A stretch of DNA of 64,000 nt from Acidimicrobiia bacterium (GCA_038238245.1 JBBRXX010000027.1:154-64153), one strand, 5' to 3'. Counted from the stretch's first letter, positions 1 through 64,000 are shown. The notes: generated from the letters alone by a model not told the origin. Translations and numbers: made by a program.

Positions 1-610
1 CATCGGAACGCTCGATCACACTCATGATGCCCCCTCGCGGTGTTGGCTGTTGCGGTCAAGCTAAGAGCGTGGCGTTCCCACGTCTGCAGCAGATCCGGCA
101 CCTCGGAGCGAGTCGCGTAGGCAGGTCCGTGCGCAGCGTCCTGATCGGCGGTTGTTCGGCTCAGTCGAGGAACATGCACAACGGATGGGCGGCCGGATCG
201 AGTACATGCGACTCCTGTGCAGATCGCTGTTCAGTCGCCTGTCGAGGTTTCGACGCAACGATGGGGGAGTGGTCGCCATGTTCAGGCAGCAAGGAGGAAC
301 TCACCGTCGGGTCCAGCGCGTGGGGTTAGGGGTTGTGTCCCCCCTCTGACACTGCATCGCACCTGGCCAGCGCGTGGGCGCGGCACCGGATTCTCCTCGC
401 TGGTCACCGATTGGTCACAACGATGGTTCGGTGGCAGGTGTTGTATTTCGACGAGGGCGCTTCATCGACCGCGATGCCTGGTGGGTGAAGGCGCGACTTA
501 CCGCGACGAGGAGTACGTCGGCCTCGCACTTGGAGTCATCGCGGGCCTCGATGTGATTTCGCATTGCCCACCGGACGACGACCCGAGGCATTCGGGTTGG
601 TACGACACCA

Positions 611-833
611 GTCGACGTCGGCCAACGCGCAGCCGGCGATGAAGGCGATCGGCAACGCGGCCGCGCTCAACGTGCAAGATGTCGCGACGTTCGTGCTCGC
701 GACGCTGCAGAACGTCGTCGGCAACTTCGTGGTCACGGCCGCCGACCTCAACACCGCCACCGGTAGGATCACGACCTTCTTCACGGGCAGCGTGCCGGTG
801 GGTACCGAGATCGAGTGGTTCGTATTCGGTTGA
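611..833 (+). pseudogene. Truncated, internally deleted paralog of the C-terminus of the 866-1860 protein
   Basis: QSTSANAQPAMKAIG..NAAALNVQ..VLATLQN..TGSVPVGTEIEWFVFG* aligns with QSTSASVQPAVKAIG..TGSVPVGTKIAWFVFG* (1513-1860); no signal peptide or RBS. Confidence 0.75.
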
Positions 834-865
834 GGTCTTTGGAGGGTGCAGTGTTGCAACGATTG

Positions 866-1860
866 ATGGATCGTCGGCGCATGTTGCGGCTCGGCGGGAT
901 GGCGACGGCTGGTGCGGCTGCGGCGACCGTTGCCTCGGTCGCGAGTGCCAGTCCGGCCGCGGCCGGCGTCGACGGCGACGTCGTGCTCGGCAGCGTGTCG
1001 AACTCGACGCCCAACGCGACGGGAATCGACGTCACCGGTACGTCGGCACCGCTCGGCTTCGGCGTCACCGACAACGGCTTTTCGTTCACCTCGATTTTCC
1101 CGGCGATCGTCGCCCACGCGAAGGGACAGGGAAACTTCAACGCCGGCGTCCTTGCGTACGCTGAGAACTCAGCGACGGCAGTCCGCGCCGTTGCCAACGA
1201 CGCATCGGCGCTGTTCGCGAGCAACGCGTCGGAGTTCCCAACCCTCGAGGTGAACAACCTCGGGAGTGGTCCTGGTGCCCACGTCACTGCCACCGGCGAA
1301 GGCGTAAAGGTCGAGTCCGGCGGGAACGCGCTTACGGCGACCGCGTCCGCCGGCGGCGCGGGACTCGCCGCGACCGCGACGGAAACCGGTCCTGCCGTGC
1401 AAGCCATCGTTGCAAACGGCAACAGTTTGAGCCGGCCGTTCGCGCGATCGCGACCGGCAAGAGCGGCGCCGTAGACGCGTCCGCCGCCGCGGCCGCGACC
1501 AAGCCGACGATGCAGTCGACTTCGGCGAGCGTGCAGCCGGCGGTGAAGGCGATCGGCAAGGCAGTCCCGGTGAGTGGCGCGGTGCCGATCGCGGGGAACG
1601 CGGCCGCGCTCGCGGTGCAGGGCGTTGCCTCGTTTACGCGCAGCGGTGTCGCCCAGCTCACGACTGCGGGGACGTCGGTGCTGGTGTCGGTGCCGGGCGG
1701 GCTGACAGCCGCGAGTCATGTGCTTGCGACCTTGCAGAACAATGTCGGCAACGTGGGCGTGCGCGCCGCGGTGCCGAACACCGCGAACGGCAAGATCACG
1801 ATCTTCCTCACAGGCAGCGTGCCGGTCGGCACCAAGATCGCGTGGTTCGTATTTGGCTGA
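866..1860 (+). CDS. Exported Ala/Gly/Thr-rich protein with Tat-type signal, one frameshift near 1425
   Basis: MDRRRMLRLGG..ASPAAA signal; ORF 815..1474 continues in the frame of 1510..1860 (FEPAVRAIATGKSGAV..). Confidence 0.7.
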
Positions 1861-1868
1861 GACCCTTC

Positions 1869-2051
1869 GGGGAGGCGAGCTGTTCCTCGAACCGAGGTTC
1901 GCGGCAGGGCGGGGCACCGAGGCCGGGCTTCCGGTGGTGAGAATCGCGCGGAAAGTGGAGCCGGCCGACCGGTAGTGCAGTTCGCCTCCTTCGACGAGCG
2001 ACCCGGCTAGCGGCACTTGCGTGCCGCGACCGGTGCACCCGCGCCGGTCGC
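1869..2051 (+). ncRNA. Candidate structured leader RNA (weak resemblance to the c-di-AMP/ydaO riboswitch)
   Basis: 14-bp stem 1869-1882/1978-1991 (3 GU pairs), nested stems, hairpins at 2010-2027 and 2026-2051, upstream of RBS gaaggag. Confidence 0.3.
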
Positions 2052-2086
2052 CAGGTTCCAGCTCGAACGCGAAGAAGGAGATGATC

Positions 2087-2976
2087 ATGCAACGCATGAT
2101 TTGGCGGCTCGCGGCCGCCACGGCCACAACGGCTTTCGCCTTCGTACTTGGCGCGATCTGCGCCTCGGCGTTGGCCAATCACTCAGGCGCTCACGCGGCG
2201 GTCGACGGCCGCTGGCCTTGGCCGCGCAGCAGAGCGCGTCACCTACCTGTGTCCCAGGCGTGTCGGCACCCGTCCGCGGGAGGATCGGCTTCGCGGCGAC
2301 CGGCTCAGACCGGGCAGTCACCGCGCAGTCGTCGTCATCCGCGGGTCGGACATCGGCCCACGCGTCGGCGCAGGCGCGGAAGAGCAACGGTGCCGGCGGC
2401 AGTGCTCACAGTCGCTTCGGCGGCGGCACGTCGGGGAACCGGTCGACGGAGAACGGAGGCAGTGGAACGATCACGGTAGCGACCGGCTTCCTGCCCGAGG
2501 GTCTCGCGTCGTTCGGCCTCCCGGGCATTCCTGACGCAGGTGCGCCCCTCGGCGGCACTCTTTCCGACGCGCTTGCGACCGGCATCTCGGCGGCGGGTGT
2601 GCCCACCGTGGCGATGCCGGCGTTCGGCCTCGCGATCGACGCGTCGGCGCAGTCCGACGGGTCGGCGATGACGGGTCCGGCCGGCGCGACGGTTGCGGTG
2701 AACAGCCGCGGCCCGAGCACGCCGGGTGTCGCGATCGTCGCGTCGGCGCAGTCCGACGGGTCGGCGACGACCGGTCCGGCCGGCGCAAGCGTCGCCGTCG
2801 ACAACGGTCGCGCAACTGCGACCTCGGTCTCACTCGCTACGACGAGCGAGCCGGACACGGTCACGGCCCCCGGTCATGTCGGTGCATCGACGGGAACGAA
2901 CTCGGCCCCCGACGCGCCGGCAATCTCGATTGAGCTGCCGTCGAACGGTCTCACCGCAAGCGTGACCGCCTCGTAA
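2087..2976 (+). CDS. Secreted low-complexity Ala/Ser/Thr/Gly protein, frameshift near 2210, 99-bp internal repeat
   Basis: RBS then MQRMIWRLAAATATTAFAFVLG signal; continues in the frame of 2017..2976; ASAQSDGSA(M/T)TGPAGA occurs twice. Confidence 0.55.
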
Positions 2977-2991
2977 CACGATGGGTCGGTT

Positions 2992-3018
2992 GGCGGCCCT
3001 GCGGCTCCCGGGGCCGCC
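2992..3018 (+). terminator. GC-rich hairpin after the gene
   Basis: ggcggccc...gggccgcc inverted repeat; no U-tract. Confidence 0.35.
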
Positions 3019-3315
3019 ACCCTCGTCCCTCCGATGTGAACGCTCTTCCAATGCGACCGCGCGGTCAATCGCTGCGCTGTACGCGATTCCTTGACGGGAG
3101 CAGCGCGAACGCGGCGATCGCGAGTATGAGTTTCTTTGCGGAGCCGCATCGAACCTGTCACGAATCGCTCGCCATCGGTGTGATATTCGCAGTACGCCTT
3201 CACGCCTCAGGGTCAAGCCGATGCTGTCGTCTCGACGAATTCGTCGTGCCTACAGCCGCCGACAAACGATGCAGAAGACGTTCGCCGTACTCGGAATCGG
3301 AGTATCTGGAGATAT

Positions 3316-5064
3316 GTGAGTGACATCAGGGAAACCGTGACTCCGAGGAGCTTCTGGCGTGGGCCGCGAGCCATTGCGCTGGTTCTGACGCTGGTGATGT
3401 TCGCCGCTGCGTGCGGGAGCAGCAGCAAGAGCGGCGGCGGAGGAACGGGTCCGGCGACGACCGGAGGCGTGAACAGCAGCGACAACCCGAGTGGCAAGCC
3501 GGTCGAGGGGGGTTCCCTGGTCTATGGGCTGGAGGCGGACACCAGCGGCGGGTTCTGCCTGTACAAGGCGCAGCTCGCGATCGCCGGCATGCAGGTTGCG
3601 CGAACTGTGTATGACACGCTGACCGCGCCGGGTGCCGACGGCAAGATCCACCCATTCCTCGCAGAATCGGTGACGGGCACCAACAACAACAAGTTGTGGA
3701 CGATCAAGCTCCGGCCGAACATCAAGTTCCACGACGGCACCGCGCTCACGGCCGCGGTGGTGAAAGAGAATCTCGACCACTACCGCCAGGACAACCCACT
3801 GTTCATCTTCGTGTTCGGTGATGTCGCCGCGGTCAACGTCGTCGACGATCTCACGTTGACGGTGACGACGAAGCGGCCGTGGTCGGCGTTTCCGTGGTTC
3901 TTGTGGGGCAGCAACCGCCTCGGGATCATGGCCAAGGCGCAAATGGAATCAAAGGACTGCAACACCAAGCTGATCGGCACGGGCCCGTTCAAGTTCGTGT
4001 CCTGGAAGTTTGGTGACAAGTTCGTGGCCGTCCGAAACCCGGACTACTGGGGGAAGGACAAGGACGGCGTCCAGCTGCCGTATCTGGATCGCATCACGTA
4101 CGTGCCGCTCGAGGACGGCCCCAAACGGCTGGGTTCGCTCGAGGCAGGCGATTTCCAGATGGCGCATTTCTCGGGGGCGTTGCAGGTCGTGAAGATCCGG
4201 GACGACGTGAAGAACGGCAAGCTCGCCGATACCGAGTCCGACAAGTTCACCGAGGTCGGGTACACGATGTTGAACGCGACCAAGTTGCCGTTCAATCACC
4301 TGTCGGCGCGCAAGGCCTTCGCCTACGCGGTCGATCGTGACACGTTCAACCGGCTTCGCAATGACAACATCCTCACGAATGCGTCGGGTCCCTTCGCGCC
4401 GGGCGTGGACGGTCACCTGGATGACACCGGCCTGCCGAACTTCGACCCCGCGAAGGCGAAAGCGGCGGCCGCGCAGTACAAGCAGGAGACCGGGCGGGAT
4501 CTGACGTTCACGTTGAGTCATACCGCCGATCCCGATACCACCCAGGATGCCGTTCTGATCCAGCAGATGCTGGACCAGAACGGCGGGATCAAGATCAACC
4601 TCAACTCGGTCCCGGACCAGAGCACGTTGATCAACATTGCGGTCGGCCGTCAGTTCGATGCGACGCTGTGGCGGAACCATCCCGGTGCCGACGACGACAC
4701 GCAATACGTGTGGTGGCACTGTGGCAACTCGGGTGCGGTCGGGTCGGGCCCGAACGGCGCACCGGCGTGTGACAACGCGATCAACTTCGGGGGGTTCAAC
4801 GACCCGATCATCAACAAGGCCTTCGATGACGCCCGGGTGAGCAACGATCCGGCGGCTCGCACGAAGTTGTACGAGGACATCAACCGTGAGTTCGCCAAGG
4901 AGCTGTGGAACCTCTGGGCGCAGTACGTGTTGTGGACGGTGGCCAACAAGCCGAACGTCCATGGTGTGCTCGGTCCGCCGCTTCCGGGTGGCACCGGCCC
5001 GTTCGAAGGGTTACCGACTGGTCACCCCGCGAGTGGTTTGTGGTGCGACCGCGGAAAGTGTTGA
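3316..5064 (+). CDS. ABC transporter substrate-binding lipoprotein, family 5 (OppA/DppA-like), no adjacent permeases
   Basis: Lipobox FAAAC; LRPNIKFHDGT, IGTGPFKF, RNPDYW motifs. Confidence 0.92.
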   Translation: MSDIRETVTPRSFWRGPRAIALVLTLVMFAAACGSSSKSGGGGTGPATTGGVNSSDNPSGKPVEGGSLVYGLEADTSGGFCLYKAQLAIAGMQVARTVYDTLTAPGADGKIHPFLAESVTGTNNNKLWTIKLRPNIKFHDGTALTAAVVKENLDHYRQDNPLFIFVFGDVAAVNVVDDLTLTVTTKRPWSAFPWFLWGSNRLGIMAKAQMESKDCNTKLIGTGPFKFVSWKFGDKFVAVRNPDYWGKDKDGVQLPYLDRITYVPLEDGPKRLGSLEAGDFQMAHFSGALQVVKIRDDVKNGKLADTESDKFTEVGYTMLNATKLPFNHLSARKAFAYAVDRDTFNRLRNDNILTNASGPFAPGVDGHLDDTGLPNFDPAKAKAAAAQYKQETGRDLTFTLSHTADPDTTQDAVLIQQMLDQNGGIKINLNSVPDQSTLINIAVGRQFDATLWRNHPGADDDTQYVWWHCGNSGAVGSGPNGAPACDNAINFGGFNDPIINKAFDDARVSNDPAARTKLYEDINREFAKELWNLWAQYVLWTVANKPNVHGVLGPPLPGGTGPFEGLPTGHPASGLWCDRGKC

Positions 5065-5106
5065 CGAACGGGTGAGCCGACGTATTCGGCGCAACGACGC
5101 ATAGGA

Positions 5107-6903
5107 GTGGTCATGGCTCGAACCGTCTCTCGGTCTGCACGAGGCACTCTCGCGTTTTTCGCGACTGGCGCGCTGGTCGTGTCGTTGTGCGCCCTCGGCG
5201 GGGTGCACGCGGCGAGCGGTGTCACACGTCCTACAGCGAGCGTCGCGAGGGCGTCCGATTCTCACTGTGACAAGCCGGGACGGACGGTCGTGAACAAGAA
5301 ACCGTTCTTCGGGACGCCCGGTGATGACGTCATCGACGGCACGGGCGGCGATGACATCATCTTTGCCCGTGATGGAAACGACATCGTTTGTGGAGAGGGC
5401 GGGAACGACATCATCTACGGCGGCGGCGCTGGTGACCACCTCTACGGTGACGGCGGCAACGACCAGTTGTTCGGACAGCTCCTCGATGACCACCTGTATG
5501 GTGGCCCGGACGACGATCTCCTTGTCGGCGGACACGGCGTCGACATCATGAAAGGCGGCGGCGGCAAAGACTGGCTGCGCGGCGGCACCAACCGCGACGT
5601 CTATGACGGCGGGGGCGGCTCAGACGATGTCGCGAGCTTCCTGACCGCCACGCCCAACGGAAATGACAACACGGGCGTGACGGTGGATCTCGGCAACGGA
5701 TACGCGGTCGGTGAGGGCGGCCCCGCACCTGATCCGAACCAGCCGCATCAGAAGCTCGAGCGGGCGGTGCACATCGAGTCCGTGATCGGCTCGGCGTTTG
5801 ACGACACGCTCATCGGCAACGGAACGGGCATGGTCGACGGCGGACCCGGCGCCGACACCTGCTCAGGCAGCTGGATCGGGACGCCGACGAGCTGCGGGCC
5901 GGCGGAGGGCGCGGCACCATTCGTGACCGTCGAGAATTGGACGCCCAGCGGCGGCCCGAGCCCCGATCCCGCGTTGCTGGTCGTCGGTGGACCCGCGGAC
6001 GACCAGTTCACGATCAACCACGTGGCCGGCGGCTTCCATGTCGACGCGCCAGCCGGAACGGCGGGTTGCACCGACTGTGCGTTCGGCCCCGCGCCTGCGC
6101 GCGGCCGCGGCGGCCTCGCACTGATGTGGGGCGGTGCCGGGAACGATGAGCTCAACGTGGAGACCAACGCCAGTCACGCGGTGCCGCAGTCGATCAGTGT
6201 GGACGTCGATGGCGGGCCGGGCACCGACATGCTGCGAGGCAGCGCCGGCGGCGAAAACCTTTTCAGCGGTGTTGACGGCGCCGATGTCATGAAGGGCGAA
6301 GACGGCGAGGACGCGCTCATCAGTGAAGGTACCGGGGGCGACCAGGACTACGGCGGAGGCGGCAACGACCAACTCGTGACCAATGACCCGAGCCAAGGAC
6401 ACCTGTTCGACGGCGGTGGCGGCGGACGCGATATCGCCGGCTTCGCACGCACCACAAAACACTGCGACACCACCACCCCGGACGGAGTCGTACATCATCT
6501 CGGCATCGACGCGAGCCTGCTCGGTCACTCCGCACGATTCCGTGGCAAATGTCTCGGCACCGGCGCGACGACGATCAAGAACGCGGAGATTCTCGAGGGC
6601 ACCAAGAACAACGACATCCTTCGCGGCGACAACCACGACAACACGATCTGGGGCCGCGCCGGAGACGACAAGATCTACGGCCTCAAGGGCGGCGATCGAC
6701 TGCATGGCCACGCCGGCAACGACCTCCTCGTCGGCGGCCCTGGTGCCGACGTCATGCTCGGCGGCAAGGGACGTGACCACATAGACGCCCGGGACGGCCG
6801 CGCCGACACCAAGATCAACTGCGGACCCGGTGGCGGCAGGCTCGAAAGCGACAACAACGACCCGTTCGCGGGCAGTCGATGCACACGCGTGTCTCCTGAT
6901 TGA
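5107..6903 (+). CDS. Secreted hemolysin-type (RTX) calcium-binding repeat protein
   Basis: Many GGxGxDxL nonapeptides; IESVIGSAFDDTLIG; N-terminal signal peptide. Confidence 0.88.
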   Translation: MVMARTVSRSARGTLAFFATGALVVSLCALGGVHAASGVTRPTASVARASDSHCDKPGRTVVNKKPFFGTPGDDVIDGTGGDDIIFARDGNDIVCGEGGNDIIYGGGAGDHLYGDGGNDQLFGQLLDDHLYGGPDDDLLVGGHGVDIMKGGGGKDWLRGGTNRDVYDGGGGSDDVASFLTATPNGNDNTGVTVDLGNGYAVGEGGPAPDPNQPHQKLERAVHIESVIGSAFDDTLIGNGTGMVDGGPGADTCSGSWIGTPTSCGPAEGAAPFVTVENWTPSGGPSPDPALLVVGGPADDQFTINHVAGGFHVDAPAGTAGCTDCAFGPAPARGRGGLALMWGGAGNDELNVETNASHAVPQSISVDVDGGPGTDMLRGSAGGENLFSGVDGADVMKGEDGEDALISEGTGGDQDYGGGGNDQLVTNDPSQGHLFDGGGGGRDIAGFARTTKHCDTTTPDGVVHHLGIDASLLGHSARFRGKCLGTGATTIKNAEILEGTKNNDILRGDNHDNTIWGRAGDDKIYGLKGGDRLHGHAGNDLLVGGPGADVMLGGKGRDHIDARDGRADTKINCGPGGGRLESDNNDPFAGSRCTRVSPD

Positions 6904-6993
6904 ATGGCACGCGAGTGGTTTGAAGTTGCGCAACCCGCGATTCGGGCCCTCTCAATGCGGATCAGATCAGTGCGATTCGGAGAGGTGATTGCA

Positions 6994-9294
6994 ATGAATC
7001 GGTTGCCGTCGTCGCCGGCCATGAAGTGTCGACCGATATCCCGTGCAGTCTTGGCGCTGGCGTTGACTGTGTTATGTGCGGGTTGTGACTGGTCGATGTT
7101 CCGCGCGGGCACTGACCGGGCAGGGGTCTCACAGGGGAGTTCGATTGCTTCGGCGAACGTGACGAACCTGGCCCAGGCGTGGACTGCGACAACAAGTGGA
7201 GCAGTGCGCTCGTCTCCCGCGGTCACGGGTGACATCGCGTATGTCGGTTCCGACGACGGCAAGTTATATGCCGTGAGCGCGGTGGGCAGCGCCAATTGCT
7301 CGGGGTTGCCGGAAAGCTGCCGCGCGTTGTGGACCGGTCTGACGGGCGGTGCGGTCCGGTCGTCGCCCGCCGTTGCAAACGGGATCGTGTATGTCGGCTC
7401 GGACGATCACAAGCTCTACGCGTTCGATGCGACAGGCGGATCGGGCTGTACGGGTATTCCGAAGGTTTGCTCACCGCGCTGGAGCGCCACGACCGGGGAC
7501 GTCGTGCAGTCGTCGCCGGTGGTCGCGGAGGGCGTCGTGTACGTCGGATCTGCTGACCACAAGCTCTACGCGTTCGATGCGGCGGGCAAAGTGAACTGCT
7601 CGACGTCGGCTCCCGCGACGTGCAGTCCGTTGTGGACCGCGGTCACCGGCGGGGCGGTGTACTCGTCGCCGTCGGTTGCCGGTGGGATGGTCTACGTCGG
7701 TTCGGATGATGGTCGGTTGTACGCCTTCGATGCCGCCGGCAGCTCGAACTGTTCGGCAAGCCCGAAGGTGTGTACTCCGCTGTGGACAGGGACCGTAGGC
7801 GCCGCGATCAAAGGTGCACCGGCGGTCGCGAACAACACGCTATACGTCGGAGCCCAAGACGGCGTCCTGTACGCGTTCGATGCGGCGGGCAGCACGAACT
7901 GTTCGGGCGCTCCCGAGGCATGTGCACCGCTTTGGAGGACGACCGCGGCGGGCGGGGCGATCTCGTCGTCGCCGGCGGTGACGAAGACCATGGTGTATGT
8001 GGGCTCGGCGGACCATCGCCTCTATGCCTTCGATGCCGGCGGGAACACCGATTGCTCGAGCAGCAATGTGTGTTCACCGGTGTGGACCGCATTGACGGGT
8101 GGTGCTGTCTCTTCGTCGCCGGCCGTCGCGAACGGGGTGGTGTATGTCGGTTCCGGCGATCACAAGCTCTACGGATTCGATGCGTCCGGCGTGAACTGTG
8201 CCGGCAACCCCAAGACCTGCACCGCGGTGTGGACCGCGACGACGGGCGATCAGGTGCTGTCATCCCCGGCGGTTGGCACTGAGGCACTGTACGTCGGTTC
8301 GAACGACCACAAGCTCTACGGCTACCGCACCTGCGACAAGATCGCGTCCACGAGCGGGTCCGATGGAAATCCCGGGACGCGTGCTGCGCCGTGGCATACC
8401 GCGCAATATATGGTCGACCACCTGGCGCCCGGCCAGACGGGGTGCTTGCGATCGGGCATCTTCGATTTCGACGACGAGATCAACATCACGCAGCACAACA
8501 TCACGTTGACGAGTTATCCCGGTGAGCGCGCGACGTTGAAAGGCGCGCTCAGGATTCAAAAGACCGGTCACAATGTGACCGTCAGAGAGCTCGATCTCGA
8601 CGGCCGCAATCCGGAGACGATAATCGGTCCCGCGATCTTCGCTGCCAACGACACCTTCGACAACGTCGACGTCACGAACTTCCACAGCGAGATCTGCTTC
8701 ATTCTCGGCCCCGCCGACCCCTCCTTTGGGCGAGCGGTCAACGCCATCATCGAGAACAGCCGTATCCACGATTGCGGCAAGTTCCCGTCCCAAAACGGTG
8801 ACCACGGCTTCTACGTCGAAGCCTCCGACCGCGCAATCATCCGCAACAACTGGATCTACGACAACGTCGATCGCGGTATCCAGTTGTATCCCGACTCCGA
8901 AGGCACACAGGTCTACGGCAACGTGATCGACGGCAACGGCGAGGGCGTCATCTTTGGCGGTGACGGCACGACCGCGTCGAGCAACAACTCGGTGCACAAC
9001 AACATCATCACGAACTCGAACATCCGATGGAACGTCGAAGCGAACTGGCCGCCGCCGCCCAACTCGACAACGCCGCTCATCGGCACCGGAAACACCGTGC
9101 ACGACAACTGCGTCTGGGCAACCAATACCGACCCCTACTACAACCAAGACGGCGGTGTCATGACAGAAACGCCGCGCGGATTCGCCGTTGCCAACAACAT
9201 CATCGCCAACCCCATGTACGTCGACCGCGCCAATGCCGACTTCCGTCTCCAACCCGGCAGCCCTTGCGCGGCGGTCTTCGATGGCACGACGTGA
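6994..9294 (+). CDS. Lipoprotein: PQQ-like beta-propeller plus right-handed parallel beta-helix
   Basis: LCAGC lipobox; eight SSPAVxxGxVYVGSxDxKLYAFDA repeats; GSDGNPGT..PW then NN/GN-rich PbH1-type repeats. Confidence 0.85.
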   Translation: MNRLPSSPAMKCRPISRAVLALALTVLCAGCDWSMFRAGTDRAGVSQGSSIASANVTNLAQAWTATTSGAVRSSPAVTGDIAYVGSDDGKLYAVSAVGSANCSGLPESCRALWTGLTGGAVRSSPAVANGIVYVGSDDHKLYAFDATGGSGCTGIPKVCSPRWSATTGDVVQSSPVVAEGVVYVGSADHKLYAFDAAGKVNCSTSAPATCSPLWTAVTGGAVYSSPSVAGGMVYVGSDDGRLYAFDAAGSSNCSASPKVCTPLWTGTVGAAIKGAPAVANNTLYVGAQDGVLYAFDAAGSTNCSGAPEACAPLWRTTAAGGAISSSPAVTKTMVYVGSADHRLYAFDAGGNTDCSSSNVCSPVWTALTGGAVSSSPAVANGVVYVGSGDHKLYGFDASGVNCAGNPKTCTAVWTATTGDQVLSSPAVGTEALYVGSNDHKLYGYRTCDKIASTSGSDGNPGTRAAPWHTAQYMVDHLAPGQTGCLRSGIFDFDDEINITQHNITLTSYPGERATLKGALRIQKTGHNVTVRELDLDGRNPETIIGPAIFAANDTFDNVDVTNFHSEICFILGPADPSFGRAVNAIIENSRIHDCGKFPSQNGDHGFYVEASDRAIIRNNWIYDNVDRGIQLYPDSEGTQVYGNVIDGNGEGVIFGGDGTTASSNNSVHNNIITNSNIRWNVEANWPPPPNSTTPLIGTGNTVHDNCVWATNTDPYYNQDGGVMTETPRGFAVANNIIANPMYVDRANADFRLQPGSPCAAVFDGTT

Positions 9295-9322
9295 ACGCGC
9301 CAACCTTCCTTCGTGAACGTCT

Positions 9323-10108
9323 CTACCGTCGACGCGTTGCGACGTCTCGCTTGACAGTCTCGGCTTCGGCTTTTGCTTGGTCCATGCGTTCCTGGGCGCG
9401 CCTCTTGATCCGTTCGGATGCTCCTTGGCGCTCCCGGTCGAAGCGTGGCTTCTCTTCGTCGTACTTTGCGAACACGTTCTCCCATCGTGTCTGCATCGCC
9501 TTGATCCCTCCACCACCGACTGCAATCACCGTGACGCCGACGAAGGTGGCCAGGAGGGCGTAGAACAGGCCGGTGACGATCGCGGGAGCGATGCGGAGCT
9601 CGTCGAGTGCGGCGAACAATCCGATCGTGACGATCACGGCGGATGCGGTGAACGCGGCGGTGCGGGCGTAGTCGAGCTCGCCGAGTGAGACCTCGACGAG
9701 CTCTTTGACAGCGGCCGCGATCGCCATCGCGATGACGACGATGAGGATTGCGGCGAGGACACGCGGCAAGTAAGCGATGACGCCGCCTATGGCGTTGCTC
9801 ACGGGGTTCGACCCCCACACGCCAAAGGCAAGCTGCAACACGACGAGCAGCAGCGCGTAGTACACGAGCTTGCCCACGATGTCGGAAGCGTCGTAGTCAG
9901 ACTTGTCGAGCATCGTCTTGACGCCGCCCCGCTCGACGGCCTTGTCGAAGCCGACCCGTTCCAAGACGTTGCCGGCGATCTTGGCGATCGCTTTCGCGAC
10001 AAACCAACCGATGACCAATATGAGCAAGAAGGCAAAGAACTTCGGGATGAAGGTGGCAACCTCGGACCAGGCATCCTCGATGCCCTTGCTGAACTGAACT
10101 GCGAGCAC
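9323..10108 (-). CDS. TM-helix repeat membrane protein (CmpX/MscS-associated type)
   Basis: FIPKFFAFLLILVIGW and YLPRVLAAILI repeats; RBS aggaaagga before GTG 10108. Confidence 0.8.
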   Translation of the reverse strand: MLAVQFSKGIEDAWSEVATFIPKFFAFLLILVIGWFVAKAIAKIAGNVLERVGFDKAVERGGVKTMLDKSDYDASDIVGKLVYYALLLVVLQLAFGVWGSNPVSNAIGGVIAYLPRVLAAILIVVIAMAIAAAVKELVEVSLGELDYARTAAFTASAVIVTIGLFAALDELRIAPAIVTGLFYALLATFVGVTVIAVGGGGIKAMQTRWENVFAKYDEEKPRFDRERQGASERIKRRAQERMDQAKAEAETVKRDVATRRR

Positions 10109-10196
10109 GGCCTTGCGCGTCCTTTCCTGAGCATTGCGCGGACGAACGACCACGGACACGCCGGCGGTAGGCCGTCCGGCGTGTCGTGGACGGTCG

Positions 10197-10910
10197 CTAC
10201 TGCTTGACGGGCTTGTCGGCGTCGATGTCGATCTGTTCCTTGCGGACCGTTTCCGAGACCTTCTTGTCCTCGGTCACGGTGTCCTTGGCGAGCCTGACCC
10301 GCTCTTGGGGCACGACCCGCTTGGACACGACGACCTCTTCGGCGTTGAGCACCATCTCGTGCTCACCTTCGGAGATCTCGGCGCCGTCCATCGCCTTGGC
10401 CCGGTTGGCGTCGGTGATGTCCTCGCGTTCGAGACGCATCTCCTCGTGCTGCACCGGCACGGTCACGTTGACGTCTTCGGTCACGACGCGCTTGACGAGG
10501 CGGACGCGACCGGCTTCCTTCTTCTGCTTTGCGATGCTGAGCTCCTCTTCGGAGCGGGTCATCGCGTCGTCGCGAGCCTCGGTTTGCGCGGGCGCCGCTT
10601 CATCCTCGAGGCCGTAGTAGCGGTACAGCTCGCCTTCTTCGGACGGCTCGAGGTGTCCATCCGGATCGACCTTGGGCGCGCCCTTGACCTCATCTTTGGA
10701 GTAGGCGAGCTGGAGATCGTCACCGGCAGCGCGGGCGCCGGCAATCGGTGCGAAAGTCTCCTTTGAACCGAACAGACCGGTCGTGATCGTCACCCACTCG
10801 GGCTGGCCGGTTTGATCGTCGTTGTAGAGCGCAGCGATCTTGCCGATCTTCTGCCCATCGATGTCGATGGCCTGATGACCAATCCATGCGTCGTAGTCGA
10901 GTTTCGTCAT
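10197..10910 (-). CDS. PRC-barrel plus DUF2382 (YsnF/AvaK-like) stress protein
   Basis: DGQKIGKI..YNDDQTGQPEW..TGLFG; MTRSEEEL, GRVRLVK, VPQERVRL; RBS before ATG 10910. Confidence 0.9.
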   Translation of the reverse strand: MTKLDYDAWIGHQAIDIDGQKIGKIAALYNDDQTGQPEWVTITTGLFGSKETFAPIAGARAAGDDLQLAYSKDEVKGAPKVDPDGHLEPSEEGELYRYYGLEDEAAPAQTEARDDAMTRSEEELSIAKQKKEAGRVRLVKRVVTEDVNVTVPVQHEEMRLEREDITDANRAKAMDGAEISEGEHEMVLNAEEVVVSKRVVPQERVRLAKDTVTEDKKVSETVRKEQIDIDADKPVKQ

Positions 10911-11385
10911 GACTTCCTTCCGGGATTTGCAGTACGGCTCCAAGAGCCGCACCGAGGTTTCGGGTAGCGAAATTCGCAACGGGGGCTCGCACCGCTTCGC
11001 GCGCCCGCGCATCACTGGCGCGTCTCCATCCGACGCGGCGTCCGAGTCGACGAGGCGGTAAAAGGTGCCGAGCAGAGCTGCTTCACCTTCGGTGAGTCCG
11101 ATCTCGGCGTTCACGCTCGGGGCATCCAGCACGAATGCCTTCTCGAACGGTACGGAGACATCGTCGCCGTGCCTGACTGCATGGACGATCGGAACGATCC
11201 TCTCCCGAATGCCGAACACGCCGGTGTGGACGAGCACCCACGCGGTTTGGTTCGTCACTTCCTCGACGTAGACCGCAGCGATCTTGCCGATCTTGTCGCC
11301 CCGACGGTCCACAAGAACGCGGTCATGCCAAACGTCTGCATCTCCCAAACGCTGACCGTTCACCTCAGACGACGAAGACAGTGAT
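10911..11385 (-). CDS. Additional PRC-barrel domain, in frame with the downstream PRC/DUF2382 gene
   Basis: DRRGDKIGKIAAVYVEEVTNQTAWVLVHTGVFG..VLDAP; no stop before 10910; start uncertain. Confidence 0.6.
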
Positions 11386-11510
11386 ACGTCAGCGACCCTC
11401 CGCGGTGATGCGATGTGATGTTTGGAATGGCGAGCGAGACAGGCCAGTAGTCGGCACACATGAGGAAAAACGCGTGACGGCACTCTCCATGACGCGCGTT
11501 TCGAAGAAAT

Positions 11511-12728
11511 GTGGACGGGCACTCTTTCTGTGTGGACCAGACACTCAGTGGCATCTCACCCGCCTCGGCCACTGCGCTCAGTGGAGTCATCCGACGTGTC
11601 GTCGCGGCCCGGGTGAACGATCCCCACGACGTCGAGGATCTCGTGCAGGAGACCCTCGTCAAGGTCGCGGCCGCCGAACGGCGTCTCGGTCCCGACGCGC
11701 TCCAGGGTTACGCGATCGTGACGGCCCGAAACCTCATCATCGGCCGCGCGCGCCACGACGGGACCCACCGACGACACGTTCACCGCCTCGTCGACTACAT
11801 CGGCCTCGATGGCCCCGAAGAGCTCACACTGCAACGCGAAGAGACGGACGCGCTCGCAACCGCACTCACCCGGCTCGACGCCACCGACCGCGCGCTTCTC
11901 CTCGCACACGAAGTGGATGGGATCGACACCGCTGCGCTCTCGGACACCCACGACACCACGCCCGGCGCCATCGCGGTCCGGCTCGCACGCGCACGAGCGC
12001 GCCTCCGTGTCGAATTTCTTCTCGCATTCCGGGGCATCACGCTTCCCACTCCAAGATGTCGATCGGTGCTCCTGGCACTTTCCTCCGGCGACACGCGCCG
12101 ACAACGCTCGCTTCGCGCCGGCGACCACCTCCTCACGTGCTCCACGTGCGCGAGTTTGAGCGCGCCACTCGTCGAGCGGCGCCGCTCCATCGCCGGGTTC
12201 ATCCCTTTCCTCTTCATCAATCCCGTCAAGGCTTTGGGCCGCGTCGCCCGGAACGGCAAAGTCCAGATCGTCGCCGGTGTCACCACGGTCGCGGTAGGAA
12301 CGATTGCCGTCATCGCGCTCACGCAGCCTTCAGCGCGGCCAAGACCCGCTTCGCCCACGACAACCGTTGCCGCAACCTCGCCGGTCATGTCCGAAAAACG
12401 ATCTCTGCTTCCCATCCCCACCCAAGGCCTGACGCCATTCATCGGCCGACCCGTGCGAGCACGTGCGGCGCTGGTACTCGCGGTACGCGCCGACGAGGGT
12501 GCTTGGATCGGCAGCGACAAAAGCGCGCGAATTTGGGTCCAGTTCGATGGCTCAGGCGAATCGCCGTTCCACCTGCGATCCGGTCAGCACATCACCTTCA
12601 CCGGACGGCTCGTTCCCACCACGCCCGGCTTCGTACTGCGCGCCGGGATCCCGGAACCCGACCGCGCCGTCGTCCTCGCCCAAGGAGCCCACATCAGCGC
12701 ACACACTTCTACCGTGACCGTTTCCTGA
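11511..12728 (+). CDS. ECF sigma factor with fused zinc-binding anti-sigma motif, TM helix and extracytoplasmic domain
   Basis: DVEDLVQETL (region 2), GAIAVRLARARARL (region 4), HLLTCSTC (Hx3Cx2C), hydrophobic IVAGVTTVAVGTIAVIAL. Confidence 0.85.
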   Translation: MDGHSFCVDQTLSGISPASATALSGVIRRVVAARVNDPHDVEDLVQETLVKVAAAERRLGPDALQGYAIVTARNLIIGRARHDGTHRRHVHRLVDYIGLDGPEELTLQREETDALATALTRLDATDRALLLAHEVDGIDTAALSDTHDTTPGAIAVRLARARARLRVEFLLAFRGITLPTPRCRSVLLALSSGDTRRQRSLRAGDHLLTCSTCASLSAPLVERRRSIAGFIPFLFINPVKALGRVARNGKVQIVAGVTTVAVGTIAVIALTQPSARPRPASPTTTVAATSPVMSEKRSLLPIPTQGLTPFIGRPVRARAALVLAVRADEGAWIGSDKSARIWVQFDGSGESPFHLRSGQHITFTGRLVPTTPGFVLRAGIPEPDRAVVLAQGAHISAHTSTVTVS

Positions 12729-12808
12729 AGCGGCAGGCCTCCCGCCTCCTCAGCACCGATGCGACGTCTTCGCCGTCGCCCCGGGTCAAAGCCGTGTTGT
12801 GGCAGCTA

Positions 12809-13435
12809 TCAGTGGGGGCCGAGGAGGTCTTGTGCGGCGATCGTCGCGGCTTGGGTGCGGTTGTGCACACCGAGTTTGGCGTAGAGGCTGCGGAGTTGGG
12901 CTTTGATCGTGTTGTCGCTGACGTAGAGGTGCTCGGCGAGTTGTTGGTTGGTCATGCCCGTAGGAAGTAAGGCGAGGAGCTCGCTTTCTCGTTCGGTGAG
13001 GCCGATGTCTCGGCCTGGCCAGCGCAGCTCGGTGTCGATTGCACCGCGTTGCGTTTGCCGGTGCAGGATCACGCGCTCGCCGCGTGCTACGGCTCGGATG
13101 CCCTCGACGATGTCGGTTGTACTCACTGCTTTGGAGATGAACCCGCTCGCGCCGGCTTTGAGGACGCGTCGCACAAGGCCTTGCTGGTCGGAAAAACTGA
13201 AAACGACCACGGCTCCCGCTGCGGGGTCAGCGACAAGATCGGCCACCCGCTGTGCCACGTCTTGGGTATCGCCGTAGGTGTCGAGCAGGGTGACGTCGAC
13301 GCGACGTCGCGGCCGGCGTTTGATGTCGAGCTCTACAACGTGGATGTCCGAGGCGTAGGGGCGGAGGAGGGCCCGGAGCCCTTCGAGCACGATCTCATAG
13401 TCGTTCTCGAGCGTGACGCGTGTCGGCTTGGTCAC
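12809..13435 (-). CDS. NarL/LuxR-family response regulator, no adjacent kinase
   Basis: Receiver VTLLD..GASGFISK; HTH LTERESELL..TNQQLAEHLYVSDNTIK. Confidence 0.92.
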   Translation of the reverse strand: MTKPTRVTLENDYEIVLEGLRALLRPYASDIHVVELDIKRRPRRRVDVTLLDTYGDTQDVAQRVADLVADPAAGAVVVFSFSDQQGLVRRVLKAGASGFISKAVSTTDIVEGIRAVARGERVILHRQTQRGAIDTELRWPGRDIGLTERESELLALLPTGMTNQQLAEHLYVSDNTIKAQLRSLYAKLGVHNRTQAATIAAQDLLGPH

Positions 13436-13468
13436 GATCTGATCCTACAGTGCCACTCAGCGACAACT

Positions 13469-13480
13469 ACCCGATCGGGT
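13469..13480. promoter_or_regulatory. 12-bp perfect palindrome, candidate operator
   Basis: ACCCGATCGGGT in the divergent intergenic region, 34 bp from the regulator start. Confidence 0.45.
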
Positions 13481-13602
13481 GATTGAGAGTTGCTTGGGAT
13501 ATGCGTAAGTTGCGACCCGTGCTGGTCGATCCCTATGCCGAGTCGAGCTTCATTTGACTGTGCCGTGTCCTGACTTCGTCGTGGACGAACGGGGGCAGCT
13601 TT

Positions 13603-13926
13603 GTGACCTCGGAGCTATTTCGCGCGAGCTTCTACGATGACGGCAACGGCCGAGCTCGACTTGTGCTCGAAGGTGAGCTCGACATGGCCACGGCCCCGAC
13701 CCTTGCGGCGAGACTCGCCGAAGCGTGCAAAGACCAGCCCGCCGAGCTGCGGATCGATCTGACCGCGCTCGGGTACTGCGATTCCTCGGGACTTCGCGAG
13801 TTCGTCCGAGCGGCCGCCGTCTGTACCAGTAACGGCACCGACCTCAGAATTGTCGGCGCAAGTCGCGTCGTGCATGAAGTCTTTGCCATCACCGGCCTGG
13901 CGGACATGTTCGTCTTCGAGCAGTAA
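13603..13926 (+). CDS. STAS-domain anti-sigma factor antagonist (RsbV-like)
   Basis: GELDMATAP, DLTALGYCDSSGL, FAITGL. Confidence 0.92.
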   Translation: MTSELFRASFYDDGNGRARLVLEGELDMATAPTLAARLAEACKDQPAELRIDLTALGYCDSSGLREFVRAAAVCTSNGTDLRIVGASRVVHEVFAITGLADMFVFEQ

Positions 13927-13940
13927 GACCCGCCCGCAGG

Positions 13941-14282
13941 TCAGATGGGGAGGAACGCCCAGACGAGTTTGCCGTCGGAGTGCGTGTCGATGCCCCACTT
14001 CAACGCGACCGCTTCTACCAGCCGAAGGCCTCTGGAGTCCCGGGCAGGCGGACCGAGATCGGGTCGGCCGTCGCGGACCTCGATGCGTAGACCGGTGGCA
14101 TGGGGGACTGCAGACAAGCTGATCGGCGGCGACCCGTGCATCACGGCGTTGGTGACCAGTTCCCCGACAACGAGCTGCGCGACTTCGTTCGCCGTCAACG
14201 CCGCGAGCGCGTTCCTGGCGACGCGTGCCGCGGACCGGTCCGGCGGCAAGTCAACCTGCACATGCTTCGAAGTGAACATCAC
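13941..14282 (-). CDS. RsbW-like anti-sigma factor / HATPase_c protein
   Basis: ELVTNAVMHG, IEVRD, RGLRLVEA..WG..GKLVW. Confidence 0.9.
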   Translation of the reverse strand: MMFTSKHVQVDLPPDRSAARVARNALAALTANEVAQLVVGELVTNAVMHGSPPISLSAVPHATGLRIEVRDGRPDLGPPARDSRGLRLVEAVALKWGIDTHSDGKLVWAFLPI

Positions 14283-14484
14283 GGGGTCCGGCGTCGTCGA
14301 CAGAGACCCTTGCCGTACCCATTCGCGCGGTCAGCGAGTCCACCGCCGCGCGACCGGCAGCGATCCGCTCGAGAGCCCGTCACCCGTGCCTTCGATCCGC
14401 GATCGGCATGCGGGAACGGCGACCGTAACGGTTCTTTGCGAACGACCCGACCGTGTCGCGGCGTGGGTGGGGTACGACGATGCC

Positions 14485-15489
14485 GTGAACCCCATTGAGC
14501 GAGCCGTCAGAGTATTCGACCGTGCCCAGCAACGGAGCCGTTGGGGCGGCCTGGTATTCGGCGTGGTGAAGAAATACGGCGACGATCGGGGTCCGGCGCT
14601 GGCAGCGTTGCTCACGCACTACGGATTCATGTCGCTGTTCCCGTTGCTGTTGATCTTGACCACGATCCTGGGGTTCATCGGGAACGCTCGTATCGAACAC
14701 AGTGTCGTAGGTAGTGCGTTGAAACAGTTTCCCGTGTACGGCCAACAGCTCGGCGATGTCGCGCATCCGCTGTCGGGCAGCACCCTGGGGCTGGCGTTCG
14801 GTCTGTTCGGTCTTCTGTATGGCGCGCTGGGCGCCGCGCAGTCCGCGCAACATGCGATGGCGCAGGTATGGAACGTGCCTGGTGTGGTGCGCCCGGGCTA
14901 CGGTCCCCGTCTCGGGCGCGGGCTGGTGTTCTTCGGTGCGCTCGGGTTCGGAATCGCGCTGCCGGCCGCGCTCGCGGGCGTCGCGACCGCCAACGACCAG
15001 AGAATGGTCACCAGGGTGGCATTGTCGAGCGCGGGCCTGCTCGTGAATGTGAGCCTGTATGTGTTGGCGTTCCGCATCCTCACCCCCAAGATCATCGCAA
15101 CGCGTGATCTGGTGCCGGGCGCAGTGATCGGGGGAGTTGGATACACACTCTTGGTCACGGCCGGCACAGCGTTGGTGCAACATCAGCTCCGGCACGCGCA
15201 AGTCGTGTACGGGCAGTTCGGGTTCGTACTCGGACTGATCGGATGGCTCTATCTCGTGTCGCAACTCAGCTTGTACGCCGCCGAACTGAACGTCGTGCGC
15301 AGCCGACGGCTCTGGCCGCGCAGCATCGTTCAGCCACCCCTCACCGACGCCGACCAGCGCGTGCTCCACGACATCGCGCATCAAGAAGAACGCCGGCCTG
15401 AACAACGTGTCGGCGTTGGCTTCGGACCCGACGCCGGAGAACAAGCCGCCGATGACGCCAACGAACCACCGCCCCAGCGTTGGACCTGA
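14485..15489 (+). CDS. YihY/BrkB family membrane protein
   Basis: KKYGDDRG..AALLTHYGFMSLFPLLL; YGQFGFVLGLIGWLYL..AELN. Confidence 0.9.
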   Translation: MNPIERAVRVFDRAQQRSRWGGLVFGVVKKYGDDRGPALAALLTHYGFMSLFPLLLILTTILGFIGNARIEHSVVGSALKQFPVYGQQLGDVAHPLSGSTLGLAFGLFGLLYGALGAAQSAQHAMAQVWNVPGVVRPGYGPRLGRGLVFFGALGFGIALPAALAGVATANDQRMVTRVALSSAGLLVNVSLYVLAFRILTPKIIATRDLVPGAVIGGVGYTLLVTAGTALVQHQLRHAQVVYGQFGFVLGLIGWLYLVSQLSLYAAELNVVRSRRLWPRSIVQPPLTDADQRVLHDIAHQEERRPEQRVGVGFGPDAGEQAADDANEPPPQRWT

Positions 15490-15543
15490 CGCATCGCGGT
15501 GTACATGTGCCGTGTCGCCGCGATCGGGTTGTGTCCGAACAGT

Positions 15544-15636
15544 TCAGACGCCTCGTCGGCCTCGGCCTCGGTAGTAGAAGCCGCCCCCTCCGAACAACAG
15601 GACGACGATCAAGATGATCAGCAGGAGTGTGAGCAT
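15544..15636 (-). CDS. 30-aa small membrane protein (DUF3309-like)
   Basis: MLTLLLIILIVVLLFGGGGFYYRGRGRRGV with RBS gggagg. Confidence 0.75.
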   Translation of the reverse strand: MLTLLLIILIVVLLFGGGGFYYRGRGRRGV

Positions 15637-15720
15637 GCCTCCCGTATACCCGCCGGAGCCGGTCGCTGAGCATTTAGTTGACGTTTCGCGCCGCCGTCCT
15701 ACACGGTGCCTACGACCGTT

Positions 15721-15818
15721 GCCGACGTCTCTGCAAGATCGCAAGTGAACTGGATCTCGCGTAGCCTGGTTCGGTGGCCGAAAGATCTCCGTTCTTGCGG
15801 CGACTTCGGAACGCAGAT
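15721..15818 (+). repeat. 98-bp direct repeat, copy 1
   Basis: 95/98 identical to 25659-25756 by hand count; contains TANNNT-N6-GTG and 15 codons. Confidence 0.95.
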
Positions 15819-18800
15819 ATGGAGTGCGCGAGCTGCGGCAAGCCGAACCGTGAGGGCGCGCGCTATTGCGCCGGTTGCGGCGCACCGCTCGTCGAACGTT
15901 GCCCCACGTGCGGTACAGAACGCGAACCTGGGGCGCGGTTCTGCGACAGCTGTGGTTCGCAATTCTCTCCGGCGGGGGCAGTCTCCGGTAGGAGCACCCG
16001 CAAGACGGTAACCGTCGTGTTCGCCGATCTCGTGGGATCGACATCGCTCCAAGAGCGCACCGACGCCGAATCAGTTCGCCACCTCATGGAGCAGTACTAC
16101 GCGATCGTGCGCGCCGCGATCGAGTCGCACGGGGGCACCGTCGTCAAGCTGATGGGCGACGGCGTGATGGCGGTCTTCGGCGTCCCGAATGTCGCCGAAG
16201 ACGACGCGCTCCGTGCTGTGCGCGGTGCTGTCGCCGCCCAGGAAGCGTTTACCCGAATGGCGGGCGACGTCGCAGGACGCATGGGCGCGCTGGCTATGCG
16301 TGTCGGCGTGAACACCGGTGAGGTCGTCGTGAGTGAAGGCAATGACGATGTCGTCGGAGACCCGGTCAACGTCGCAGCACGATTGGAACAGGAGGCCGCA
16401 AACGGCGGCGTGCTCATCGGTGAGACAACGCGGCGGCTCGTGCACCACAAAGTGACGCTCGCGGCGGCGGGCGAATTGGCATTGAAGGGCCGGGCCGATC
16501 CCGTCGCTGCGTTTCGGGTGGTGTCACTGCAAGTGCCCAGCGCGCCCGCAGCAACTGTGTTCGTTGGCCGCGAGCACGAGCTCGATCGGCTCACCGCGGT
16601 GTACGCCGACGCCGTCGGAAGTGCGCACTCACGGCTCGCGATGGTGATCGGCTCGCCCGGGCTCGGCAAGTCGCGCCTGATCGGGGAAGTCGCGCACGAG
16701 GTGAGCGCTCAGTCGATCGTGTTGCTTGGTCGATGCGACCACGCGGGCGGCGCGACGTTCGCGCCCTTCGCAGATGCGCTGCGCTCGCTGACCGAGCTCG
16801 ACGAAGGTGCAGACGCCGACACTGCCCGCGAGGCGATCGCGCGGCTCGTTGGCGAGCGTGAACCTGAAGGCGACCGAATCATCTCGGGAGTGACGTCGTT
16901 GCTCGGTGGTGCCGCGCCGAGCACGGAGGAGGCGTTCTGGGCGGTTCGCCGATTCTTGCGCGTCTTGGCGCTCCGGCGGCCGGTCCTCCTCGTGCTCGAC
17001 GACCTTCACTGGGCCGAGCCATTGCTGCTCGACCTCATCGAGCACATTGTCGAGTGGAGCGACGACGTGCCGTTGTTCTTGCTCGGCGCGGCCCGGTCCG
17101 AGCTGCGCGACACCCGCGCCGCGTTGACCGTGCCGGGAACGACGGTCAGCGACATCGTGACGCTGGGCGGGCTCGACGCGCGCGCGGCCACGCGGCTCGC
17201 GGCCGACGTGCTCGGCGCGGACGAGCTGCCGGCGGCGGTAGCCGGGCACGTGCTCGCCGCGAGCGCGGGCAACCCCCTGTTCTTGCGCGAGCTCGTGCGC
17301 ATGTTGGTCGACGATGGCGCGGTCGTCCGGTCCGGCGACCGGTGGACCGCGACCGTCGAGCTCGCCGAGCGCGAGATCCCGCCGACGATCCAGGCGCTGC
17401 TTGCGGCACGTCTCGAACGCCTGCGGCCGGACGAGCGAACCGTGCTCGAACGCGCGGCCGTCGTCGGCGATCAGTTTTCGCGGGCGGCCGTCGAGCATCT
17501 CTTGCCAACGACCGTGCGTACCGATCTTGATGCGCATCTCGAGGCGCTGCGTCGACGCGAGCTCGTCGAGCGCGATACGGGCTGGTTTCTCGGCGAGCCC
17601 GTGTACCGCTTCCACCACGTCTTGATTCACGATGCCGCGTATCGCCGCTTGCTGAAAGGTGCACGTGCCGACTTGCATGTGGAGTTCGCCGATTGGCTGC
17701 AAGCCAGTGCAGGTGATGCGCTCGCCGAGCACGACGAGACGCTCGGCTGGCACCTCGAACAAGCACACCAACACTTACGCGAGCTTGGTCCGCTCGACGA
17801 GCGCGGCCGGGCGTGTGGTGTGCGTGCTGCACATCACCTCGCGACTGCGGGGCGCGCCGCCTTCGGGCGCGACGACGTCGCGGCTGCAGCCGGGCTGTTC
17901 GGACGCGCACTGGCGGGTATCGAGCGCGCCGACGACGAGCGCACCGAGCTCATGCTCGACTGGTGCGAGGCCTTGCTCGCGGTCGGGGATGTCAAGAACG
18001 CCGCTCGTGCGGTGGACGAGCTGCGGGAAGCGATTGGCGACTCCCGCCGGTTGCACGCGTGGCACGCGTGCCTCGCCGGACAGCTCGCAGTGTTGACCGC
18101 GCCGCAGCGCTTGCGCGAGACGGCAGACGATGTCGCGCAGGCGGCGGTCACGCTCGCAGCCGACAACGACGACGCGGGCGCGGCCACCGCGCACTGGGTC
18201 CATGCGCTCGCGCTCTCGCGCCTCGGCGAAGTCGGCGCGACCGAAGCGGCGCTCGACCGCGCGCTCGCCGCCGCACGCCGCGCGGGTGACAGGCGACGCG
18301 CGAACGCCGTGCTCGCCGAGGCGCCCCTTGCGGCGCTCGCGGGACCGAGCCCCGTGACTCGCGCCAGCGGTCGTTGCCTCGACGTCGTACGCGTGTTGCG
18401 CATCACCGCCGGCGCGCCGGCGGTCGAAGCGGTCGCGCTGCGGTGCCAGGCGGTGCTCGAGGCACTGCGCGATCGTGTGGACGCGGCCCGGCGCATGATC
18501 GACGCGTCGCGGCGTATCGTCGAGGATCTCGGTGTTGCACCGCGCATCCTCGAGACTGACATGTTCGCCGGCATGATCGAGCTGCTCGCGGGTGAACCCG
18601 TTGCGGCGGAACGCCTCTTGCGCACCGCGTACGACGGGTTTCGAAGCCGCGGGTTACGTGTCAGCGCAGCCCAATCCGCGGCGCTGCTCGCACATGCCGT
18701 GCTGGATCAGGGCCGCCCCGCGGACGCCGAAGCGTTGAGCATCGCGAGCGAGGAGCTCGCGGGCGACGATCTCAAGGCCGGCATCGCGTGGCGCGGTGTT

Positions 18801-20714
18801 CGCGCCGAGGCGCTGGTGCAGCGTGGCGAGCACGACGGCGCCGTGCAATACGCCCGTGATGCGGTCGCGCTCGCCGCGCCTACCGACGCGTTGCTCGACC
18901 ACGCCGACGCGCGCATGGCCCTCGCGATCGCGTTACACGCCGCCGGACGCGTCGACGACGCGAGGATTGAGACCGACCGCGCGACGGAACTGTGGGACAC
19001 GAAGGGCGCAACGCTTCTCGCGGAACGCGCCCGCGGGGCGCACGCGCCAGTTGCGGAGCGGGAGGTCGATCGCGACACGACCGCAGAGATCGCGGCGTAC
19101 TTCGAGAACGTCGCGGCGAGTACGATGTCGCGCACCGTCGAGGCTCTCAACCGTGAAGACTGGGCGGTGTTCGTTTCGTTCCTGGCGCCACACTACGTGC
19201 AGCACGACAGACGACGATTCGGCGCGGGTGCCGAGATCGACCTCGAAGACTATCTCGCGACGAATCGTGACGCGATGGCCTTCGGGACGTCGTGGACAAT
19301 CTCGCTTCTCGCGACGCGCGAACAGCACCTCTCGCTGCACAGGGCTCGGTGGAGTGCGGCGCGCAAGGCGACGGCTGCGAGCGAGCTCGACTTCCTCACG
19401 CTCGACGAGGTCGACGCCTCGGGACAACGCGTCTTCAGCGCGCTCTTCGATGCCGACGACGTTGACGCGGCATTTGCAGAGCTCGACGCGCGCGTGCTGG
19501 ACGGCGAAGCGCTGGCGTACGCCCAGACCGTTTCGGAGCATGATTGGTGTGCGCTTCGGGCGCTGCTCGCCGACGATCACGTCCTCGTCGACCACCGGCC
19601 GATCGGTTGGGGCACGCTGCACGGACCGGACGCGTACGTCGAGATGTTCCGGACGTTCGGCGAACTGACACGCGATCTCCGCCTCGTGATGTACCACCGT
19701 GCGCACCGGGGCGGCGCCGTGCTCTCGGTGGGCGCGACGAAGGGTCAGGGAGACGGTGGTCCCTTCGAGAACCCGCTGGTCAGTGTGTCCGAGTACGACA
19801 AGGCCGGTCGGATTCGACGGCGAGAGATGTATCCACTCGACCAGTTCGCGAACGCACGGAAGCGGTTCGAGTCATTCTCGGGCGAGGTGCGGGACTCGAC
19901 GGTGGAGACGCACGGCTTCGAGAACCTCGTCACCGCGAACATACGCCGGTTCGTCGCATCCTTCGATGCTCGCGACTGGTCCGGTGTGGCCGACACGATC
20001 GCGAGCGACGGCCGCTATGACGATCGCCGTGACCTCCTTGGCACGACGATCCTCGAGGCGACGCGCCTCCTCTTCGACGTTCCGTCGCTCTTCTGGGACT
20101 ACGACGTCGTCGCGACCCGCGGCGAGTACCTCGCCCTTTCGAAGATCCGTCTCCACGGCGCCTCCGACGAAACGACGTTCGCAGATGAGCACTACTCGCT
20201 GCTCGAGGTCGACGAGCAGGGACGCGTGGCGAGAAGCATGCTGTTCGCCGCCGACGATATCGACGGGGCGTACGACGCGCTCGACACGCGCTACCTCGCG
20301 CGTGCTGATCCGGGAACCGCGCGTTCGATCGCGGCCGCGCGAGCGCACACGCAGGCGGTCGCAATGCAGGACTTGGACGCGTTGGCGCCGATGCACGCTG
20401 ATGACTTCGTCGCCGAGGATCATCGTCCCGTCGGATGGGGAACATATAACGGGGTCGCCGCCTACCTCGATCTCATTCGGTCGCTGGGCACGATGTCGCG
20501 CAGGTTGCGAGTCCGCGTCTATCACTCTGTCAGCAAAGGCCGGATGATGCTCGAGGTCGTGACGCTGTTCGGCGACGGCGACGCGGGACCCTTCGAGATT
20601 CCAACCGTGGCTCTGTGGGAACGCGACGAAGACACGCGTCTACGTCGCTGGGACGTCTACGGCATCGACCAGCTCGCCGAAGCACGGCAGCGGTTCGAGA
20701 GCGCGACGGCGTAG
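15774..20714 (+). CDS. Double zinc ribbon + class III adenylate cyclase + STAND ATPase + TPR-like region + four SnoaL-like domains
   Basis: Four CxxC; FADLVGST, KLMGDG, DVVGDPVNVAARL; GSPGLGKS, LDDLHWA; repeated DW..DHRPxGWG units; alternative start ATG 15819. Confidence 0.92.
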   Translation: MAERSPFLRRLRNADMECASCGKPNREGARYCAGCGAPLVERCPTCGTEREPGARFCDSCGSQFSPAGAVSGRSTRKTVTVVFADLVGSTSLQERTDAESVRHLMEQYYAIVRAAIESHGGTVVKLMGDGVMAVFGVPNVAEDDALRAVRGAVAAQEAFTRMAGDVAGRMGALAMRVGVNTGEVVVSEGNDDVVGDPVNVAARLEQEAANGGVLIGETTRRLVHHKVTLAAAGELALKGRADPVAAFRVVSLQVPSAPAATVFVGREHELDRLTAVYADAVGSAHSRLAMVIGSPGLGKSRLIGEVAHEVSAQSIVLLGRCDHAGGATFAPFADALRSLTELDEGADADTAREAIARLVGEREPEGDRIISGVTSLLGGAAPSTEEAFWAVRRFLRVLALRRPVLLVLDDLHWAEPLLLDLIEHIVEWSDDVPLFLLGAARSELRDTRAALTVPGTTVSDIVTLGGLDARAATRLAADVLGADELPAAVAGHVLAASAGNPLFLRELVRMLVDDGAVVRSGDRWTATVELAEREIPPTIQALLAARLERLRPDERTVLERAAVVGDQFSRAAVEHLLPTTVRTDLDAHLEALRRRELVERDTGWFLGEPVYRFHHVLIHDAAYRRLLKGARADLHVEFADWLQASAGDALAEHDETLGWHLEQAHQHLRELGPLDERGRACGVRAAHHLATAGRAAFGRDDVAAAAGLFGRALAGIERADDERTELMLDWCEALLAVGDVKNAARAVDELREAIGDSRRLHAWHACLAGQLAVLTAPQRLRETADDVAQAAVTLAADNDDAGAATAHWVHALALSRLGEVGATEAALDRALAAARRAGDRRRANAVLAEAPLAALAGPSPVTRASGRCLDVVRVLRITAGAPAVEAVALRCQAVLEALRDRVDAARRMIDASRRIVEDLGVAPRILETDMFAGMIELLAGEPVAAERLLRTAYDGFRSRGLRVSAAQSAALLAHAVLDQGRPADAEALSIASEELAGDDLKAGIAWRGVRAEALVQRGEHDGAVQYARDAVALAAPTDALLDHADARMALAIALHAAGRVDDARIETDRATELWDTKGATLLAERARGAHAPVAEREVDRDTTAEIAAYFENVAASTMSRTVEALNREDWAVFVSFLAPHYVQHDRRRFGAGAEIDLEDYLATNRDAMAFGTSWTISLLATREQHLSLHRARWSAARKATAASELDFLTLDEVDASGQRVFSALFDADDVDAAFAELDARVLDGEALAYAQTVSEHDWCALRALLADDHVLVDHRPIGWGTLHGPDAYVEMFRTFGELTRDLRLVMYHRAHRGGAVLSVGATKGQGDGGPFENPLVSVSEYDKAGRIRRREMYPLDQFANARKRFESFSGEVRDSTVETHGFENLVTANIRRFVASFDARDWSGVADTIASDGRYDDRRDLLGTTILEATRLLFDVPSLFWDYDVVATRGEYLALSKIRLHGASDETTFADEHYSLLEVDEQGRVARSMLFAADDIDGAYDALDTRYLARADPGTARSIAAARAHTQAVAMQDLDALAPMHADDFVAEDHRPVGWGTYNGVAAYLDLIRSLGTMSRRLRVRVYHSVSKGRMMLEVVTLFGDGDAGPFEIPTVALWERDEDTRLRRWDVYGIDQLAEARQRFESATA

Positions 20715-20759
20715 CGTTCGAATGCGTCGACCCTTGAGACATACGGGTCCGAAAATGGC

Positions 20760-21782
20760 TTACGTAGAAGCGTCAGCGCCGTGATTCAACAGCTCTGCAA
20801 TCGCGCCGGGTTGCTTGAGTGTGCGGAAATCTCGCACTGAGTACGAGGTGAGCACGCTGTCGGTCGATGCGCGCGCTGTCGCCGCGCGCTGAAGGCCGAA
20901 CAGCGGCGCGAGCTCGCCGAAGTAGTCGCCGGGACGAGCGACGGCAAGTGTCTCGCTCGTACCGTCGATCAATGTTCGTACGAGTTCGATCTCGCCGTTC
21001 TCGACGACGTAGACACGATCGCCCGGATGACCCTGCACGAACAGCACTTCTCCGGCGCCGAGTGTCACCTGCTCGGGCGGACCTCCATCCGATACGGCGT
21101 GCGGCGTGAGTTCCACGACATCGTCCGCGAGTGGGATCATCCGTTCGTCGTGCGTGGCGACGACGACGACCCTTCCGGGAGACGCGAGAGACCGGAGCAG
21201 TCGGAGCAATCCATCCACCTGTATGTAGTCGAGGTGCGCCGTCGGTTCGTCCGCGAGGATCAGTGGTGGATTGTGCGCGAGTGCTCGGGCGATCGCGACT
21301 CGCTGTTGCTGGCCGCCGGACATGTCGGCGGGTCTGTGACTGAGCCGGTCGCCAAGTCCGACCTGTTCGAGCAGATGGCTCGCGTGCGGTCGGGCCCGAC
21401 CGTGCGACACGCCGGCGCTTCGAAGCGGCAACATCACGTTCTCGAGCGCGGTCAGGCTCGGAATCAGATTGAACGACTGGAAGATGACACCGACGGTGTT
21501 GCGGCGGTATTGCATGAGCGCACGGCCCCGGAGCTCGCCCACGTTGGTGTCGCCAACGTGAATGCTTCCCGACTTTGGGGTCAGGATGGCGGCGAGTGCC
21601 GACAGGAGTGAGGACTTTCCGCAGCCGCTCGCTCCGAGCAGGAGCACGAGCTTGCCCGATGCGACGGTCAGGTTGAACCCGTCGATGGGTCGGATCGCGT
21701 AGCCGCCGCTCGAGTATTCGATCGTCAGATCCTTGATGACGACGTCACCAGCTGTTCGCTCCGATGCCGCAACCGTCGCCAC
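20760..21782 (-). CDS. ABC ATP-binding protein with C-terminal cyclic-nucleotide-binding domain
   Basis: [22 protein letters not shown]; [16 protein letters not shown]. Confidence 0.92.
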
Positions 21783-21783
21783 G

Positions 21784-22827
21784 TCAGCCTCCGAACGCGA
21801 GCGCAGGATCGATCGAGAGCGCGCGCCGCACGCCGGCGATCGCGGCGAGCGAGCCGACGACTATGGAGACGACGATGAGCAGCGCATACGCAAGCAAGGG
21901 GACGTCGACGGCCATCGGAAAGAGCGGAGCGAGCGCGAACGAGAAGGCGATCGCAACCGCCGCGGCCGTGAGCGACAACACAATCGCCTGCGAAGCGAGA
22001 CCCGCGAGTACGAAATGGTTCGGCGAACCGATTGCCTTCAAGACCGCGAAGTCTCGAGTCCGCTCGAGCGCCGACACGTAGAGGATCGCTCCGATGATCC
22101 CCGCCGCGATCGCCCACAGCAGAATGTCGAGCAACCCGATGGTCTGCGAGGCCATTCGCACCGGCCGCCGCAGGTCGCTGAGCACTTTCATGTTGTCGAG
22201 CACCGTGAGCTCGGGCCCGAGCCTCTCCGGGACACCGCGGGTCACAATAGTGGTGGCAAGGGGCTGCGCCGAGAACAACATCGCTTGGGCGTCGCGCAGT
22301 GTGAGGAAGCCCGCGGCGATGCCGCCCAGGTAGGACACGCCCGTGGTCGTGCCGACGACGGTGAAGTCGCGGGTTCCGATCAGAATATGGTCGCCGAGCT
22401 GTCGTTCCAGCCGAGCGTCGACGACGATCTCCCCGTCGCGACGGACCGCGCGACCGGAGCGCACATGCGGCGTGACGAACCCACCTGGGTCGTAGCCGAT
22501 GACGTTCATGTCGGCGAGGCCGGGCAGGCGAACGGTCTGGAGCGCGAGGACGAGCGGCGTGGCAGCCGTGACGCCCGGCGCCGCCGCGACCATCGTCGAG
22601 AGCGACGCGGGCATTGTCTCGGTGCTCGTAAATGCTCCGCTGACCCCGGCGGGCAACACCCACGCGTCGGCGCCGATCGCCTTGACCGTGCTGCTCGTCT
22701 CGTTGCGAAGCGAAGCGGTGAGTCCGCTCAACACGAGCGTGATCGCGAAGACGAGCGCCGCGGCGAGTGTCGCGACAACGAATCTACGACGTCGCCAGAC
22801 CAGGTCGCGGAAACCGACCAACCACAT
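21784..22827 (-). CDS. ABC permease (MacB/FtsX type)
   Basis: RDLVWRRRRF; ERTRDFAVLKAIG; DPALAFGG. Confidence 0.92.
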   Translation of the reverse strand: MWLVGFRDLVWRRRRFVVATLAAALVFAITLVLSGLTASLRNETSSTVKAIGADAWVLPAGVSGAFTSTETMPASLSTMVAAAPGVTAATPLVLALQTVRLPGLADMNVIGYDPGGFVTPHVRSGRAVRRDGEIVVDARLERQLGDHILIGTRDFTVVGTTTGVSYLGGIAAGFLTLRDAQAMLFSAQPLATTIVTRGVPERLGPELTVLDNMKVLSDLRRPVRMASQTIGLLDILLWAIAAGIIGAILYVSALERTRDFAVLKAIGSPNHFVLAGLASQAIVLSLTAAAVAIAFSFALAPLFPMAVDVPLLAYALLIVVSIVVGSLAAIAGVRRALSIDPALAFGG

Positions 22828-22881
22828 CGTTGCATCACCTCACGTCGCCGATCAGCCGACGAAGCTATCGGTCAGTATTCA

Positions 22882-23820
22882 TCAGGGAAAGGGCACCTGC
22901 TCAGCGATGTAGTCGTCCTGCTCGCCCGCTCGCGAGGCGTGGACGGAATCGGAGCCGACTTGCCCACGCGATGTCGAGCCGGCGAACCCGGCGAGGCGCA
23001 CGACCGCGTACAACATGACGACTATCGAGAGCCCTATGAGGGCGTTCGCGATGTCGTTCTCTCCTCGGATGCGTTCATGAAAGATCGATGCGCCGAGCAG
23101 TGCAGAGACCAGCGGCTCGGTGGCTTCGAGCCCGGGGAGCGACGCCGAGAGCGATTCGCCTTGGAAGCTGTTCTGCGTAAACAGGATTCCGACGATCGAC
23201 GCGGTTGCGAGCGCGTAGACCTCCCAATGGGACGCCAAATTGGGGACACCGTTCTCGAGCTGGCTCACGAACGTTTTCGTCAACGCCGCGTTGATGCCGA
23301 ACAACGCGCCGGCGGAACAACCGAACAGTGCAGCACGCACATGACCATGTGAACAGACTGCGCCGACCACGCATGCCGCGCTGAACAGGACGACTGGACC
23401 GGCGAACGTCAGCCACCGTGCTGCAGATGCGTGGTCGCTTCCCCCTGACGGCGCGGCCGCGATGAGGAAGCACGCGAGCCCGGCGCACAGCAAGAGCGCG
23501 TGGACCCACTCCCGGCGACCAAGCTTCCGCCCACTCCAGCGAGCGCTCAAGGGCAACGCGAACAGCAAGCCGCACGCGAGCAGGGGCTGCACAAAGAGCA
23601 ACCCTCCGAAGGCGAGCGCTGCGGCATGCAGACCAAACGCGCCCGTTTCGGCACCATAACCAAGGAGCCATTGACGCGATCGAGCGAGACGTCCGAGGAG
23701 CGCGACATTCACGCCCGACACGACTGGGAACTCGACGGCGACACGATGCTCCAGCGCGTTCCCCAAGCCGAACAGCGCAGCCGCCCCCAGCGCGAAGATA
23801 ACCGCGAGGGGGCTACTCAT
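22882..23820 (-). CDS. DMT-superfamily transporter
   Basis: About 9 TM helices; LLFVQPLL..LLFALP; SLPGLEATEPLVS. Confidence 0.85.
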   Translation of the reverse strand: MSSPLAVIFALGAAALFGLGNALEHRVAVEFPVVSGVNVALLGRLARSRQWLLGYGAETGAFGLHAAALAFGGLLFVQPLLACGLLFALPLSARWSGRKLGRREWVHALLLCAGLACFLIAAAPSGGSDHASAARWLTFAGPVVLFSAACVVGAVCSHGHVRAALFGCSAGALFGINAALTKTFVSQLENGVPNLASHWEVYALATASIVGILFTQNSFQGESLSASLPGLEATEPLVSALLGASIFHERIRGENDIANALIGLSIVVMLYAVVRLAGFAGSTSRGQVGSDSVHASRAGEQDDYIAEQVPFP

Positions 23821-23901
23821 TCGGTGGCGAGTCCGCGATGGAGATGCGTGATGGTTGTAGGAGTGAAGCGACGTTGTCAACATCATCTCCGGTCACCGCG
23901 A

Positions 23902-24780
23902 TCACGGAGCAGTCGCACCTGGTTCGACGCGCATCACGGCGTCGAGTGCCGGGTACGGTGGACCCTCGCGTAAGGCGTTGAGCAGTTCTCGCGCAGCTCG
24001 TTGCCCGTTCGGAAGTTGGTCGCCTGGATCCCAGCGCCATGCTGCGACCATCGCCAGAACGAGGACCCGGCACTCGCGGAGCAATTCTCGATCAGCGTCC
24101 GGAGAGCGCTCGCTGACCTCCTCGGGGACATGGGCAAGGTCGAATTCGACTGGCCCACGACAGCAGGTCTCGAGGTCGATGAACAGCGGCCCGTTCTTCG
24201 TGCGGAGCACGTTGCCCGGGTGCGGCTCGCCGTGCAGCAACTGCTCGGCGACGCCGCGGTCGCCGATCGCTCGTCGCAGGCTTCGTAGCGTGTGGCTGAG
24301 AAGCTCCCGGTCCGCGTCCGCGAGCGCCGGCGTGCGGTCACGGCTCCCAACGAGTTGTTGCGCCTCGGCGACTCGGTCCGTGAAGTGTGGCGTCGTGACA
24401 TCGAGCTTCCGCATGCCGGCGTGCAACCGCTCGAGCGCAATGGCGTAGTCGGCTGGTGAGACCTCTCGAGGTGACAGAGATTCGTAGTAGGTCCACAGCG
24501 TGACCACGAAGCCATCACGCTCGTAGACACGCGGCTCGACTCGAGGCTCGAGAGCGGCCACGGGGCTCTCGGTTTCGGCGAGCCGTTGCGCAAGGTCGAC
24601 TTCGAACTGTGCGACCTGGTGCGCGACATGTGCGACTCGGGCAAAGACGTCACAAGGCAGCAGGCGCAGCGCGAGCTTGTTCGAGTCGTGGAGAACGATC
24701 GCATCGTCGACTGCCAGGCCAAGCGTTGAGGCGGTCGACATGGCCGCAGCCACCGCACGCCGAACATCTGATGCCTGCAT
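23902..24780 (-). CDS. Aminoglycoside phosphotransferase-family protein
   Basis: LHGEPHPGNV, FIDLE. Confidence 0.88.
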   Translation of the reverse strand: MQASDVRRAVAAAMSTASTLGLAVDDAIVLHDSNKLALRLLPCDVFARVAHVAHQVAQFEVDLAQRLAETESPVAALEPRVEPRVYERDGFVVTLWTYYESLSPREVSPADYAIALERLHAGMRKLDVTTPHFTDRVAEAQQLVGSRDRTPALADADRELLSHTLRSLRRAIGDRGVAEQLLHGEPHPGNVLRTKNGPLFIDLETCCRGPVEFDLAHVPEEVSERSPDADRELLRECRVLVLAMVAAWRWDPGDQLPNGQRAARELLNALREGPPYPALDAVMRVEPGATAP

Positions 24781-24875
24781 CTTCGCCTTACCTCGCCGCC
24801 GTGCGCCCGGAGATCTCGAGGCGTGCAACCAGTGCACGATACGCACCGGTGGCCGCCGCTTGATCTAATGCGCTC

Positions 24876-25655
24876 ATGGGAAGATCGTTCGACTCGCTCG
24901 TGGACGAAGGGGCCGAAGTCTCGGTCGAGGGCTGGGACTTCTCCTGGCTGGATGGTCGCGCCACGGAGGGGCGCCCTTCGTGGGGCTATCAACGTCTGCT
25001 CCGCGATCGGCTCGCCACCGCGACGGCCGCGCTGGACATCCAGACCGGTGGTGGCGAGGTGCTCGCCGGCGCCGGAGCCGAGAACTTCCCACCGACACTG
25101 GTCGCCACAGAGGGATGGCAGCCCAACGTCGCGCGGGCGACGGCGCTGCTTCATCCGCTCGGCGCCGTCGTGGTCGCCGACCCCGAGGAGCCGCCTCTGC
25201 CGTTCGCCGGCGACGCGTTCGACCTGGTGACGAGTCGCCATCCGGCAACTGTCTGCTGGGCGGAGATCGCCAGAGTGCTCGCGTCCGGCGGCGCGTACTT
25301 CGCGCAGCACGTCGGGAGCGGGACCAACGTCGAGATCAGCGAGTACTTCCTCGGACCCCTGGAATCCAGCCAGGGGCGACATCACGAGATCGAGGCCGAG
25401 CAAGCGCGGGCGGCAGGCTTGGAGATCGTTCAGTGCCGAAACGAGCGTCTGCGCCTTGAGTTCTTCGACGTGGGAGCGATGGTGTTCTTCCTTCGCAAGG
25501 TGATCTGGACCGTCCCCGACTTCACCGTGGACCGCTACCGCGACCGCCTGAAGGACTTGCACGAGCAGATCGAGCGCGATGGCGTCTTCCACTCGACCAC
25601 GTCTCGGACGCTCTTCGATGTCCGCAAGCCGCCCGCCGAGCGCCGCCTGCAGTGA
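24876..25655 (+). CDS. Class I SAM-dependent methyltransferase
   Basis: GWDFSWL, LDIQTGGGE, LPFAGDAFDLV. Confidence 0.9.
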   Translation: MGRSFDSLVDEGAEVSVEGWDFSWLDGRATEGRPSWGYQRLLRDRLATATAALDIQTGGGEVLAGAGAENFPPTLVATEGWQPNVARATALLHPLGAVVVADPEEPPLPFAGDAFDLVTSRHPATVCWAEIARVLASGGAYFAQHVGSGTNVEISEYFLGPLESSQGRHHEIEAEQARAAGLEIVQCRNERLRLEFFDVGAMVFFLRKVIWTVPDFTVDRYRDRLKDLHEQIERDGVFHSTTSRTLFDVRKPPAERRLQ

Positions 25656-25658
25656 GTG

Positions 25659-25756
25659 GCCGACGTCTCTGCGAAATCGCAAGTGAACTGGATCTCGCGT
25701 ACCCTGGTTCGGTGGCCGAAAGATCTCCGTTCTTGCGGCGACTTCGGAACGCAGAT
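25659..25756 (+). repeat. 98-bp direct repeat, copy 2
   Basis: Matches 15721-15818; covers the promoter and first 15 codons of the 25712 gene. Confidence 0.95.
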
Positions 25757-26581
25757 CTTCGCCTCGTGTATCGGGTGCTTCCGCTCGTCATCGTGGCGGT
25801 GCTCGCCAAGCTCGCGATTCATGCTCTCAACTGGGACACTGTTTCGCTCAATCCGCTCCACTCGGGCCTCGTAGCGGGGACCGTCTTCCTGATCGGGTTC
25901 CTCCTCGCGGGGACGCTCACGGACTACAAGGAGAGCGAGAAGCTGCCGGGGGAGATCGCGGGACGGAGCGAGGCGATCGCCGATGAGTGCGAGATCCTGT
26001 ATCGGGAGTCGCAGGCGCCGGTCGCACTGCAGTGCCTGCAAACGGTCGGCAGATTCGCGGCGGCAGTCAACGAGTGGTTGCACGGTCGGGCGCGAGTCGA
26101 CGGTGCCCTCGAGTGCATCGACGAGTTGAACCGATGGTTCCGTGAGTTCCAACCGCTGACACAACCGGGCTATATCGTCCGGCTCAAGCAGGAGCAGAAT
26201 CTCTTGCGGTTGCTCGTCATCCGGATCGACACGATCAAGGAGACGTCGTTCGTCGGTGCCGGCTATGTGGTCGCGAAAATCGTCGCGTTCCTGCTCGTCA
26301 TCGGGCTGCTCGTTGCCGAAAGTACACCGCTCGCGGCTGACTGCTTTCTCATCGGTTCGATCACATTCCTGCTTTCGTACATGATCGGGCTCATCAAGGA
26401 CATGGACAACCCGTTCGAGTATGCGGGGGTTCAGCATGGAACCGTCGAGGTGTCGCTTGCAGCACTCGATCGACTCGAGCAGCGCATCCTTCGAGAGCGC
26501 GAACTGCTGCTCGACGCCGATGTGCGTACTGCCGAAGAGTCGACCGCGACGCCTGAGATCAACCTGACGCGACGCGTCTAG
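25712..26581 (+). CDS. Four-TM membrane protein (bestrophin/DUF4239-like)
   Basis: 2+2 TM layout; LIKDMDNPF motif; leaderless-type GTG start. Confidence 0.7.
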   Translation: MAERSPFLRRLRNADLRLVYRVLPLVIVAVLAKLAIHALNWDTVSLNPLHSGLVAGTVFLIGFLLAGTLTDYKESEKLPGEIAGRSEAIADECEILYRESQAPVALQCLQTVGRFAAAVNEWLHGRARVDGALECIDELNRWFREFQPLTQPGYIVRLKQEQNLLRLLVIRIDTIKETSFVGAGYVVAKIVAFLLVIGLLVAESTPLAADCFLIGSITFLLSYMIGLIKDMDNPFEYAGVQHGTVEVSLAALDRLEQRILRERELLLDADVRTAEESTATPEINLTRRV

Positions 26582-26633
26582 ACCCAGAGCGCGCGATTCT
26601 GACACACCGTCTTCCGAGGCCACGAGCGAAGGT

Positions 26634-27150
26634 TCACGCGACTCGGCCCCGCGAGCTCGGCCCGAACGGAGAGGACCGTCCTTCGCTCGACGAACAATCG
26701 ACGCGATCTGCGCAGCGAGATCGCCGTTGCGCGAGAGCGTCGGCGTCGGGAGTTTTCGGCAGCGGCCAGTGCAGCCGCGGCTTCGCCCGCGACCGCGGCG
26801 TCTCCGAACCCGCGGCCGCAGTCAGCAAGGCGCGCGCGGCACCCGCATCGCCTGACGCGGCGGCCGCTCTGCTCATCGCGAGCAGGTCGCGACCGCGCAG
26901 CTCCGCGTCGCGCTCGGTCATTTCGTGGTGCACACGGACGGCTTCCTCGTGCGCATCGTCGCCACAGTCAGGAAGGTCTGACGCCGCATGCGTGCCGACG
27001 ATACAAGCGGCTGAATCGCGCGTCGACGTCACTTCACTTTGACAGCTTGCGCCGGGCGACGACGCACGGATGGTTGCAGTTCGCCGCAGGGAGACCCGAA
27101 GAGTCGTCGCCGCGCCATGATCGCATCGGTCCTGAAGAGCGGACTCCATG
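26634..27150 (-). pseudogene. Probable gene debris
   Basis: Short Ala-rich helical coding-like pieces without a coherent start. Confidence 0.25.
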
Positions 27151-27304
27151 AACCTTGCACCGATCGCACCGACGACGTGCGAAGGGTGAGAGTACGCCCC
27201 TCCGACACGACTTGAATCACCCCTGGGGTCCGAGGCCGACCGACCTCTGCCAGTGTCATGCGATGCCGACCGTCGCGCAACGCGACGGTCATGGCGCTCG
27301 TACG

Positions 27305-29272
27305 CTATGTGGACCGTGCGGGCGCGGACGCGCGGTCACGCAGCCAGGTTTCGAGGCCGGTCGCGCCCGTGGGTGGACGGATGAAGTAGCCCTGCACGAG
27401 ATCGCATCCCATGGCAGCCAGCGCGTCCTGGGTGGTTGCGTCCTCGACGCCTTCCGCGACGACGTGAAGCCCGAGGTTGTGGCCGAGATCGACAGCTGAC
27501 TGCACGAGAATCTGATCGCCCGCGTCGCGGTTCATATCCATGACGAAGGAGCGGTCGATCTTGAGCTCTCGCACGGGAAGGTCCTTGAGGTAGGCCATCG
27601 AGGAGTAGCCCGTGCCGAAGTCATCGATGCTCAGGCTGATGCCCATGGCGTTGAGCGCTTCGAGAGCCGTCAGCGCGCGCGCCGGGTCGGTCATGATCGC
27701 GCCCTCGGTGAGCTCGAGACAGAGTAGCTCTGCGGGCACGCCGATCGCGTCGAGCTGCCGCTGCACCTTGGCGGGAAAACCGAGGTCGTGAAGCGACCGC
27801 GCCGAGATGTTGACCGCGACCGGGATCGTCCATCCTCGGTCGAGCCATACGCGAGCCTGCACGAGCGTCTGACGCAGAATCTCGTCCGTAAGCGGGTGGA
27901 TCACAGCGGTTCCTTCGGCGATGGGAATGAACTGGTCGGGTGTCAGCAGCCCGCGTGCCGGGTGGTTCCAACGGACGAGTGCTTCGACGCTATGGAGTTC
28001 GCCCGTCGTTGTGCTGACCTTCGGTTGATATTGCATTGTCAGCTCGCCGCCACTGACCGCGCGGCGCAGATCACCAAGTAGCGCAAGCCGCGCGACGGTG
28101 TTGTCGTCACGAGTCAGCTCGTACGTGACATACGGAAGATGCTGGCTCTTGGCCTCGTACATCGCCACGTCCGCATGCCGCAGCGCGGTTTCGACGTCAG
28201 TGTCGGGGCCGGCCAGGGCGATGCCGATGCTGGCTTCGACATCGAGCGAGATGTCTTGGACGGTGAAGGCACCTCGCAACACCTCGGTCACACGCCCGGC
28301 AGCGGCGAGGGCATGCTCGGCGCTGGTGGCACACAGGAGGATGGCGAATTCGTCGCCACCAAGTCTGGCCACGGAGTCACCGGCGCGCAGGGTCGCGCTG
28401 AAGCGTTGCGCGATCTGCCCCAACAGCAGGTCTCCGTAGTGGTGCCCGAGAGTGTCGTTGACGTCTTTGAAGCGGTCGAGGTCGACCAGCATCACCGCGA
28501 TTTGACTACCTGAGCGTTTCGCCGCCCGCAGCGCCTGCGCGACTCGGTCCTGGAACAGTGTTCGGTTAGGGAGACCGGTCAGGCTGTCGTGCAGGGCCTG
28601 ATGACGATTCAGCTCACTCTGGTTTCGCAGCCGGCCTTGAGAACGCGTCAAGGCCAGGCCGGCCACGGCGATGAGCGCGATCCCAGCAGCCAAGGTCGCG
28701 ATATCGACACCGAGTACGGCATGACCTGTGCGACGCATTTCGGCGAGCTGGCGCAATGCGCCTGCTCGATGCCTCTCACTCGCTGCATAGATCTCGAGCT
28801 GCATCACACCGAAGACCGGGTCGACGGTTCGGCCGTCGATCGCGTTCACCACCGCCGAGGACTCGTGGCGGTCAACCGCCGCGAACATGACGGTCGCGGC
28901 CTGCACGTAGCTTTCATGCTCATGTTGAACTTTGGTCGCCAGTAGTCGATCCTTCGAAGTCCCGATCAGCCCCACCTCATCGAGCGCCTGCTGCACCTCT
29001 TGTCGCGCTGCTCGATGGCCGGCCAGCGGGACTGGTCCAGGCTCCAATCGGTACTTCCGCTCGAGTGATTCCTCAGAGGCCACTCCGGTCGCAGCTTTCT
29101 GGTAGGCCGCGCTGAGCATCACCGCCCGCTGCGTCCGCCCGGCACTCCGGTCCGTCACAAAAGAACCGACGATCGACACGATCATCAGCGCCATGAGCGC
29201 GATCGCCACAGCGATGATCCCGAGTCGACCCCCGCGAGCCGGTGCACGTCTACCGGAGGTCAACAAGCGCAT
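27305..29272 (-). CDS. Membrane-anchored diguanylate cyclase/phosphodiesterase (GGDEF-EAL)
   Basis: Two TMs; HDSLTGLPNR, RLGGDEF, VEALVRW, DDFGTGYSS. Confidence 0.95.
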   Translation of the reverse strand: MRLLTSGRRAPARGGRLGIIAVAIALMALMIVSIVGSFVTDRSAGRTQRAVMLSAAYQKAATGVASEESLERKYRLEPGPVPLAGHRAARQEVQQALDEVGLIGTSKDRLLATKVQHEHESYVQAATVMFAAVDRHESSAVVNAIDGRTVDPVFGVMQLEIYAASERHRAGALRQLAEMRRTGHAVLGVDIATLAAGIALIAVAGLALTRSQGRLRNQSELNRHQALHDSLTGLPNRTLFQDRVAQALRAAKRSGSQIAVMLVDLDRFKDVNDTLGHHYGDLLLGQIAQRFSATLRAGDSVARLGGDEFAILLCATSAEHALAAAGRVTEVLRGAFTVQDISLDVEASIGIALAGPDTDVETALRHADVAMYEAKSQHLPYVTYELTRDDNTVARLALLGDLRRAVSGGELTMQYQPKVSTTTGELHSVEALVRWNHPARGLLTPDQFIPIAEGTAVIHPLTDEILRQTLVQARVWLDRGWTIPVAVNISARSLHDLGFPAKVQRQLDAIGVPAELLCLELTEGAIMTDPARALTALEALNAMGISLSIDDFGTGYSSMAYLKDLPVRELKIDRSFVMDMNRDAGDQILVQSAVDLGHNLGLHVVAEGVEDATTQDALAAMGCDLVQGYFIRPPTGATGLETWLRDRASAPARST

Positions 29273-29516
29273 GGGCGGAATGTCGACACATCCGGACCGC
29301 CACAAGAGGGGCCGAAAGACCCTCTCACCTATCCGAATTGCGTATGACGCGCTCAGAACACCGGCGAATCGATGGCTCAGATCAGTTGGACCACCAAACG
29401 GGGTCCCGTCATCCGTAGGGCGTTATTCCATCGCGCCGGATCGGCGCGATCTGAGCCTGCCGCGCGACGATCCGCGATCGCCCGCACGCACGCCTGCAAC
29501 CGCGTCGTTCGCCTTC

Positions 29517-30887
29517 TCATCGCTGTTCTTGCGGTGCGTTGGGCGCAAGCAGGTCGAGAACGAGTGCAGCGGTCCAGGAGAAGTCTTTGGCTCCGTATCC
29601 TTGGCCCGTGATCGGTGAGAAGTATTCCGAGTATCCGGCGTGCTCGACGAGTTCGAGGCTCCGCAGTCGAAGTGCGTCCGCGAGTGCGACCTCGTTGTAG
29701 TCGCGCAAGCCTTCGACGATCATCCAATTCATGTTCATCCAGGCGGGCCCCGTCCAGTAGCGCGCATCTTGAAACTCTGGCGCGTCGATGGGAACGCTCG
29801 GCACGGGATAGCGGGGCCAGAAGCCTGCGGGCTCGCGTAGCCGATGGAGTAATCGTTCCACCTGCCGGCGCGACGGTATTCCCGCCCATAAGGGAAGGAA
29901 CGTTGCGATGGTCGGCACCTTGATCAAGTCCCGGGTGAGTGCGTTCCGAGAATAGAACTGGCCGGACGGCTCGTCCCAGAGTTGTGCGAATGCACCTTCG
30001 GTTCGACGGAACTGCTCCTGCAACTCTGGAGGCAGCAGGCAATCCAGATCTCGGGAGATGCGCTCCAATGATCGGTTGGCCGCCGCCAAGATCGCGTTGA
30101 AAGCCAGGTCTTCGATGAGTACCGAGCTCTGACCGCGCATTCGTTGCAGCTGGAAGTCGTGTTTCTTTGCGCGAGTTGCGAGCACGAGCATCCGCAATCC
30201 GTCGTCGTCGGAGGCCCGTTCGGCGGCGGGGATGTAGCGAGTGTCGTTTCGGAGGATCCGCGCCGCACGTGTGAGATGAAGCCGTGCCGCCGTTCGCAGC
30301 CACCACGGCAGGTGCATGCGTCGGAGCGCTTGGATCCACGGTGGGGTGGTGTCGAGGCCGCACTCCCACGGATGGATGAGGGTGATCAGGCCGGAGTTGT
30401 GCAGCTGGCGCGCGGCGTAGAGCCAGGAGTGGTATGCGACGAGCTTCGGAAAGACTTCGGCCAGGAAGGATTGACGATCCCGCGGCGGCAACTCCCGGCT
30501 CACGCGCCAGGCGGCGATCGCCGGCAGTGGAGGCTGGGTGACACAGGACGTGTCGACGTCGCGTGGCGCCAAAGGGTTCTCCTTCGACTTCCAGATCCGG
30601 CGACTGCCAATGTCCTTCACTCCGTCGGCGAAGATCATGTGCGGCAACATGCCGTTTGCCCACTGGCCGCGGAACAGTGCCCGTAGTTCTCCCGCCGCGC
30701 GCTCCGGGTCATATCGTGCTATCCCGATCGCAATGAAACAGGAGTCCCACAACCACTGATGCGGATACACAGAGCTCGACGGGCACGTCCACGTCGCCCG
30801 GCGATTGCGCTCGAGCACCTGGTGCGCGCCACATTCCAGATCGGCGCCGAGCCGCGGCATCAGCCGGTGAGGATAATCCTCGAGCAC
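29517..30887 (-). CDS. GH63/MGH1-like glycoside hydrolase
   Basis: YPHQWLWDSCF, HPWECGLD, YWTGPAW, EYFSP..FSWTAA. Confidence 0.88.
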   Translation of the reverse strand: MLEDYPHRLMPRLGADLECGAHQVLERNRRATWTCPSSSVYPHQWLWDSCFIAIGIARYDPERAAGELRALFRGQWANGMLPHMIFADGVKDIGSRRIWKSKENPLAPRDVDTSCVTQPPLPAIAAWRVSRELPPRDRQSFLAEVFPKLVAYHSWLYAARQLHNSGLITLIHPWECGLDTTPPWIQALRRMHLPWWLRTAARLHLTRAARILRNDTRYIPAAERASDDDGLRMLVLATRAKKHDFQLQRMRGQSSVLIEDLAFNAILAAANRSLERISRDLDCLLPPELQEQFRRTEGAFAQLWDEPSGQFYSRNALTRDLIKVPTIATFLPLWAGIPSRRQVERLLHRLREPAGFWPRYPVPSVPIDAPEFQDARYWTGPAWMNMNWMIVEGLRDYNEVALADALRLRSLELVEHAGYSEYFSPITGQGYGAKDFSWTAALVLDLLAPNAPQEQR

Positions 30888-30970
30888 CCGCGGCGGTCTC
30901 GCGTTGGTCGTCGGTCACGCCGTCCTGACGTGGCGGGTGTCGCTGGATCGGGCTGAGGCAAGCTGATGCC

Positions 30971-31717
30971 GTGACGGAGCCTGACGCCACAACGGCGCCC
31001 GATGAAGCGGCCCTGCTCGGATTCCTTCGGGTGATCGCGTCGCGTGATGACGCTGAAGTCGGGCGGATGCTCGAATCCACACCGGGACTCGCGGTGGCGA
31101 CTCTGCGCGGCGGGGCCACGCGCCAGGATTTCAACCCCTACTGGTTCGAAGAGATCCGGCACTACGTCTACGCCGGCGACACCGCGCTGCATGTCGCGGC
31201 TGCCGCGTATCGACCGGCGGTTGCGAAGTCACTCATCGAGAAGGGCGCGGATGTCGGAGCACGCAATCGGCGCGGCGCAGAGCCGCTCCACTACGCCGCG
31301 GACGGCAATGCCGAGGGAGCGAACACGGAGCCGGGTGCGCAGCGCACGGTCATCGAGCACCTGATCTCGGCGGGCGCCGACCCCAACACGCGCGACAAGA
31401 GTGGCGTGGCTCCCTTGCACCGCGCGGTGCGCACACGATCCACATCGGCAGTCGGTGCCCTGCTCGACGACGGCGCAGATCTGAGATTGGGGAACAAGCG
31501 CGGCTCGACGCCATTGCACTTGGCGGTCCAGCACACCGGTGCCAGCAATTCGGGCGCCGCCGAGGCCAAGGGGCAACAGCGCGAGATCATCGCGCTGCTG
31601 CTGCAACGCGGCGCGCGGCCGACCGACACCGACGCCAAGGGCAAGACCGTCGCCGCCTCGGCCACGAGCGACTGGATCCGCGAGCTGCTCGACGCGACGT
31701 GTCCTGGGTCAGAATGA
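30971..31717 (+). CDS. Ankyrin-repeat protein
   Basis: GDTALHVAA, PLHYAA, PLHRAV, TPLHLAV. Confidence 0.92.
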   Translation: MTEPDATTAPDEAALLGFLRVIASRDDAEVGRMLESTPGLAVATLRGGATRQDFNPYWFEEIRHYVYAGDTALHVAAAAYRPAVAKSLIEKGADVGARNRRGAEPLHYAADGNAEGANTEPGAQRTVIEHLISAGADPNTRDKSGVAPLHRAVRTRSTSAVGALLDDGADLRLGNKRGSTPLHLAVQHTGASNSGAAEAKGQQREIIALLLQRGARPTDTDAKGKTVAASATSDWIRELLDATCPGSE

Positions 31718-31951
31718 CTGTTCGTTGACGGCCAGCACGCTCTCGGCCGCGTCTTGGTCGGCCTCTCGGATCATCACCCGAGCGCCATCCGAGAGCTGGA
31801 ACGGGTAGACCCCACCTGCGTCATCGGTCGAGATCCACGCGGGGATCCCCGCAGAATCGAGCAAGCCGCGAACGAGCTCTGCTTCGGTACGCGTTGTGAC
31901 GGTGCGGATCGTGATCCATCGATCATCGACGCCGTCGTCGTCGCTGCTCAT
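31709..31951 (-). CDS. DUF2007-like small protein
   Basis: EAELVRGLLDSAGIPA..DDAGG. Confidence 0.75.
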   Translation of the reverse strand: MSSDDDGVDDRWITIRTVTTRTEAELVRGLLDSAGIPAWISTDDAGGVYPFQLSDGARVMIREADQDAAESVLAVNEQSF

Positions 31952-32148
31952 ACGCACGCTCCTTCCGTCTGCCGTCGCTCGAGTTCACATCCACAGGCGA
32001 CGTCACGCCACTCTGGACGAGACCCGACATCCGACATCGGACTCTCCGACCGTGCGTCCGGCCACACGTCGGACGGCGTGAACCGAGACGGCGCCGCAGC
32101 CGTAACGTTTGGCACCCCGGTCGTTGCGGTGTGAGCGGCAGGAGATGC

Positions 32149-34110
32149 ATGCGGTTCCGCGCGGCAGCCACGTTCGCGCTCCTCCCCATGGTGAGCGTGT
32201 TGGCTGCGCCTGCCGCGTGGGCCAAGAGCTCGCCGCCCCCGCCGCCGCCGAGCCGTGGCGCCTGCTCAGTTGTCTCCGACGGGCGGCGTGTCGGTCGTGC
32301 AACCGGTGTCGCTGCAGTGGGGCGCGAGCCACGGCACGACGCCGATTGTCGCCTACAACTGGCAGGTCGCGACCAGCGCCACGTTCAGCGCGTTGGTAAT
32401 AACGGGAAGCACCGCGGCATCGAGCGTAGGCGGCCCGATTCCACAGCGTGCGTCCGTGAGCGGGCTGACGAACGGCACGTACTACTGGCGTGTCGACGCG
32501 GTCCAGGACGAGTCAGATCCGAACGCCGGGCTCGTCACGGGACCGTGGAGCGCAGGCGCCGCGTTCACCGTGACCGGCTCGGCGCCGGGCACACCGCCGG
32601 CGCCGACGATGATCGGACCACCTGACCTGTTCAAGTACCACCCGTACGAGCAAGTCCGCAACGAATGGACGCCGGTGTCCGGCGCGCACCACTACTTGCT
32701 GGAGTACGACGACGAGTCGACCTTCACGCTGCCGTTGTTCAACGCCGACTTCAGTCCCATCCCCGCGTCGCAGACCACCGCGCCGCTCATGTTCGGTGAG
32801 CCGGTCGGCAACCTGTGGTTCCGCGTCCGCGCGGTGTCCGCCGACGGCACGCGCAGCCTTCCCTCGAACGTCCGCCGCGTCACGATCACGTACAACGCGC
32901 CGGTCCCACCCGCGCCGCTGCTGACCAATCCGCCGAACGGCGCCTCGCTAAAGCTGCCGACAACGCTCGACTGGGCCGACGACGCGAATCCGCAGAGTTA
33001 CGAGCTGCAGATCGGTTCCGACCCGAACTTCAAGCAGGCCAACGCGGCGGAGTGCACAGGGGTGGAGTGGTGCGTGCGCGGCATCCCTGAATCGCAGTGG
33101 ACGATCCCCAACCTCACGAACGGTGTGAAGTACTGGCGGGTCCGTTCCGAGCACGGCGACAGCTCACCGACGACTCCGGCACTGTCGGCCTGGTCGGCGG
33201 TGCGTTCCTTCACGATGCAGCAGACGGCCCCGAAGATCCAGGCGTTGAGCATCGACGCGATCACCGACAACGGGCTGACGGTCTACAGCCACTCGCACGC
33301 TTTCAGCGGTACGAACCCCGACAACACCGTGTTCGGCCGGCTTACGCTCGGTCCCTTCCTGCCATCGGCCGGCACAACGGTGACGCTCAAGAGCAGCAAT
33401 CCCGCGGTCGCGTCGGTGCCGCCGAGCGTCCACGTCGATCGGCCGTGCTGCCTCGACAACACCGCGGCGCTCGCGTCGTTCCCGATCGACCCGAAGCAGG
33501 TGACTGCTTCCAGCGCGGTCACGATCACGGCAACGCTGCCGACCGGATCGATCTCGGTGCCGCTCACCGTGGATCCCGCGGCCGTCAAGCGCGTGCAGGT
33601 CACCGGTGCAACCGGCACGGTGATTCTCGGCGGCTCGGCTCCGCCGTCCGGCGCGACGGTCGCGTTCACCAGCAGCAATCCGGCGCTCCTTCCGGCGCCC
33701 GCGCCGGTCACTATTCCAGCCGGCGCCTCTTCGTCCGGATTCGCGGTCGTCACCAAGTCGGTTGCGACCCAGACGACGGTCACTCTCACCGCGACGTGGC
33801 GTGGGAGCTCGGCGTCGATCGCGATCACGCTGCATCCCGCGCCGAGCCTGCTGAGTCCTTCCAGCGGCACCACGTTCGCGACCGGCGCGCCGATACGGTT
33901 CGATTGGAGCGACGAAGGTCCCGGCAGTCAGATCCAGGTTGCGAGATCATCGGCGTTCGCAAGCACTGTGCTCGACCAGTTCATCTACGGCGCGTCGAAT
34001 ACACGACGAGCTCGTTGCCGGCCGGCGCGCTGTACTGGCGCGTCCGTGCCTACGACGACAGCTTCACACCCGGCCCGTGGTCGGCAACGCGCACGCTCAC
34101 GGTGAGATAG
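32149..34110 (+). CDS. Secreted FN3/Ig-like repeat protein, frameshifts near 32250 and 33995
   Basis: RBS and signal peptide; four (Y/L)(Y/W)(W/F)RVxA..WS modules; two SSNPAxxxxP modules; coding spans ORFs 32131, 32255 and 33097. Confidence 0.75.
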
Positions 34111-34250
34111 CGACACACCGGTTCGAGCTCGACGGCACGCAGTTGTCGTGTTCGGGCGGGAGACCTCACGGACCCAGGGCTGCCTCGAGCACTTGCGACC
34201 TGGTTCGGCGCGGCCACTCCGGCGTAGAACGGAGAGCCGCGCGCCGTGTT

Positions 34251-34526
34251 CTAGGTCGTTGCCTTCTTCTTCTTGTTCTTCTTCTGGTTCTTCTTCTTCT
34301 TGAGCTTCGACTTGGCCTTGCGCTGGATGCGATCGAACTCGTCCTTCGTGAGATTGCCTCTCTCACGTTCGCGCTCTGATCGGCGGAGCGCGCTGATTGC
34401 ATGACCGCGGTCGGGCATCGGGTAGTTCCCCGTCTCTTCCCGCGCCTGCTTGCTACGTGCTTTCTCCGGAAGCCCGAAGTCCTTCGGCGGAAGGTTCGCG
34501 CGTTGTCTTGCGCTGAGTTTGCTCAT
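34251..34526 (-). CDS. Small basic protein (DUF6582-like)
   Basis: LSARQRANLPPKDFGLPE..YPMPDRGHA; Lys-rich tail. Confidence 0.7.
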   Translation of the reverse strand: MSKLSARQRANLPPKDFGLPEKARSKQAREETGNYPMPDRGHAISALRRSERERERGNLTKDEFDRIQRKAKSKLKKKKNQKKNKKKKATT

Positions 34527-34625
34527 GCGGTGCGCGTTACCCGCCCTTCGCATCGCTCATTCTTGTTCGCCACGCGCAAGACGCCAGGTTCTGGCGCGGC
34601 CGCTGGCCGTCCCGATGGAACGACG

Positions 34626-35003
34626 CTAGGGCGCGACCCTCCAGTGCGCCCGCCACTCGGGCGCATCGAACGGTTCGCCGACGTAGATCGTCTCGCACGC
34701 GATCTTGCCGTTCCTGATCTCGAGGACGTCGACTCCATAGCGTGGTTCGCTCCCGTCATAGCTGACGGTCATCTCCGCCACCCAGAGGTCGTCCGCCCCT
34801 CTGATGCGGCGAATGTCATAGGTCACCGATCCCGGATAGCGGCTGCGCCACTCACGGATGTTTACGACGCCCTCGAATCGCTCCCCCGACTGCGGGAACT
34901 CGAGCACCGCGTCGTCGTCGTACATGTCGTGCGAACCCACGGGATCATCCGCTGCCCGTCCCAGATTTCGCAACAACATCACCCTGACGATTTCCGCGTC
35001 CAT
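34626..35003 (-). CDS. SnoaL/NTF2-like protein
   Basis: YDDDAVLEFPQSGERF..ETIYVGEPF. Confidence 0.85.
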   Translation of the reverse strand: MDAEIVRVMLLRNLGRAADDPVGSHDMYDDDAVLEFPQSGERFEGVVNIREWRSRYPGSVTYDIRRIRGADDLWVAEMTVSYDGSEPRYGVDVLEIRNGKIACETIYVGEPFDAPEWRAHWRVAP

Positions 35004-35075
35004 GTCGCACAGGTTGCTCCATGTGCTGCCGCCGGTCGAGCGCTCGCAGGTCCTGCCGCCGGTTGGCACCGCCCC

Positions 35076-35567
35076 TCATCGCTCGACGGCGTAGATCACC
35101 TCGACGTGGTCGCCATGGTCGATCTCGCTGTGCACTGAAAGTCCCGCCTTCTCCAGCACTCTTCGGGAGGCCGTGTTGGTCGAAAGGACCGACGCGTTGA
35201 GGTGGTGGACGCCGAGGACGTCAAACGCGTGAGCCACTGACGCGGTGGCGATCTCCGTGGCGTAGCCGTGGCCCCACTCCTGCGGCGCGATGACGTATCC
35301 AACGGTGAGGCAATCGCCGATGCCGATGGTGGAGTGCTGCAAACCGCCCCAGCCGACCGGCTGTCGCGTCGTCCGATCGTGGAACAAGGTGGCACCGAAA
35401 CCGTGAGTCTTCCAGTGACGGTCCCACTGGTCGATCCGCTCGATCAACTGCTGGTCGGTGCGCGTTCCGCCGACGGTTGGTGCCACCCGCTCGTCGTTCC
35501 ACACCCGATGGACGAACTCGAGGTCGTCCGCGACGAGTTGTCGTCCCGTGAGATTAGGCGTGTCCAT
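35076..35567 (-). CDS. GNAT acetyltransferase (RimJ/RimL type)
   Basis: WGHGYATE, NTASRRVLEKAG. Confidence 0.9.
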   Translation of the reverse strand: MDTPNLTGRQLVADDLEFVHRVWNDERVAPTVGGTRTDQQLIERIDQWDRHWKTHGFGATLFHDRTTRQPVGWGGLQHSTIGIGDCLTVGYVIAPQEWGHGYATEIATASVAHAFDVLGVHHLNASVLSTNTASRRVLEKAGLSVHSEIDHGDHVEVIYAVER

Positions 35568-35702
35568 CCGCGTGCGCAGGACCTCCTCAGGCGTCTACTT
35601 CGAGGTGAAGTCTTTGGAGGCGCGCGCTGCCTCCGGAGTAGACACCGTAGGCGCGGTCCGGAAACGCCCGCCCGGCGTCTGCGTTTCGCGAGACAATCGC
35701 GG

Positions 35703-36011
35703 GTGCAGTTCAGCGCTGAGCTCCGAGATCGAGTGGCGGACGGGAGCATCACGGTCTCCTACCGGCTCTGGTCGAGACCACAGGTGAAGGTCGGAGGTGT
35801 CTACCGGAGCGGTTCCATGATGATCGAGATCGACGACATGGATCTGCTGCCGTTCTCGTCGATCACGCACGACGACCTCGCTCGGACGGGCGAGGCCGAC
35901 CTCGAGCGCCTTCGTCGACGCGCTGCACACGCCGGCCCGATCCGCGATGACACCCTGGTCTACCGGGTGGAGTTCCACGTCGTGAGGCAGCAGGACGAGT
36001 CACGAAGGTGA
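35703..36011 (+). CDS. ASCH-domain protein
   Basis: FSAELR..GSITVSYRLW..VYRVEF. Confidence 0.75.
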   Translation: MQFSAELRDRVADGSITVSYRLWSRPQVKVGGVYRSGSMMIEIDDMDLLPFSSITHDDLARTGEADLERLRRRAAHAGPIRDDTLVYRVEFHVVRQQDESRR

Positions 36012-36037
36012 CCCGATCGCCGGCCAGGCGGGTTCTC

Positions 36038-36595
36038 TCAGTGTCGGTGATACGTCAGCCAGACGAGGCCGTTCTTGAACGAGTGGGCTTCCGCCAGATC
36101 GAGCTCTGCGGTATCGATGCCGGTGAACGCACTCTTGCCGCGTCCCAGGAGGATGGGGTTGACGACGAAGCTGTACGCGTCGACGACGCCGAGCCGAGTG
36201 AGTTCTTGAACGATCGATCCGCTGCCGAGAGTCGTGAAGTCACGCTCGTCGTCGCGCAGGGCGGCGGCATCGATGTCGTGCCGGAGCTCGACGTTCTGCC
36301 AGCGCGGACCTTGTTCGACCTCGTGCAGGGATCTGGAGAACACGATCTTTGGACTTGTCGCCATGACATCAGCCATGCCGGGCTGGTCTTCGTGGGCCTC
36401 GTCGGTCGGCCACGCCGCCGCCATCATCTCGTAGGTCGTGCGACCGAAGAGCAACGTGCTGTTGCCCTGCGCTTGTTCGAGGGAAAATGCCTCGAACTCG
36501 GGGTCCGGGTTGTTCTTGAACCAATCGATTTCGCCGTTCGGTCCGGCGAAGTAACCGTCGATCGAGACCTGCAGGTACACGGAGATGCGCCCCAT
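36038..36595 (-). CDS. DHFR-like (RibD C-terminal) protein
   Basis: SIDGYFAGPNG, GRTTYE, PILLGRG. Confidence 0.9.
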   Translation of the reverse strand: MGRISVYLQVSIDGYFAGPNGEIDWFKNNPDPEFEAFSLEQAQGNSTLLFGRTTYEMMAAAWPTDEAHEDQPGMADVMATSPKIVFSRSLHEVEQGPRWQNVELRHDIDAAALRDDERDFTTLGSGSIVQELTRLGVVDAYSFVVNPILLGRGKSAFTGIDTAELDLAEAHSFKNGLVWLTYHRH

Positions 36596-36623
36596 GGAGG
36601 TTCCTCCCTTGTCGCGAGCTCGG

Positions 36624-37550
36624 TCAGGGTGTCAACACGACCTTCCCCGGAATGTGCTTGGTGGACTTGGCCATGAACGCCTCGCGCGCGTCCGCCAAAG
36701 GGAAGACCGCGCTGACATCAGGGCGCAACGTGCCGTTGTCGACGAGGCGCGCAATCTCGCGGAGTTGGACGCCACTCGGGTCGCGCACGAAGGCAACGGT
36801 GCGGATGTCTGTTCGATCGCTCGACGGCGGGGCACCCATGATCGAGACGAGCGCTCCACCGGGCTTGACGAGCGCCACCGAACGAGCGAGCACGTCGCCG
36901 CCGATGATGTCGTAGACCAGGTCGACCTGGCCGATGGCGGTCTCCCAGCCACCGTGCTCGACGTCGACGAATTCCTCGGCGCCCAGTTCGAGCACGCGTT
37001 GCCGCGCGCTTGCGCGACCGGTTCCGATGACGTGGGCGCCGGCCCAGCGGGCGAGCGGCACCGCCATCGATCCGACCCCACCGCCCGCTCCGTGAATGAC
37101 GACCGTCTGGCCGGACTCGAGATGGCCGTGGTCGAACAGCGCCTGCCACGACGTGAGCGCGGCCTGCGGGATGGCCGCCGCTTCGACGAAATCGACCGTC
37201 GTCGGCTTCGGTGCCAAGCTGCGAGCCTCGATGGCGACGTACTCGGCGGCCCAGCCGTCGCGGTACCCGTCGATGAGGCCGTAGACCTCGTCGCCGACCG
37301 ATACGCCGGCGGTGCCGTAGCCAAGCTCGACAACGATGCCCGACCCTTCGTGGGCCGGAATCCGCGGGCCCCGGTCGTGCCCGGCTCGATCGGTCGTGAG
37401 CGGCCACGTCAACTCGGTCGGTGTGAAGCTCGCGGCGCGTACCTGCACGAGCGCGTCGCCGATCGCCGGCCGCGGATCGGGGGCGTCCTCGTAGACGAGG
37501 CCGTCGATGCCCTCGACGCCCTTCAATTCATGGATGCGAGCAGCCTTCAC
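36624..37550 (-). CDS. NADP-dependent oxidoreductase (MDR family)
   Basis: HGAGGGVGS, PGKVVL; RBS gaaaggag. Confidence 0.9.
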   Translation of the reverse strand: MKAARIHELKGVEGIDGLVYEDAPDPRPAIGDALVQVRAASFTPTELTWPLTTDRAGHDRGPRIPAHEGSGIVVELGYGTAGVSVGDEVYGLIDGYRDGWAAEYVAIEARSLAPKPTTVDFVEAAAIPQAALTSWQALFDHGHLESGQTVVIHGAGGGVGSMAVPLARWAGAHVIGTGRASARQRVLELGAEEFVDVEHGGWETAIGQVDLVYDIIGGDVLARSVALVKPGGALVSIMGAPPSSDRTDIRTVAFVRDPSGVQLREIARLVDNGTLRPDVSAVFPLADAREAFMAKSTKHIPGKVVLTP

Positions 37551-37717
37551 CGAAGTCTCCTTTCACATCAAGTGGATGTACCCAGGCGACGAACGGCACA
37601 GCGCCGACTCGACAGCTCTCTGCGAAAAGCGTCGAGCACGCGACAGTACGTCAGCCCAATTAGTGCGTAGTGAACCGGTGCCGGCAGCGGGAAGTGGACG
37701 CGGATGCCGAACGACCG

Positions 37718-38896
37718 TCACACCGAGATGTGGAACAGGTCCCGGGCGTTGTCGCCCAGGAACTTGCGGCGGTCGGTCGTATCGGTGAACGCGGCCGCGA
37801 GCTCGTCGAGGTCGTTGATGTACTCGGGCGTGTGGTCGGCGTGCGGGAAGTCGGACGCCCACATGAACCGGTCGGCGCCGAAGCGATGGGCGAGCGCGGG
37901 AATTGTGCGCTCGTCGGGATCGCACGAAATCCACACGCGCTCGCGGAAGTAGTCGCTCGGCTTGTTCGCGAGCGGCACACGTTGCCCGATGTACGTGTGT
38001 CCGTACACCGCGTCGATGCGGTCGAGCCAGTAGCCGATCCATCCGCCGCCCGACTCGAGTACGACGACCTTGAGGCGCGGAAACCGATCGAACACGCCGT
38101 AGTCGAACAGCGTCGTGAATTGCTGGCGCACGCCGTCAGACGCCATCACCGAAGTCGTGAGCCGCAACTCCTTCAAGTGTTCCCACGTGCCCATGCGCAT
38201 GCCCTTCGTCCATTGCGGCTCGAAGGTGGGATGGATCGCGAACGGTACATCGAGATCCTGCGCCGCCGCGAACACGGGGTCGTTCGACGGATGACCGAGC
38301 GGCCGCGCGTCGTGCGTGAACGGCGCGACGTACCCACCGCGCGCGCCGTCGGCGACCGCGCGCTCGAGCTCCGCGGCTGCCGCAGCAGGGTCGCTCAGCG
38401 AGAGATGCGCGGTCGGCAGCAACCGTGGGTTGCCCGCGCAGAACTCACAGATCCAGCGGTTGTATGCGCGCGCGTACGCCTGGCTGAGCTCGGCGTCATC
38501 GAGCTCCGACTCCCATAGCAACCCGATCGTCGTGTAGAGCACGACCGCGTCGATGCCTTCGGCATCCAGCACGTCGATCCGTTCGGCCGGGTTCATGCTT
38601 CCGTACGGCGCCTCGTGAAGGTACGTGCGCGCCGGATCGAGCTGCATCGACTTCAAATCCGGGTCGCCCATCGCGCCGAGCGTCGACGGGAACCCCTTAC
38701 GGCTCAGCTTCGAACGCGCGCCGCCGATCTCGAGCTCTTCGAGACCATTCTCGTCGAGCACAATCCGCAGGGCCCGATCGCGATACTTCGGCTCGAGATA
38801 CGTCTCCCAAAGGTCAGGTGGTTCGAGAATGTGGCCGTCGGCGTCGACCGCGCCGGTCACCGACAGGCGCTTCGTCTCGTGAATCGACTTGGGCAT
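37718..38896 (-). CDS. Amidohydrolase-2 family protein
   Basis: DADGHILEP, LESGGGW, WASDFPHAD. Confidence 0.9.
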   Translation of the reverse strand: MPKSIHETKRLSVTGAVDADGHILEPPDLWETYLEPKYRDRALRIVLDENGLEELEIGGARSKLSRKGFPSTLGAMGDPDLKSMQLDPARTYLHEAPYGSMNPAERIDVLDAEGIDAVVLYTTIGLLWESELDDAELSQAYARAYNRWICEFCAGNPRLLPTAHLSLSDPAAAAAELERAVADGARGGYVAPFTHDARPLGHPSNDPVFAAAQDLDVPFAIHPTFEPQWTKGMRMGTWEHLKELRLTTSVMASDGVRQQFTTLFDYGVFDRFPRLKVVVLESGGGWIGYWLDRIDAVYGHTYIGQRVPLANKPSDYFRERVWISCDPDERTIPALAHRFGADRFMWASDFPHADHTPEYINDLDELAAAFTDTTDRRKFLGDNARDLFHISV

Positions 38897-38946
38897 CGTC
38901 AGAATTGGAAGATGCACGGATCGGGATGTCAACCGGGGAGCGCTCG

Positions 38947-39915
38947 ATGAGATCGTTTGCAGGTCGGCTGGCCGTCGTCACCGGCGGTGGAAGCGGCATG
39001 GGTGCTGAGCTCGTTGCCCAGCTGGCCGCCGAGGGGTGTTCGGTCGCCACATGCGACATCCGCCGGGAGGCGGTCGAGGACACGGCGCGGCGAGCCGCGA
39101 CGGACGCCCCGGCCGGGACGTCAGTGACCGCGCATGCCTGTGACGTCGCTGACGAGTCGTCCGTCGAACGCTTCCGCGACGAGGTGCTCGCCCAACATGG
39201 GCGCGATCACATCAATCTGCTGTTCAACAACGCGGGCGTCGGAGGCGGCGGCAGCTTCCTGCTCGCCAAGCGAGAGGAGTGGGACCGCACCTTCGCGATC
39301 GACTGGGGCGGCGTGTACCACTGCAGCCGCGTCTTCGTGCCTTTGCTCATCCAGAGCGACGAGGGCTATCTCGTGAACACGAGCAGCGTGAACGGGTTCT
39401 GGGCATCGCTCGGTCCGGGCATGCCGCATACGGCGTACAGCGCTGCGAAGTTCGCGGTGAAGGGATTCTCGGAAGCATTGCTCGAGGACTTTCGCATCAA
39501 CGCGCCCCATGTCAAGGTCGCGGTCGTGATGCCCGGCCACATCGGCACCGACATCGTGGTCAACTCGCGCATCGCGCACGGCATTGCGCACCCCGACGCC
39601 ATGACGCCCGGCGACATCGCCGCGTATCGCGAGGAGTTGAAGACGCTCGGCTACCCGATGGACCAGGTCGACGACGACGCGCTGCGCTCGATCATCAAGG
39701 GCATGGGCGAGCAGTTCCGCGCGTCGGCGCCGCTCACGGCGGCTCAGGCGGCGACGATCATCCTCGACGGCGTGCGCGCGGGAAAGTGGCGCATCCTCGT
39801 CGGCGACGACGCGCACCTCCTCGACGAGAAGGTGCGCGCCGATCCAGAGAACGCCTATGGACCTGATGGGATCTCGCTTGCGTCCATTGTGGGTTCGGCC
39901 GCCCGCAACAGTTGA
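38947..39915 (+). CDS. SDR oxidoreductase
   Basis: TGGGSGMG, NNAG, YSAAK. Confidence 0.92.
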   Translation: MRSFAGRLAVVTGGGSGMGAELVAQLAAEGCSVATCDIRREAVEDTARRAATDAPAGTSVTAHACDVADESSVERFRDEVLAQHGRDHINLLFNNAGVGGGGSFLLAKREEWDRTFAIDWGGVYHCSRVFVPLLIQSDEGYLVNTSSVNGFWASLGPGMPHTAYSAAKFAVKGFSEALLEDFRINAPHVKVAVVMPGHIGTDIVVNSRIAHGIAHPDAMTPGDIAAYREELKTLGYPMDQVDDDALRSIIKGMGEQFRASAPLTAAQAATIILDGVRAGKWRILVGDDAHLLDEKVRADPENAYGPDGISLASIVGSAARNS

Positions 39916-40011
39916 CGCGGTGGCGTCCGTACGCTGACCCGCAGTACGCGTTCGGCATTGTGGGTACATGACCCCCGATGGTGTCTTGACATGTCGCGCG
40001 AGGAGGAGTCC

Positions 40012-40404
40012 ATGGTCAGCCTGCAGGACTACCGGTGCGGCGCGTCCGCTGCAGTTTCCGACATGCAACGGGCACGCCAATTCTACGAAGGGTTGCTCGG
40101 GCTCGTGCCGGGCACCGACACCGGCGACATCGTCGGGTATCCGTGCGGGGGTGACACACAGATCAACGTGTACCTGTCGCCGTATGCGGGCACTGCGAAG
40201 TTCACGGTTGCCGGCTTCGACGTCGAAGACATCGAGACGGTGGTCGCGGAGCTCACGCAGCAGGGCGTGACGTTCGAGCAGTACGACCAGCCGCCCATCG
40301 TCACGGACGCGCAGGGTATTGCGCATTTCGCGGGTGACGCGAAGGTCGCCTACTTAAAGGATCCGGATGGCAACATCCTTTCCCTTGCGCAGGCGCCAAG
40401 ATGA
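40012..40404 (+). CDS. VOC/glyoxalase protein
   Basis: RARQFYEGLLGL, KDPDGNIL. Confidence 0.9.
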   Translation: MVSLQDYRCGASAAVSDMQRARQFYEGLLGLVPGTDTGDIVGYPCGGDTQINVYLSPYAGTAKFTVAGFDVEDIETVVAELTQQGVTFEQYDQPPIVTDAQGIAHFAGDAKVAYLKDPDGNILSLAQAPR

Positions 40405-40817
40405 CGGTCGCAACCGCACTTGCGCATTCCGAGGTCGCGACGCGGCTGCCTGCACAGGATCTCGATCGCGCGCGCCGCTGGTATGGGGAGAAGCTGGGCC
40501 TCGAGCCCGTCGAGGAGCGTCCGGGCGGGCTGCGATACAAGTGCGGCCCGACCTACTTCGTCGTGTTCCAGTCGACGGGAAAGGCTTCGGGCGAGTCCAC
40601 ACAGATGGCGTGGGAAGTCGACGACATCGACGCCGTCGTCGCTGACCTCATGTCGCGGGGAGTCGCCTTCGAAAGGGTCGACTCGCCCGGTATGAAGACC
40701 GTCAACGGCATCGCTGACATCGACGGGAACTACCCCTCGAAGGGTCGCGGTGAGCGGGGCCCCTGGCTCCGCGACAGCGAGGGAAATCTCCTCGGAATCG
40801 GGCAGGTGATCCGATGA
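40401..40817 (+). CDS. VOC/glyoxalase protein
   Basis: DLDRARRWY, RDSEGNLL; overlaps the previous stop (ATGA). Confidence 0.9.
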   Translation: MTVATALAHSEVATRLPAQDLDRARRWYGEKLGLEPVEERPGGLRYKCGPTYFVVFQSTGKASGESTQMAWEVDDIDAVVADLMSRGVAFERVDSPGMKTVNGIADIDGNYPSKGRGERGPWLRDSEGNLLGIGQVIR

Positions 40818-40883
40818 CTCTTCGCCGCCGGCGTCGTCTCAATTGCGGTGCACTGCAATCGAACCATCGGAGGTGCCGAGGAC

Positions 40884-41459
40884 ATGAGCGAGTGCGATTT
40901 GCATGCGGCCGCCGCGGTGATGGCGGAACTGGTCCGGACGGTCTCTGACGACCAGTTGACCGGGCCAACGCCCTGTCCGGACTACTCAATCGGAGATCTC
41001 GTCGACCACATCGGCGGTTTCGCGATGGCGTTCACGTGGGCCGCCAACAAGGAAGCCCCACCGGGCGATGCGCAAGGTCCGTCGGGTGATGCGTCGCGAC
41101 TCACCGACGACTGGCGCCGCCGCATTCCCACCGACCTCGTCAGGCTCGCCGCCGCATGGAAGCAACCCGAAGCGTGGACCGGCATGACCCAGGCCGGTGG
41201 CATCGACCTGCCGGGTGAGATCGCGGGCATCGTCGCGCTCGACGAATTGGTGATCCACGGATGGGACCTCGCGCGCGCGACGCACCAGCCGTTCGACGTG
41301 GATGCGCAGTCCCTCGACGCCATTGCAACGTTTGTGCAGGGCTTCTCGCCCGACGGAACATCGGGAATGTTCGGCCCCCGTGTGCCGGTGCCTGACACTG
41401 CACCGCTGCTCGATCGGGTCATCGGCATGTCGGGCCGCGACCCGAGTTGGCGAAACTGA
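40884..41459 (+). CDS. TIGR03086/MDMPI-family metal-binding protein
   Basis: TPCPDYSIGDLVDH, ELVIHGWDLARA, GRDP. Confidence 0.9.
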   Translation: MSECDLHAAAAVMAELVRTVSDDQLTGPTPCPDYSIGDLVDHIGGFAMAFTWAANKEAPPGDAQGPSGDASRLTDDWRRRIPTDLVRLAAAWKQPEAWTGMTQAGGIDLPGEIAGIVALDELVIHGWDLARATHQPFDVDAQSLDAIATFVQGFSPDGTSGMFGPRVPVPDTAPLLDRVIGMSGRDPSWRN

Positions 41460-41783
41460 CGACGGCGATCCTCAGCACAAAGCTGAGCAGTTCGCGTGCA
41501 CGAAAAGTGAGCGGTGTGATTGGGGTGCGTCAGCGGCACGTCGTCCGTAAGACTCCTTCGACCGCGGACGCAAGCGTGATCATGAACATCGCCTCCTCCT
41601 TCACATGCGGAACGCGCGGGACGGTCGCACGCGTACCCACGATGAGCTTTGAGGTAGACGACACCGCACGTCGCTGAAATGTGACATCAGAATCTCGGAC
41701 GACGGAGCTGTTGTTGTCACGTTTTCGCTCCGTGCGGTGTGTGACATCGCAGGTACGTCGGTGTGCACACGAGCGGAAGACGG

Positions 41784-43709
41784 ATGCCCATGCGAAGGTC
41801 GCTTCCTGTCACGGTATTGCTCGCGGCGGTCTTGGTCGGCGCTGCGGCCTCGGCGTCCGCCGTCTCTGTCGCTTCGCCCCGAGGGGGCGACGCGGCGGTC
41901 ATTACGCACCCTTCTTACGACTACGTCGCGACCATCATGACGTTCCCGGGCGGCGTGTACCGAGCCTGGTGGTGCGGGCAGGTCAGGCCGTCGCATGATG
42001 CGGTCTATTCCGCGAGCTCGTCTTCGATGACCGGCGGGTGGTCGACGCCCCTCGTGCAGTTCTGGAACTCGAGCAGTTCTGCAAACTTCGACGGAACACA
42101 CGTCTGCGACCCGTCAGTCCTGCGTGTGAACGCCACCTATTACATGTACTACGGCGGCGAGGACAACGGTGACGACGCCAACACGCAGATTGGTGTTGCG
42201 ACGAGCCCGGACGGCACGCACTGGAGTCGCGCGAACGGAGGTCGCCCGATCGTGGCGCCGCAGAGCTTTGGGCGCACCTACGGGGCCGGTCAGCCGAGCG
42301 TTGTCTACCTCGACGGCTACTTCTACATGATCTACAACGACAGCACCGGGAACGGGGGAGACGGACAGTACGTCGTTCGGTCGCCGGATCCGTTGTTTCA
42401 AGCCGGAGTCCAGGTGTTCACGGGTTCAGGCTTTGCGCCGAGAACCGCCGCCAACGCCACGGCGCACATGTTCATCGGTGCGCATTCGGTCGACTGGATG
42501 TACAGCGACGTCCTGCACGAGTTCGTCATCGCGAACGACTCGTCACGAGGAGGCACGCAGCTGATCTTCTACAGCAAAGATCTCCGGACGCGACTCTCCG
42601 ACACCCAATCAATTCCCGGAACGTGGGATGACGGTCCGGGACTCACCCGCCGGTCGGACGGCCACGTACCCTTCTCCTCCGCGTGGCTGCCGACGCTGCC
42701 GATCGACATCCTGCGCGGCTGCTGTGCACAGCTCCCTCCGAGCGCCTCTCCCGAACAGAAGGCCGCGGTCGTGGCGACCTGGGACCTTGCGTACAGCGGG
42801 GCCGACGTCGTGACGGGCGTGACGGTCCCGCAGTACCACCTGGTGGCGAAGCATTCCGGTATGTGCATGGACGTGACCGGCAACAGCACCAGCGACGGCG
42901 CGCGGCTGCAGCAGTGGGATTGCCGAAGCCCTGCTGATGCGCCGAACCAGATCTTCTCTCTCGTGCAATCGTCGGGCGGGTTTGCACAGCTGGTGGCCAA
43001 GAACAGCGGCAAGTGCGTTGACGTCTCAGGAGCGAGCCAGGCAACCCAAGCAACGCTGCAGCAGTACACGTGTCTCGGGCAGGACCAGCCGAACCAGCTG
43101 TGGCGTTTCGTCTCCACGGGTGACGGCTATGGCCGGCTGATCGCCAAGCACTCCGGCCAGTGCGCCGACGTGACCGGCGCCGGCTTCGCGAACGGAGCTG
43201 CGATCCAGCAATACACCTGCCTTTCTACGGCGGCGAACCAGCGCTGGAAGCTGCAGCCGATCGCACAACTCCCGTATCACCTGGTCGCGAAGCATTCCGG
43301 CAAGTGCATGGACGTCACCGGCAACAGCACCAGCGACGGCGCGCGGCTGCAGCAGTGGGATTGCCGAAGCCCTGCTGATGCGCCGAACCAGATCTTCGTC
43401 CTCGTGCAATCGTCGGGCGGCTACGTACAGCTCGTGGCCAAGAACAGCGGCAAGTGCGTTGACGTCTCGGGCGCCAGCACGGCACCTCAGGCCGCACTCC
43501 AGCAATACAGCTGCCTCGGCCCCTACCAGCCGAACCAGCTGTGGCGTTTCGTCTCCACGGATGACGGCTATGGCCGGCTGATCGCCAAGCACTCCGGCCA
43601 GTGCGCCGACGTGACCGGCGCCAGCTTCGCGAACGGAGCTGCGATCCAGCAGTACACGTGCCTTTCTACGGCGGCGAACCAGCGCTGGAAGCTACAGCCG
43701 GTGAGCTGA
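41784..43709 (+). CDS. Secreted five-bladed propeller glycosidase (GH43-like) plus two ricin-B/CBM13 domains
   Basis: CDPSVLRV..YYMYYGG, GQPSVVY; KHSGKCxDV..QQ(W/Y)xC..NQxW repeats. Confidence 0.82.
   Translation: MPMRRSLPVTVLLAAVLVGAAASASAVSVASPRGGDAAVITHPSYDYVATIMTFPGGVYRAWWCGQVRPSHDAVYSASSSSMTGGWSTPLVQFWNSSSSANFDGTHVCDPSVLRVNATYYMYYGGEDNGDDANTQIGVATSPDGTHWSRANGGRPIVAPQSFGRTYGAGQPSVVYLDGYFYMIYNDSTGNGGDGQYVVRSPDPLFQAGVQVFTGSGFAPRTAANATAHMFIGAHSVDWMYSDVLHEFVIANDSSRGGTQLIFYSKDLRTRLSDTQSIPGTWDDGPGLTRRSDGHVPFSSAWLPTLPIDILRGCCAQLPPSASPEQKAAVVATWDLAYSGADVVTGVTVPQYHLVAKHSGMCMDVTGNSTSDGARLQQWDCRSPADAPNQIFSLVQSSGGFAQLVAKNSGKCVDVSGASQATQATLQQYTCLGQDQPNQLWRFVSTGDGYGRLIAKHSGQCADVTGAGFANGAAIQQYTCLSTAANQRWKLQPIAQLPYHLVAKHSGKCMDVTGNSTSDGARLQQWDCRSPADAPNQIFVLVQSSGGYVQLVAKNSGKCVDVSGASTAPQAALQQYSCLGPYQPNQLWRFVSTDDGYGRLIAKHSGQCADVTGASFANGAAIQQYTCLSTAANQRWKLQPVS
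42834..43700 (+). repeat. Intragenic tandem duplication, period 441 bp
   Basis: 42834-43259 versus 43275-43700, long identical DNA stretches. Confidence 0.92.
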
Positions 43710-44117
43710 TGGGGTCCGCAACTTCGTCGGGTTGAACGACCTTGACGTCACCCGCAGCGCCGTTCCCCTGCGAGCTTCCTTTCGTCGCTATCCGAACGTG
43801 AAGCAGAGCGCGCCGACGCCGGCATCGAGGAACTCGATCTCGAAAAACCGATCTTTGATGCGCTCTGCCGCTCCACGTGCTCACAACGAACCGACTCTGA
43901 TGAGCGACTTGATCGCAGCGCGCATCGAACTCCTTTCGAGTTGCCTGCTCGGCCCTGCCCGGCACGGTGTTCATGAAACCGGAAGCGTGTATATCAAGGG
44001 CGTTCGTTGACAGGGGACTGCCACGGCCTGCGGCGCGGGAGAGCTCCTAGTCTGGACCTCGGACGCCAGGCGACATAGCGACATAGAGCGCTGACCATCG
44101 ATCTCACCGGAGGAGCA

Positions 44118-44504
44118 ATGGGAATCGAACCGAAGCCGGCGACGATCAAGGGCCCCGCCGAGTGGTTCACCGGCGACGTGTGGATCGACCCGATCGTCCA
44201 ACCCCACGGGGACTCGCAGCTCAACATCGGCGCCGTCCACTTCACGCCCGGCGCTCGTACCGCCTGGCACGCCCATAATGGCGGCCAGACGCTGTACGTC
44301 ACCGAAGGCCGCGGCCTTGTGCAATCACGCGGTGAGGAGGTTTTCGAGATCCGGCCCGGCGACGTCCATGTCACTGCCGACGGTCAAGAGCACTGGCACG
44401 GCGCGACCCACGATCACTTCATGACCCACATCTCGATCACCCGCGGCTCCGCCACGTGGGGCGACCACGTCACCGACATCGAATACGACGACCCGACGCA
44501 CTGA
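44118..44504 (+). CDS. Cupin-domain protein
   Basis: FTPGARTAWHAH..GQTL..EG; HWHGA. Confidence 0.92.
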   Translation: MGIEPKPATIKGPAEWFTGDVWIDPIVQPHGDSQLNIGAVHFTPGARTAWHAHNGGQTLYVTEGRGLVQSRGEEVFEIRPGDVHVTADGQEHWHGATHDHFMTHISITRGSATWGDHVTDIEYDDPTH

Positions 44505-44535
44505 CACGTGCCCCACGGCGAACCGGTCGGGAGAG

Positions 44536-44961
44536 GTGAGCGCGATCGGCGTTATCAGCCTCCTTGCGGTCCTGACCGTACGAGAGGACGGCGCGCTGGG
44601 CGCGAATGCGGCCTTCGGCAAGTCACTCGTCGCGATCCATGATTGGACGTTCCTGCTCGGACCGGGCTTCGTGGTCGGCGTCGGGAACGGACTGCTGCTG
44701 CGCTATCTGATGTACCGGTCCGGTTTGGTGCCGCGAGGTATGGCCAGGCTGGGTCTCATCGGAGGGCCGCTGATCTGCGCCTCGGGCATCCTCGTCCTCT
44801 TCGACGTCATCGATGCCGGCTCCCCGGTACAGCTCATCGCGACCATCCCGGAATTCGTTTGGGAGTTGTCGCTCGGCATCTACCTCATCCGCAAGGGATT
44901 CAAGCCGCCTCCGATCCTCTCCGCTGACGCGACCCAGTTCGCGCGACTCCCGCAGACCTGA
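44536..44961 (+). pseudogene. DUF4386-like membrane protein, 5'-truncated
   Basis: HDWTFLLGPG, MYRSGLVPR, WELSLGIYL..KGF; N-terminal helices absent. Confidence 0.65.
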
Positions 44962-44977
44962 GCCGACCTCGGTTCGT

Positions 44978-45409
44978 CTATGCCCTCTTCCCCGGTCGCT
45001 TGGCGGCTGAGGACTCGTTCAGTGCCACCGCTGCGCGCACGAGCGCCTTCAACGCCTTTTCATCGATCTTCTCGCCCTCATGAAAATCGATGGCACGCCT
45101 GGTGTTGCCTTCGAGACTGGAGTTGAAGAGGCCTGAAGGGTCCTTCAACGAGGCGCCCTTGGCGAAGGTCATCTTCACGACGCTCTTGTACGTCTCACCG
45201 GTGCAGATGATTCCGCTGTGCGACCACGTCGGAACCCCTCTCCACTTCCACTCCTCGACCACTTCAGGATCGGCCTGCTTGACGAGGGATCGGACCCGAG
45301 CGAGCGTCTTGCCTCGCCAATCATTCAGCTCCTTGATGCGTTCATCTATCAGCTGAGAGGGAGTGTCTGCCCCTTCTCCTCCCTTCGAGCCGCTCTTCTT
45401 CTTGTCCAT
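44978..45409 (-). CDS. DUF1801 (YdhG-like) protein
   Basis: DWRGKTL..EEWKW..GIICTGETYK..NTRRAID. Confidence 0.9.
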   Translation of the reverse strand: MDKKKSGSKGGEGADTPSQLIDERIKELNDWRGKTLARVRSLVKQADPEVVEEWKWRGVPTWSHSGIICTGETYKSVVKMTFAKGASLKDPSGLFNSSLEGNTRRAIDFHEGEKIDEKALKALVRAAVALNESSAAKRPGKRA

Positions 45410-45526
45410 GAGGTTGTCGCTCTCTTCGTGATTTAGTTCCGCGGTACTTGACCGTGCTGTTCGGGGTTGTACAGATATGCGCCCAGCGCGAGAATTGTTG
45501 GGCAACGCGAACACTTGGAGGCAAGT

Positions 45527-46291
45527 GTGGACGGTCGCAAGCTAGCTGCCGAGTTCGTGGGCACTGCACTCCTCGTCATCCTCGCGGTGGGAGCTGCGAC
45601 ACTCTCGTTCGGGTTCAAGATCGCCGGCGCGAGCACGTCGTCCGGGGTCGTGATGACGGCGTTCACGTTCGGGCTCGTGCTGCTCTCACTCGTGTATGCC
45701 ATCGGACCGATCTCGGGATGTCACGTGAACCCCGCGGTCACGATGGGCTTTGTGGTGTCGAGGCGGATGGCGCTCTCCGACGCGATCGGCTACTGGATCG
45801 CCCAGTTTGCCGGCGGCGTTGTCGGCGCGCTCGTGCTCTGGGCGATCTTCCAGGGCGCGCCCGACTATTCGCGCAAGTCCACCGGACTCGGCGCTGACGG
45901 GTGGGGCAAGCACTCGATGATCGGTCTGAACGGCGGCGGAGCGTTCGCGGCGGAGGTCGTGCTCACCTTCCTCTTCGTACTGGTTGTGCTGAGCGCCACG
46001 AGCTACATCGCCTCGGCGAACTTCGCGGGACTTGCCATCGGCATGGCGCTCACAGCGTTACACCTCTTTGGCATCGCCCTCACCGGCACATCGGTGAACC
46101 CGGCGCGCAGCGTCGGTCCGGCGATCGTCGTTGGTGGCGACGCGCTCACCCAGGTGTGGCTGTTCATTGTTGCGCCGCTCGTCGGGGGCGCAATCGCCGC
46201 GGTTGCGCATCGTTACGTTTTCTACGAACGTGCCGAAGACGCAGTGCGCGTCGCGGGCGGCGTCGAACCCTCAGACGTCGTCGTCTCGTAG
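45527..46291 (+). CDS. aqpZ: Aquaporin (MIP family)
   Basis: SGCHVNPAVT and GTSVNPARS NPA motifs. Confidence 0.9.
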   Translation: MDGRKLAAEFVGTALLVILAVGAATLSFGFKIAGASTSSGVVMTAFTFGLVLLSLVYAIGPISGCHVNPAVTMGFVVSRRMALSDAIGYWIAQFAGGVVGALVLWAIFQGAPDYSRKSTGLGADGWGKHSMIGLNGGGAFAAEVVLTFLFVLVVLSATSYIASANFAGLAIGMALTALHLFGIALTGTSVNPARSVGPAIVVGGDALTQVWLFIVAPLVGGAIAAVAHRYVFYERAEDAVRVAGGVEPSDVVVS

Positions 46292-46605
46292 GACGGGGAG
46301 ACGCGCATCGGCTTGGCGCGCGACGCAGTGTGGGACGTCGCCCGCATTTTGCGAACTGGCCACCTGACCAGTAGTTCGTCAGCTCGGTCGGCGCAATGCT
46401 GGAAGCGGCAAGCGATAAAGGAAGGGCGCGCCCTGGTGTGGGTGTGGTCGTCGTGCTGTCCGCTGCAGAACAGCACTCTCGATCTCTCCAGTCGCGCGAA
46501 AGGCGGGTTCCGCTCGCATGGGGGCCGGCCTCCCTTGTTGGACACGTTCTCCAACGACGCCGAAACGGCCACAGTTGCAAGCCCAGCGAGGGGAGGGGCC
46601 CCAAA

Positions 46606-48192
46606 ATGGCCAGCAGCCGCTGGAGAAAAGGCCGTCGCGCGTCGTTCGAGCGGCCGGGTTCGGAGACATGGTCCGAGAGATCGGACGAGGAGCACGAGAG
46701 AGTGGACGGGCCGCGGGACGTGCCAGGTGATGCCGCGCCTCTGCGTGCGGAAGAAACGTCGGTGCAGGGCCGACCGGCAGATGGCAGTAACGCGGGGGGC
46801 GAGCCAACGGGAGCGGAGCCCATGAGCAAGAGGGCCCGGGCGCGGGCCCGGCGGACGAAGGAGGAAGCGGCGCGTGAAAGGCGGGCGCGTCGGGGCACCT
46901 ACCGATCTCCCGGTACCGCGACAGGCGCGTTGGCTGAGTCCGAGTTGCCGTTGGTAGACGCGGCTGAGCGCGAGGTTGCCCGGCGCGCTGACGAGCTGGT
47001 CGACGCGATTGCGCAGGCGCAGCGCACGACAGACGAATTGCAGCGAGCGAACCAGGCGGCGGCCGAGGCCGAGGACCAAGCCCGCGTCGCGGCGCAACGT
47101 GACGTCGAATTGCGCCAGCGGCTCGCGGAAGAACGCTTAGCCGCCGATCAGGAAGCCGAGCGTCGACGGCGCGCGGAAGCCGCGGCGCTCGAGCGGCGCG
47201 CGCGCGAGTTCGACGAGGCTGAGGCGGCTCGGAAGCGGCTGCGCTTGGAGTCCTTCAGGAGCGCCTTGTCGGCCGCGGCGGAGGCGCGCGCGCAGGCACA
47301 ACGCCTGGCGAGCGAGCGTGCGGCGGAGGCCCGCCGAGTGGCCGACGAAGCGGAAGCCGCGGCGCGCGCCCTCGAGGCCGCGGTCGGTGAGGTTGCCGCG
47401 GCGTCGGAAGCCGAGGAAAAGGACGCCGTCGCGGACGCTGAGGTGCGCGCTCGCGTCGATACCGAAGCCGCGGCAGCAGAACGGGCTCTGGAGAACGAGC
47501 GAGCGGCGGCGCGGGTCGAAGCGTTCAAGCAAGCCGAGCGCGAGAATCAAGAGCAGCGCGGGCGTGCCGAAGAGCAAGCGCTTGCGGCGGCGGCAGAGCA
47601 CCTCGCCCGTTCCGAGGCGAGAATACGTGAGCTCTTGGGAACTGTGCTCGTCCTGGAGGATCAGCAGGCAGAGGTCGCTCGGACCGTCGCGGCTCGCGAG
47701 GCGTCGGTCGCCGAGGCGGAGCGGCTCGCGGACGCCGCCCGGAATGCCGAAGTCCGGTCGCGCGAAGCGCGGCAGGCCGAAGAGGCTGCCCGCGAAGGAG
47801 CACGTGTGGCCGAGAGTCGGGCCGCCGCGGCGCGGGCAGAGATACAGCGCGCGACCGCGCAAGCCGAGGAAGCGGCCAGCCAAGCCGCCGGGCTGATTCG
47901 TCAAGCCGAGCAGCTGTCCGCCGAAGCTCGCCATGCCGAACAACTGGCAGCAGCTTCGGCGCGGGCACTCGAGTTGCCAGGATCGAGTCTCCTCGAGAAC
48001 CCAGAAGATCATGACCGACGCGATGAGTCCGCGTCCGCTGCGGAAATCGACCTCACAGCAGGCGACGATGTCGACGTCGCAGCCGCACCTGATGGCAGCT
48101 TCTCGGAGGAAGAGCCCGTTGATCTAGTGCGTGAAGATCGAGGAAGCCACATCGCCGGAGGCTCTGACGTCACCACCGCGGATCCTGGGTGA
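46606..48192 (+). CDS. Ala/Glu/Arg-rich coiled-coil protein
   Basis: Long heptad-like AEA/RRA stretch and acidic tail; start uncertain. Confidence 0.65.
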   Translation: MASSRWRKGRRASFERPGSETWSERSDEEHERVDGPRDVPGDAAPLRAEETSVQGRPADGSNAGGEPTGAEPMSKRARARARRTKEEAARERRARRGTYRSPGTATGALAESELPLVDAAEREVARRADELVDAIAQAQRTTDELQRANQAAAEAEDQARVAAQRDVELRQRLAEERLAADQEAERRRRAEAAALERRAREFDEAEAARKRLRLESFRSALSAAAEARAQAQRLASERAAEARRVADEAEAAARALEAAVGEVAAASEAEEKDAVADAEVRARVDTEAAAAERALENERAAARVEAFKQAERENQEQRGRAEEQALAAAAEHLARSEARIRELLGTVLVLEDQQAEVARTVAAREASVAEAERLADAARNAEVRSREARQAEEAAREGARVAESRAAAARAEIQRATAQAEEAASQAAGLIRQAEQLSAEARHAEQLAAASARALELPGSSLLENPEDHDRRDESASAAEIDLTAGDDVDVAAAPDGSFSEEEPVDLVREDRGSHIAGGSDVTTADPG

Positions 48193-49285
48193 GCATCCCG
48201 ACCTCCTGAAGTCTGCACGGAGGGGGTTGCGGGTGCGGCATCGCGGCGTCGCGAACTCTCGAAACCTCTTGTACATCTGTGCCGGAGTCCTCGCGGTGCT
48301 CGGCGCGGCTGCACTTGCACTCCCGACTGCTCGGTTCCACGCAGAGGCTCGCGTGATGGTGGCAGCGCCGTTCACGACAAGCGGCATGATCCGCACCGTA
48401 CGCACGCTCGGAGATGGAGCAACGGTGCGCGCCGACGGATCTCAGATCTTCATCGCCTTGACCGCGTCGAACCGGCGGACCGCGCGCGAGCGCGCCGTGG
48501 CACTCGCGCACCTTGCCCTCGACGACGGCTTACGCCAGGTCACCGCCACCGCCGATGAGCAGGTGGCGGCGGCGAAAGATGCTGAGGCACGAGCGGCTGC
48601 CCAACTCGCGACGCTGGCCGCTCCTCCAGGTGTCGCGGATCCCAGGCCTGCGTTGCAGAGGCTCGAGGCCATCGTTCACGCACTCGAGCGACAGAGCGAA
48701 CGGGCGGCCGCGGCGGGAAAGCCCGTGCGCGCGATCGATCTGAGCCTCGCCGAGAATCAACAGGCCATGTTCGCACTTCGGGCGCAGGTTGAACGTCACG
48801 ATCAGCTCGTGCGTGCGCAGGTCCGGGCCCGTCAGCAGGAACTGGATGCGACGGCGACACGCGGGAAGGCGACCGTCGAAGCGCGCGCCGCGACCGTTGA
48901 CGCGACTGTTCACAAGACCGGTCGCGGGGCCGACGCTTGGTTTCCGGGTGTCGCCTTCGGCCTCGCCGTGATCGTGTTCGCGGCCGGCGGACTCCTAGGG
49001 CGGCCGAAGCTCCACGTCAGATGGCCGTTTCCGTTGCGAGGCGGTGCGCAGTCTTCGTCGACCGTGCGTGTCGCGCCCCGTCCTTTGCCGACTCAAAGGG
49101 TTGAGCAACGGGCCGACTATCTGCGCGCCTTGCCCAACCGCGAGCGGGACTTTTACCTCGCGCTCGGTCTTTCACCGCCCGAGGACACAGACGTGGATTC
49201 AGCGACGTCTCTCGATGTCACACGGGAAGAAGCGTTCGACGAGCACAGCTCTCCGCCGGGCGAAGCAAACGCCACCAGGTCCTGA
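48131..49285 (+). CDS. Two-TM protein with central coiled coil (Wzz/Wzc-like topology)
   Basis: TM LLYICAGVLAVLG, coiled coil, TM GVAFGLAVIVFAAG. Confidence 0.6.
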   Translation: MKIEEATSPEALTSPPRILGEHPDLLKSARRGLRVRHRGVANSRNLLYICAGVLAVLGAAALALPTARFHAEARVMVAAPFTTSGMIRTVRTLGDGATVRADGSQIFIALTASNRRTARERAVALAHLALDDGLRQVTATADEQVAAAKDAEARAAAQLATLAAPPGVADPRPALQRLEAIVHALERQSERAAAAGKPVRAIDLSLAENQQAMFALRAQVERHDQLVRAQVRARQQELDATATRGKATVEARAATVDATVHKTGRGADAWFPGVAFGLAVIVFAAGGLLGRPKLHVRWPFPLRGGAQSSSTVRVAPRPLPTQRVEQRADYLRALPNRERDFYLALGLSPPEDTDVDSATSLDVTREEAFDEHSSPPGEANATRS

Positions 49286-49331
49286 AGGGCATCGCGGCAA
49301 CCCTGTTCTGTGTGTCCGCGATCATGTGCAC

Positions 49332-50009
49332 ATGGTGCTGTCGCCCCAGGTCCTGATCCTTGTCACAGGATCTGTGCCAGGGGTCGGGAAATCCTCGTTG
49401 GCGAGGGCGCTGGCTGATGCGTTCGACGCCGACAATCGCCGCGTCGAGCTGTTTCGCGAGGAAGACATTCGCAGGAACGCCGCGTTCCGTCAGGTGATGT
49501 ACGAGTTCGATTCGATGGGCGAGGTGCAACGCGCGACCCTGCTCAGCGCAGCCGCGGGCTACTTGGCATCGATCCGGGAGCGCGGAAGCGATGTGGTCGT
49601 GCTCGACGCGCTACTTCCGTACCTTCCGTCACTGCTCGCTTGGGGCGATACCGACGATGACATCGGCAACTTCTTCGACCGTCTCGCTGAGTTGTTCGAT
49701 GGCTTCGCGGTCTTGGAGGTGCACCTCCTCGCGAACCCGCGAGTCGCACTCGCGCGCGCGGCGCAACGAGAAGGTGGAGCATGGTTGGAGAACCACATCG
49801 CCAAAGTCTCGGGGTTCACATCCACGCGCCGGATCTCGACGCTCGATGATGTCGTCGCGTTCTACGGCGACGCGGCCGCGCGGAGCCAAAGTCTGCTGGA
49901 TCGATCACCCTGGCCGGTCGCGCAGATTGACGCCACCGGAGGTCAGGCACACACGTTGGCGAAGGCGCTGGATGCCGGCGTGTCCCTCTTCAAACGCCTG
50001 GGTCGGTAA
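49332..50009 (+). CDS. P-loop nucleotide-kinase-like protein
   Basis: ILVTGSVPGVGKSS; VVVLD. Confidence 0.7.
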   Translation: MVLSPQVLILVTGSVPGVGKSSLARALADAFDADNRRVELFREEDIRRNAAFRQVMYEFDSMGEVQRATLLSAAAGYLASIRERGSDVVVLDALLPYLPSLLAWGDTDDDIGNFFDRLAELFDGFAVLEVHLLANPRVALARAAQREGGAWLENHIAKVSGFTSTRRISTLDDVVAFYGDAAARSQSLLDRSPWPVAQIDATGGQAHTLAKALDAGVSLFKRLGR

Positions 50010-50138
50010 TTTGGCGTCCGGGCAATCCGAGGTCGGCGATGAAGGAAGTCCTCGCGGGCGCGCGTTGCCAGGATGGCCGGCGACGCGCAATACTCCGGCG
50101 GCGCGCTCGCGGGGGGTGGGCGCACAAGTAGGGATTGC

Positions 50139-51314
50139 ATGACTTCAGTGCCACCCGAGCTTCGTCCGATGCTGCGGTGTCCGGGTTGCGATTCGGAAAC
50201 GCCCGACCTCGCGTACTGTGTGCGCTGCGGCACGACGCTGGGTTCGGCGGATACGCGGGCGAAACGGACTGCACGACGAGAGTTCGCGGCTGCCCCGCGT
50301 GAGCGCACCTGGGCGCCGCATGTCGCGTCGACGCTGTTCCCGCAGTTGTCCGACGCCGACATGACGCACTTCACGATCCTGCTCGCGCTCATGATGGCGG
50401 TTGTCGTTGGACTGGCCATCGGCGGTCTGTATCCGCTGGCACTGACGGTCGCGACCGCGGTACTCCCGATCCTCATGGTGTTGTACCTGTACTCGATCGA
50501 CATCTACGAGCGCGAACCGGTGCGCGTCGTCGCATTCACGATGCTGTGGGGCCTGATTGTCGGCGTCGGGCTGGGCCTGTGGCTGCACAACGTCGGAGTG
50601 CCGTTCGGACCGCGTGGGCTCAACCAACTGAGCCACAGCGACGTGCTCGTGCGAGTCGTTGCGGTGCCGCTCGCCGGCGCCGCGTTGGTGACGCTCGGGC
50701 TCGTCCCGCTGCTCCGCTACAAGCGTTTCAACGACGTGCTCGACGGCACGACGTTCGGCGCCGCGTCGGCCATCACGGCGGTGTGTACGCAGACGATCGT
50801 GCAGCCGTGGTCGCTGCTCTTCGCCGGCTTCCGGCCCCCGGGCCCGACACGGACGTGGGTCGTCCAGCTGGTCGAGATCGGCGTGTTGGTGCCGCTGATC
50901 TGGGCAGGAGCGCTCGGAGCCGTCGGTGCCGCATTGTGGCTCCGTTTCCGCGCGCCGGTCCGTGATCGCGGCGCGCTCGGTCTCGTCGGCTCACCGGCGT
51001 TCGCGATGGTTGGCGCCGCCGTCGTGCTCGTGGCGGCCTACGTCGGCTGGCAGGAGCTCTCGCTCGTGGCCGGTCTCGTGTGGACCGCGTTCGTCGCCGC
51101 CGTCGCGGTGATCGTGCTCCGCATGGCCATCCACGTCGGGCTCATCGAAGAGGCCGACGAGATCGAGATCGGGCCCGACGTGCTGTGCGCGAACTGCCAC
51201 CGCGACACGCCGCTCCACACGTTCTGCGCGCGGTGCGGTGTCGCGCTCAAGGCGTTGCCGAAGGCGCGGCGTGCGCGATCCGACGGCGGCGAGCAGACCG
51301 GAGCCGGCGCGTGA
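50139..51314 (+). CDS. Zinc-ribbon-flanked PrsW-like membrane protein
   Basis: CxxC pairs at both ends; DIYEREP, FNDVLDG..FG; many TMs. Confidence 0.78.
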   Translation: MTSVPPELRPMLRCPGCDSETPDLAYCVRCGTTLGSADTRAKRTARREFAAAPRERTWAPHVASTLFPQLSDADMTHFTILLALMMAVVVGLAIGGLYPLALTVATAVLPILMVLYLYSIDIYEREPVRVVAFTMLWGLIVGVGLGLWLHNVGVPFGPRGLNQLSHSDVLVRVVAVPLAGAALVTLGLVPLLRYKRFNDVLDGTTFGAASAITAVCTQTIVQPWSLLFAGFRPPGPTRTWVVQLVEIGVLVPLIWAGALGAVGAALWLRFRAPVRDRGALGLVGSPAFAMVGAAVVLVAAYVGWQELSLVAGLVWTAFVAAVAVIVLRMAIHVGLIEEADEIEIGPDVLCANCHRDTPLHTFCARCGVALKALPKARRARSDGGEQTGAGA

Positions 51315-52114
51315 CCCAGACCGAAGTACCCGCGCCGCCGACGCCTCCGCCCCCGATCGTTCCGGAGCGGACCCATCCTCCCGGAGACACCCGTCCGCGC
51401 GTGAACCCGTTGTTGCTCTTCGTCCTGGGCGGCATCGGCGTGATGATCGTGATCGGGATCGCGAGCGCGCTGATCGCCGCGCTCGGTCCTGGATCCGCGA
51501 AGGGAGACTGTCTGGACGCGAACACGTGCGTGACCCCGGTTGCAATTCCCTTCAGCAATGGCACGCCGTCCATCGCCAACGACCTCGGGTATTCGTACCG
51601 CTACGACGCGGTGAATCTCACGCAATCGACGAAGTCCAGCGACGGCCGGGACGTCACGCTCAAGACCGATGGCGGACACTTGATCGTCCGGGTGACTGGC
51701 GCTCCGGCCTCCGACAGCACCCCTCAGAGTCTCCTGGACGCTCGCATGGACGATTTGACCTCGGAGTATGGCGAGCTGGAACAAGATCCGGGCTCGGGCA
51801 GCGACTCTGAGCACTCCGACAACTCACCGACCCACCTCGTTTCCCAGAGCATCGGGCACATTCGCGCAATTGGTGGTTCGTATCGCTCCGTGGGCTTCTC
51901 GGACGGTCCCACCGGCGACACTCCGTTCATTGCGATCTTCGCCGCGGGCAACGGGCGGGTGAACATCGTGATCTCCGTCGCCGTGATCACCGATTACTAC
52001 ACGTACAACGAGGACGCGACCGACACCTCTGAAAGTCGATGCAACGGCTGGAAATGGGTGAAGTGCGGGCGCAATACCGGAACCCTCATCTTGGACACGA
52101 TGCAATGGCCATGA
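51311..52114 (+). CDS. Membrane-anchored hypothetical protein
   Basis: GTGA overlap with previous gene; Pro-rich start, one TM, extracytoplasmic domain. Confidence 0.7.
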   Translation: MTQTEVPAPPTPPPPIVPERTHPPGDTRPRVNPLLLFVLGGIGVMIVIGIASALIAALGPGSAKGDCLDANTCVTPVAIPFSNGTPSIANDLGYSYRYDAVNLTQSTKSSDGRDVTLKTDGGHLIVRVTGAPASDSTPQSLLDARMDDLTSEYGELEQDPGSGSDSEHSDNSPTHLVSQSIGHIRAIGGSYRSVGFSDGPTGDTPFIAIFAAGNGRVNIVISVAVITDYYTYNEDATDTSESRCNGWKWVKCGRNTGTLILDTMQWP

Positions 52115-53856
52115 GTCCGGTCCGGACGTCGCGATCCGCCGTCGTCGTGGTCGGCGCTCTCGTGCTCGCTTGCTCACTTGCGGCGTGTGTCGGCGAGCGG
52201 ACCCAACGCGATTCGTCCTCGGCGAAGGTCACCGGCTCCCGCGTTATACGGGTCGGCCCGACGTCGCCGGGTGAGATGATCGACCTCCGGGTCGAGTTGC
52301 GATCGCCGCGTCCGGGCGAGCGCGACGCCTTCGCGCGAGCGGTGAACGATCCCACGTCGGCGGACTACCGCCACTACCTCACGCCCGCACAGTACGGACG
52401 CCGGTTCGGTCCCTCCGACGGCGACATCACCACGGTCGGCCGTTGGCTCACACGGAACGGGATCGCGGTCGTCGGCGGTGACTCTCAACGCACAACGCTG
52501 GCGGCGCGTGGTACCGCGGCGAGGGTTGAACGTCTTCTCGGGATCGCCCTCGATGACTACCGGTCCGCGGAATCGGCGATTCCGTTTCACCTCCACAGTG
52601 GAACCCCGCTTCTTCCAACGAGTGTCGACCACCTCGTCGAGCGGGTGACCGGGTTGGACAATGAGCCCATCCAGCAAGCGCTCGCGCCCACGACGCGCGC
52701 GGCCGCCGGGCCGGAATGTCTCACGGACGGGAGCTGCCTCGGTCCCCGTCAACTCGCGAAGGCGTTCCGTTACGCCTCACTGCACGACGGGCGCTTCAAG
52801 GGTGAGAAGCAAGAAGTCGCGATCATCATGTGGAGCACTCCCGATCCGAAGGACATCGCGCAGTGGGGGAGCGACGTCGGGGTGGACACCGATCACAAGG
52901 TCGACACCGTGCTCGTCGGCACTGATCCTCCGCCCGACAAAATTGCCGAGGACGGGCGGCTCGAGGTGACCCTCGACGTGGAATCCGTCCTCTCGGTCGC
53001 ACCCAATGCACACATCACCGTGTACGAGCAACCCGACAAGTCCTACGGCTCCTTCTTCGCCGCCCTCGACAAGCTGAAGGAGGGAACACACATCGTCAAC
53101 TTCAGCGCGGGCGGTTGCGACGACCCGGACGCGACCGACAAGGACGGGAACCTTGTCATGCCGTCTCTACACGCAGCGGCCAACCGTGCGTTCGAGAAGC
53201 TGGCGAGCGTCGGCGTCACAAACGTCTTCATCTCGAGCGGAGACTCCGGCGCGTATACGTGCTGGCAATTCCACCCGAAGGATTTCCGGCCGCTCGCGGC
53301 GTTTCCAGCCTCTGTGCCGGGGGCGATCGCGGTCGGCGGGACTTCTCTGCGTCGCGCGCAGGATGGAACCTACGTCAGCGAATCGGCGTGGGAGTTTCCG
53401 CTGATCAACGTCGGGACCGGCGGAGGAATCAATCCCATCGACGAGCGACCCGCGTGGCAGACCGGACCGGGAGTTGTTCCCGCAACCCCGAAGGACAACC
53501 GCCTGATACCCGATGTCGCAGCACCCGCGGACTCCAACACGATGTGGTACCTCGTCTTCGGGGGCAAGGCGGTGCAAGTCTCGGGCACGAGCGCATCCTC
53601 ACCCTTCTGGGCAGGACTGACCGCGCTGTACCAACAGAAGGCGGGCAACAAGCATGCCGGGCCGCTGCCGTTCTTGAACCCGATCCTCTATTCGCTGGCG
53701 GCGACCGATCAGCGCAGTCGCCTCTTCCACGACATCGTCCGAGGCAGCAACCTCCTCAACGACGCGACGCCGGGCTGGGATTACGCCACCGGCCTCGGAT
53801 CACCGATCGGTGACAAGCTCGGCGACGCGATCATCAAATACTTGAAGGCGCGCTGA
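52111..53856 (+). CDS. S53 (sedolisin) peptidase lipoprotein with pro-kumamolisin domain
   Basis: LAAC lipobox; YRHYLTPAQY..FGP; EVTLD, SGDSG, GTSASSP; GWDYATGLGSP. Confidence 0.93.
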   Translation: MSPVRTSRSAVVVVGALVLACSLAACVGERTQRDSSSAKVTGSRVIRVGPTSPGEMIDLRVELRSPRPGERDAFARAVNDPTSADYRHYLTPAQYGRRFGPSDGDITTVGRWLTRNGIAVVGGDSQRTTLAARGTAARVERLLGIALDDYRSAESAIPFHLHSGTPLLPTSVDHLVERVTGLDNEPIQQALAPTTRAAAGPECLTDGSCLGPRQLAKAFRYASLHDGRFKGEKQEVAIIMWSTPDPKDIAQWGSDVGVDTDHKVDTVLVGTDPPPDKIAEDGRLEVTLDVESVLSVAPNAHITVYEQPDKSYGSFFAALDKLKEGTHIVNFSAGGCDDPDATDKDGNLVMPSLHAAANRAFEKLASVGVTNVFISSGDSGAYTCWQFHPKDFRPLAAFPASVPGAIAVGGTSLRRAQDGTYVSESAWEFPLINVGTGGGINPIDERPAWQTGPGVVPATPKDNRLIPDVAAPADSNTMWYLVFGGKAVQVSGTSASSPFWAGLTALYQQKAGNKHAGPLPFLNPILYSLAATDQRSRLFHDIVRGSNLLNDATPGWDYATGLGSPIGDKLGDAIIKYLKAR

Positions 53857-53909
53857 GCCTCGGCCCGCGGTCTGTCGGTTGGCGTCCGGGACTCACGGTC
53901 GCGCTCTTC

Positions 53910-54398
53910 GTGCTGACCGCAGCGTGCGGTAGTGGCCACAGCGACTCCTCGTCGACGACGACCGGCCCGACCGCAGCGGGGTCGTCGACCCCGACGCAGC
54001 CGGAGACGACGACCACCGAGACCGCCGCTCCCGCGCCCGGACCGGATGACGCGCGGATAGTGGAGTTGTTCGACGGCCTCATCGGGAACCTGCGACTTCA
54101 GCCGACGACCTACTTTTCGAGCCAGCAGTCTTCGGTCGCGCAGAGTTGGTCGGCAGCGGCCCAGGATGCTCGTTCGCGCGCATCGGAGATGCAGGCGCTG
54201 GGTCTCGAGAACGGCACCGAAGTCACCGACAGTGTGGCGGATGCCATCGACGCGCTCAGCGCCTGCATCGAACTCGCGCCGACGCCGCAGGACGAATTTG
54301 AACTTCAGGTACTGCTCATCGTCTGCCCGACCTGGAACCTCGAAGTACAGATCGGTCGTCTCACCGACGCGAGAACGAACGCGCTCGAGGGGATGTAG
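53910..54398 (+). CDS. Hypothetical lipoprotein
   Basis: TAACG lipobox, Ser/Thr linker; start uncertain. Confidence 0.6.
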   Translation: MLTAACGSGHSDSSSTTTGPTAAGSSTPTQPETTTTETAAPAPGPDDARIVELFDGLIGNLRLQPTTYFSSQQSSVAQSWSAAAQDARSRASEMQALGLENGTEVTDSVADAIDALSACIELAPTPQDEFELQVLLIVCPTWNLEVQIGRLTDARTNALEGM

Positions 54399-54426
54399 CC
54401 CCGAGCGATCGCGCCCCGCAATCGCG

Positions 54427-54939
54427 TCACGTCACGGGAGTGAGATCGCCGATCAGCGTTTCGGCGTGGTCGACGGTTCGTAGTGCGGTACGCATGGCCG
54501 CCGGACAGCCGAGCTCCTGTGTGTCCGGATCGACACACACCAAGACGATCTCAACCGGTTCTCCCGACCAGACCGTCATGAGGCGGACGTACGACAAACC
54601 ATCGCCGGGGACGACGCGTTGATTCGGCATTCGCACGTCTCCCGGAGTAACGACACAGTCGACCGCCGACCCACCGGGACCGGCACACGAACGCATCGTG
54701 GGTCCTTCGAGATTCTCGGTGCGTATGAGCGCGAGAGCGAAGACATCGTGGTCGCTCGCACCGCGCACGGACACCTCGATCCAGGCGCCAGCCGGACCTT
54801 GGTACCGACCCGACGTCAGCTCGAGCTCCCCGCCGAGCGATGTCGGATCGGTGACAAGGGGATTGCAACCACTCAACACAACGGCGGCACCGAGCGCGAG
54901 CAAGAATCTCCCGGGAACGATGCGGCGGAGTACCGACAC
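54427..54939 (-). CDS. Hypothetical lipoprotein
   Basis: LSGC lipobox. Confidence 0.65.
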   Translation of the reverse strand: MSVLRRIVPGRFLLALGAAVVLSGCNPLVTDPTSLGGELELTSGRYQGPAGAWIEVSVRGASDHDVFALALIRTENLEGPTMRSCAGPGGSAVDCVVTPGDVRMPNQRVVPGDGLSYVRLMTVWSGEPVEIVLVCVDPDTQELGCPAAMRTALRTVDHAETLIGDLTPVT

Positions 54940-55014
54940 TCCCGAACGGTAACGGTGTCATGGCGCGTACGCAATGAACATCGTCGCCCGCTCTGAGCGC
55001 GGCTGCGCGGATGC

Positions 55015-55575
55015 TCAGGACGCGAGGCGGTAGCGGAGATACACGATACCGTTGTTGAACCGGCGTTCGTCGAGGAGCGCCAGTTGAGCGTGCGTGTCGC
55101 GAGGGAGCGCCGACTTCCCCGATCCGACGAGTACGGGATGGACGAGCAACTGACACTCGTCGACGAGGCCGGCCTTGAAGGCGTGCGCGGCAAGATTCGC
55201 GCCTCCGACGGTGAGATCGCTCGCCGCCGAGGCCTTCAAGCTGCGGATCGCGTCGGGGTCGAAGTTTTGCGTGAGCTGGGTCTTGGTGGTCGACGCCTCG
55301 TGCAGGGTCGTGGAATAGACAACCTTGTCCGCGCCCTGCCAGACCCGGGCGAAGTCGCCCATGAGTTCTGATTGTGCGGCCAGCGCGGGGTCGGTCTCCC
55401 AGACCGCCATCGTCTCGTACAGACGCCGGCCGTAGAGGTAGGTGTTGACCGGGCGCACGAGGTCAGAGATGAACGCGAAGAACTCGTCGGTGGGTTCGGT
55501 CCAGTCGAAGTTGCCCTGCGAGTCTTCGATGTAACCGTCGAGGGAGACGTTCGTGATGTAGATCAGCTTGGCCAT
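55015..55575 (-). CDS. DHFR-like (RibD C-terminal) protein
   Basis: SLDGYIED, GRRLYETM, PVLVGSGK. Confidence 0.9.
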   Translation of the reverse strand: MAKLIYITNVSLDGYIEDSQGNFDWTEPTDEFFAFISDLVRPVNTYLYGRRLYETMAVWETDPALAAQSELMGDFARVWQGADKVVYSTTLHEASTTKTQLTQNFDPDAIRSLKASAASDLTVGGANLAAHAFKAGLVDECQLLVHPVLVGSGKSALPRDTHAQLALLDERRFNNGIVYLRYRLAS

Positions 55576-55606
55576 GTGCTTCTCCTGCTCGCCCGGCGGG
55601 TGCGGC

Positions 55607-55978
55607 TCAGCCGTCCCGCCGTTCGTCGGCAACGGGACAGATACAGAACTCGTTGTCCTCCGGGTCGATAAATACGACGTACGGGTCCTCCGGTTCGGTG
55701 CTGTCACGTACGTGGCGCGCCCCGAGTCTCCGCACCCGTTCGCATTCGCGGTCGCGATCCTCTGCCCGGCAATAGATGTCGACGTGCATCTGGTGGCGGT
55801 ATGTGACCGGATCATCTGCCACTTGCAGTGCAACCATCCCGTGGTTGCCTTGCAAGACGCGGAACTCGCCACCTTGACTGCGCGGTGCTAACCCGAGGAC
55901 TGCACACCAGAACTCCGACATTCTGTCGATGTCGGCGCAGTTGATGACCATGCTCCACTGAGGCGTTGATTCGCTCAT
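55607..55978 (-). CDS. VOC/glyoxalase-like protein
   Basis: FWCAVLG, HVDI, DPEDNEFC. Confidence 0.88.
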   Translation of the reverse strand: MSESTPQWSMVINCADIDRMSEFWCAVLGLAPRSQGGEFRVLQGNHGMVALQVADDPVTYRHQMHVDIYCRAEDRDRECERVRRLGARHVRDSTEPEDPYVVFIDPEDNEFCICPVADERRDG

Positions 55979-56062
55979 AGCTCTCCTCTCTCAGTTCTTC
56001 GGGCGTGTTCGTCAGTCGACGGAGAGATGTACACGCATCCGATCACGTCGGCGACACGCAGC

Positions 56063-56076
56063 GCACAGATTGCCCG
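56063..56076 (-). repeat. Isolated right arm of the hairpin-site family
   Basis: gcacagattgcccg, identical to 62359-62372. Confidence 0.65.
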
Positions 56077-56082
56077 CTGCAG

Positions 56083-56400
56083 CTAGACAGCCGCCATCAG
56101 GTCATCCCACGAAGCGTTGCCGGCGATCTTTGTGAGTCTTTCGACTGCGTCCCCGCCCAAGGCATCGAGGGCGGCGCGGCGCGCACGCGCGATGTCGGCC
56201 TCTTCGCTTCCCGGAGTGACGATGTGGAGGTACCCGCGCGCAACGTCGGCGCCCGCAAGCAGGCGCAAAGTGCTCTCGTGGTTACCGGAGGCCGAGTCGA
56301 GCAGCGCCCCTTGGACGAAGGTGTGCGCGAGGCCGCCGAGATCCCCAGCTGCAGCTCGTCGACAAGGTCGCCACGATCAACGACGTGGTGCGCAGGTCTT
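56083..56400 (-). pseudogene. 3' fragment of a helical (TPR-like) protein
   Basis: ..GSEEADIARARRAALDALG..ASWDDLMAAV* with no proper 5' end. Confidence 0.4.
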
Positions 56401-56406
56401 CGTGAC

Positions 56407-57116
56407 TCAGCCGGTGTCCCGCGCACTTGACGGCGGCGGTTCGTCGAACTCGTCGTGCCGGCGGAACCAGAACGAGTTTGGCGCCTGCGGCCAGCCCTCG
56501 GGCACGTCCTCGTCCTCGGTCTGTCCGCCGTAGGGCGTCAGGGAGGAGATGCTCCAAATGCTGCCGAGGCTCTGGACCATCGGCCCGTGTTGGAGAAAAT
56601 AGGTGCGATAGACGTCGTCGCCGTCGCGCAAGAACATGTTGAGCCCGAACCACTCGTCGACGCCGAAGTCTGCGGAGAAGCTTTCGGTGCAGATGGTGTA
56701 CCAGGGCAGGTCGGTCCAACCCATGCGCTTCGCGTACTGGCGGAGGTTCGCCTGGGGTGCCGGCGATGCCATGGCGAAGGTGATGTCGCGCGCGTGGAGG
56801 AGGCCGAGCTCGGGAATGCCGTCGGCGACGGACGAGCAGCCCGGACACCCGGCGCCGGGCCAACCGTCGACTCCCTCTTCGAAAAAGAACCGGTAGAGGA
56901 CGAGTTGGGTGCGCCCTTCGAATAGCTCCGGGAGTGACCGCTGCCCGTCGGGACCCTCGAAGCAGTAGTCATGTTCGACCCGCACCATCGGCATGCGCTT
57001 CCGGGCCGCCGCGAGCTCGAGCAGCGGCGGGCGACGGTCTCTTCGCGCTCGGTCAGCGCCGCGCGTGCCGCGTCCCACTCGGCCTGGCTGACGACGGGTG
57101 GACGGCCGAGGGTCAT
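56407..57116 (-). CDS. DUF899 family protein, frameshift near 57030
   Basis: MTLGRPPVVSQAEWDAAR in one frame; LAAARKRMPMV..GCPGCS..LTPYG in another. Confidence 0.85.
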
Positions 57117-57722
57117 CGCTCGAGTTTCTTGTTCGCGGCCGCGGCCGCGGCCGTCGCCGGCGGTCCGGTCAACACCCGCGGCGCGTACTCGAGCAACTGG
57201 GTGCGGCCGTCGAAGGTGCGGCTGCTGATCATGTCGAGCGCGACATCGGGATAGCCGTCGTAGATGCGCTCGTTGCCGGTGCTTCCGGTGATGACCGGGA
57301 AAACGACGACCCGGAACCGGTCCGCGAGACCGGCGGCGAGGAGCGAGCGGCACAACGACAGGCTGCCCATCGTGCGCATCGACGTTGACCCGTGTTCTTT
57401 CATCTTCCGCACGGTCTCGACTGCGTCGTCAGCCACGAGTTTGGCGTTCGGCCACGAGAGGGGGCTCGCGCAATGTCGACGAGAAGACGATCTTCGACAG
57501 GGCCGCGAGCTGTTCGGTGCCCGGCTCGCCCTCGTCGGCAAATCCCGACATCAGGCGGTAGGTGTGTGCCCCCATCAAGACCGTGTACTCGCCCTCGGGT
57601 TGCTCGCCGAGCCACGCGAGGTACTCGGGTCCCTCCAACCCCCACCAACCGGGCCAGCCCTCGCCCGCCCCATACCCGTCGAGCGTCGTGATGAAGTCGA
57701 TGAGCAGTTCCGGCATCGTCAT
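57113..57722 (-). CDS. DHFR-like protein, frameshift near 57465
   Basis: FITTLDGYG..KIVFSSTL, then PLSWPNAKLV..GSLSLCRSLL..FPVITG. Confidence 0.85.
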
Positions 57723-57783
57723 CCCCTGTTCCTCGTCCGAGGTCAGTCACTGGCATTATGACGCGACGGAAGGAGCGGCCGCC

Positions 57784-57970
57784 GTGTCGCTTGCCGCGTG
57801 CAGAACTCCTCCGTCTCACTCGACGGATTCGGCACCGGCGAAGGTCTGAGCCACGACGATATTTCGGTCATGACGGGGAGCGGCTCCACGAGTGGCTGTT
57901 CGCTACCCGGTGGTGGGAGTTCGACGGGAGCGGCGGCAGCGACGACGTCTTCGCCCAACAGCACGACCAC
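57784..57970 (+). pseudogene. 5' fragment of a fourth DHFR-like gene
   Basis: RBS gaaggag; VQNSSVSLDGFGTGEG / FGHDGERLHEWLFATRWW in shifted frames, then truncated. Confidence 0.65.
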
Positions 57971-58075
57971 CACTATGACCTCGTGGCCATCTCGTCACCC
58001 TGCGGCGTCACGCATGTGACGTCCGCACGCCAGCACTCGCGATGAGTTTCCGAGAGGAATGGAGTCTCAAGAACC

Positions 58076-58618
58076 ATGACGACAACTGTGAAAACAACAA
58101 ACCTTGGTGAAGCCGATGGGTTGCCCCCGATCGAGTGGTCCGACGTTGAAGCGCAGCTCACCGATCTCCTGACACACGACGACCCGCAATCGCCGAACCG
58201 GTCGACGTTCTGGCTGACGACCCTGAACGAAGACGGCAGCGCGCACGTGACGAGCGTCGGCGCGCTCTGGCACGCGGGTTCATGCTGGTTCCAGACCGCC
58301 GACCACACCCGCAAGGCGAAGAATCTTGCTCGCGACTCACGCTGCACGATCAGCGTCGCCACGAAAGGCTTCGACGTGATGGTCGCCGGCGAGGCCGAGC
58401 GCGTGATGGACCCGAAGACCGTGGCCGAGATTGCTGCGTTGTATGCGCAGAGCGGATGGCCCGCGCAGCCCGATGATTCGGGAACCGGCATCACCGCACC
58501 GTTCAACGCGCCGACGCTCGGTCCGCCGCCGTGGTTCGTCTACGAAGTCACGCCGCGCACCGCGACCGCCGTCGGCACGACCGAGGAGATGCCGGGTTCA
58601 ACGCGCTTTCGATTCTGA
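58076..58618 (+). CDS. Pyridoxamine 5'-phosphate oxidase-like flavin/F420-binding protein
   Basis: WLTTLNEDGSAH, RKAKNLARD, TRFRF. Confidence 0.88.
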   Translation: MTTTVKTTNLGEADGLPPIEWSDVEAQLTDLLTHDDPQSPNRSTFWLTTLNEDGSAHVTSVGALWHAGSCWFQTADHTRKAKNLARDSRCTISVATKGFDVMVAGEAERVMDPKTVAEIAALYAQSGWPAQPDDSGTGITAPFNAPTLGPPPWFVYEVTPRTATAVGTTEEMPGSTRFRF

Positions 58619-58865
58619 TCGCAGGCTCCCTCGTGTCATCGCCGGTACCGCTGACGTCGAATCGACCGTCGCTCGACGAGAGTGCGACTGCGTGCATGGC
58701 GAACCGCAGCACGAGCGATCCCGACCAGCAAGGGTGCCCACCCACTCCGTGCTGCGCAGCGATGAACACGGTGCGCTGGTCGGACCCACACGCGCGGGTC
58801 GACCGGTGCCGCAGTGGACGCGTCCCGGCGTCACCGGGTCGGCGTAGGAGGCGTCGTCCTGGTCA

Positions 58866-59522
58866 TCACTCGTCTGCGTTCCTGGTTCGGAGCAGTACAA
58901 CGGCGACCGCGACGACCCACGCGAGATACAGAACTGGCGCGAGAATCGTGAAGACCCCGGTCTGCGAGAACGCACCCGATCGCGCCCACGACACCGTCGC
59001 GCCGAAGTGAGCAGCCGCGAATACTCCGGCGCCTCCCGCGAGCCAGCGGGGAAGCCGGGGGCTCAGCGCGATCGCAATCGCGGCGGCGACGCCGAGGATG
59101 ATCGTCAGGAGATTGGATGCGCCGAGCAGCACCACGAACAGATCCCAGAGTGTTCTCGCGGTGTCGGGCGTGTGCGAATCGGCTCGGAATGCCAACGCGG
59201 TGGCGCACGCCTGCCCAGCGATGCCGAGCGTGAGCACGGCGACAGCAGACGCGCACATCGCGGAGGACCACACGTCCCGTTCGGGTTGCTGCGGTACGGC
59301 GAGAAGGCGTCGCAATCCTGCGAAGAACAGGAGCATGAGACAAGTAGCTATTCCGTCCAGGAAGAAGAAGACGAGTACGAAGGTTCGATGATCGACCGCG
59401 TAAGCCAATACCGCTCGACCCGAGTCATCGATCGCGGGCGGTGTGCCACCGAAGAATGCGGTCGAGAGAAGTACGGCAGACACAATGCCGCTCATGCCGG
59501 TCAGGCGTCGTAAGCCGCGCAT
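58866..59522 (-). CDS. DUF4386-like membrane protein
   Basis: About 6 TMs; LPRWL motif; RBS aaggag. Confidence 0.7.
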   Translation of the reverse strand: MRGLRRLTGMSGIVSAVLLSTAFFGGTPPAIDDSGRAVLAYAVDHRTFVLVFFFLDGIATCLMLLFFAGLRRLLAVPQQPERDVWSSAMCASAVAVLTLGIAGQACATALAFRADSHTPDTARTLWDLFVVLLGASNLLTIILGVAAAIAIALSPRLPRWLAGGAGVFAAAHFGATVSWARSGAFSQTGVFTILAPVLYLAWVVAVAVVLLRTRNADE

Positions 59523-59574
59523 GCGCTTCCCCGTCTCCTTGCTCTCGCCGCCGCGGAACCCCGAAGGACCGAGC

Positions 59575-59707
59575 GCATGATGCCCGATCGGGAGCGATTA
59601 TGCGACGGCTTCGACCGGTCTTTACGCCGCCGGCTGCCACGCCTGCAACCGCCGGTGACCATCGGCGTCTTCGGCCCGCCCACCTCGGCACCCCCAGCGG
59701 CTATGGC
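59575..59707 (-). repeat. Hairpin site plus peptide-tail repeat, copy B
   Basis: About 87% identical to 60843-60941 over about 100 bp (hand alignment). Confidence 0.88.
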
Positions 59708-59739
59708 ACGGACAACCCACTTCGTGAACACTACGAACC

Positions 59740-60024
59740 GTGGCGCGTGTGGACTCGGCAGACGACACGCTCCGGCGTTTCGTCGTCCACCTCCAGACCT
59801 ACGACCCAGAGCGGCGCGAACGTCGCCCCGTCGAGGTGGCGTGCTTCGACAATGAAGCCGAAGCGATGCGATGTTTCGGCGAGTCGCACATCGCCGTGAT
59901 GTCACGCCGCGCGAGTGGAGAGTCGGACCCACGCGATCACGTCACGATGGTCGTCAAGCAACCTGGCATTGACGAACGCAATCGCCAACGCCGAATCGAA
60001 GAACGGCTACGCAGGTATCCCTAA
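59740..60024 (+). CDS. Hypothetical protein
   Basis: 94-aa ORF with protein-like composition. Confidence 0.6.
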   Translation: MARVDSADDTLRRFVVHLQTYDPERRERRPVEVACFDNEAEAMRCFGESHIAVMSRRASGESDPRDHVTMVVKQPGIDERNRQRRIEERLRRYP

Positions 60025-60036
60025 TGGCAGCACGGC

Positions 60037-60423
60037 CTATCGCGATCTGTTGTCGAGGTCGGCGACGAGCGTCTTGGGTGCCACATGCCGGTAGGCGTCT
60101 TCGATGATGGCGGCGATTTCATGCCAGTCGGCCTTGTTCGGCACGGCAGTATCGAGGAACACGCCCAGCCAACCGGAGAAGACACCGCTCGCTGAGGTCG
60201 GTGGCGCGAAGAAGCGAACGGGCTCGGCACTCACCAACTCCTCTTGCACGCCGGGAGGAGCCGGACACCACAACGAAATGCGTCCGTCGACGCTGTGATC
60301 GTCGTGGAAGTAACACAGGGGTCGCTTATCACGAACGAAGAAACACGGCTCGCCGTGGCTACTGCGCTCGTTCACCTCAGGAAGCGCGAGAGCAATCCGT
60401 CGCACGCGGTCGAGCGGTCTCAT
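60037..60423 (-). CDS. MmcQ/YjbR family protein
   Basis: IALALPEV..SHGEPCF..GWLGV..DAYRHVAP. Confidence 0.9.
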   Translation of the reverse strand: MRPLDRVRRIALALPEVNERSSHGEPCFFVRDKRPLCYFHDDHSVDGRISLWCPAPPGVQEELVSAEPVRFFAPPTSASGVFSGWLGVFLDTAVPNKADWHEIAAIIEDAYRHVAPKTLVADLDNRSR

Positions 60424-60430
60424 TCGCCCG

Positions 60431-60742
60431 TCAGCCCATCTGCATCGACTCGTAGAGCTTGACGGAACCGCCAGTACTCAGGCCGGGACATCCCTTCGCC
60501 ATCACGACCGCATCGTGAAGGCTGGCCGCCTCGATGACGGTGTAACCCGTCGCGGGGTCGGAACCGCTGCCGGGGCTCGGCGTGCCGTCCGACGTGATCG
60601 TGGCCGACGCGCCGAACGGTGAGCCCATGTCAACAACGGCATCGCCGAGTTGCCCGAACCACGCCATCCAACGGTCCATGACTTCGGGGGAAGGTTCTTC
60701 GGGCGACTCGCCTCCGTGGAACATCAGCACAAACTTCGCCAT
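60431..60742 (-). CDS. YCII-related protein
   Basis: WMAWF, TGYTVIEA, AKGCP. Confidence 0.85.
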   Translation of the reverse strand: MAKFVLMFHGGESPEEPSPEVMDRWMAWFGQLGDAVVDMGSPFGASATITSDGTPSPGSGSDPATGYTVIEAASLHDAVVMAKGCPGLSTGGSVKLYESMQMG

Positions 60743-60834
60743 CTCAGACTCCTAACAAGCCATGCGTGCTCGGCGCGACGATTCGACACCTTCGCACAAT
60801 CCCGCTCGCACGTCTTCTCCCCGTCGCTAGACCC

Positions 60835-61047
60835 GCACAGATTGCCCAATCGGGAGCGGTTATGCGACAGCTTCAACCTGTCTTACGCCGCCGGCTGCCA
60901 CGCCTGCAACCGCCAGTGATTTTCGACGTCCTCGGCCCTCCGACACTCAGCCGGTTCGGTCCGTACGCATTGACCACGGCTGAACACGCCAGTCGCATTC
61001 CTGCGACAACGGCCCGCCGACTTCTGACGCAGATCGGCAGATATGGC
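60835..61047 (-). repeat. Hairpin site plus peptide-tail repeat, copy C
   Basis: Minus strand gccatatctgccgatc...gcataaccgctcccgattgggcaatctgtgc. Confidence 0.88.
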
Positions 61048-61051
61048 GCGG

Positions 61052-61840
61052 TCAGGTCATCGCTGCCGCGAAGTGTGGACGCGACGCTTGCCACCACCCG
61101 CGTCGTCGGTCGAAGCGCGCCATGCCGCCCATCTCTGCCCACATCGCGGTGAAGTTCGGGTCGCCCGCGTCGACTCGACGCTGCACGAACTCGCCACCGT
61201 GAGCGATCGCGTTGTCAAGTGCACGGACGACCTCGGCACGTTCCTCGCGGCTGAGCCCGTAGGTGTCCGCGACCAGGCGTAATCGCGCGGGGAGGTCGTC
61301 GTCGATCCACCCGAACCGTGCGCGGTTCTCGTCGTCGTCGATCGGCACACACATGCGAGCGAAACACGCCAGGTCGTAGACCGGCCGACCCGGTGCCGCG
61401 AAGTCGAAGTCCAACAGGGCGACTGCCTCGCCGTCGCGAAAGACGACGTTCTCCAGGCACACGTCGTTGTGACAGATGACGGGTCCGCCCTCGGGATCGG
61501 CCATCTCGTCGCTCCACGTAGTGCTTGCCGACGGCGCAAAGGTGCGGGCAGCGCGATGGAAGCGGCTCATCAGTCGCGCGATTGACGCCAACGCCGCGTC
61601 GGTTCGAGCCCAATGCGGATATGGCGGCAAGGCAACATCACCGACAATGAACCGCAGCCGCTCCCTGCCGTCCTGATCGACACCAACGGGGATCGGAGCA
61701 CCGCCGAAGCCCTCGTCGGCGAGGTGACGCAGGAGCCGGTGGATCGTTTGCGTATGCGCGTTCGAGGGGCGAAGAACATGCTCGCCCACGCGGGTGACCG
61801 CTCCCGCGTTCGCGACCCCGCCCTTGAGTTCCAACTCCAT
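61052..61840 (-). CDS. Aminoglycoside phosphotransferase-family protein
   Basis: CHNDVCLENVV, LLDFDFA. Confidence 0.9.
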   Translation of the reverse strand: MELELKGGVANAGAVTRVGEHVLRPSNAHTQTIHRLLRHLADEGFGGAPIPVGVDQDGRERLRFIVGDVALPPYPHWARTDAALASIARLMSRFHRAARTFAPSASTTWSDEMADPEGGPVICHNDVCLENVVFRDGEAVALLDFDFAAPGRPVYDLACFARMCVPIDDDENRARFGWIDDDLPARLRLVADTYGLSREERAEVVRALDNAIAHGGEFVQRRVDAGDPNFTAMWAEMGGMARFDRRRGWWQASRPHFAAAMT

Positions 61841-61843
61841 CGA

Positions 61844-61896
61844 GCAAGTATCGCCGATCGACCCGTCATGCCTAGCGCCGATCGGCAGTTATGGGC
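61844..61896 (-). repeat. Hairpin site overlapping the cupin stop codon
   Basis: Minus strand cccaTAActgccgatcg...cgatcggcgatacttgc. Confidence 0.7.
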
Positions 61897-62335
61897 GATC
61901 GGGCGCGCCCATCGTTACCCCCGCGACGACTGCTGTGGAATCACCACGGTTGTGCCACCGGTGAAGGGTTCCGTTCTGAACAACGATGTCCCCTGGCTCA
62001 AGACGAACTTCACCGTCTTCGAGTTCAAGCCCCACAACGCCGGCTAGGACGATGTCGAGATCGATCGTCGGGGTCGCGTGCATGCCTGGTCGAGTCGCAT
62101 CAGCAAACTCGCTCATGCTCTCCACGACGTACCGGTCGAGGTCATCACTGTCGCCGGGCGGCAACTCGAACACGGTGAACTGGCATCCCTCGGCGAACTG
62201 CCCCCAACGATCGTCACGCGCCCACGCCAGGTGGAATACGCCACCAGTACCGAAAGGAATCGAAGGGACTTCGCCGTCGCTCGTGACGACGGACCGTCCG
62301 TCGCGGTCATGCCCAGTGACAACTCGCCGCACCAT
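61889..62335 (-). CDS. Cupin-domain protein
   Basis: RRVVTGHD..G, GMHATPTID, VVQNGTLHRWHN. Confidence 0.9.
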   Translation of the reverse strand: MVRRVVTGHDRDGRSVVTSDGEVPSIPFGTGGVFHLAWARDDRWGQFAEGCQFTVFELPPGDSDDLDRYVVESMSEFADATRPGMHATPTIDLDIVLAGVVGLELEDGEVRLEPGDIVVQNGTLHRWHNRGDSTAVVAGVTMGAPDRP

Positions 62336-62358
62336 GCGTTGCCCTTTCCAAGATGGAG

Positions 62359-62412
62359 GCACAGATTGCCCGATGCGGATCCTCGACGACGAGCCCCGAG
62401 CGGCAGTTATGC
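62359..62412 (-). repeat. 54-bp hairpin site overlapping the lipoprotein stop codon
   Basis: Minus strand gcaTAActgccg...cgggcaatctgtgc with an internal stem. Confidence 0.8.
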
Positions 62413-62997
62413 ACCTGCAGACTGTGGTGTTGAAGTTCTCGCACACGCCGAGCGGGCTAGTGCGAGGACCTTGGCGGTGTGGGCGGGAGCTGTATTCCCC
62501 GAGGCGCCGTACGCCGTCGACCAACTTGTCGAACCGACGACCTTCGTACTCCCGTACCCGATGCCGAGCCAGAACGCGGGCTCGCGCACAGGGACGACGC
62601 GTTGTCTGTCTCGGCCGAATACGACCTGCGACGTGTACGGGCGGCCGAGCCCATCTCGACCCTCAACAACCAGCATCCAGGACCCAGATCCCACGTCCCG
62701 ACTGCACAAGACTCTCGGACGCTTTTCCGCACCAGGAGCGCTGCCGGGCTCCCATTGGACCGCACCCGATATCCCCGAGCAGTGATCTAGGGACATCTCA
62801 CATAGCTGCTTCATGGCGGTGGTGGTTCGTGTCGCGGCAAGGGCGTACAGCACGTTCAGCGCGGTTCGAGCCTCGCTATCGCTGACAGGCCGGACCGTGT
62901 CATGCTTCGCCGAGCAGGAACTGCAGAGCAGCGCAAGGGCAACCGCAGCGCAGCCAACTCGCGCATACGTTCGACCGCACTGGCCCGGCACGCGCAC
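62407..62997 (-). CDS. Hypothetical lipoprotein
   Basis: ALALLCSSC signal/lipobox; start uncertain. Confidence 0.6.
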   Translation of the reverse strand: MRVPGQCGRTYARVGCAAVALALLCSSCSAKHDTVRPVSDSEARTALNVLYALAATRTTTAMKQLCEMSLDHCSGISGAVQWEPGSAPGAEKRPRVLCSRDVGSGSWMLVVEGRDGLGRPYTSQVVFGRDRQRVVPVREPAFWLGIGYGSTKVVGSTSWSTAYGASGNTAPAHTAKVLALARSACARTSTPQSAGA

Positions 62998-63119
62998 AGT
63001 TTGCCCGCTCTGGCGCTCTTAGGCGAGCTGCTACGCGGCCTCAGACCACGGCCGCAGCCGCCAGTGACTTTCGGCGTCCTCGGCCCACCCATGTGAGCAC
63101 GCAGAACGGCAGTTGTGGC
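62994..63119 (-). repeat. Hairpin site plus peptide-tail repeat, copy D
   Basis: Minus strand gccacaactgccg...cgggcaaactgtgc; shares ccgccagtga.tttcg.cgtcctcggccc with copy C. Confidence 0.8.
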
Positions 63120-63161
63120 GCGTCCCGTGCTGGCGCCGACACCGCGAGTCAGAATGACTTT

Positions 63162-63856
63162 GTGAGCGACGAGATCGAAGGTTCGGGCGAGGTCGGGCAG
63201 CTCATCGCGGCGCAGCGCGGCGCAGCGCGCGTACTACGTCCTGCGAGCTCCTGACTACGCCGACGTCACGAAACCGTCGGACCGGAAGCACCGCGGTTTG
63301 CTCGACGCCGGCGCAACCGGCCGCCTTGTTGACACGTTCGCGCCGTCGGGTGACGTCTTGGAGCTCGCGTGCGGATCTGGCGGGTTCACGCGCGAACTCG
63401 TACGTCATGCGCTTTCGCTCACTGCAGTCGATGGTTCACTGCGGATGCTCGAACTCAATCGCAGCATCGTCGGTGACCCGAGGGTCCAATACGTGTGCGC
63501 GGATCTGTCCGAGTGGCAGCCGACGCGGCAGTACGACACGGTGTTCTTTGGCTTCTGGCTCTCGCAGGTCCCGCCCTCGCACTTCGGGGCGTTCTGGTCG
63601 CTGGTCAGAGGGTGTCTGAGGCCTGGTGGACGCGCGGGCTTTGTCGATGAGGACGAGCGCGCCCGCCCGTACGAAGCGGCCCACTCCGATGCCGGAGTGC
63701 CGACGGCCCCTCAGCGACGGCACTGCCTTCGACATCGTCAAGGTTTTCTGGAACCCGGCGGACCTCGAGCAGCGATTGCAGGAGCTCGGCTGGCAGGCCG
63801 ATGTCGAGCCCGTCGGCGAGGCGTTCCTCTATGGCGTGGCACAAACGCCTGGCTGA
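63162..63856 (+). pseudogene. Class I SAM methyltransferase, disrupted
   Basis: AYYVLRAPDY, VLELACGSG, FWLSQVP, LSDGTAFDIVKVFW; 10-bp duplication at 63206-63225 and a second shift near 63710. Confidence 0.8.
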
Positions 63857-63917
63857 GAAGATCCGAAGCCCGCAGCGCCTCGCTCGCGAACAAGGCCGCG
63901 CTCGCGGTCGCGAACCC

Positions 63918-63970
63918 GAGCAGGTTGCCCGTCACCCGTCGAGTCGTATCAGTGCCCGCCGCAGTTGCTC
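63918..63970 (-). repeat. 53-bp hairpin site with covarying outer arms
   Basis: Minus strand GAGCAactgc...gggcaaccTGCTC, same geometry as GCATAactgc...gggcaatcTGTGC. Confidence 0.7.
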
Positions 63971-64000
63971 ATCAAGGTGTGCGAGTGACAGTTGATAGTT

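What the first reader, a model, noticed from the sequence alone, without database searches (positions are those of the whole stretch)
59575..63970. Candidate non-canonical gene-cassette array delimited by attC-like hairpin sites
Seen: six same-orientation intergenic sites (59575-59707, 60835-61047, 61844-61896, 62359-62412, 62994-63119, 63918-63970) plus a lone arm at 56063. On the minus strand they run NNN(T/C)AACTGCC(G)-variable spacer-(C)GGGCAA(T/C)CTGNNN, with some degenerate copies. The arms pair around an asymmetric loop (AC opposite ATC/ACC). Outer bases covary (GCATA/TGTGC versus GAGCA/TGCTC). Two genes have their TAA inside the left arm, a third stops 4 nt before it, and several starts lie just after the right arm. 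Cargo is unrelated small genes (APH, cupin, YCII, MmcQ, methyltransferase, lipoprotein). Known: integron attC sites are variable-length imperfect hairpins whose RYYYAAC box often contains the cassette stop codon, and integrons are considered rare in Actinomycetota. The right arm here is not GTTRRRY, so these are not standard attC. Inference: recombination sites of an integron-analogous capture system whose recombinase lies outside this window.
Basis: partly seen in the sequence, partly recalled or inferred. Interest (0 to 1): 0.85.

Follow-up and report, generated by a model that had tools for sequence, protein, structure and literature searches.

The report
Actinobacterial gene-module arrays, Xer-like recombinase
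The repeats are real and mark arrays of swappable single-gene modules that are tied to a small Xer-like recombinase in soil actinobacteria, a group in which classical integrons are almost unknown.

Summary
The observation largely holds. Five of the six listed sites are members of one repeat family. The sixth is a half-site fused to a gene end. The lone arm at 56063 is a real partial arm.

- **Site family.** The genome holds about 73 arms or sites. They lie in same-orientation arrays (35 of 36 neighbouring pairs) that break the assembly.
- **Site layout.** Each site is a pair of inverted, roughly 26-bp core-like sites, which I call L and R. Each has a conserved hexamer: TTGCCC in L and CGGCAG in R.
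- **Recombinase.** A 303-aa Xer-like tyrosine recombinase on contig C30 sits between two inverted L arms. Arrays read outward from it on both sides. In 23 related loci this polarity holds for 71 of 71 arms.
- **Mobility.** Modules move. The APH module is about 99% identical in three unrelated soil or permafrost metagenomes with different flanks. Its homology breaks at the R hexamer. Other modules break at the L hexamer.
- **What it is not.** It is not an integron. There is no IntI, no canonical attC boxes and no covariation support.
- **Closest analogue.** In architecture it most resembles the Acinetobacter dif-module system.

No recombination has been shown directly. I found no description of this system in eight literature searches.

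The parts
56060..56078 (+). Partial L arm (outer arm plus hexamer). It is a remnant to the left of the intact array.
   Evidence: L HMM E 0.096. The exact 10-mer lies at 56066. The surrounding ORFs at 56083-57722 are fragmented.
58850..59568 (-). Terminal gene module: a 218-aa membrane-like protein (58866-59522). The array ends at about 58850.
   Evidence: A second copy lies at the ends of C87 and C39, 95-97% identical. In that copy homology starts just outside an R arm. The window has no site on this side. No Pfam family.
59569..59707 (+). Long-form site: L arm, a loop of about 85 nt and a degenerate R arm.
   Evidence: L HMM E 6e-6. R1 E 0.022. The loop is shared with C39 and C87.
59708..60031 (.). 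Small module that ends at a bare GGCAG remnant (60027-60031).
   Evidence: 86% identical over 308 nt to G001:C3 (window 59720-60027). The homology stops at 60027.
60037..60742 (-). Two-gene module: YjbR-family gene (60037-60423) and a 103-aa ORF (60431-60742).
   Evidence: PF04237, E 6.9e-9. No family for the second ORF. No site lies between the two.
60831..61049 (+). Long-form site: L 60831-60867, loop, R 61028-61049.
   Evidence: L E 1e-7, R E 0.014.
61041..61888 (-). APH gene module (gene at 61052-61840) together with the site upstream of it.
   Evidence: PF01636, E 7.6e-15. In run X2 there are 7 differences over 861 nt (61028-61888) and the flanks are unlike the window. X3 and X12 likewise break at 61028-61032 and 61888-61890.
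61839..61899 (+). Short site with a degenerate L arm. The R hexamer ends at 61888.
   Evidence: R1 E 2.1e-9. R HMM E 5e-5.
61889..62335 (-). Cupin gene module. Its stop codon is the TTA directly after CGGCAG.
   Evidence: PF07883. Offset 0. A contig in X2 begins to match at 61884 after 76 unlike letters.
62354..62417 (+). Short site (L and R).
   Evidence: R1 E 7.9e-10.
62407..62997 (-). Gene module: 196-aa ORF with no known family.
   Evidence: One search found no family. The stop lies at offset 0 from the hexamer.
62990..63121 (+). Medium-form site (L and R).
   Evidence: L E 6.8e-5, R E 0.044.
63160..63856 (+). Methyltransferase module. The gene is inverted relative to the others and is probably frameshifted.
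   Evidence: PF13649, E 1.7e-13, on the frame 63298-63999. That frame runs past the apparent stop.
63918..63930 (+). L half-site (outer arm plus TTGCCC) fused directly to the next gene's end.
   Evidence: Three-way alignment with G003 and G016: homology starts at 63931.
63931..64000 (-). 3' end of a 203-aa gene module that runs on to C27 position 64981.
   Evidence: 95% identical over 900 nt in G003:C4, where R and L arms flank it. 88% identical in G016:C3.

Best explanation
**What the sites are.** The intergenic sites are recombination sites of a site-specific module-exchange system.
- Each site is a pair of inverted core-like sites of about 26 bp.
- On the + strand, L reads outer arm, hexamer TTGCCC, inner arm.
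- On the + strand, R reads inner arm, hexamer CGGCAG, outer arm.

**How the region is divided.** The sites cut the region into two kinds of module that alternate.
- Gene modules hold one gene, rarely two. They carry the outer arms, and the stop codon often lies inside the R outer arm.
- Loop modules are short, 7 to about 300 nt. They carry the inner arms.

**The likely enzyme.** It is a 303-aa Xer-like tyrosine recombinase. Its gene occupies a loop-type module between two inverted L arms on contig C30.

**How it works.**
- Recombination takes place between like cores in direct orientation (R with R, or L with L).
- The crossover lies in the shared hexamer.
- This would cut out or insert a gene module together with a loop module as a circle. 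Modules are thereby shuffled within arrays and exchanged between genomes.
- The two hexamer types would keep L and R from recombining with each other. That would prevent inversions and preserve the polarity of the arrays.

**Shown here:** the repeat family, its array layout and polarity, the recombinase in its flanking arms, the conserved architecture elsewhere, and module-level mosaicism with junctions at the hexamers.

**Inferred:** that this recombinase acts on these sites, the position of the crossover, the circular intermediate, and double-stranded rather than folded substrates.
For: **Arrays in this genome**
- 73 arms or sites were found. 35 of 36 neighbouring pairs less than 4 kb apart share orientation. 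The single exception is the pair that flanks the recombinase.
- 39 of 73 lie within 2 kb of a contig end, against 10.4% of the genome.
- The longest ORF lies on the expected strand in 26 of 29 inter-site intervals. One of those intervals is the recombinase itself.

**Recombinase**
- It carries PF00589 and PF02899.
- It aligns with E. coli XerD over residues 35-282.
- By my reading of that alignment, the R, K, HxxR, H and Y positions are in place.
- Inverted L arms lie at C30 48954-48991 and 49984-50019, with arrays running outward on both sides.

**Related loci**
- In 23 of 80 related loci that gave any arm hit, 46 of 46 arms left of the recombinase are '+' and 25 of 25 right of it are '-'.
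- 17 of 80 loci have at least one flanking L arm, and 5 have both.
- By eye, about 18 of the 77 loci with enough flank show clear flanking inverted repeats.
- Arm type (central TGCCCG or TCGGCG) clusters on the recombinase tree: 7 changes against a shuffled mean of 14.1, and 0 of 500 shuffles were as low. This is a quick tree, and kin share labels.

**Module mosaicism**
- APH: see the parts list.
- The 203-aa gene module is 95% identical in G003.
- C82 3082-4357 is 95% identical to a genome of another genus. Homology starts 2 nt before the L hexamer and ends just past the R hexamer.
- C82 5615 onward is 99% identical to G001. Homology starts exactly at the L hexamer.
- The L half-site at 63918-63930 ends exactly at its hexamer.

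**Synteny and conservation**
- The genes are not syntenic in five same-genus genomes.
- The hexamer is exact in 29 of 36 R arms. TGCCC is present in 30 of 36 L arms. Both counts are mine, made by eye.
Against: - **No direct recombination event was seen.** Only contigs could be laid, so no circles or deletion variants can be shown.
- **Sites are far more widespread than the recombinase.** Among 61 genomes of the family, sites were found in 44 and the recombinase in 12. So 32 genomes have sites without a detectable recombinase, and several of these are long-read assemblies.
- **An array without a recombinase nearby.** A 21-kb array of at least 17 sites in G049 has no recombinase within 90 kb.
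- **Caveats on those absences.** The genomes are incomplete. Recombinase units also tend to assemble as contigs of about 1 kb, which binning drops.
- **Junctions cannot be placed closer than the conserved hexamer and its neighbouring generic arm.**
- **One junction does not fit neatly.** The junction at the terminal module lies 4 nt outside the hexamer.
- **Detection in related loci is partial.** Only 23 of 80 were detectable with this genome's arm models.
- **The window's own array has no recombinase on its contig.**
Confidence: 0.6

Rival explanations
1. The sites are used by the host's own XerC and XerD, exactly as in Acinetobacter dif modules. The small recombinase is either cargo or only a helper.
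For: - Sites occur in 32 of 49 family genomes that lack a detectable recombinase.
- An array in G049 has no recombinase nearby.
- The outer arm plus hexamer of L (variant form) and of R resemble the XerC side and spacer of the candidate chromosomal dif at C4:150912. That motif occurs once per genome in 25 of 31 relatives.
- XerC- and XerD-like genes are present at C4:22028-22861 and C22:76528-77349.
Against: - The arm that would match the XerD side of the candidate dif, which is the best conserved part of dif in proteobacteria (Carnoy and Roten, passages read), is not present in either L or R. This is my reading.
- The perfect polarity of arrays around the recombinase (71 of 71 arms) is unexplained if it is mere cargo.
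- So is the clustering of arm type on its tree.
Confidence: 0.15
2. The elements are an insertion-sequence-like unit (inverted L arms plus the recombinase, about 1.07 kb) together with its miniature, gene-less derivatives (the L-R sites). These have inserted repeatedly between genes, and the 'cassettes' are simply the DNA between insertions.
For: - The recombinase unit is bounded by inverted repeats of about 40 nt.
- Short sites share both termini with it.
- Many metagenome contigs that hold a family member are only 1.0-1.3 kb long, close to the unit's size.
- Some genomes hold several copies.
Against: - Independent insertions would not give 71 of 71 arms polarised around the recombinase.
- They would not put junctions inside the arms at the hexamer.
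- They would not carry a gene with its specific upstream site, at about 99% identity, into different flanks.
- I saw no target-site duplication when reading the flanks of the recombinase unit or of the short sites.
- This genome has only one recombinase copy.
Confidence: 0.12
3. The repeats are passive intergenic palindromes, of the REP, terminator or RNA-stabiliser kind. Mosaicism arises by homologous recombination between them.
For: - R arms sit tightly against gene ends.
- The arms are imperfect palindromes.
Against: - No Y1 (RAYT-type) transposase scores over the family cut-off in the genome.
- There is no Rfam match.
- No terminator-like or promoter-like signal falls in the sites.
- The folds are not unusually stable.
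- Sites are clustered and co-oriented, not dispersed.
- A half-site joined to unrelated DNA exactly at the hexamer is not what homologous exchange gives.
Confidence: 0.08

Closest known systems
dif modules bounded by pdif sites in Acinetobacter plasmids
   Same: - Discrete modules are bounded by inversely oriented short sites, each built as arm, 6-bp spacer, arm.
- Two kinds of module must alternate.
- A pair of adjacent modules lying between directly oriented sites with matching spacers behaves as the excisable unit.
- Some modules hold no ORF.
- These features were read in passages of PMC13141974.
- Here gene modules and loop modules alternate, and the APH unit equals one gene module plus one loop module.
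   Different: - The system here is chromosomal and lies in Actinomycetota.
- One module type is almost always non-coding.
- There is strong gene polarity.
- The alternating sites are of two sequence types with different hexamers.
- A dedicated Xer-like recombinase gene sits inside a module.
- The sites lack an arm like the XerD side of the host's candidate dif.
Integrons (IntI, attI, attC cassette arrays), including arrays without an integrase (CALIN)
   Same: - Arrays of mostly single, unrelated accessory genes lie in one orientation and are separated by imperfect palindromic sites of variable length.
- A stop codon often lies inside the site's box.
- The tyrosine recombinase sits at the head of the array and genes read away from it.
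- Arrays without a nearby recombinase also exist.
   Different: - There is no IntI-specific domain. TIGR02249 scored 57.9 bits against a cut-off of 265, and only model positions 237-299 matched.
- The boxes are not RYYYAAC and GTTRRRY.
- Arrays lie on both sides of the recombinase.
- Junctions fall in both arms.
- In the APH case the site that travels with the gene is the one upstream of it.
- There is no evidence for a folded single strand.
- Néron et al. 2022 report no complete integron in Actinobacteria (passages read).
REP/REPIN elements with RAYT transposases
   Same: A single-copy enzyme gene is flanked by inverted copies of a short palindromic repeat that is abundant elsewhere in the genome.
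   Different: - The enzyme is a tyrosine recombinase, not a Y1 HUH transposase.
- The repeats are clustered and co-oriented and bound mobile genes.

Membership tests
Integron | Integrase of the IntI type with the IntI-specific additional domain around patch III (as stated in PMC9668308, passages read) | tested here: not met
   No genome match to TIGR02249 over its cut-off. The C30 recombinase scores 57.9 bits against 265 and matches only model positions 237-299. NF011946 gives 36 bits against 435. IntI4 aligns only with residues 222-292.
Integron | attC with RYYYAAC and GTTRRRY boxes (consensus recalled, not taken from a call) | tested here: not met
   Read from the arm consensus. The R outer arm begins (G)WTATGG after the hexamer. 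The L arm has no AAC. At best 5-6 of 7 positions match.
Integron | attC acts as a folded single strand, with structure conserved while sequence varies | tested here: inconclusive
   76% of cells pair, but there is no covariation. Fold z-scores range from -0.1 to -2.3. Arm sequence, not only structure, is conserved.
Integron | Tandem array of short ORFs in one orientation, interspersed with sites | tested here: met
   35 of 36 neighbouring sites are co-oriented. 26 of 29 intervals have the longest ORF on the expected strand.
Integron | One crossover point at the distal box, so that each ORF travels with the site downstream of it | tested here: not met
   Junctions lie at both the L and the R hexamers. 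APH shares its upstream site with the X2 contig, not its downstream one.
dif modules (pdif) | Modules bounded by inversely oriented sites built as arm, 6-bp spacer, arm, with two module kinds alternating | tested here: met
   The layout was read from 35 R and 39 L arms and from the alternation seen. That the arms are recombinase binding sites is an inference.
dif modules (pdif) | Sites are copies of the host dif, with a XerC and a XerD binding arm | tested here: not met
   The candidate dif was found. The arms resemble only its XerC side and spacer. No arm resembles the XerD side (my reading).
dif modules (pdif) | Carried on Acinetobacter Rep_3/OrfX plasmids and dependent on host XerC/XerD alone | tested here: not met
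   The arrays lie on Actinomycetota contigs of up to 960 kb. A dedicated recombinase is present. Dependence on the host enzymes cannot be tested with these tools.
REP/RAYT | Y1 HUH transposase gene flanked by inverted REPs, with REPs dispersed through the genome | tested here: not met
   PF01797 gives one hit of 21.1 bits, below the cut-off of 23. The sites are clustered.
Insertion sequence with miniature derivatives | Unit bounded by terminal inverted repeats, with target-site duplication and several near-identical copies | tested here: inconclusive
   Inverted repeats are present. The genome has one recombinase copy. I saw no duplication when reading the flanks. No systematic empty-site search was made.

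The most novel reading that the evidence does not exclude
This is a self-contained gene-capture system of soil Actinomycetota that fills the role integrons play elsewhere. A minimal Xer-like recombinase is housed in one module. It drives exchange of gene modules at two incompatible kinds of dif-like core site. Arrays grow on both sides of the recombinase, and arrays elsewhere in the chromosome are served in trans. Modules travel between genera and across soils.
Probability: 0.45. Interest if true: 0.9.

Novelty: new variant of a known kind. Interest (0 to 1): 0.8.

Why it matters
Integrons are described as nearly absent from Actinobacteria (Néron et al. 2022, passages read). How these soil bacteria assemble and trade small accessory genes is therefore an open question.

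The system found here is abundant:
- At least 7906 protein clusters at 90% identity reach E <= 1e-30 to the recombinase among 8000 candidates scored. The top 120 are 79-100% identical (the top row is the query's own protein).
- Sites occur in 44 of 61 genomes of the family.

It has a defined enzyme candidate and defined candidate crossover hexamers. That makes the question directly testable at the bench.

It would also extend the dif-module principle beyond Acinetobacter plasmids. If the small recombinase works alone on 26-bp sites, it could also be a compact recombination tool.

Tried and rejected
**Leads that went nowhere or were set aside**
- **Bare 10-mer counts.** Counting them in the window gave no significant enrichment, so I moved to arm HMMs and a covariance model.
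- **RNAalifold consensus.** It was too weak to use, so the model R1 uses a structure that I wrote myself.
- **Assembly graph.** I tried to rebuild it from exact 141-nt contig-end overlaps. This gave 40 links but none for the end of C27, so I could not find what lies beyond the window's array.
- **Shared repeat at the C27 end.** The ends of C27 and C7 share an inverted 150-nt repeat. I did not resolve it.
- **Joints in the source sample.** Joints such as 61046 to 62992 and 60864 to 61028 have only 23 letters on one side. They probably come from other sites of the family, so I did not use them.
- **Uncovered parts.** I draw no conclusion from parts of the stretch left uncovered in X2, X3 and X12.
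- **Simple scans.** The promoter and terminator scans found nothing in the sites.
- **Isolate plasmids.** The best match to the recombinase among isolate plasmids was 46.5% identical.
- **Careful tree.** The careful tree search did not finish. The quick tree was used. Two rows that I translated through breaks (L052, L074) sit on very long branches.

**Classification caveat.** Arm types A and B were assigned by short regular expressions, which can match by chance. 30 of 80 loci got no label and 4 got both, and these were left out of the count.

**Literature.**
- Eight searches found no description of these arrays or of this recombinase family as a cassette system.
- The searches cover only the held library.
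- Supplements were not consulted.

Full report
**Setting.**
- The window is contig C27, positions 154-64153, of a 5.09-Mb assembly in 178 contigs with 68% G+C.
- C27 ends 976 bases after the window.
- The closest public relatives of the recombinase described below are metagenome-assembled genomes labelled Acidimicrobiia, Acidimicrobiales, Ilumatobacteraceae and other Actinomycetota.

On the + strand the left arm contains CAGATTGCCC and the right arm CGGCAGTTAT.
- As bare 10-mers these are not significantly enriched in the window. As whole arms they are.
- I built HMMs for the left (L) and right (R) arms from the short sites. At E < 0.01 they find 40 L and 26 R arms in the genome.
- At E < 0.5 they merge into 73 arms or sites on 31 contigs.
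- Five of the six listed sites are recovered, and the arm at 56063 is a partial L arm.
- The sixth site, 63918-63970, is not a full site. A three-way alignment with two other genomes shows homology of the neighbouring gene starting at 63931. Its supposed loop and right arm are therefore coding sequence. Only an L outer arm plus hexamer remains.

**Arrays, not scatter.**
- 35 of 36 neighbouring sites less than 4 kb apart have the same orientation.
- 39 of 73 lie within 2 kb of a contig end, where 10.4% of the genome lies.
- 24 of 356 contig ends carry one.
- The arrays are thus a main cause of assembly breaks, and the window's array runs off its contig.
- In 26 of 29 inter-site intervals on 11 contigs the longest ORF lies on the strand opposite the site's + orientation. 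One of those intervals is the recombinase gene.
- R arms abut gene ends. 18 of 36 have a reverse ORF stop within 18 nt of the hexamer and 6 of 36 at offset 0. At 5000 random places the figures are 8.9% and 0.46%.
- A few single sites exist, on C12, C19, C31, C46 and others.

**Structure or sequence?**
- The arms are inverted repeats: 76% of cells pair, against 26-45% for slid partners.
- Nothing supports covariation. Shuffled partners give 75.0% paired, and 151 of 500 shuffles reach the observed score.
- RNAalifold finds six invariant pairs.
- Own partners pair only marginally better than swapped ones (p = 0.0245, 19 sites).
- The folds are not unusually stable (z -0.1 to -2.3).
- No Rfam family matches.
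- Position frequencies over 35 R and 39 L arms show conserved blocks around a hexamer. On the + strand R reads inner arm, CGGCAG, outer arm, and L reads outer arm, TTGCCC, inner arm.
- In a common orientation the two hexamers differ at their first and last letters.
- Each arm has the size and layout of a tyrosine-recombinase core site. That is my inference from the sequence.

**The recombinase.**
- The genome has no integron integrase over the family cut-off.
- Among 20 matches to the Phage_integrase family, one stands out. C30:49003-49911 is a 303-aa protein with PF00589 and PF02899. It is closest to XerD, XerC and XerA models but far below their cut-offs. It matches the integron-integrase model only at its C-terminal end.
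- It aligns with E. coli XerD over residues 35-282. By my reading of that alignment the catalytic positions are in place.
- The gene lies between two inverted L arms whose inner arms face the gene (C30 48954-48991 and 49984-50019).
- Sites to its left are '+', sites to its right are '-', and genes on both sides read outward.
- It is single-copy here.

**The same architecture elsewhere.**
- With this genome's arm HMMs, 23 of the 80 loci give hits. All 46 arms left of the recombinase are '+' and all 25 right of it are '-'.
- Flanking inverted repeats of the same kind are plain, by eye, in about 18 of the 77 loci with enough flank.
- Other loci carry a second arm type with a different central hexamer (TCGGCG in place of TGCCCG).
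- Arm type clusters on the recombinase tree: 7 changes against 14.1 expected, and 0 of 500 shuffles were as low. This is a quick tree, and relatedness alone produces some clustering.
- The protein family is very large. 7906 of 8000 scored candidates reach E <= 1e-30. The top 120 are 79-100% identical (the 100% row is the query's own protein) and are named only 'XerD' or 'tyrosine-type recombinase'. Many sit on contigs of 1.0-1.3 kb.
- No close relative is on an isolate plasmid; the best is 46.5% identical.

**Do the modules move?**
- The genes of window 50000-64000 are not syntenic in five genomes of the same genus. They occur singly at scattered places. The 20 kb upstream shows only patchy synteny.
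- There are four kinds of direct evidence:
  - **(a) APH unit.**
    - The source-like run X1 holds 96% of the stretch's sampled words. Three runs from other studies (soil, soil, permafrost) hold 11-15%.
    - Laid on the stretch, a 1313-nt contig of X2 matches 61028-61888 with 7 differences and continues unlike the window on both sides.
    - X3 and X12 break at the same places: 61028-61032, and a contig end at 61890.
    - A separate X2 contig starts to match the cupin module at 61884 after 76 unlike letters.
    - The two units therefore meet in the R hexamer at 61883-61888.
  - **(b) 203-aa gene module.** The module at the window's end is 95% identical over 900 nt in G003, where R and L arms flank it, and 88% identical in G016.
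  - **(c) C82 modules.**
    - C82 3082-4357 is 95% identical to a genome of another genus. Homology starts 2 nt before the L hexamer and ends just after the R hexamer and its generic inner arm.
    - C82 from 5615 on is 99% identical to G001, starting exactly at the L hexamer.
  - **(d) Membrane-protein module.** It has a second copy in this genome (95-97% identical). That copy shares the upstream site but has an R arm where the window has none, which marks the end of the window's array at about 58850.
- A half-site joined to unrelated sequence exactly at the hexamer (63930|63931) is hard to explain by homologous exchange.

**Mechanism proposed.**
- Gene modules carry the outer arms and loop modules carry the inner arms. 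The two kinds alternate, and the recombinase gene sits in a loop-type position.
- The APH unit equals one gene module plus one loop module between two directly oriented R cores.
- This is the logic described for Acinetobacter dif modules. [quoted passage not shown] Adjacent pairs are excised between directly oriented pdif sites with matching spacers. Some modules have no ORF (PMC13141974, abstract and passages).
- I therefore propose crossover within the shared hexamer between like cores. Two hexamer types keep L and R apart.
- A candidate chromosomal dif (C4:150912; one per genome in 25 of 31 relatives) resembles the arms only on its XerC side and spacer.

**What speaks against it.**
- No recombination event was observed.
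- Sites are far more widespread than the recombinase. They occur in 44 of 61 family genomes against 12 with the recombinase. All 12 of those also have sites.
- A 21-kb array of at least 17 co-oriented sites in a 960-kb contig has no recombinase within 90 kb.
- Incomplete genomes and the loss of 1-kb recombinase contigs from bins may explain part of this. Action in trans or by host XerC/XerD may explain the rest.

**Comparison and novelty.**
- It is not an integron. The integrase, the box consensus and the single distal crossover all fail the membership test.
- It is not a member of the dif-module family as defined either, because the host, the replicon, the XerD arm and the dedicated enzyme all differ.
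- It works like both.
- Eight literature searches found no description.
- Néron et al. 2022 report no complete integron in Actinobacteria.
- I rate it a new variant of a known kind and of high interest.

**Cargo.**
- Confirmed in the window: APH, cupin, YjbR and a methyltransferase, plus ORFs of no known family.
- In other arrays of the same genome, 5 of 10 tested proteins carry an adenylate/guanylate cyclase domain. The others include a sulfotransferase, a luciferase-like monooxygenase, a cupin and a transglutaminase-like protein.

Noticed in passing
L004:7520-8962, L004:11310-12677, L005:3041-4336, L006:3252-5225, L007:2762-3967: Five of ten array proteins tested carry an adenylate/guanylate cyclase catalytic domain, fused to alpha/beta-hydrolase or TPR parts. 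This is a striking share for cargo that is otherwise unrelated.
   Followed up: no
window 59606-59690 and 60868-60945; C87 6459-6545 and 7119-7200; C39 end: The long-form loops are themselves a repeated module of about 110 nt, 85-93% alike between sites. A second loop family of about 60 nt recurs at C5:68, C30:46030 and C30:51215.
   Followed up: partly
C82 2788-3017, C104 691-925, C7 1663-1833 (L005, L009, L020): A repeat of about 230 nt, 88-89% alike, is nested inside site loops. It may be a further small mobile element.
   Followed up: no
G000:C4:150912-150939: A candidate chromosomal dif site: 11-6-11 layout, one copy here and one per genome in 25 of 31 relatives.
   Followed up: partly
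window 56083-57722: A run of fragmented reverse-strand ORFs whose DNA matches one continuous 1289-nt stretch in a same-genus genome at 80%. They look like decayed former modules beside the partial L arm at 56060.
   Followed up: partly
C37:1222-1536, C37:44459-44932, C48:13677-14216, C7:12219-12724: Other tyrosine recombinase genes or fragments, unrelated to the C30 one by tblastn, lie within a few kb of other site clusters.
   Followed up: no
C27 64973-65121 and C7 1-149: The last 150 nt of the window's contig recur inverted, at 97% identity, at the start of contig C7. Both contigs end in this repeat.
   Followed up: no
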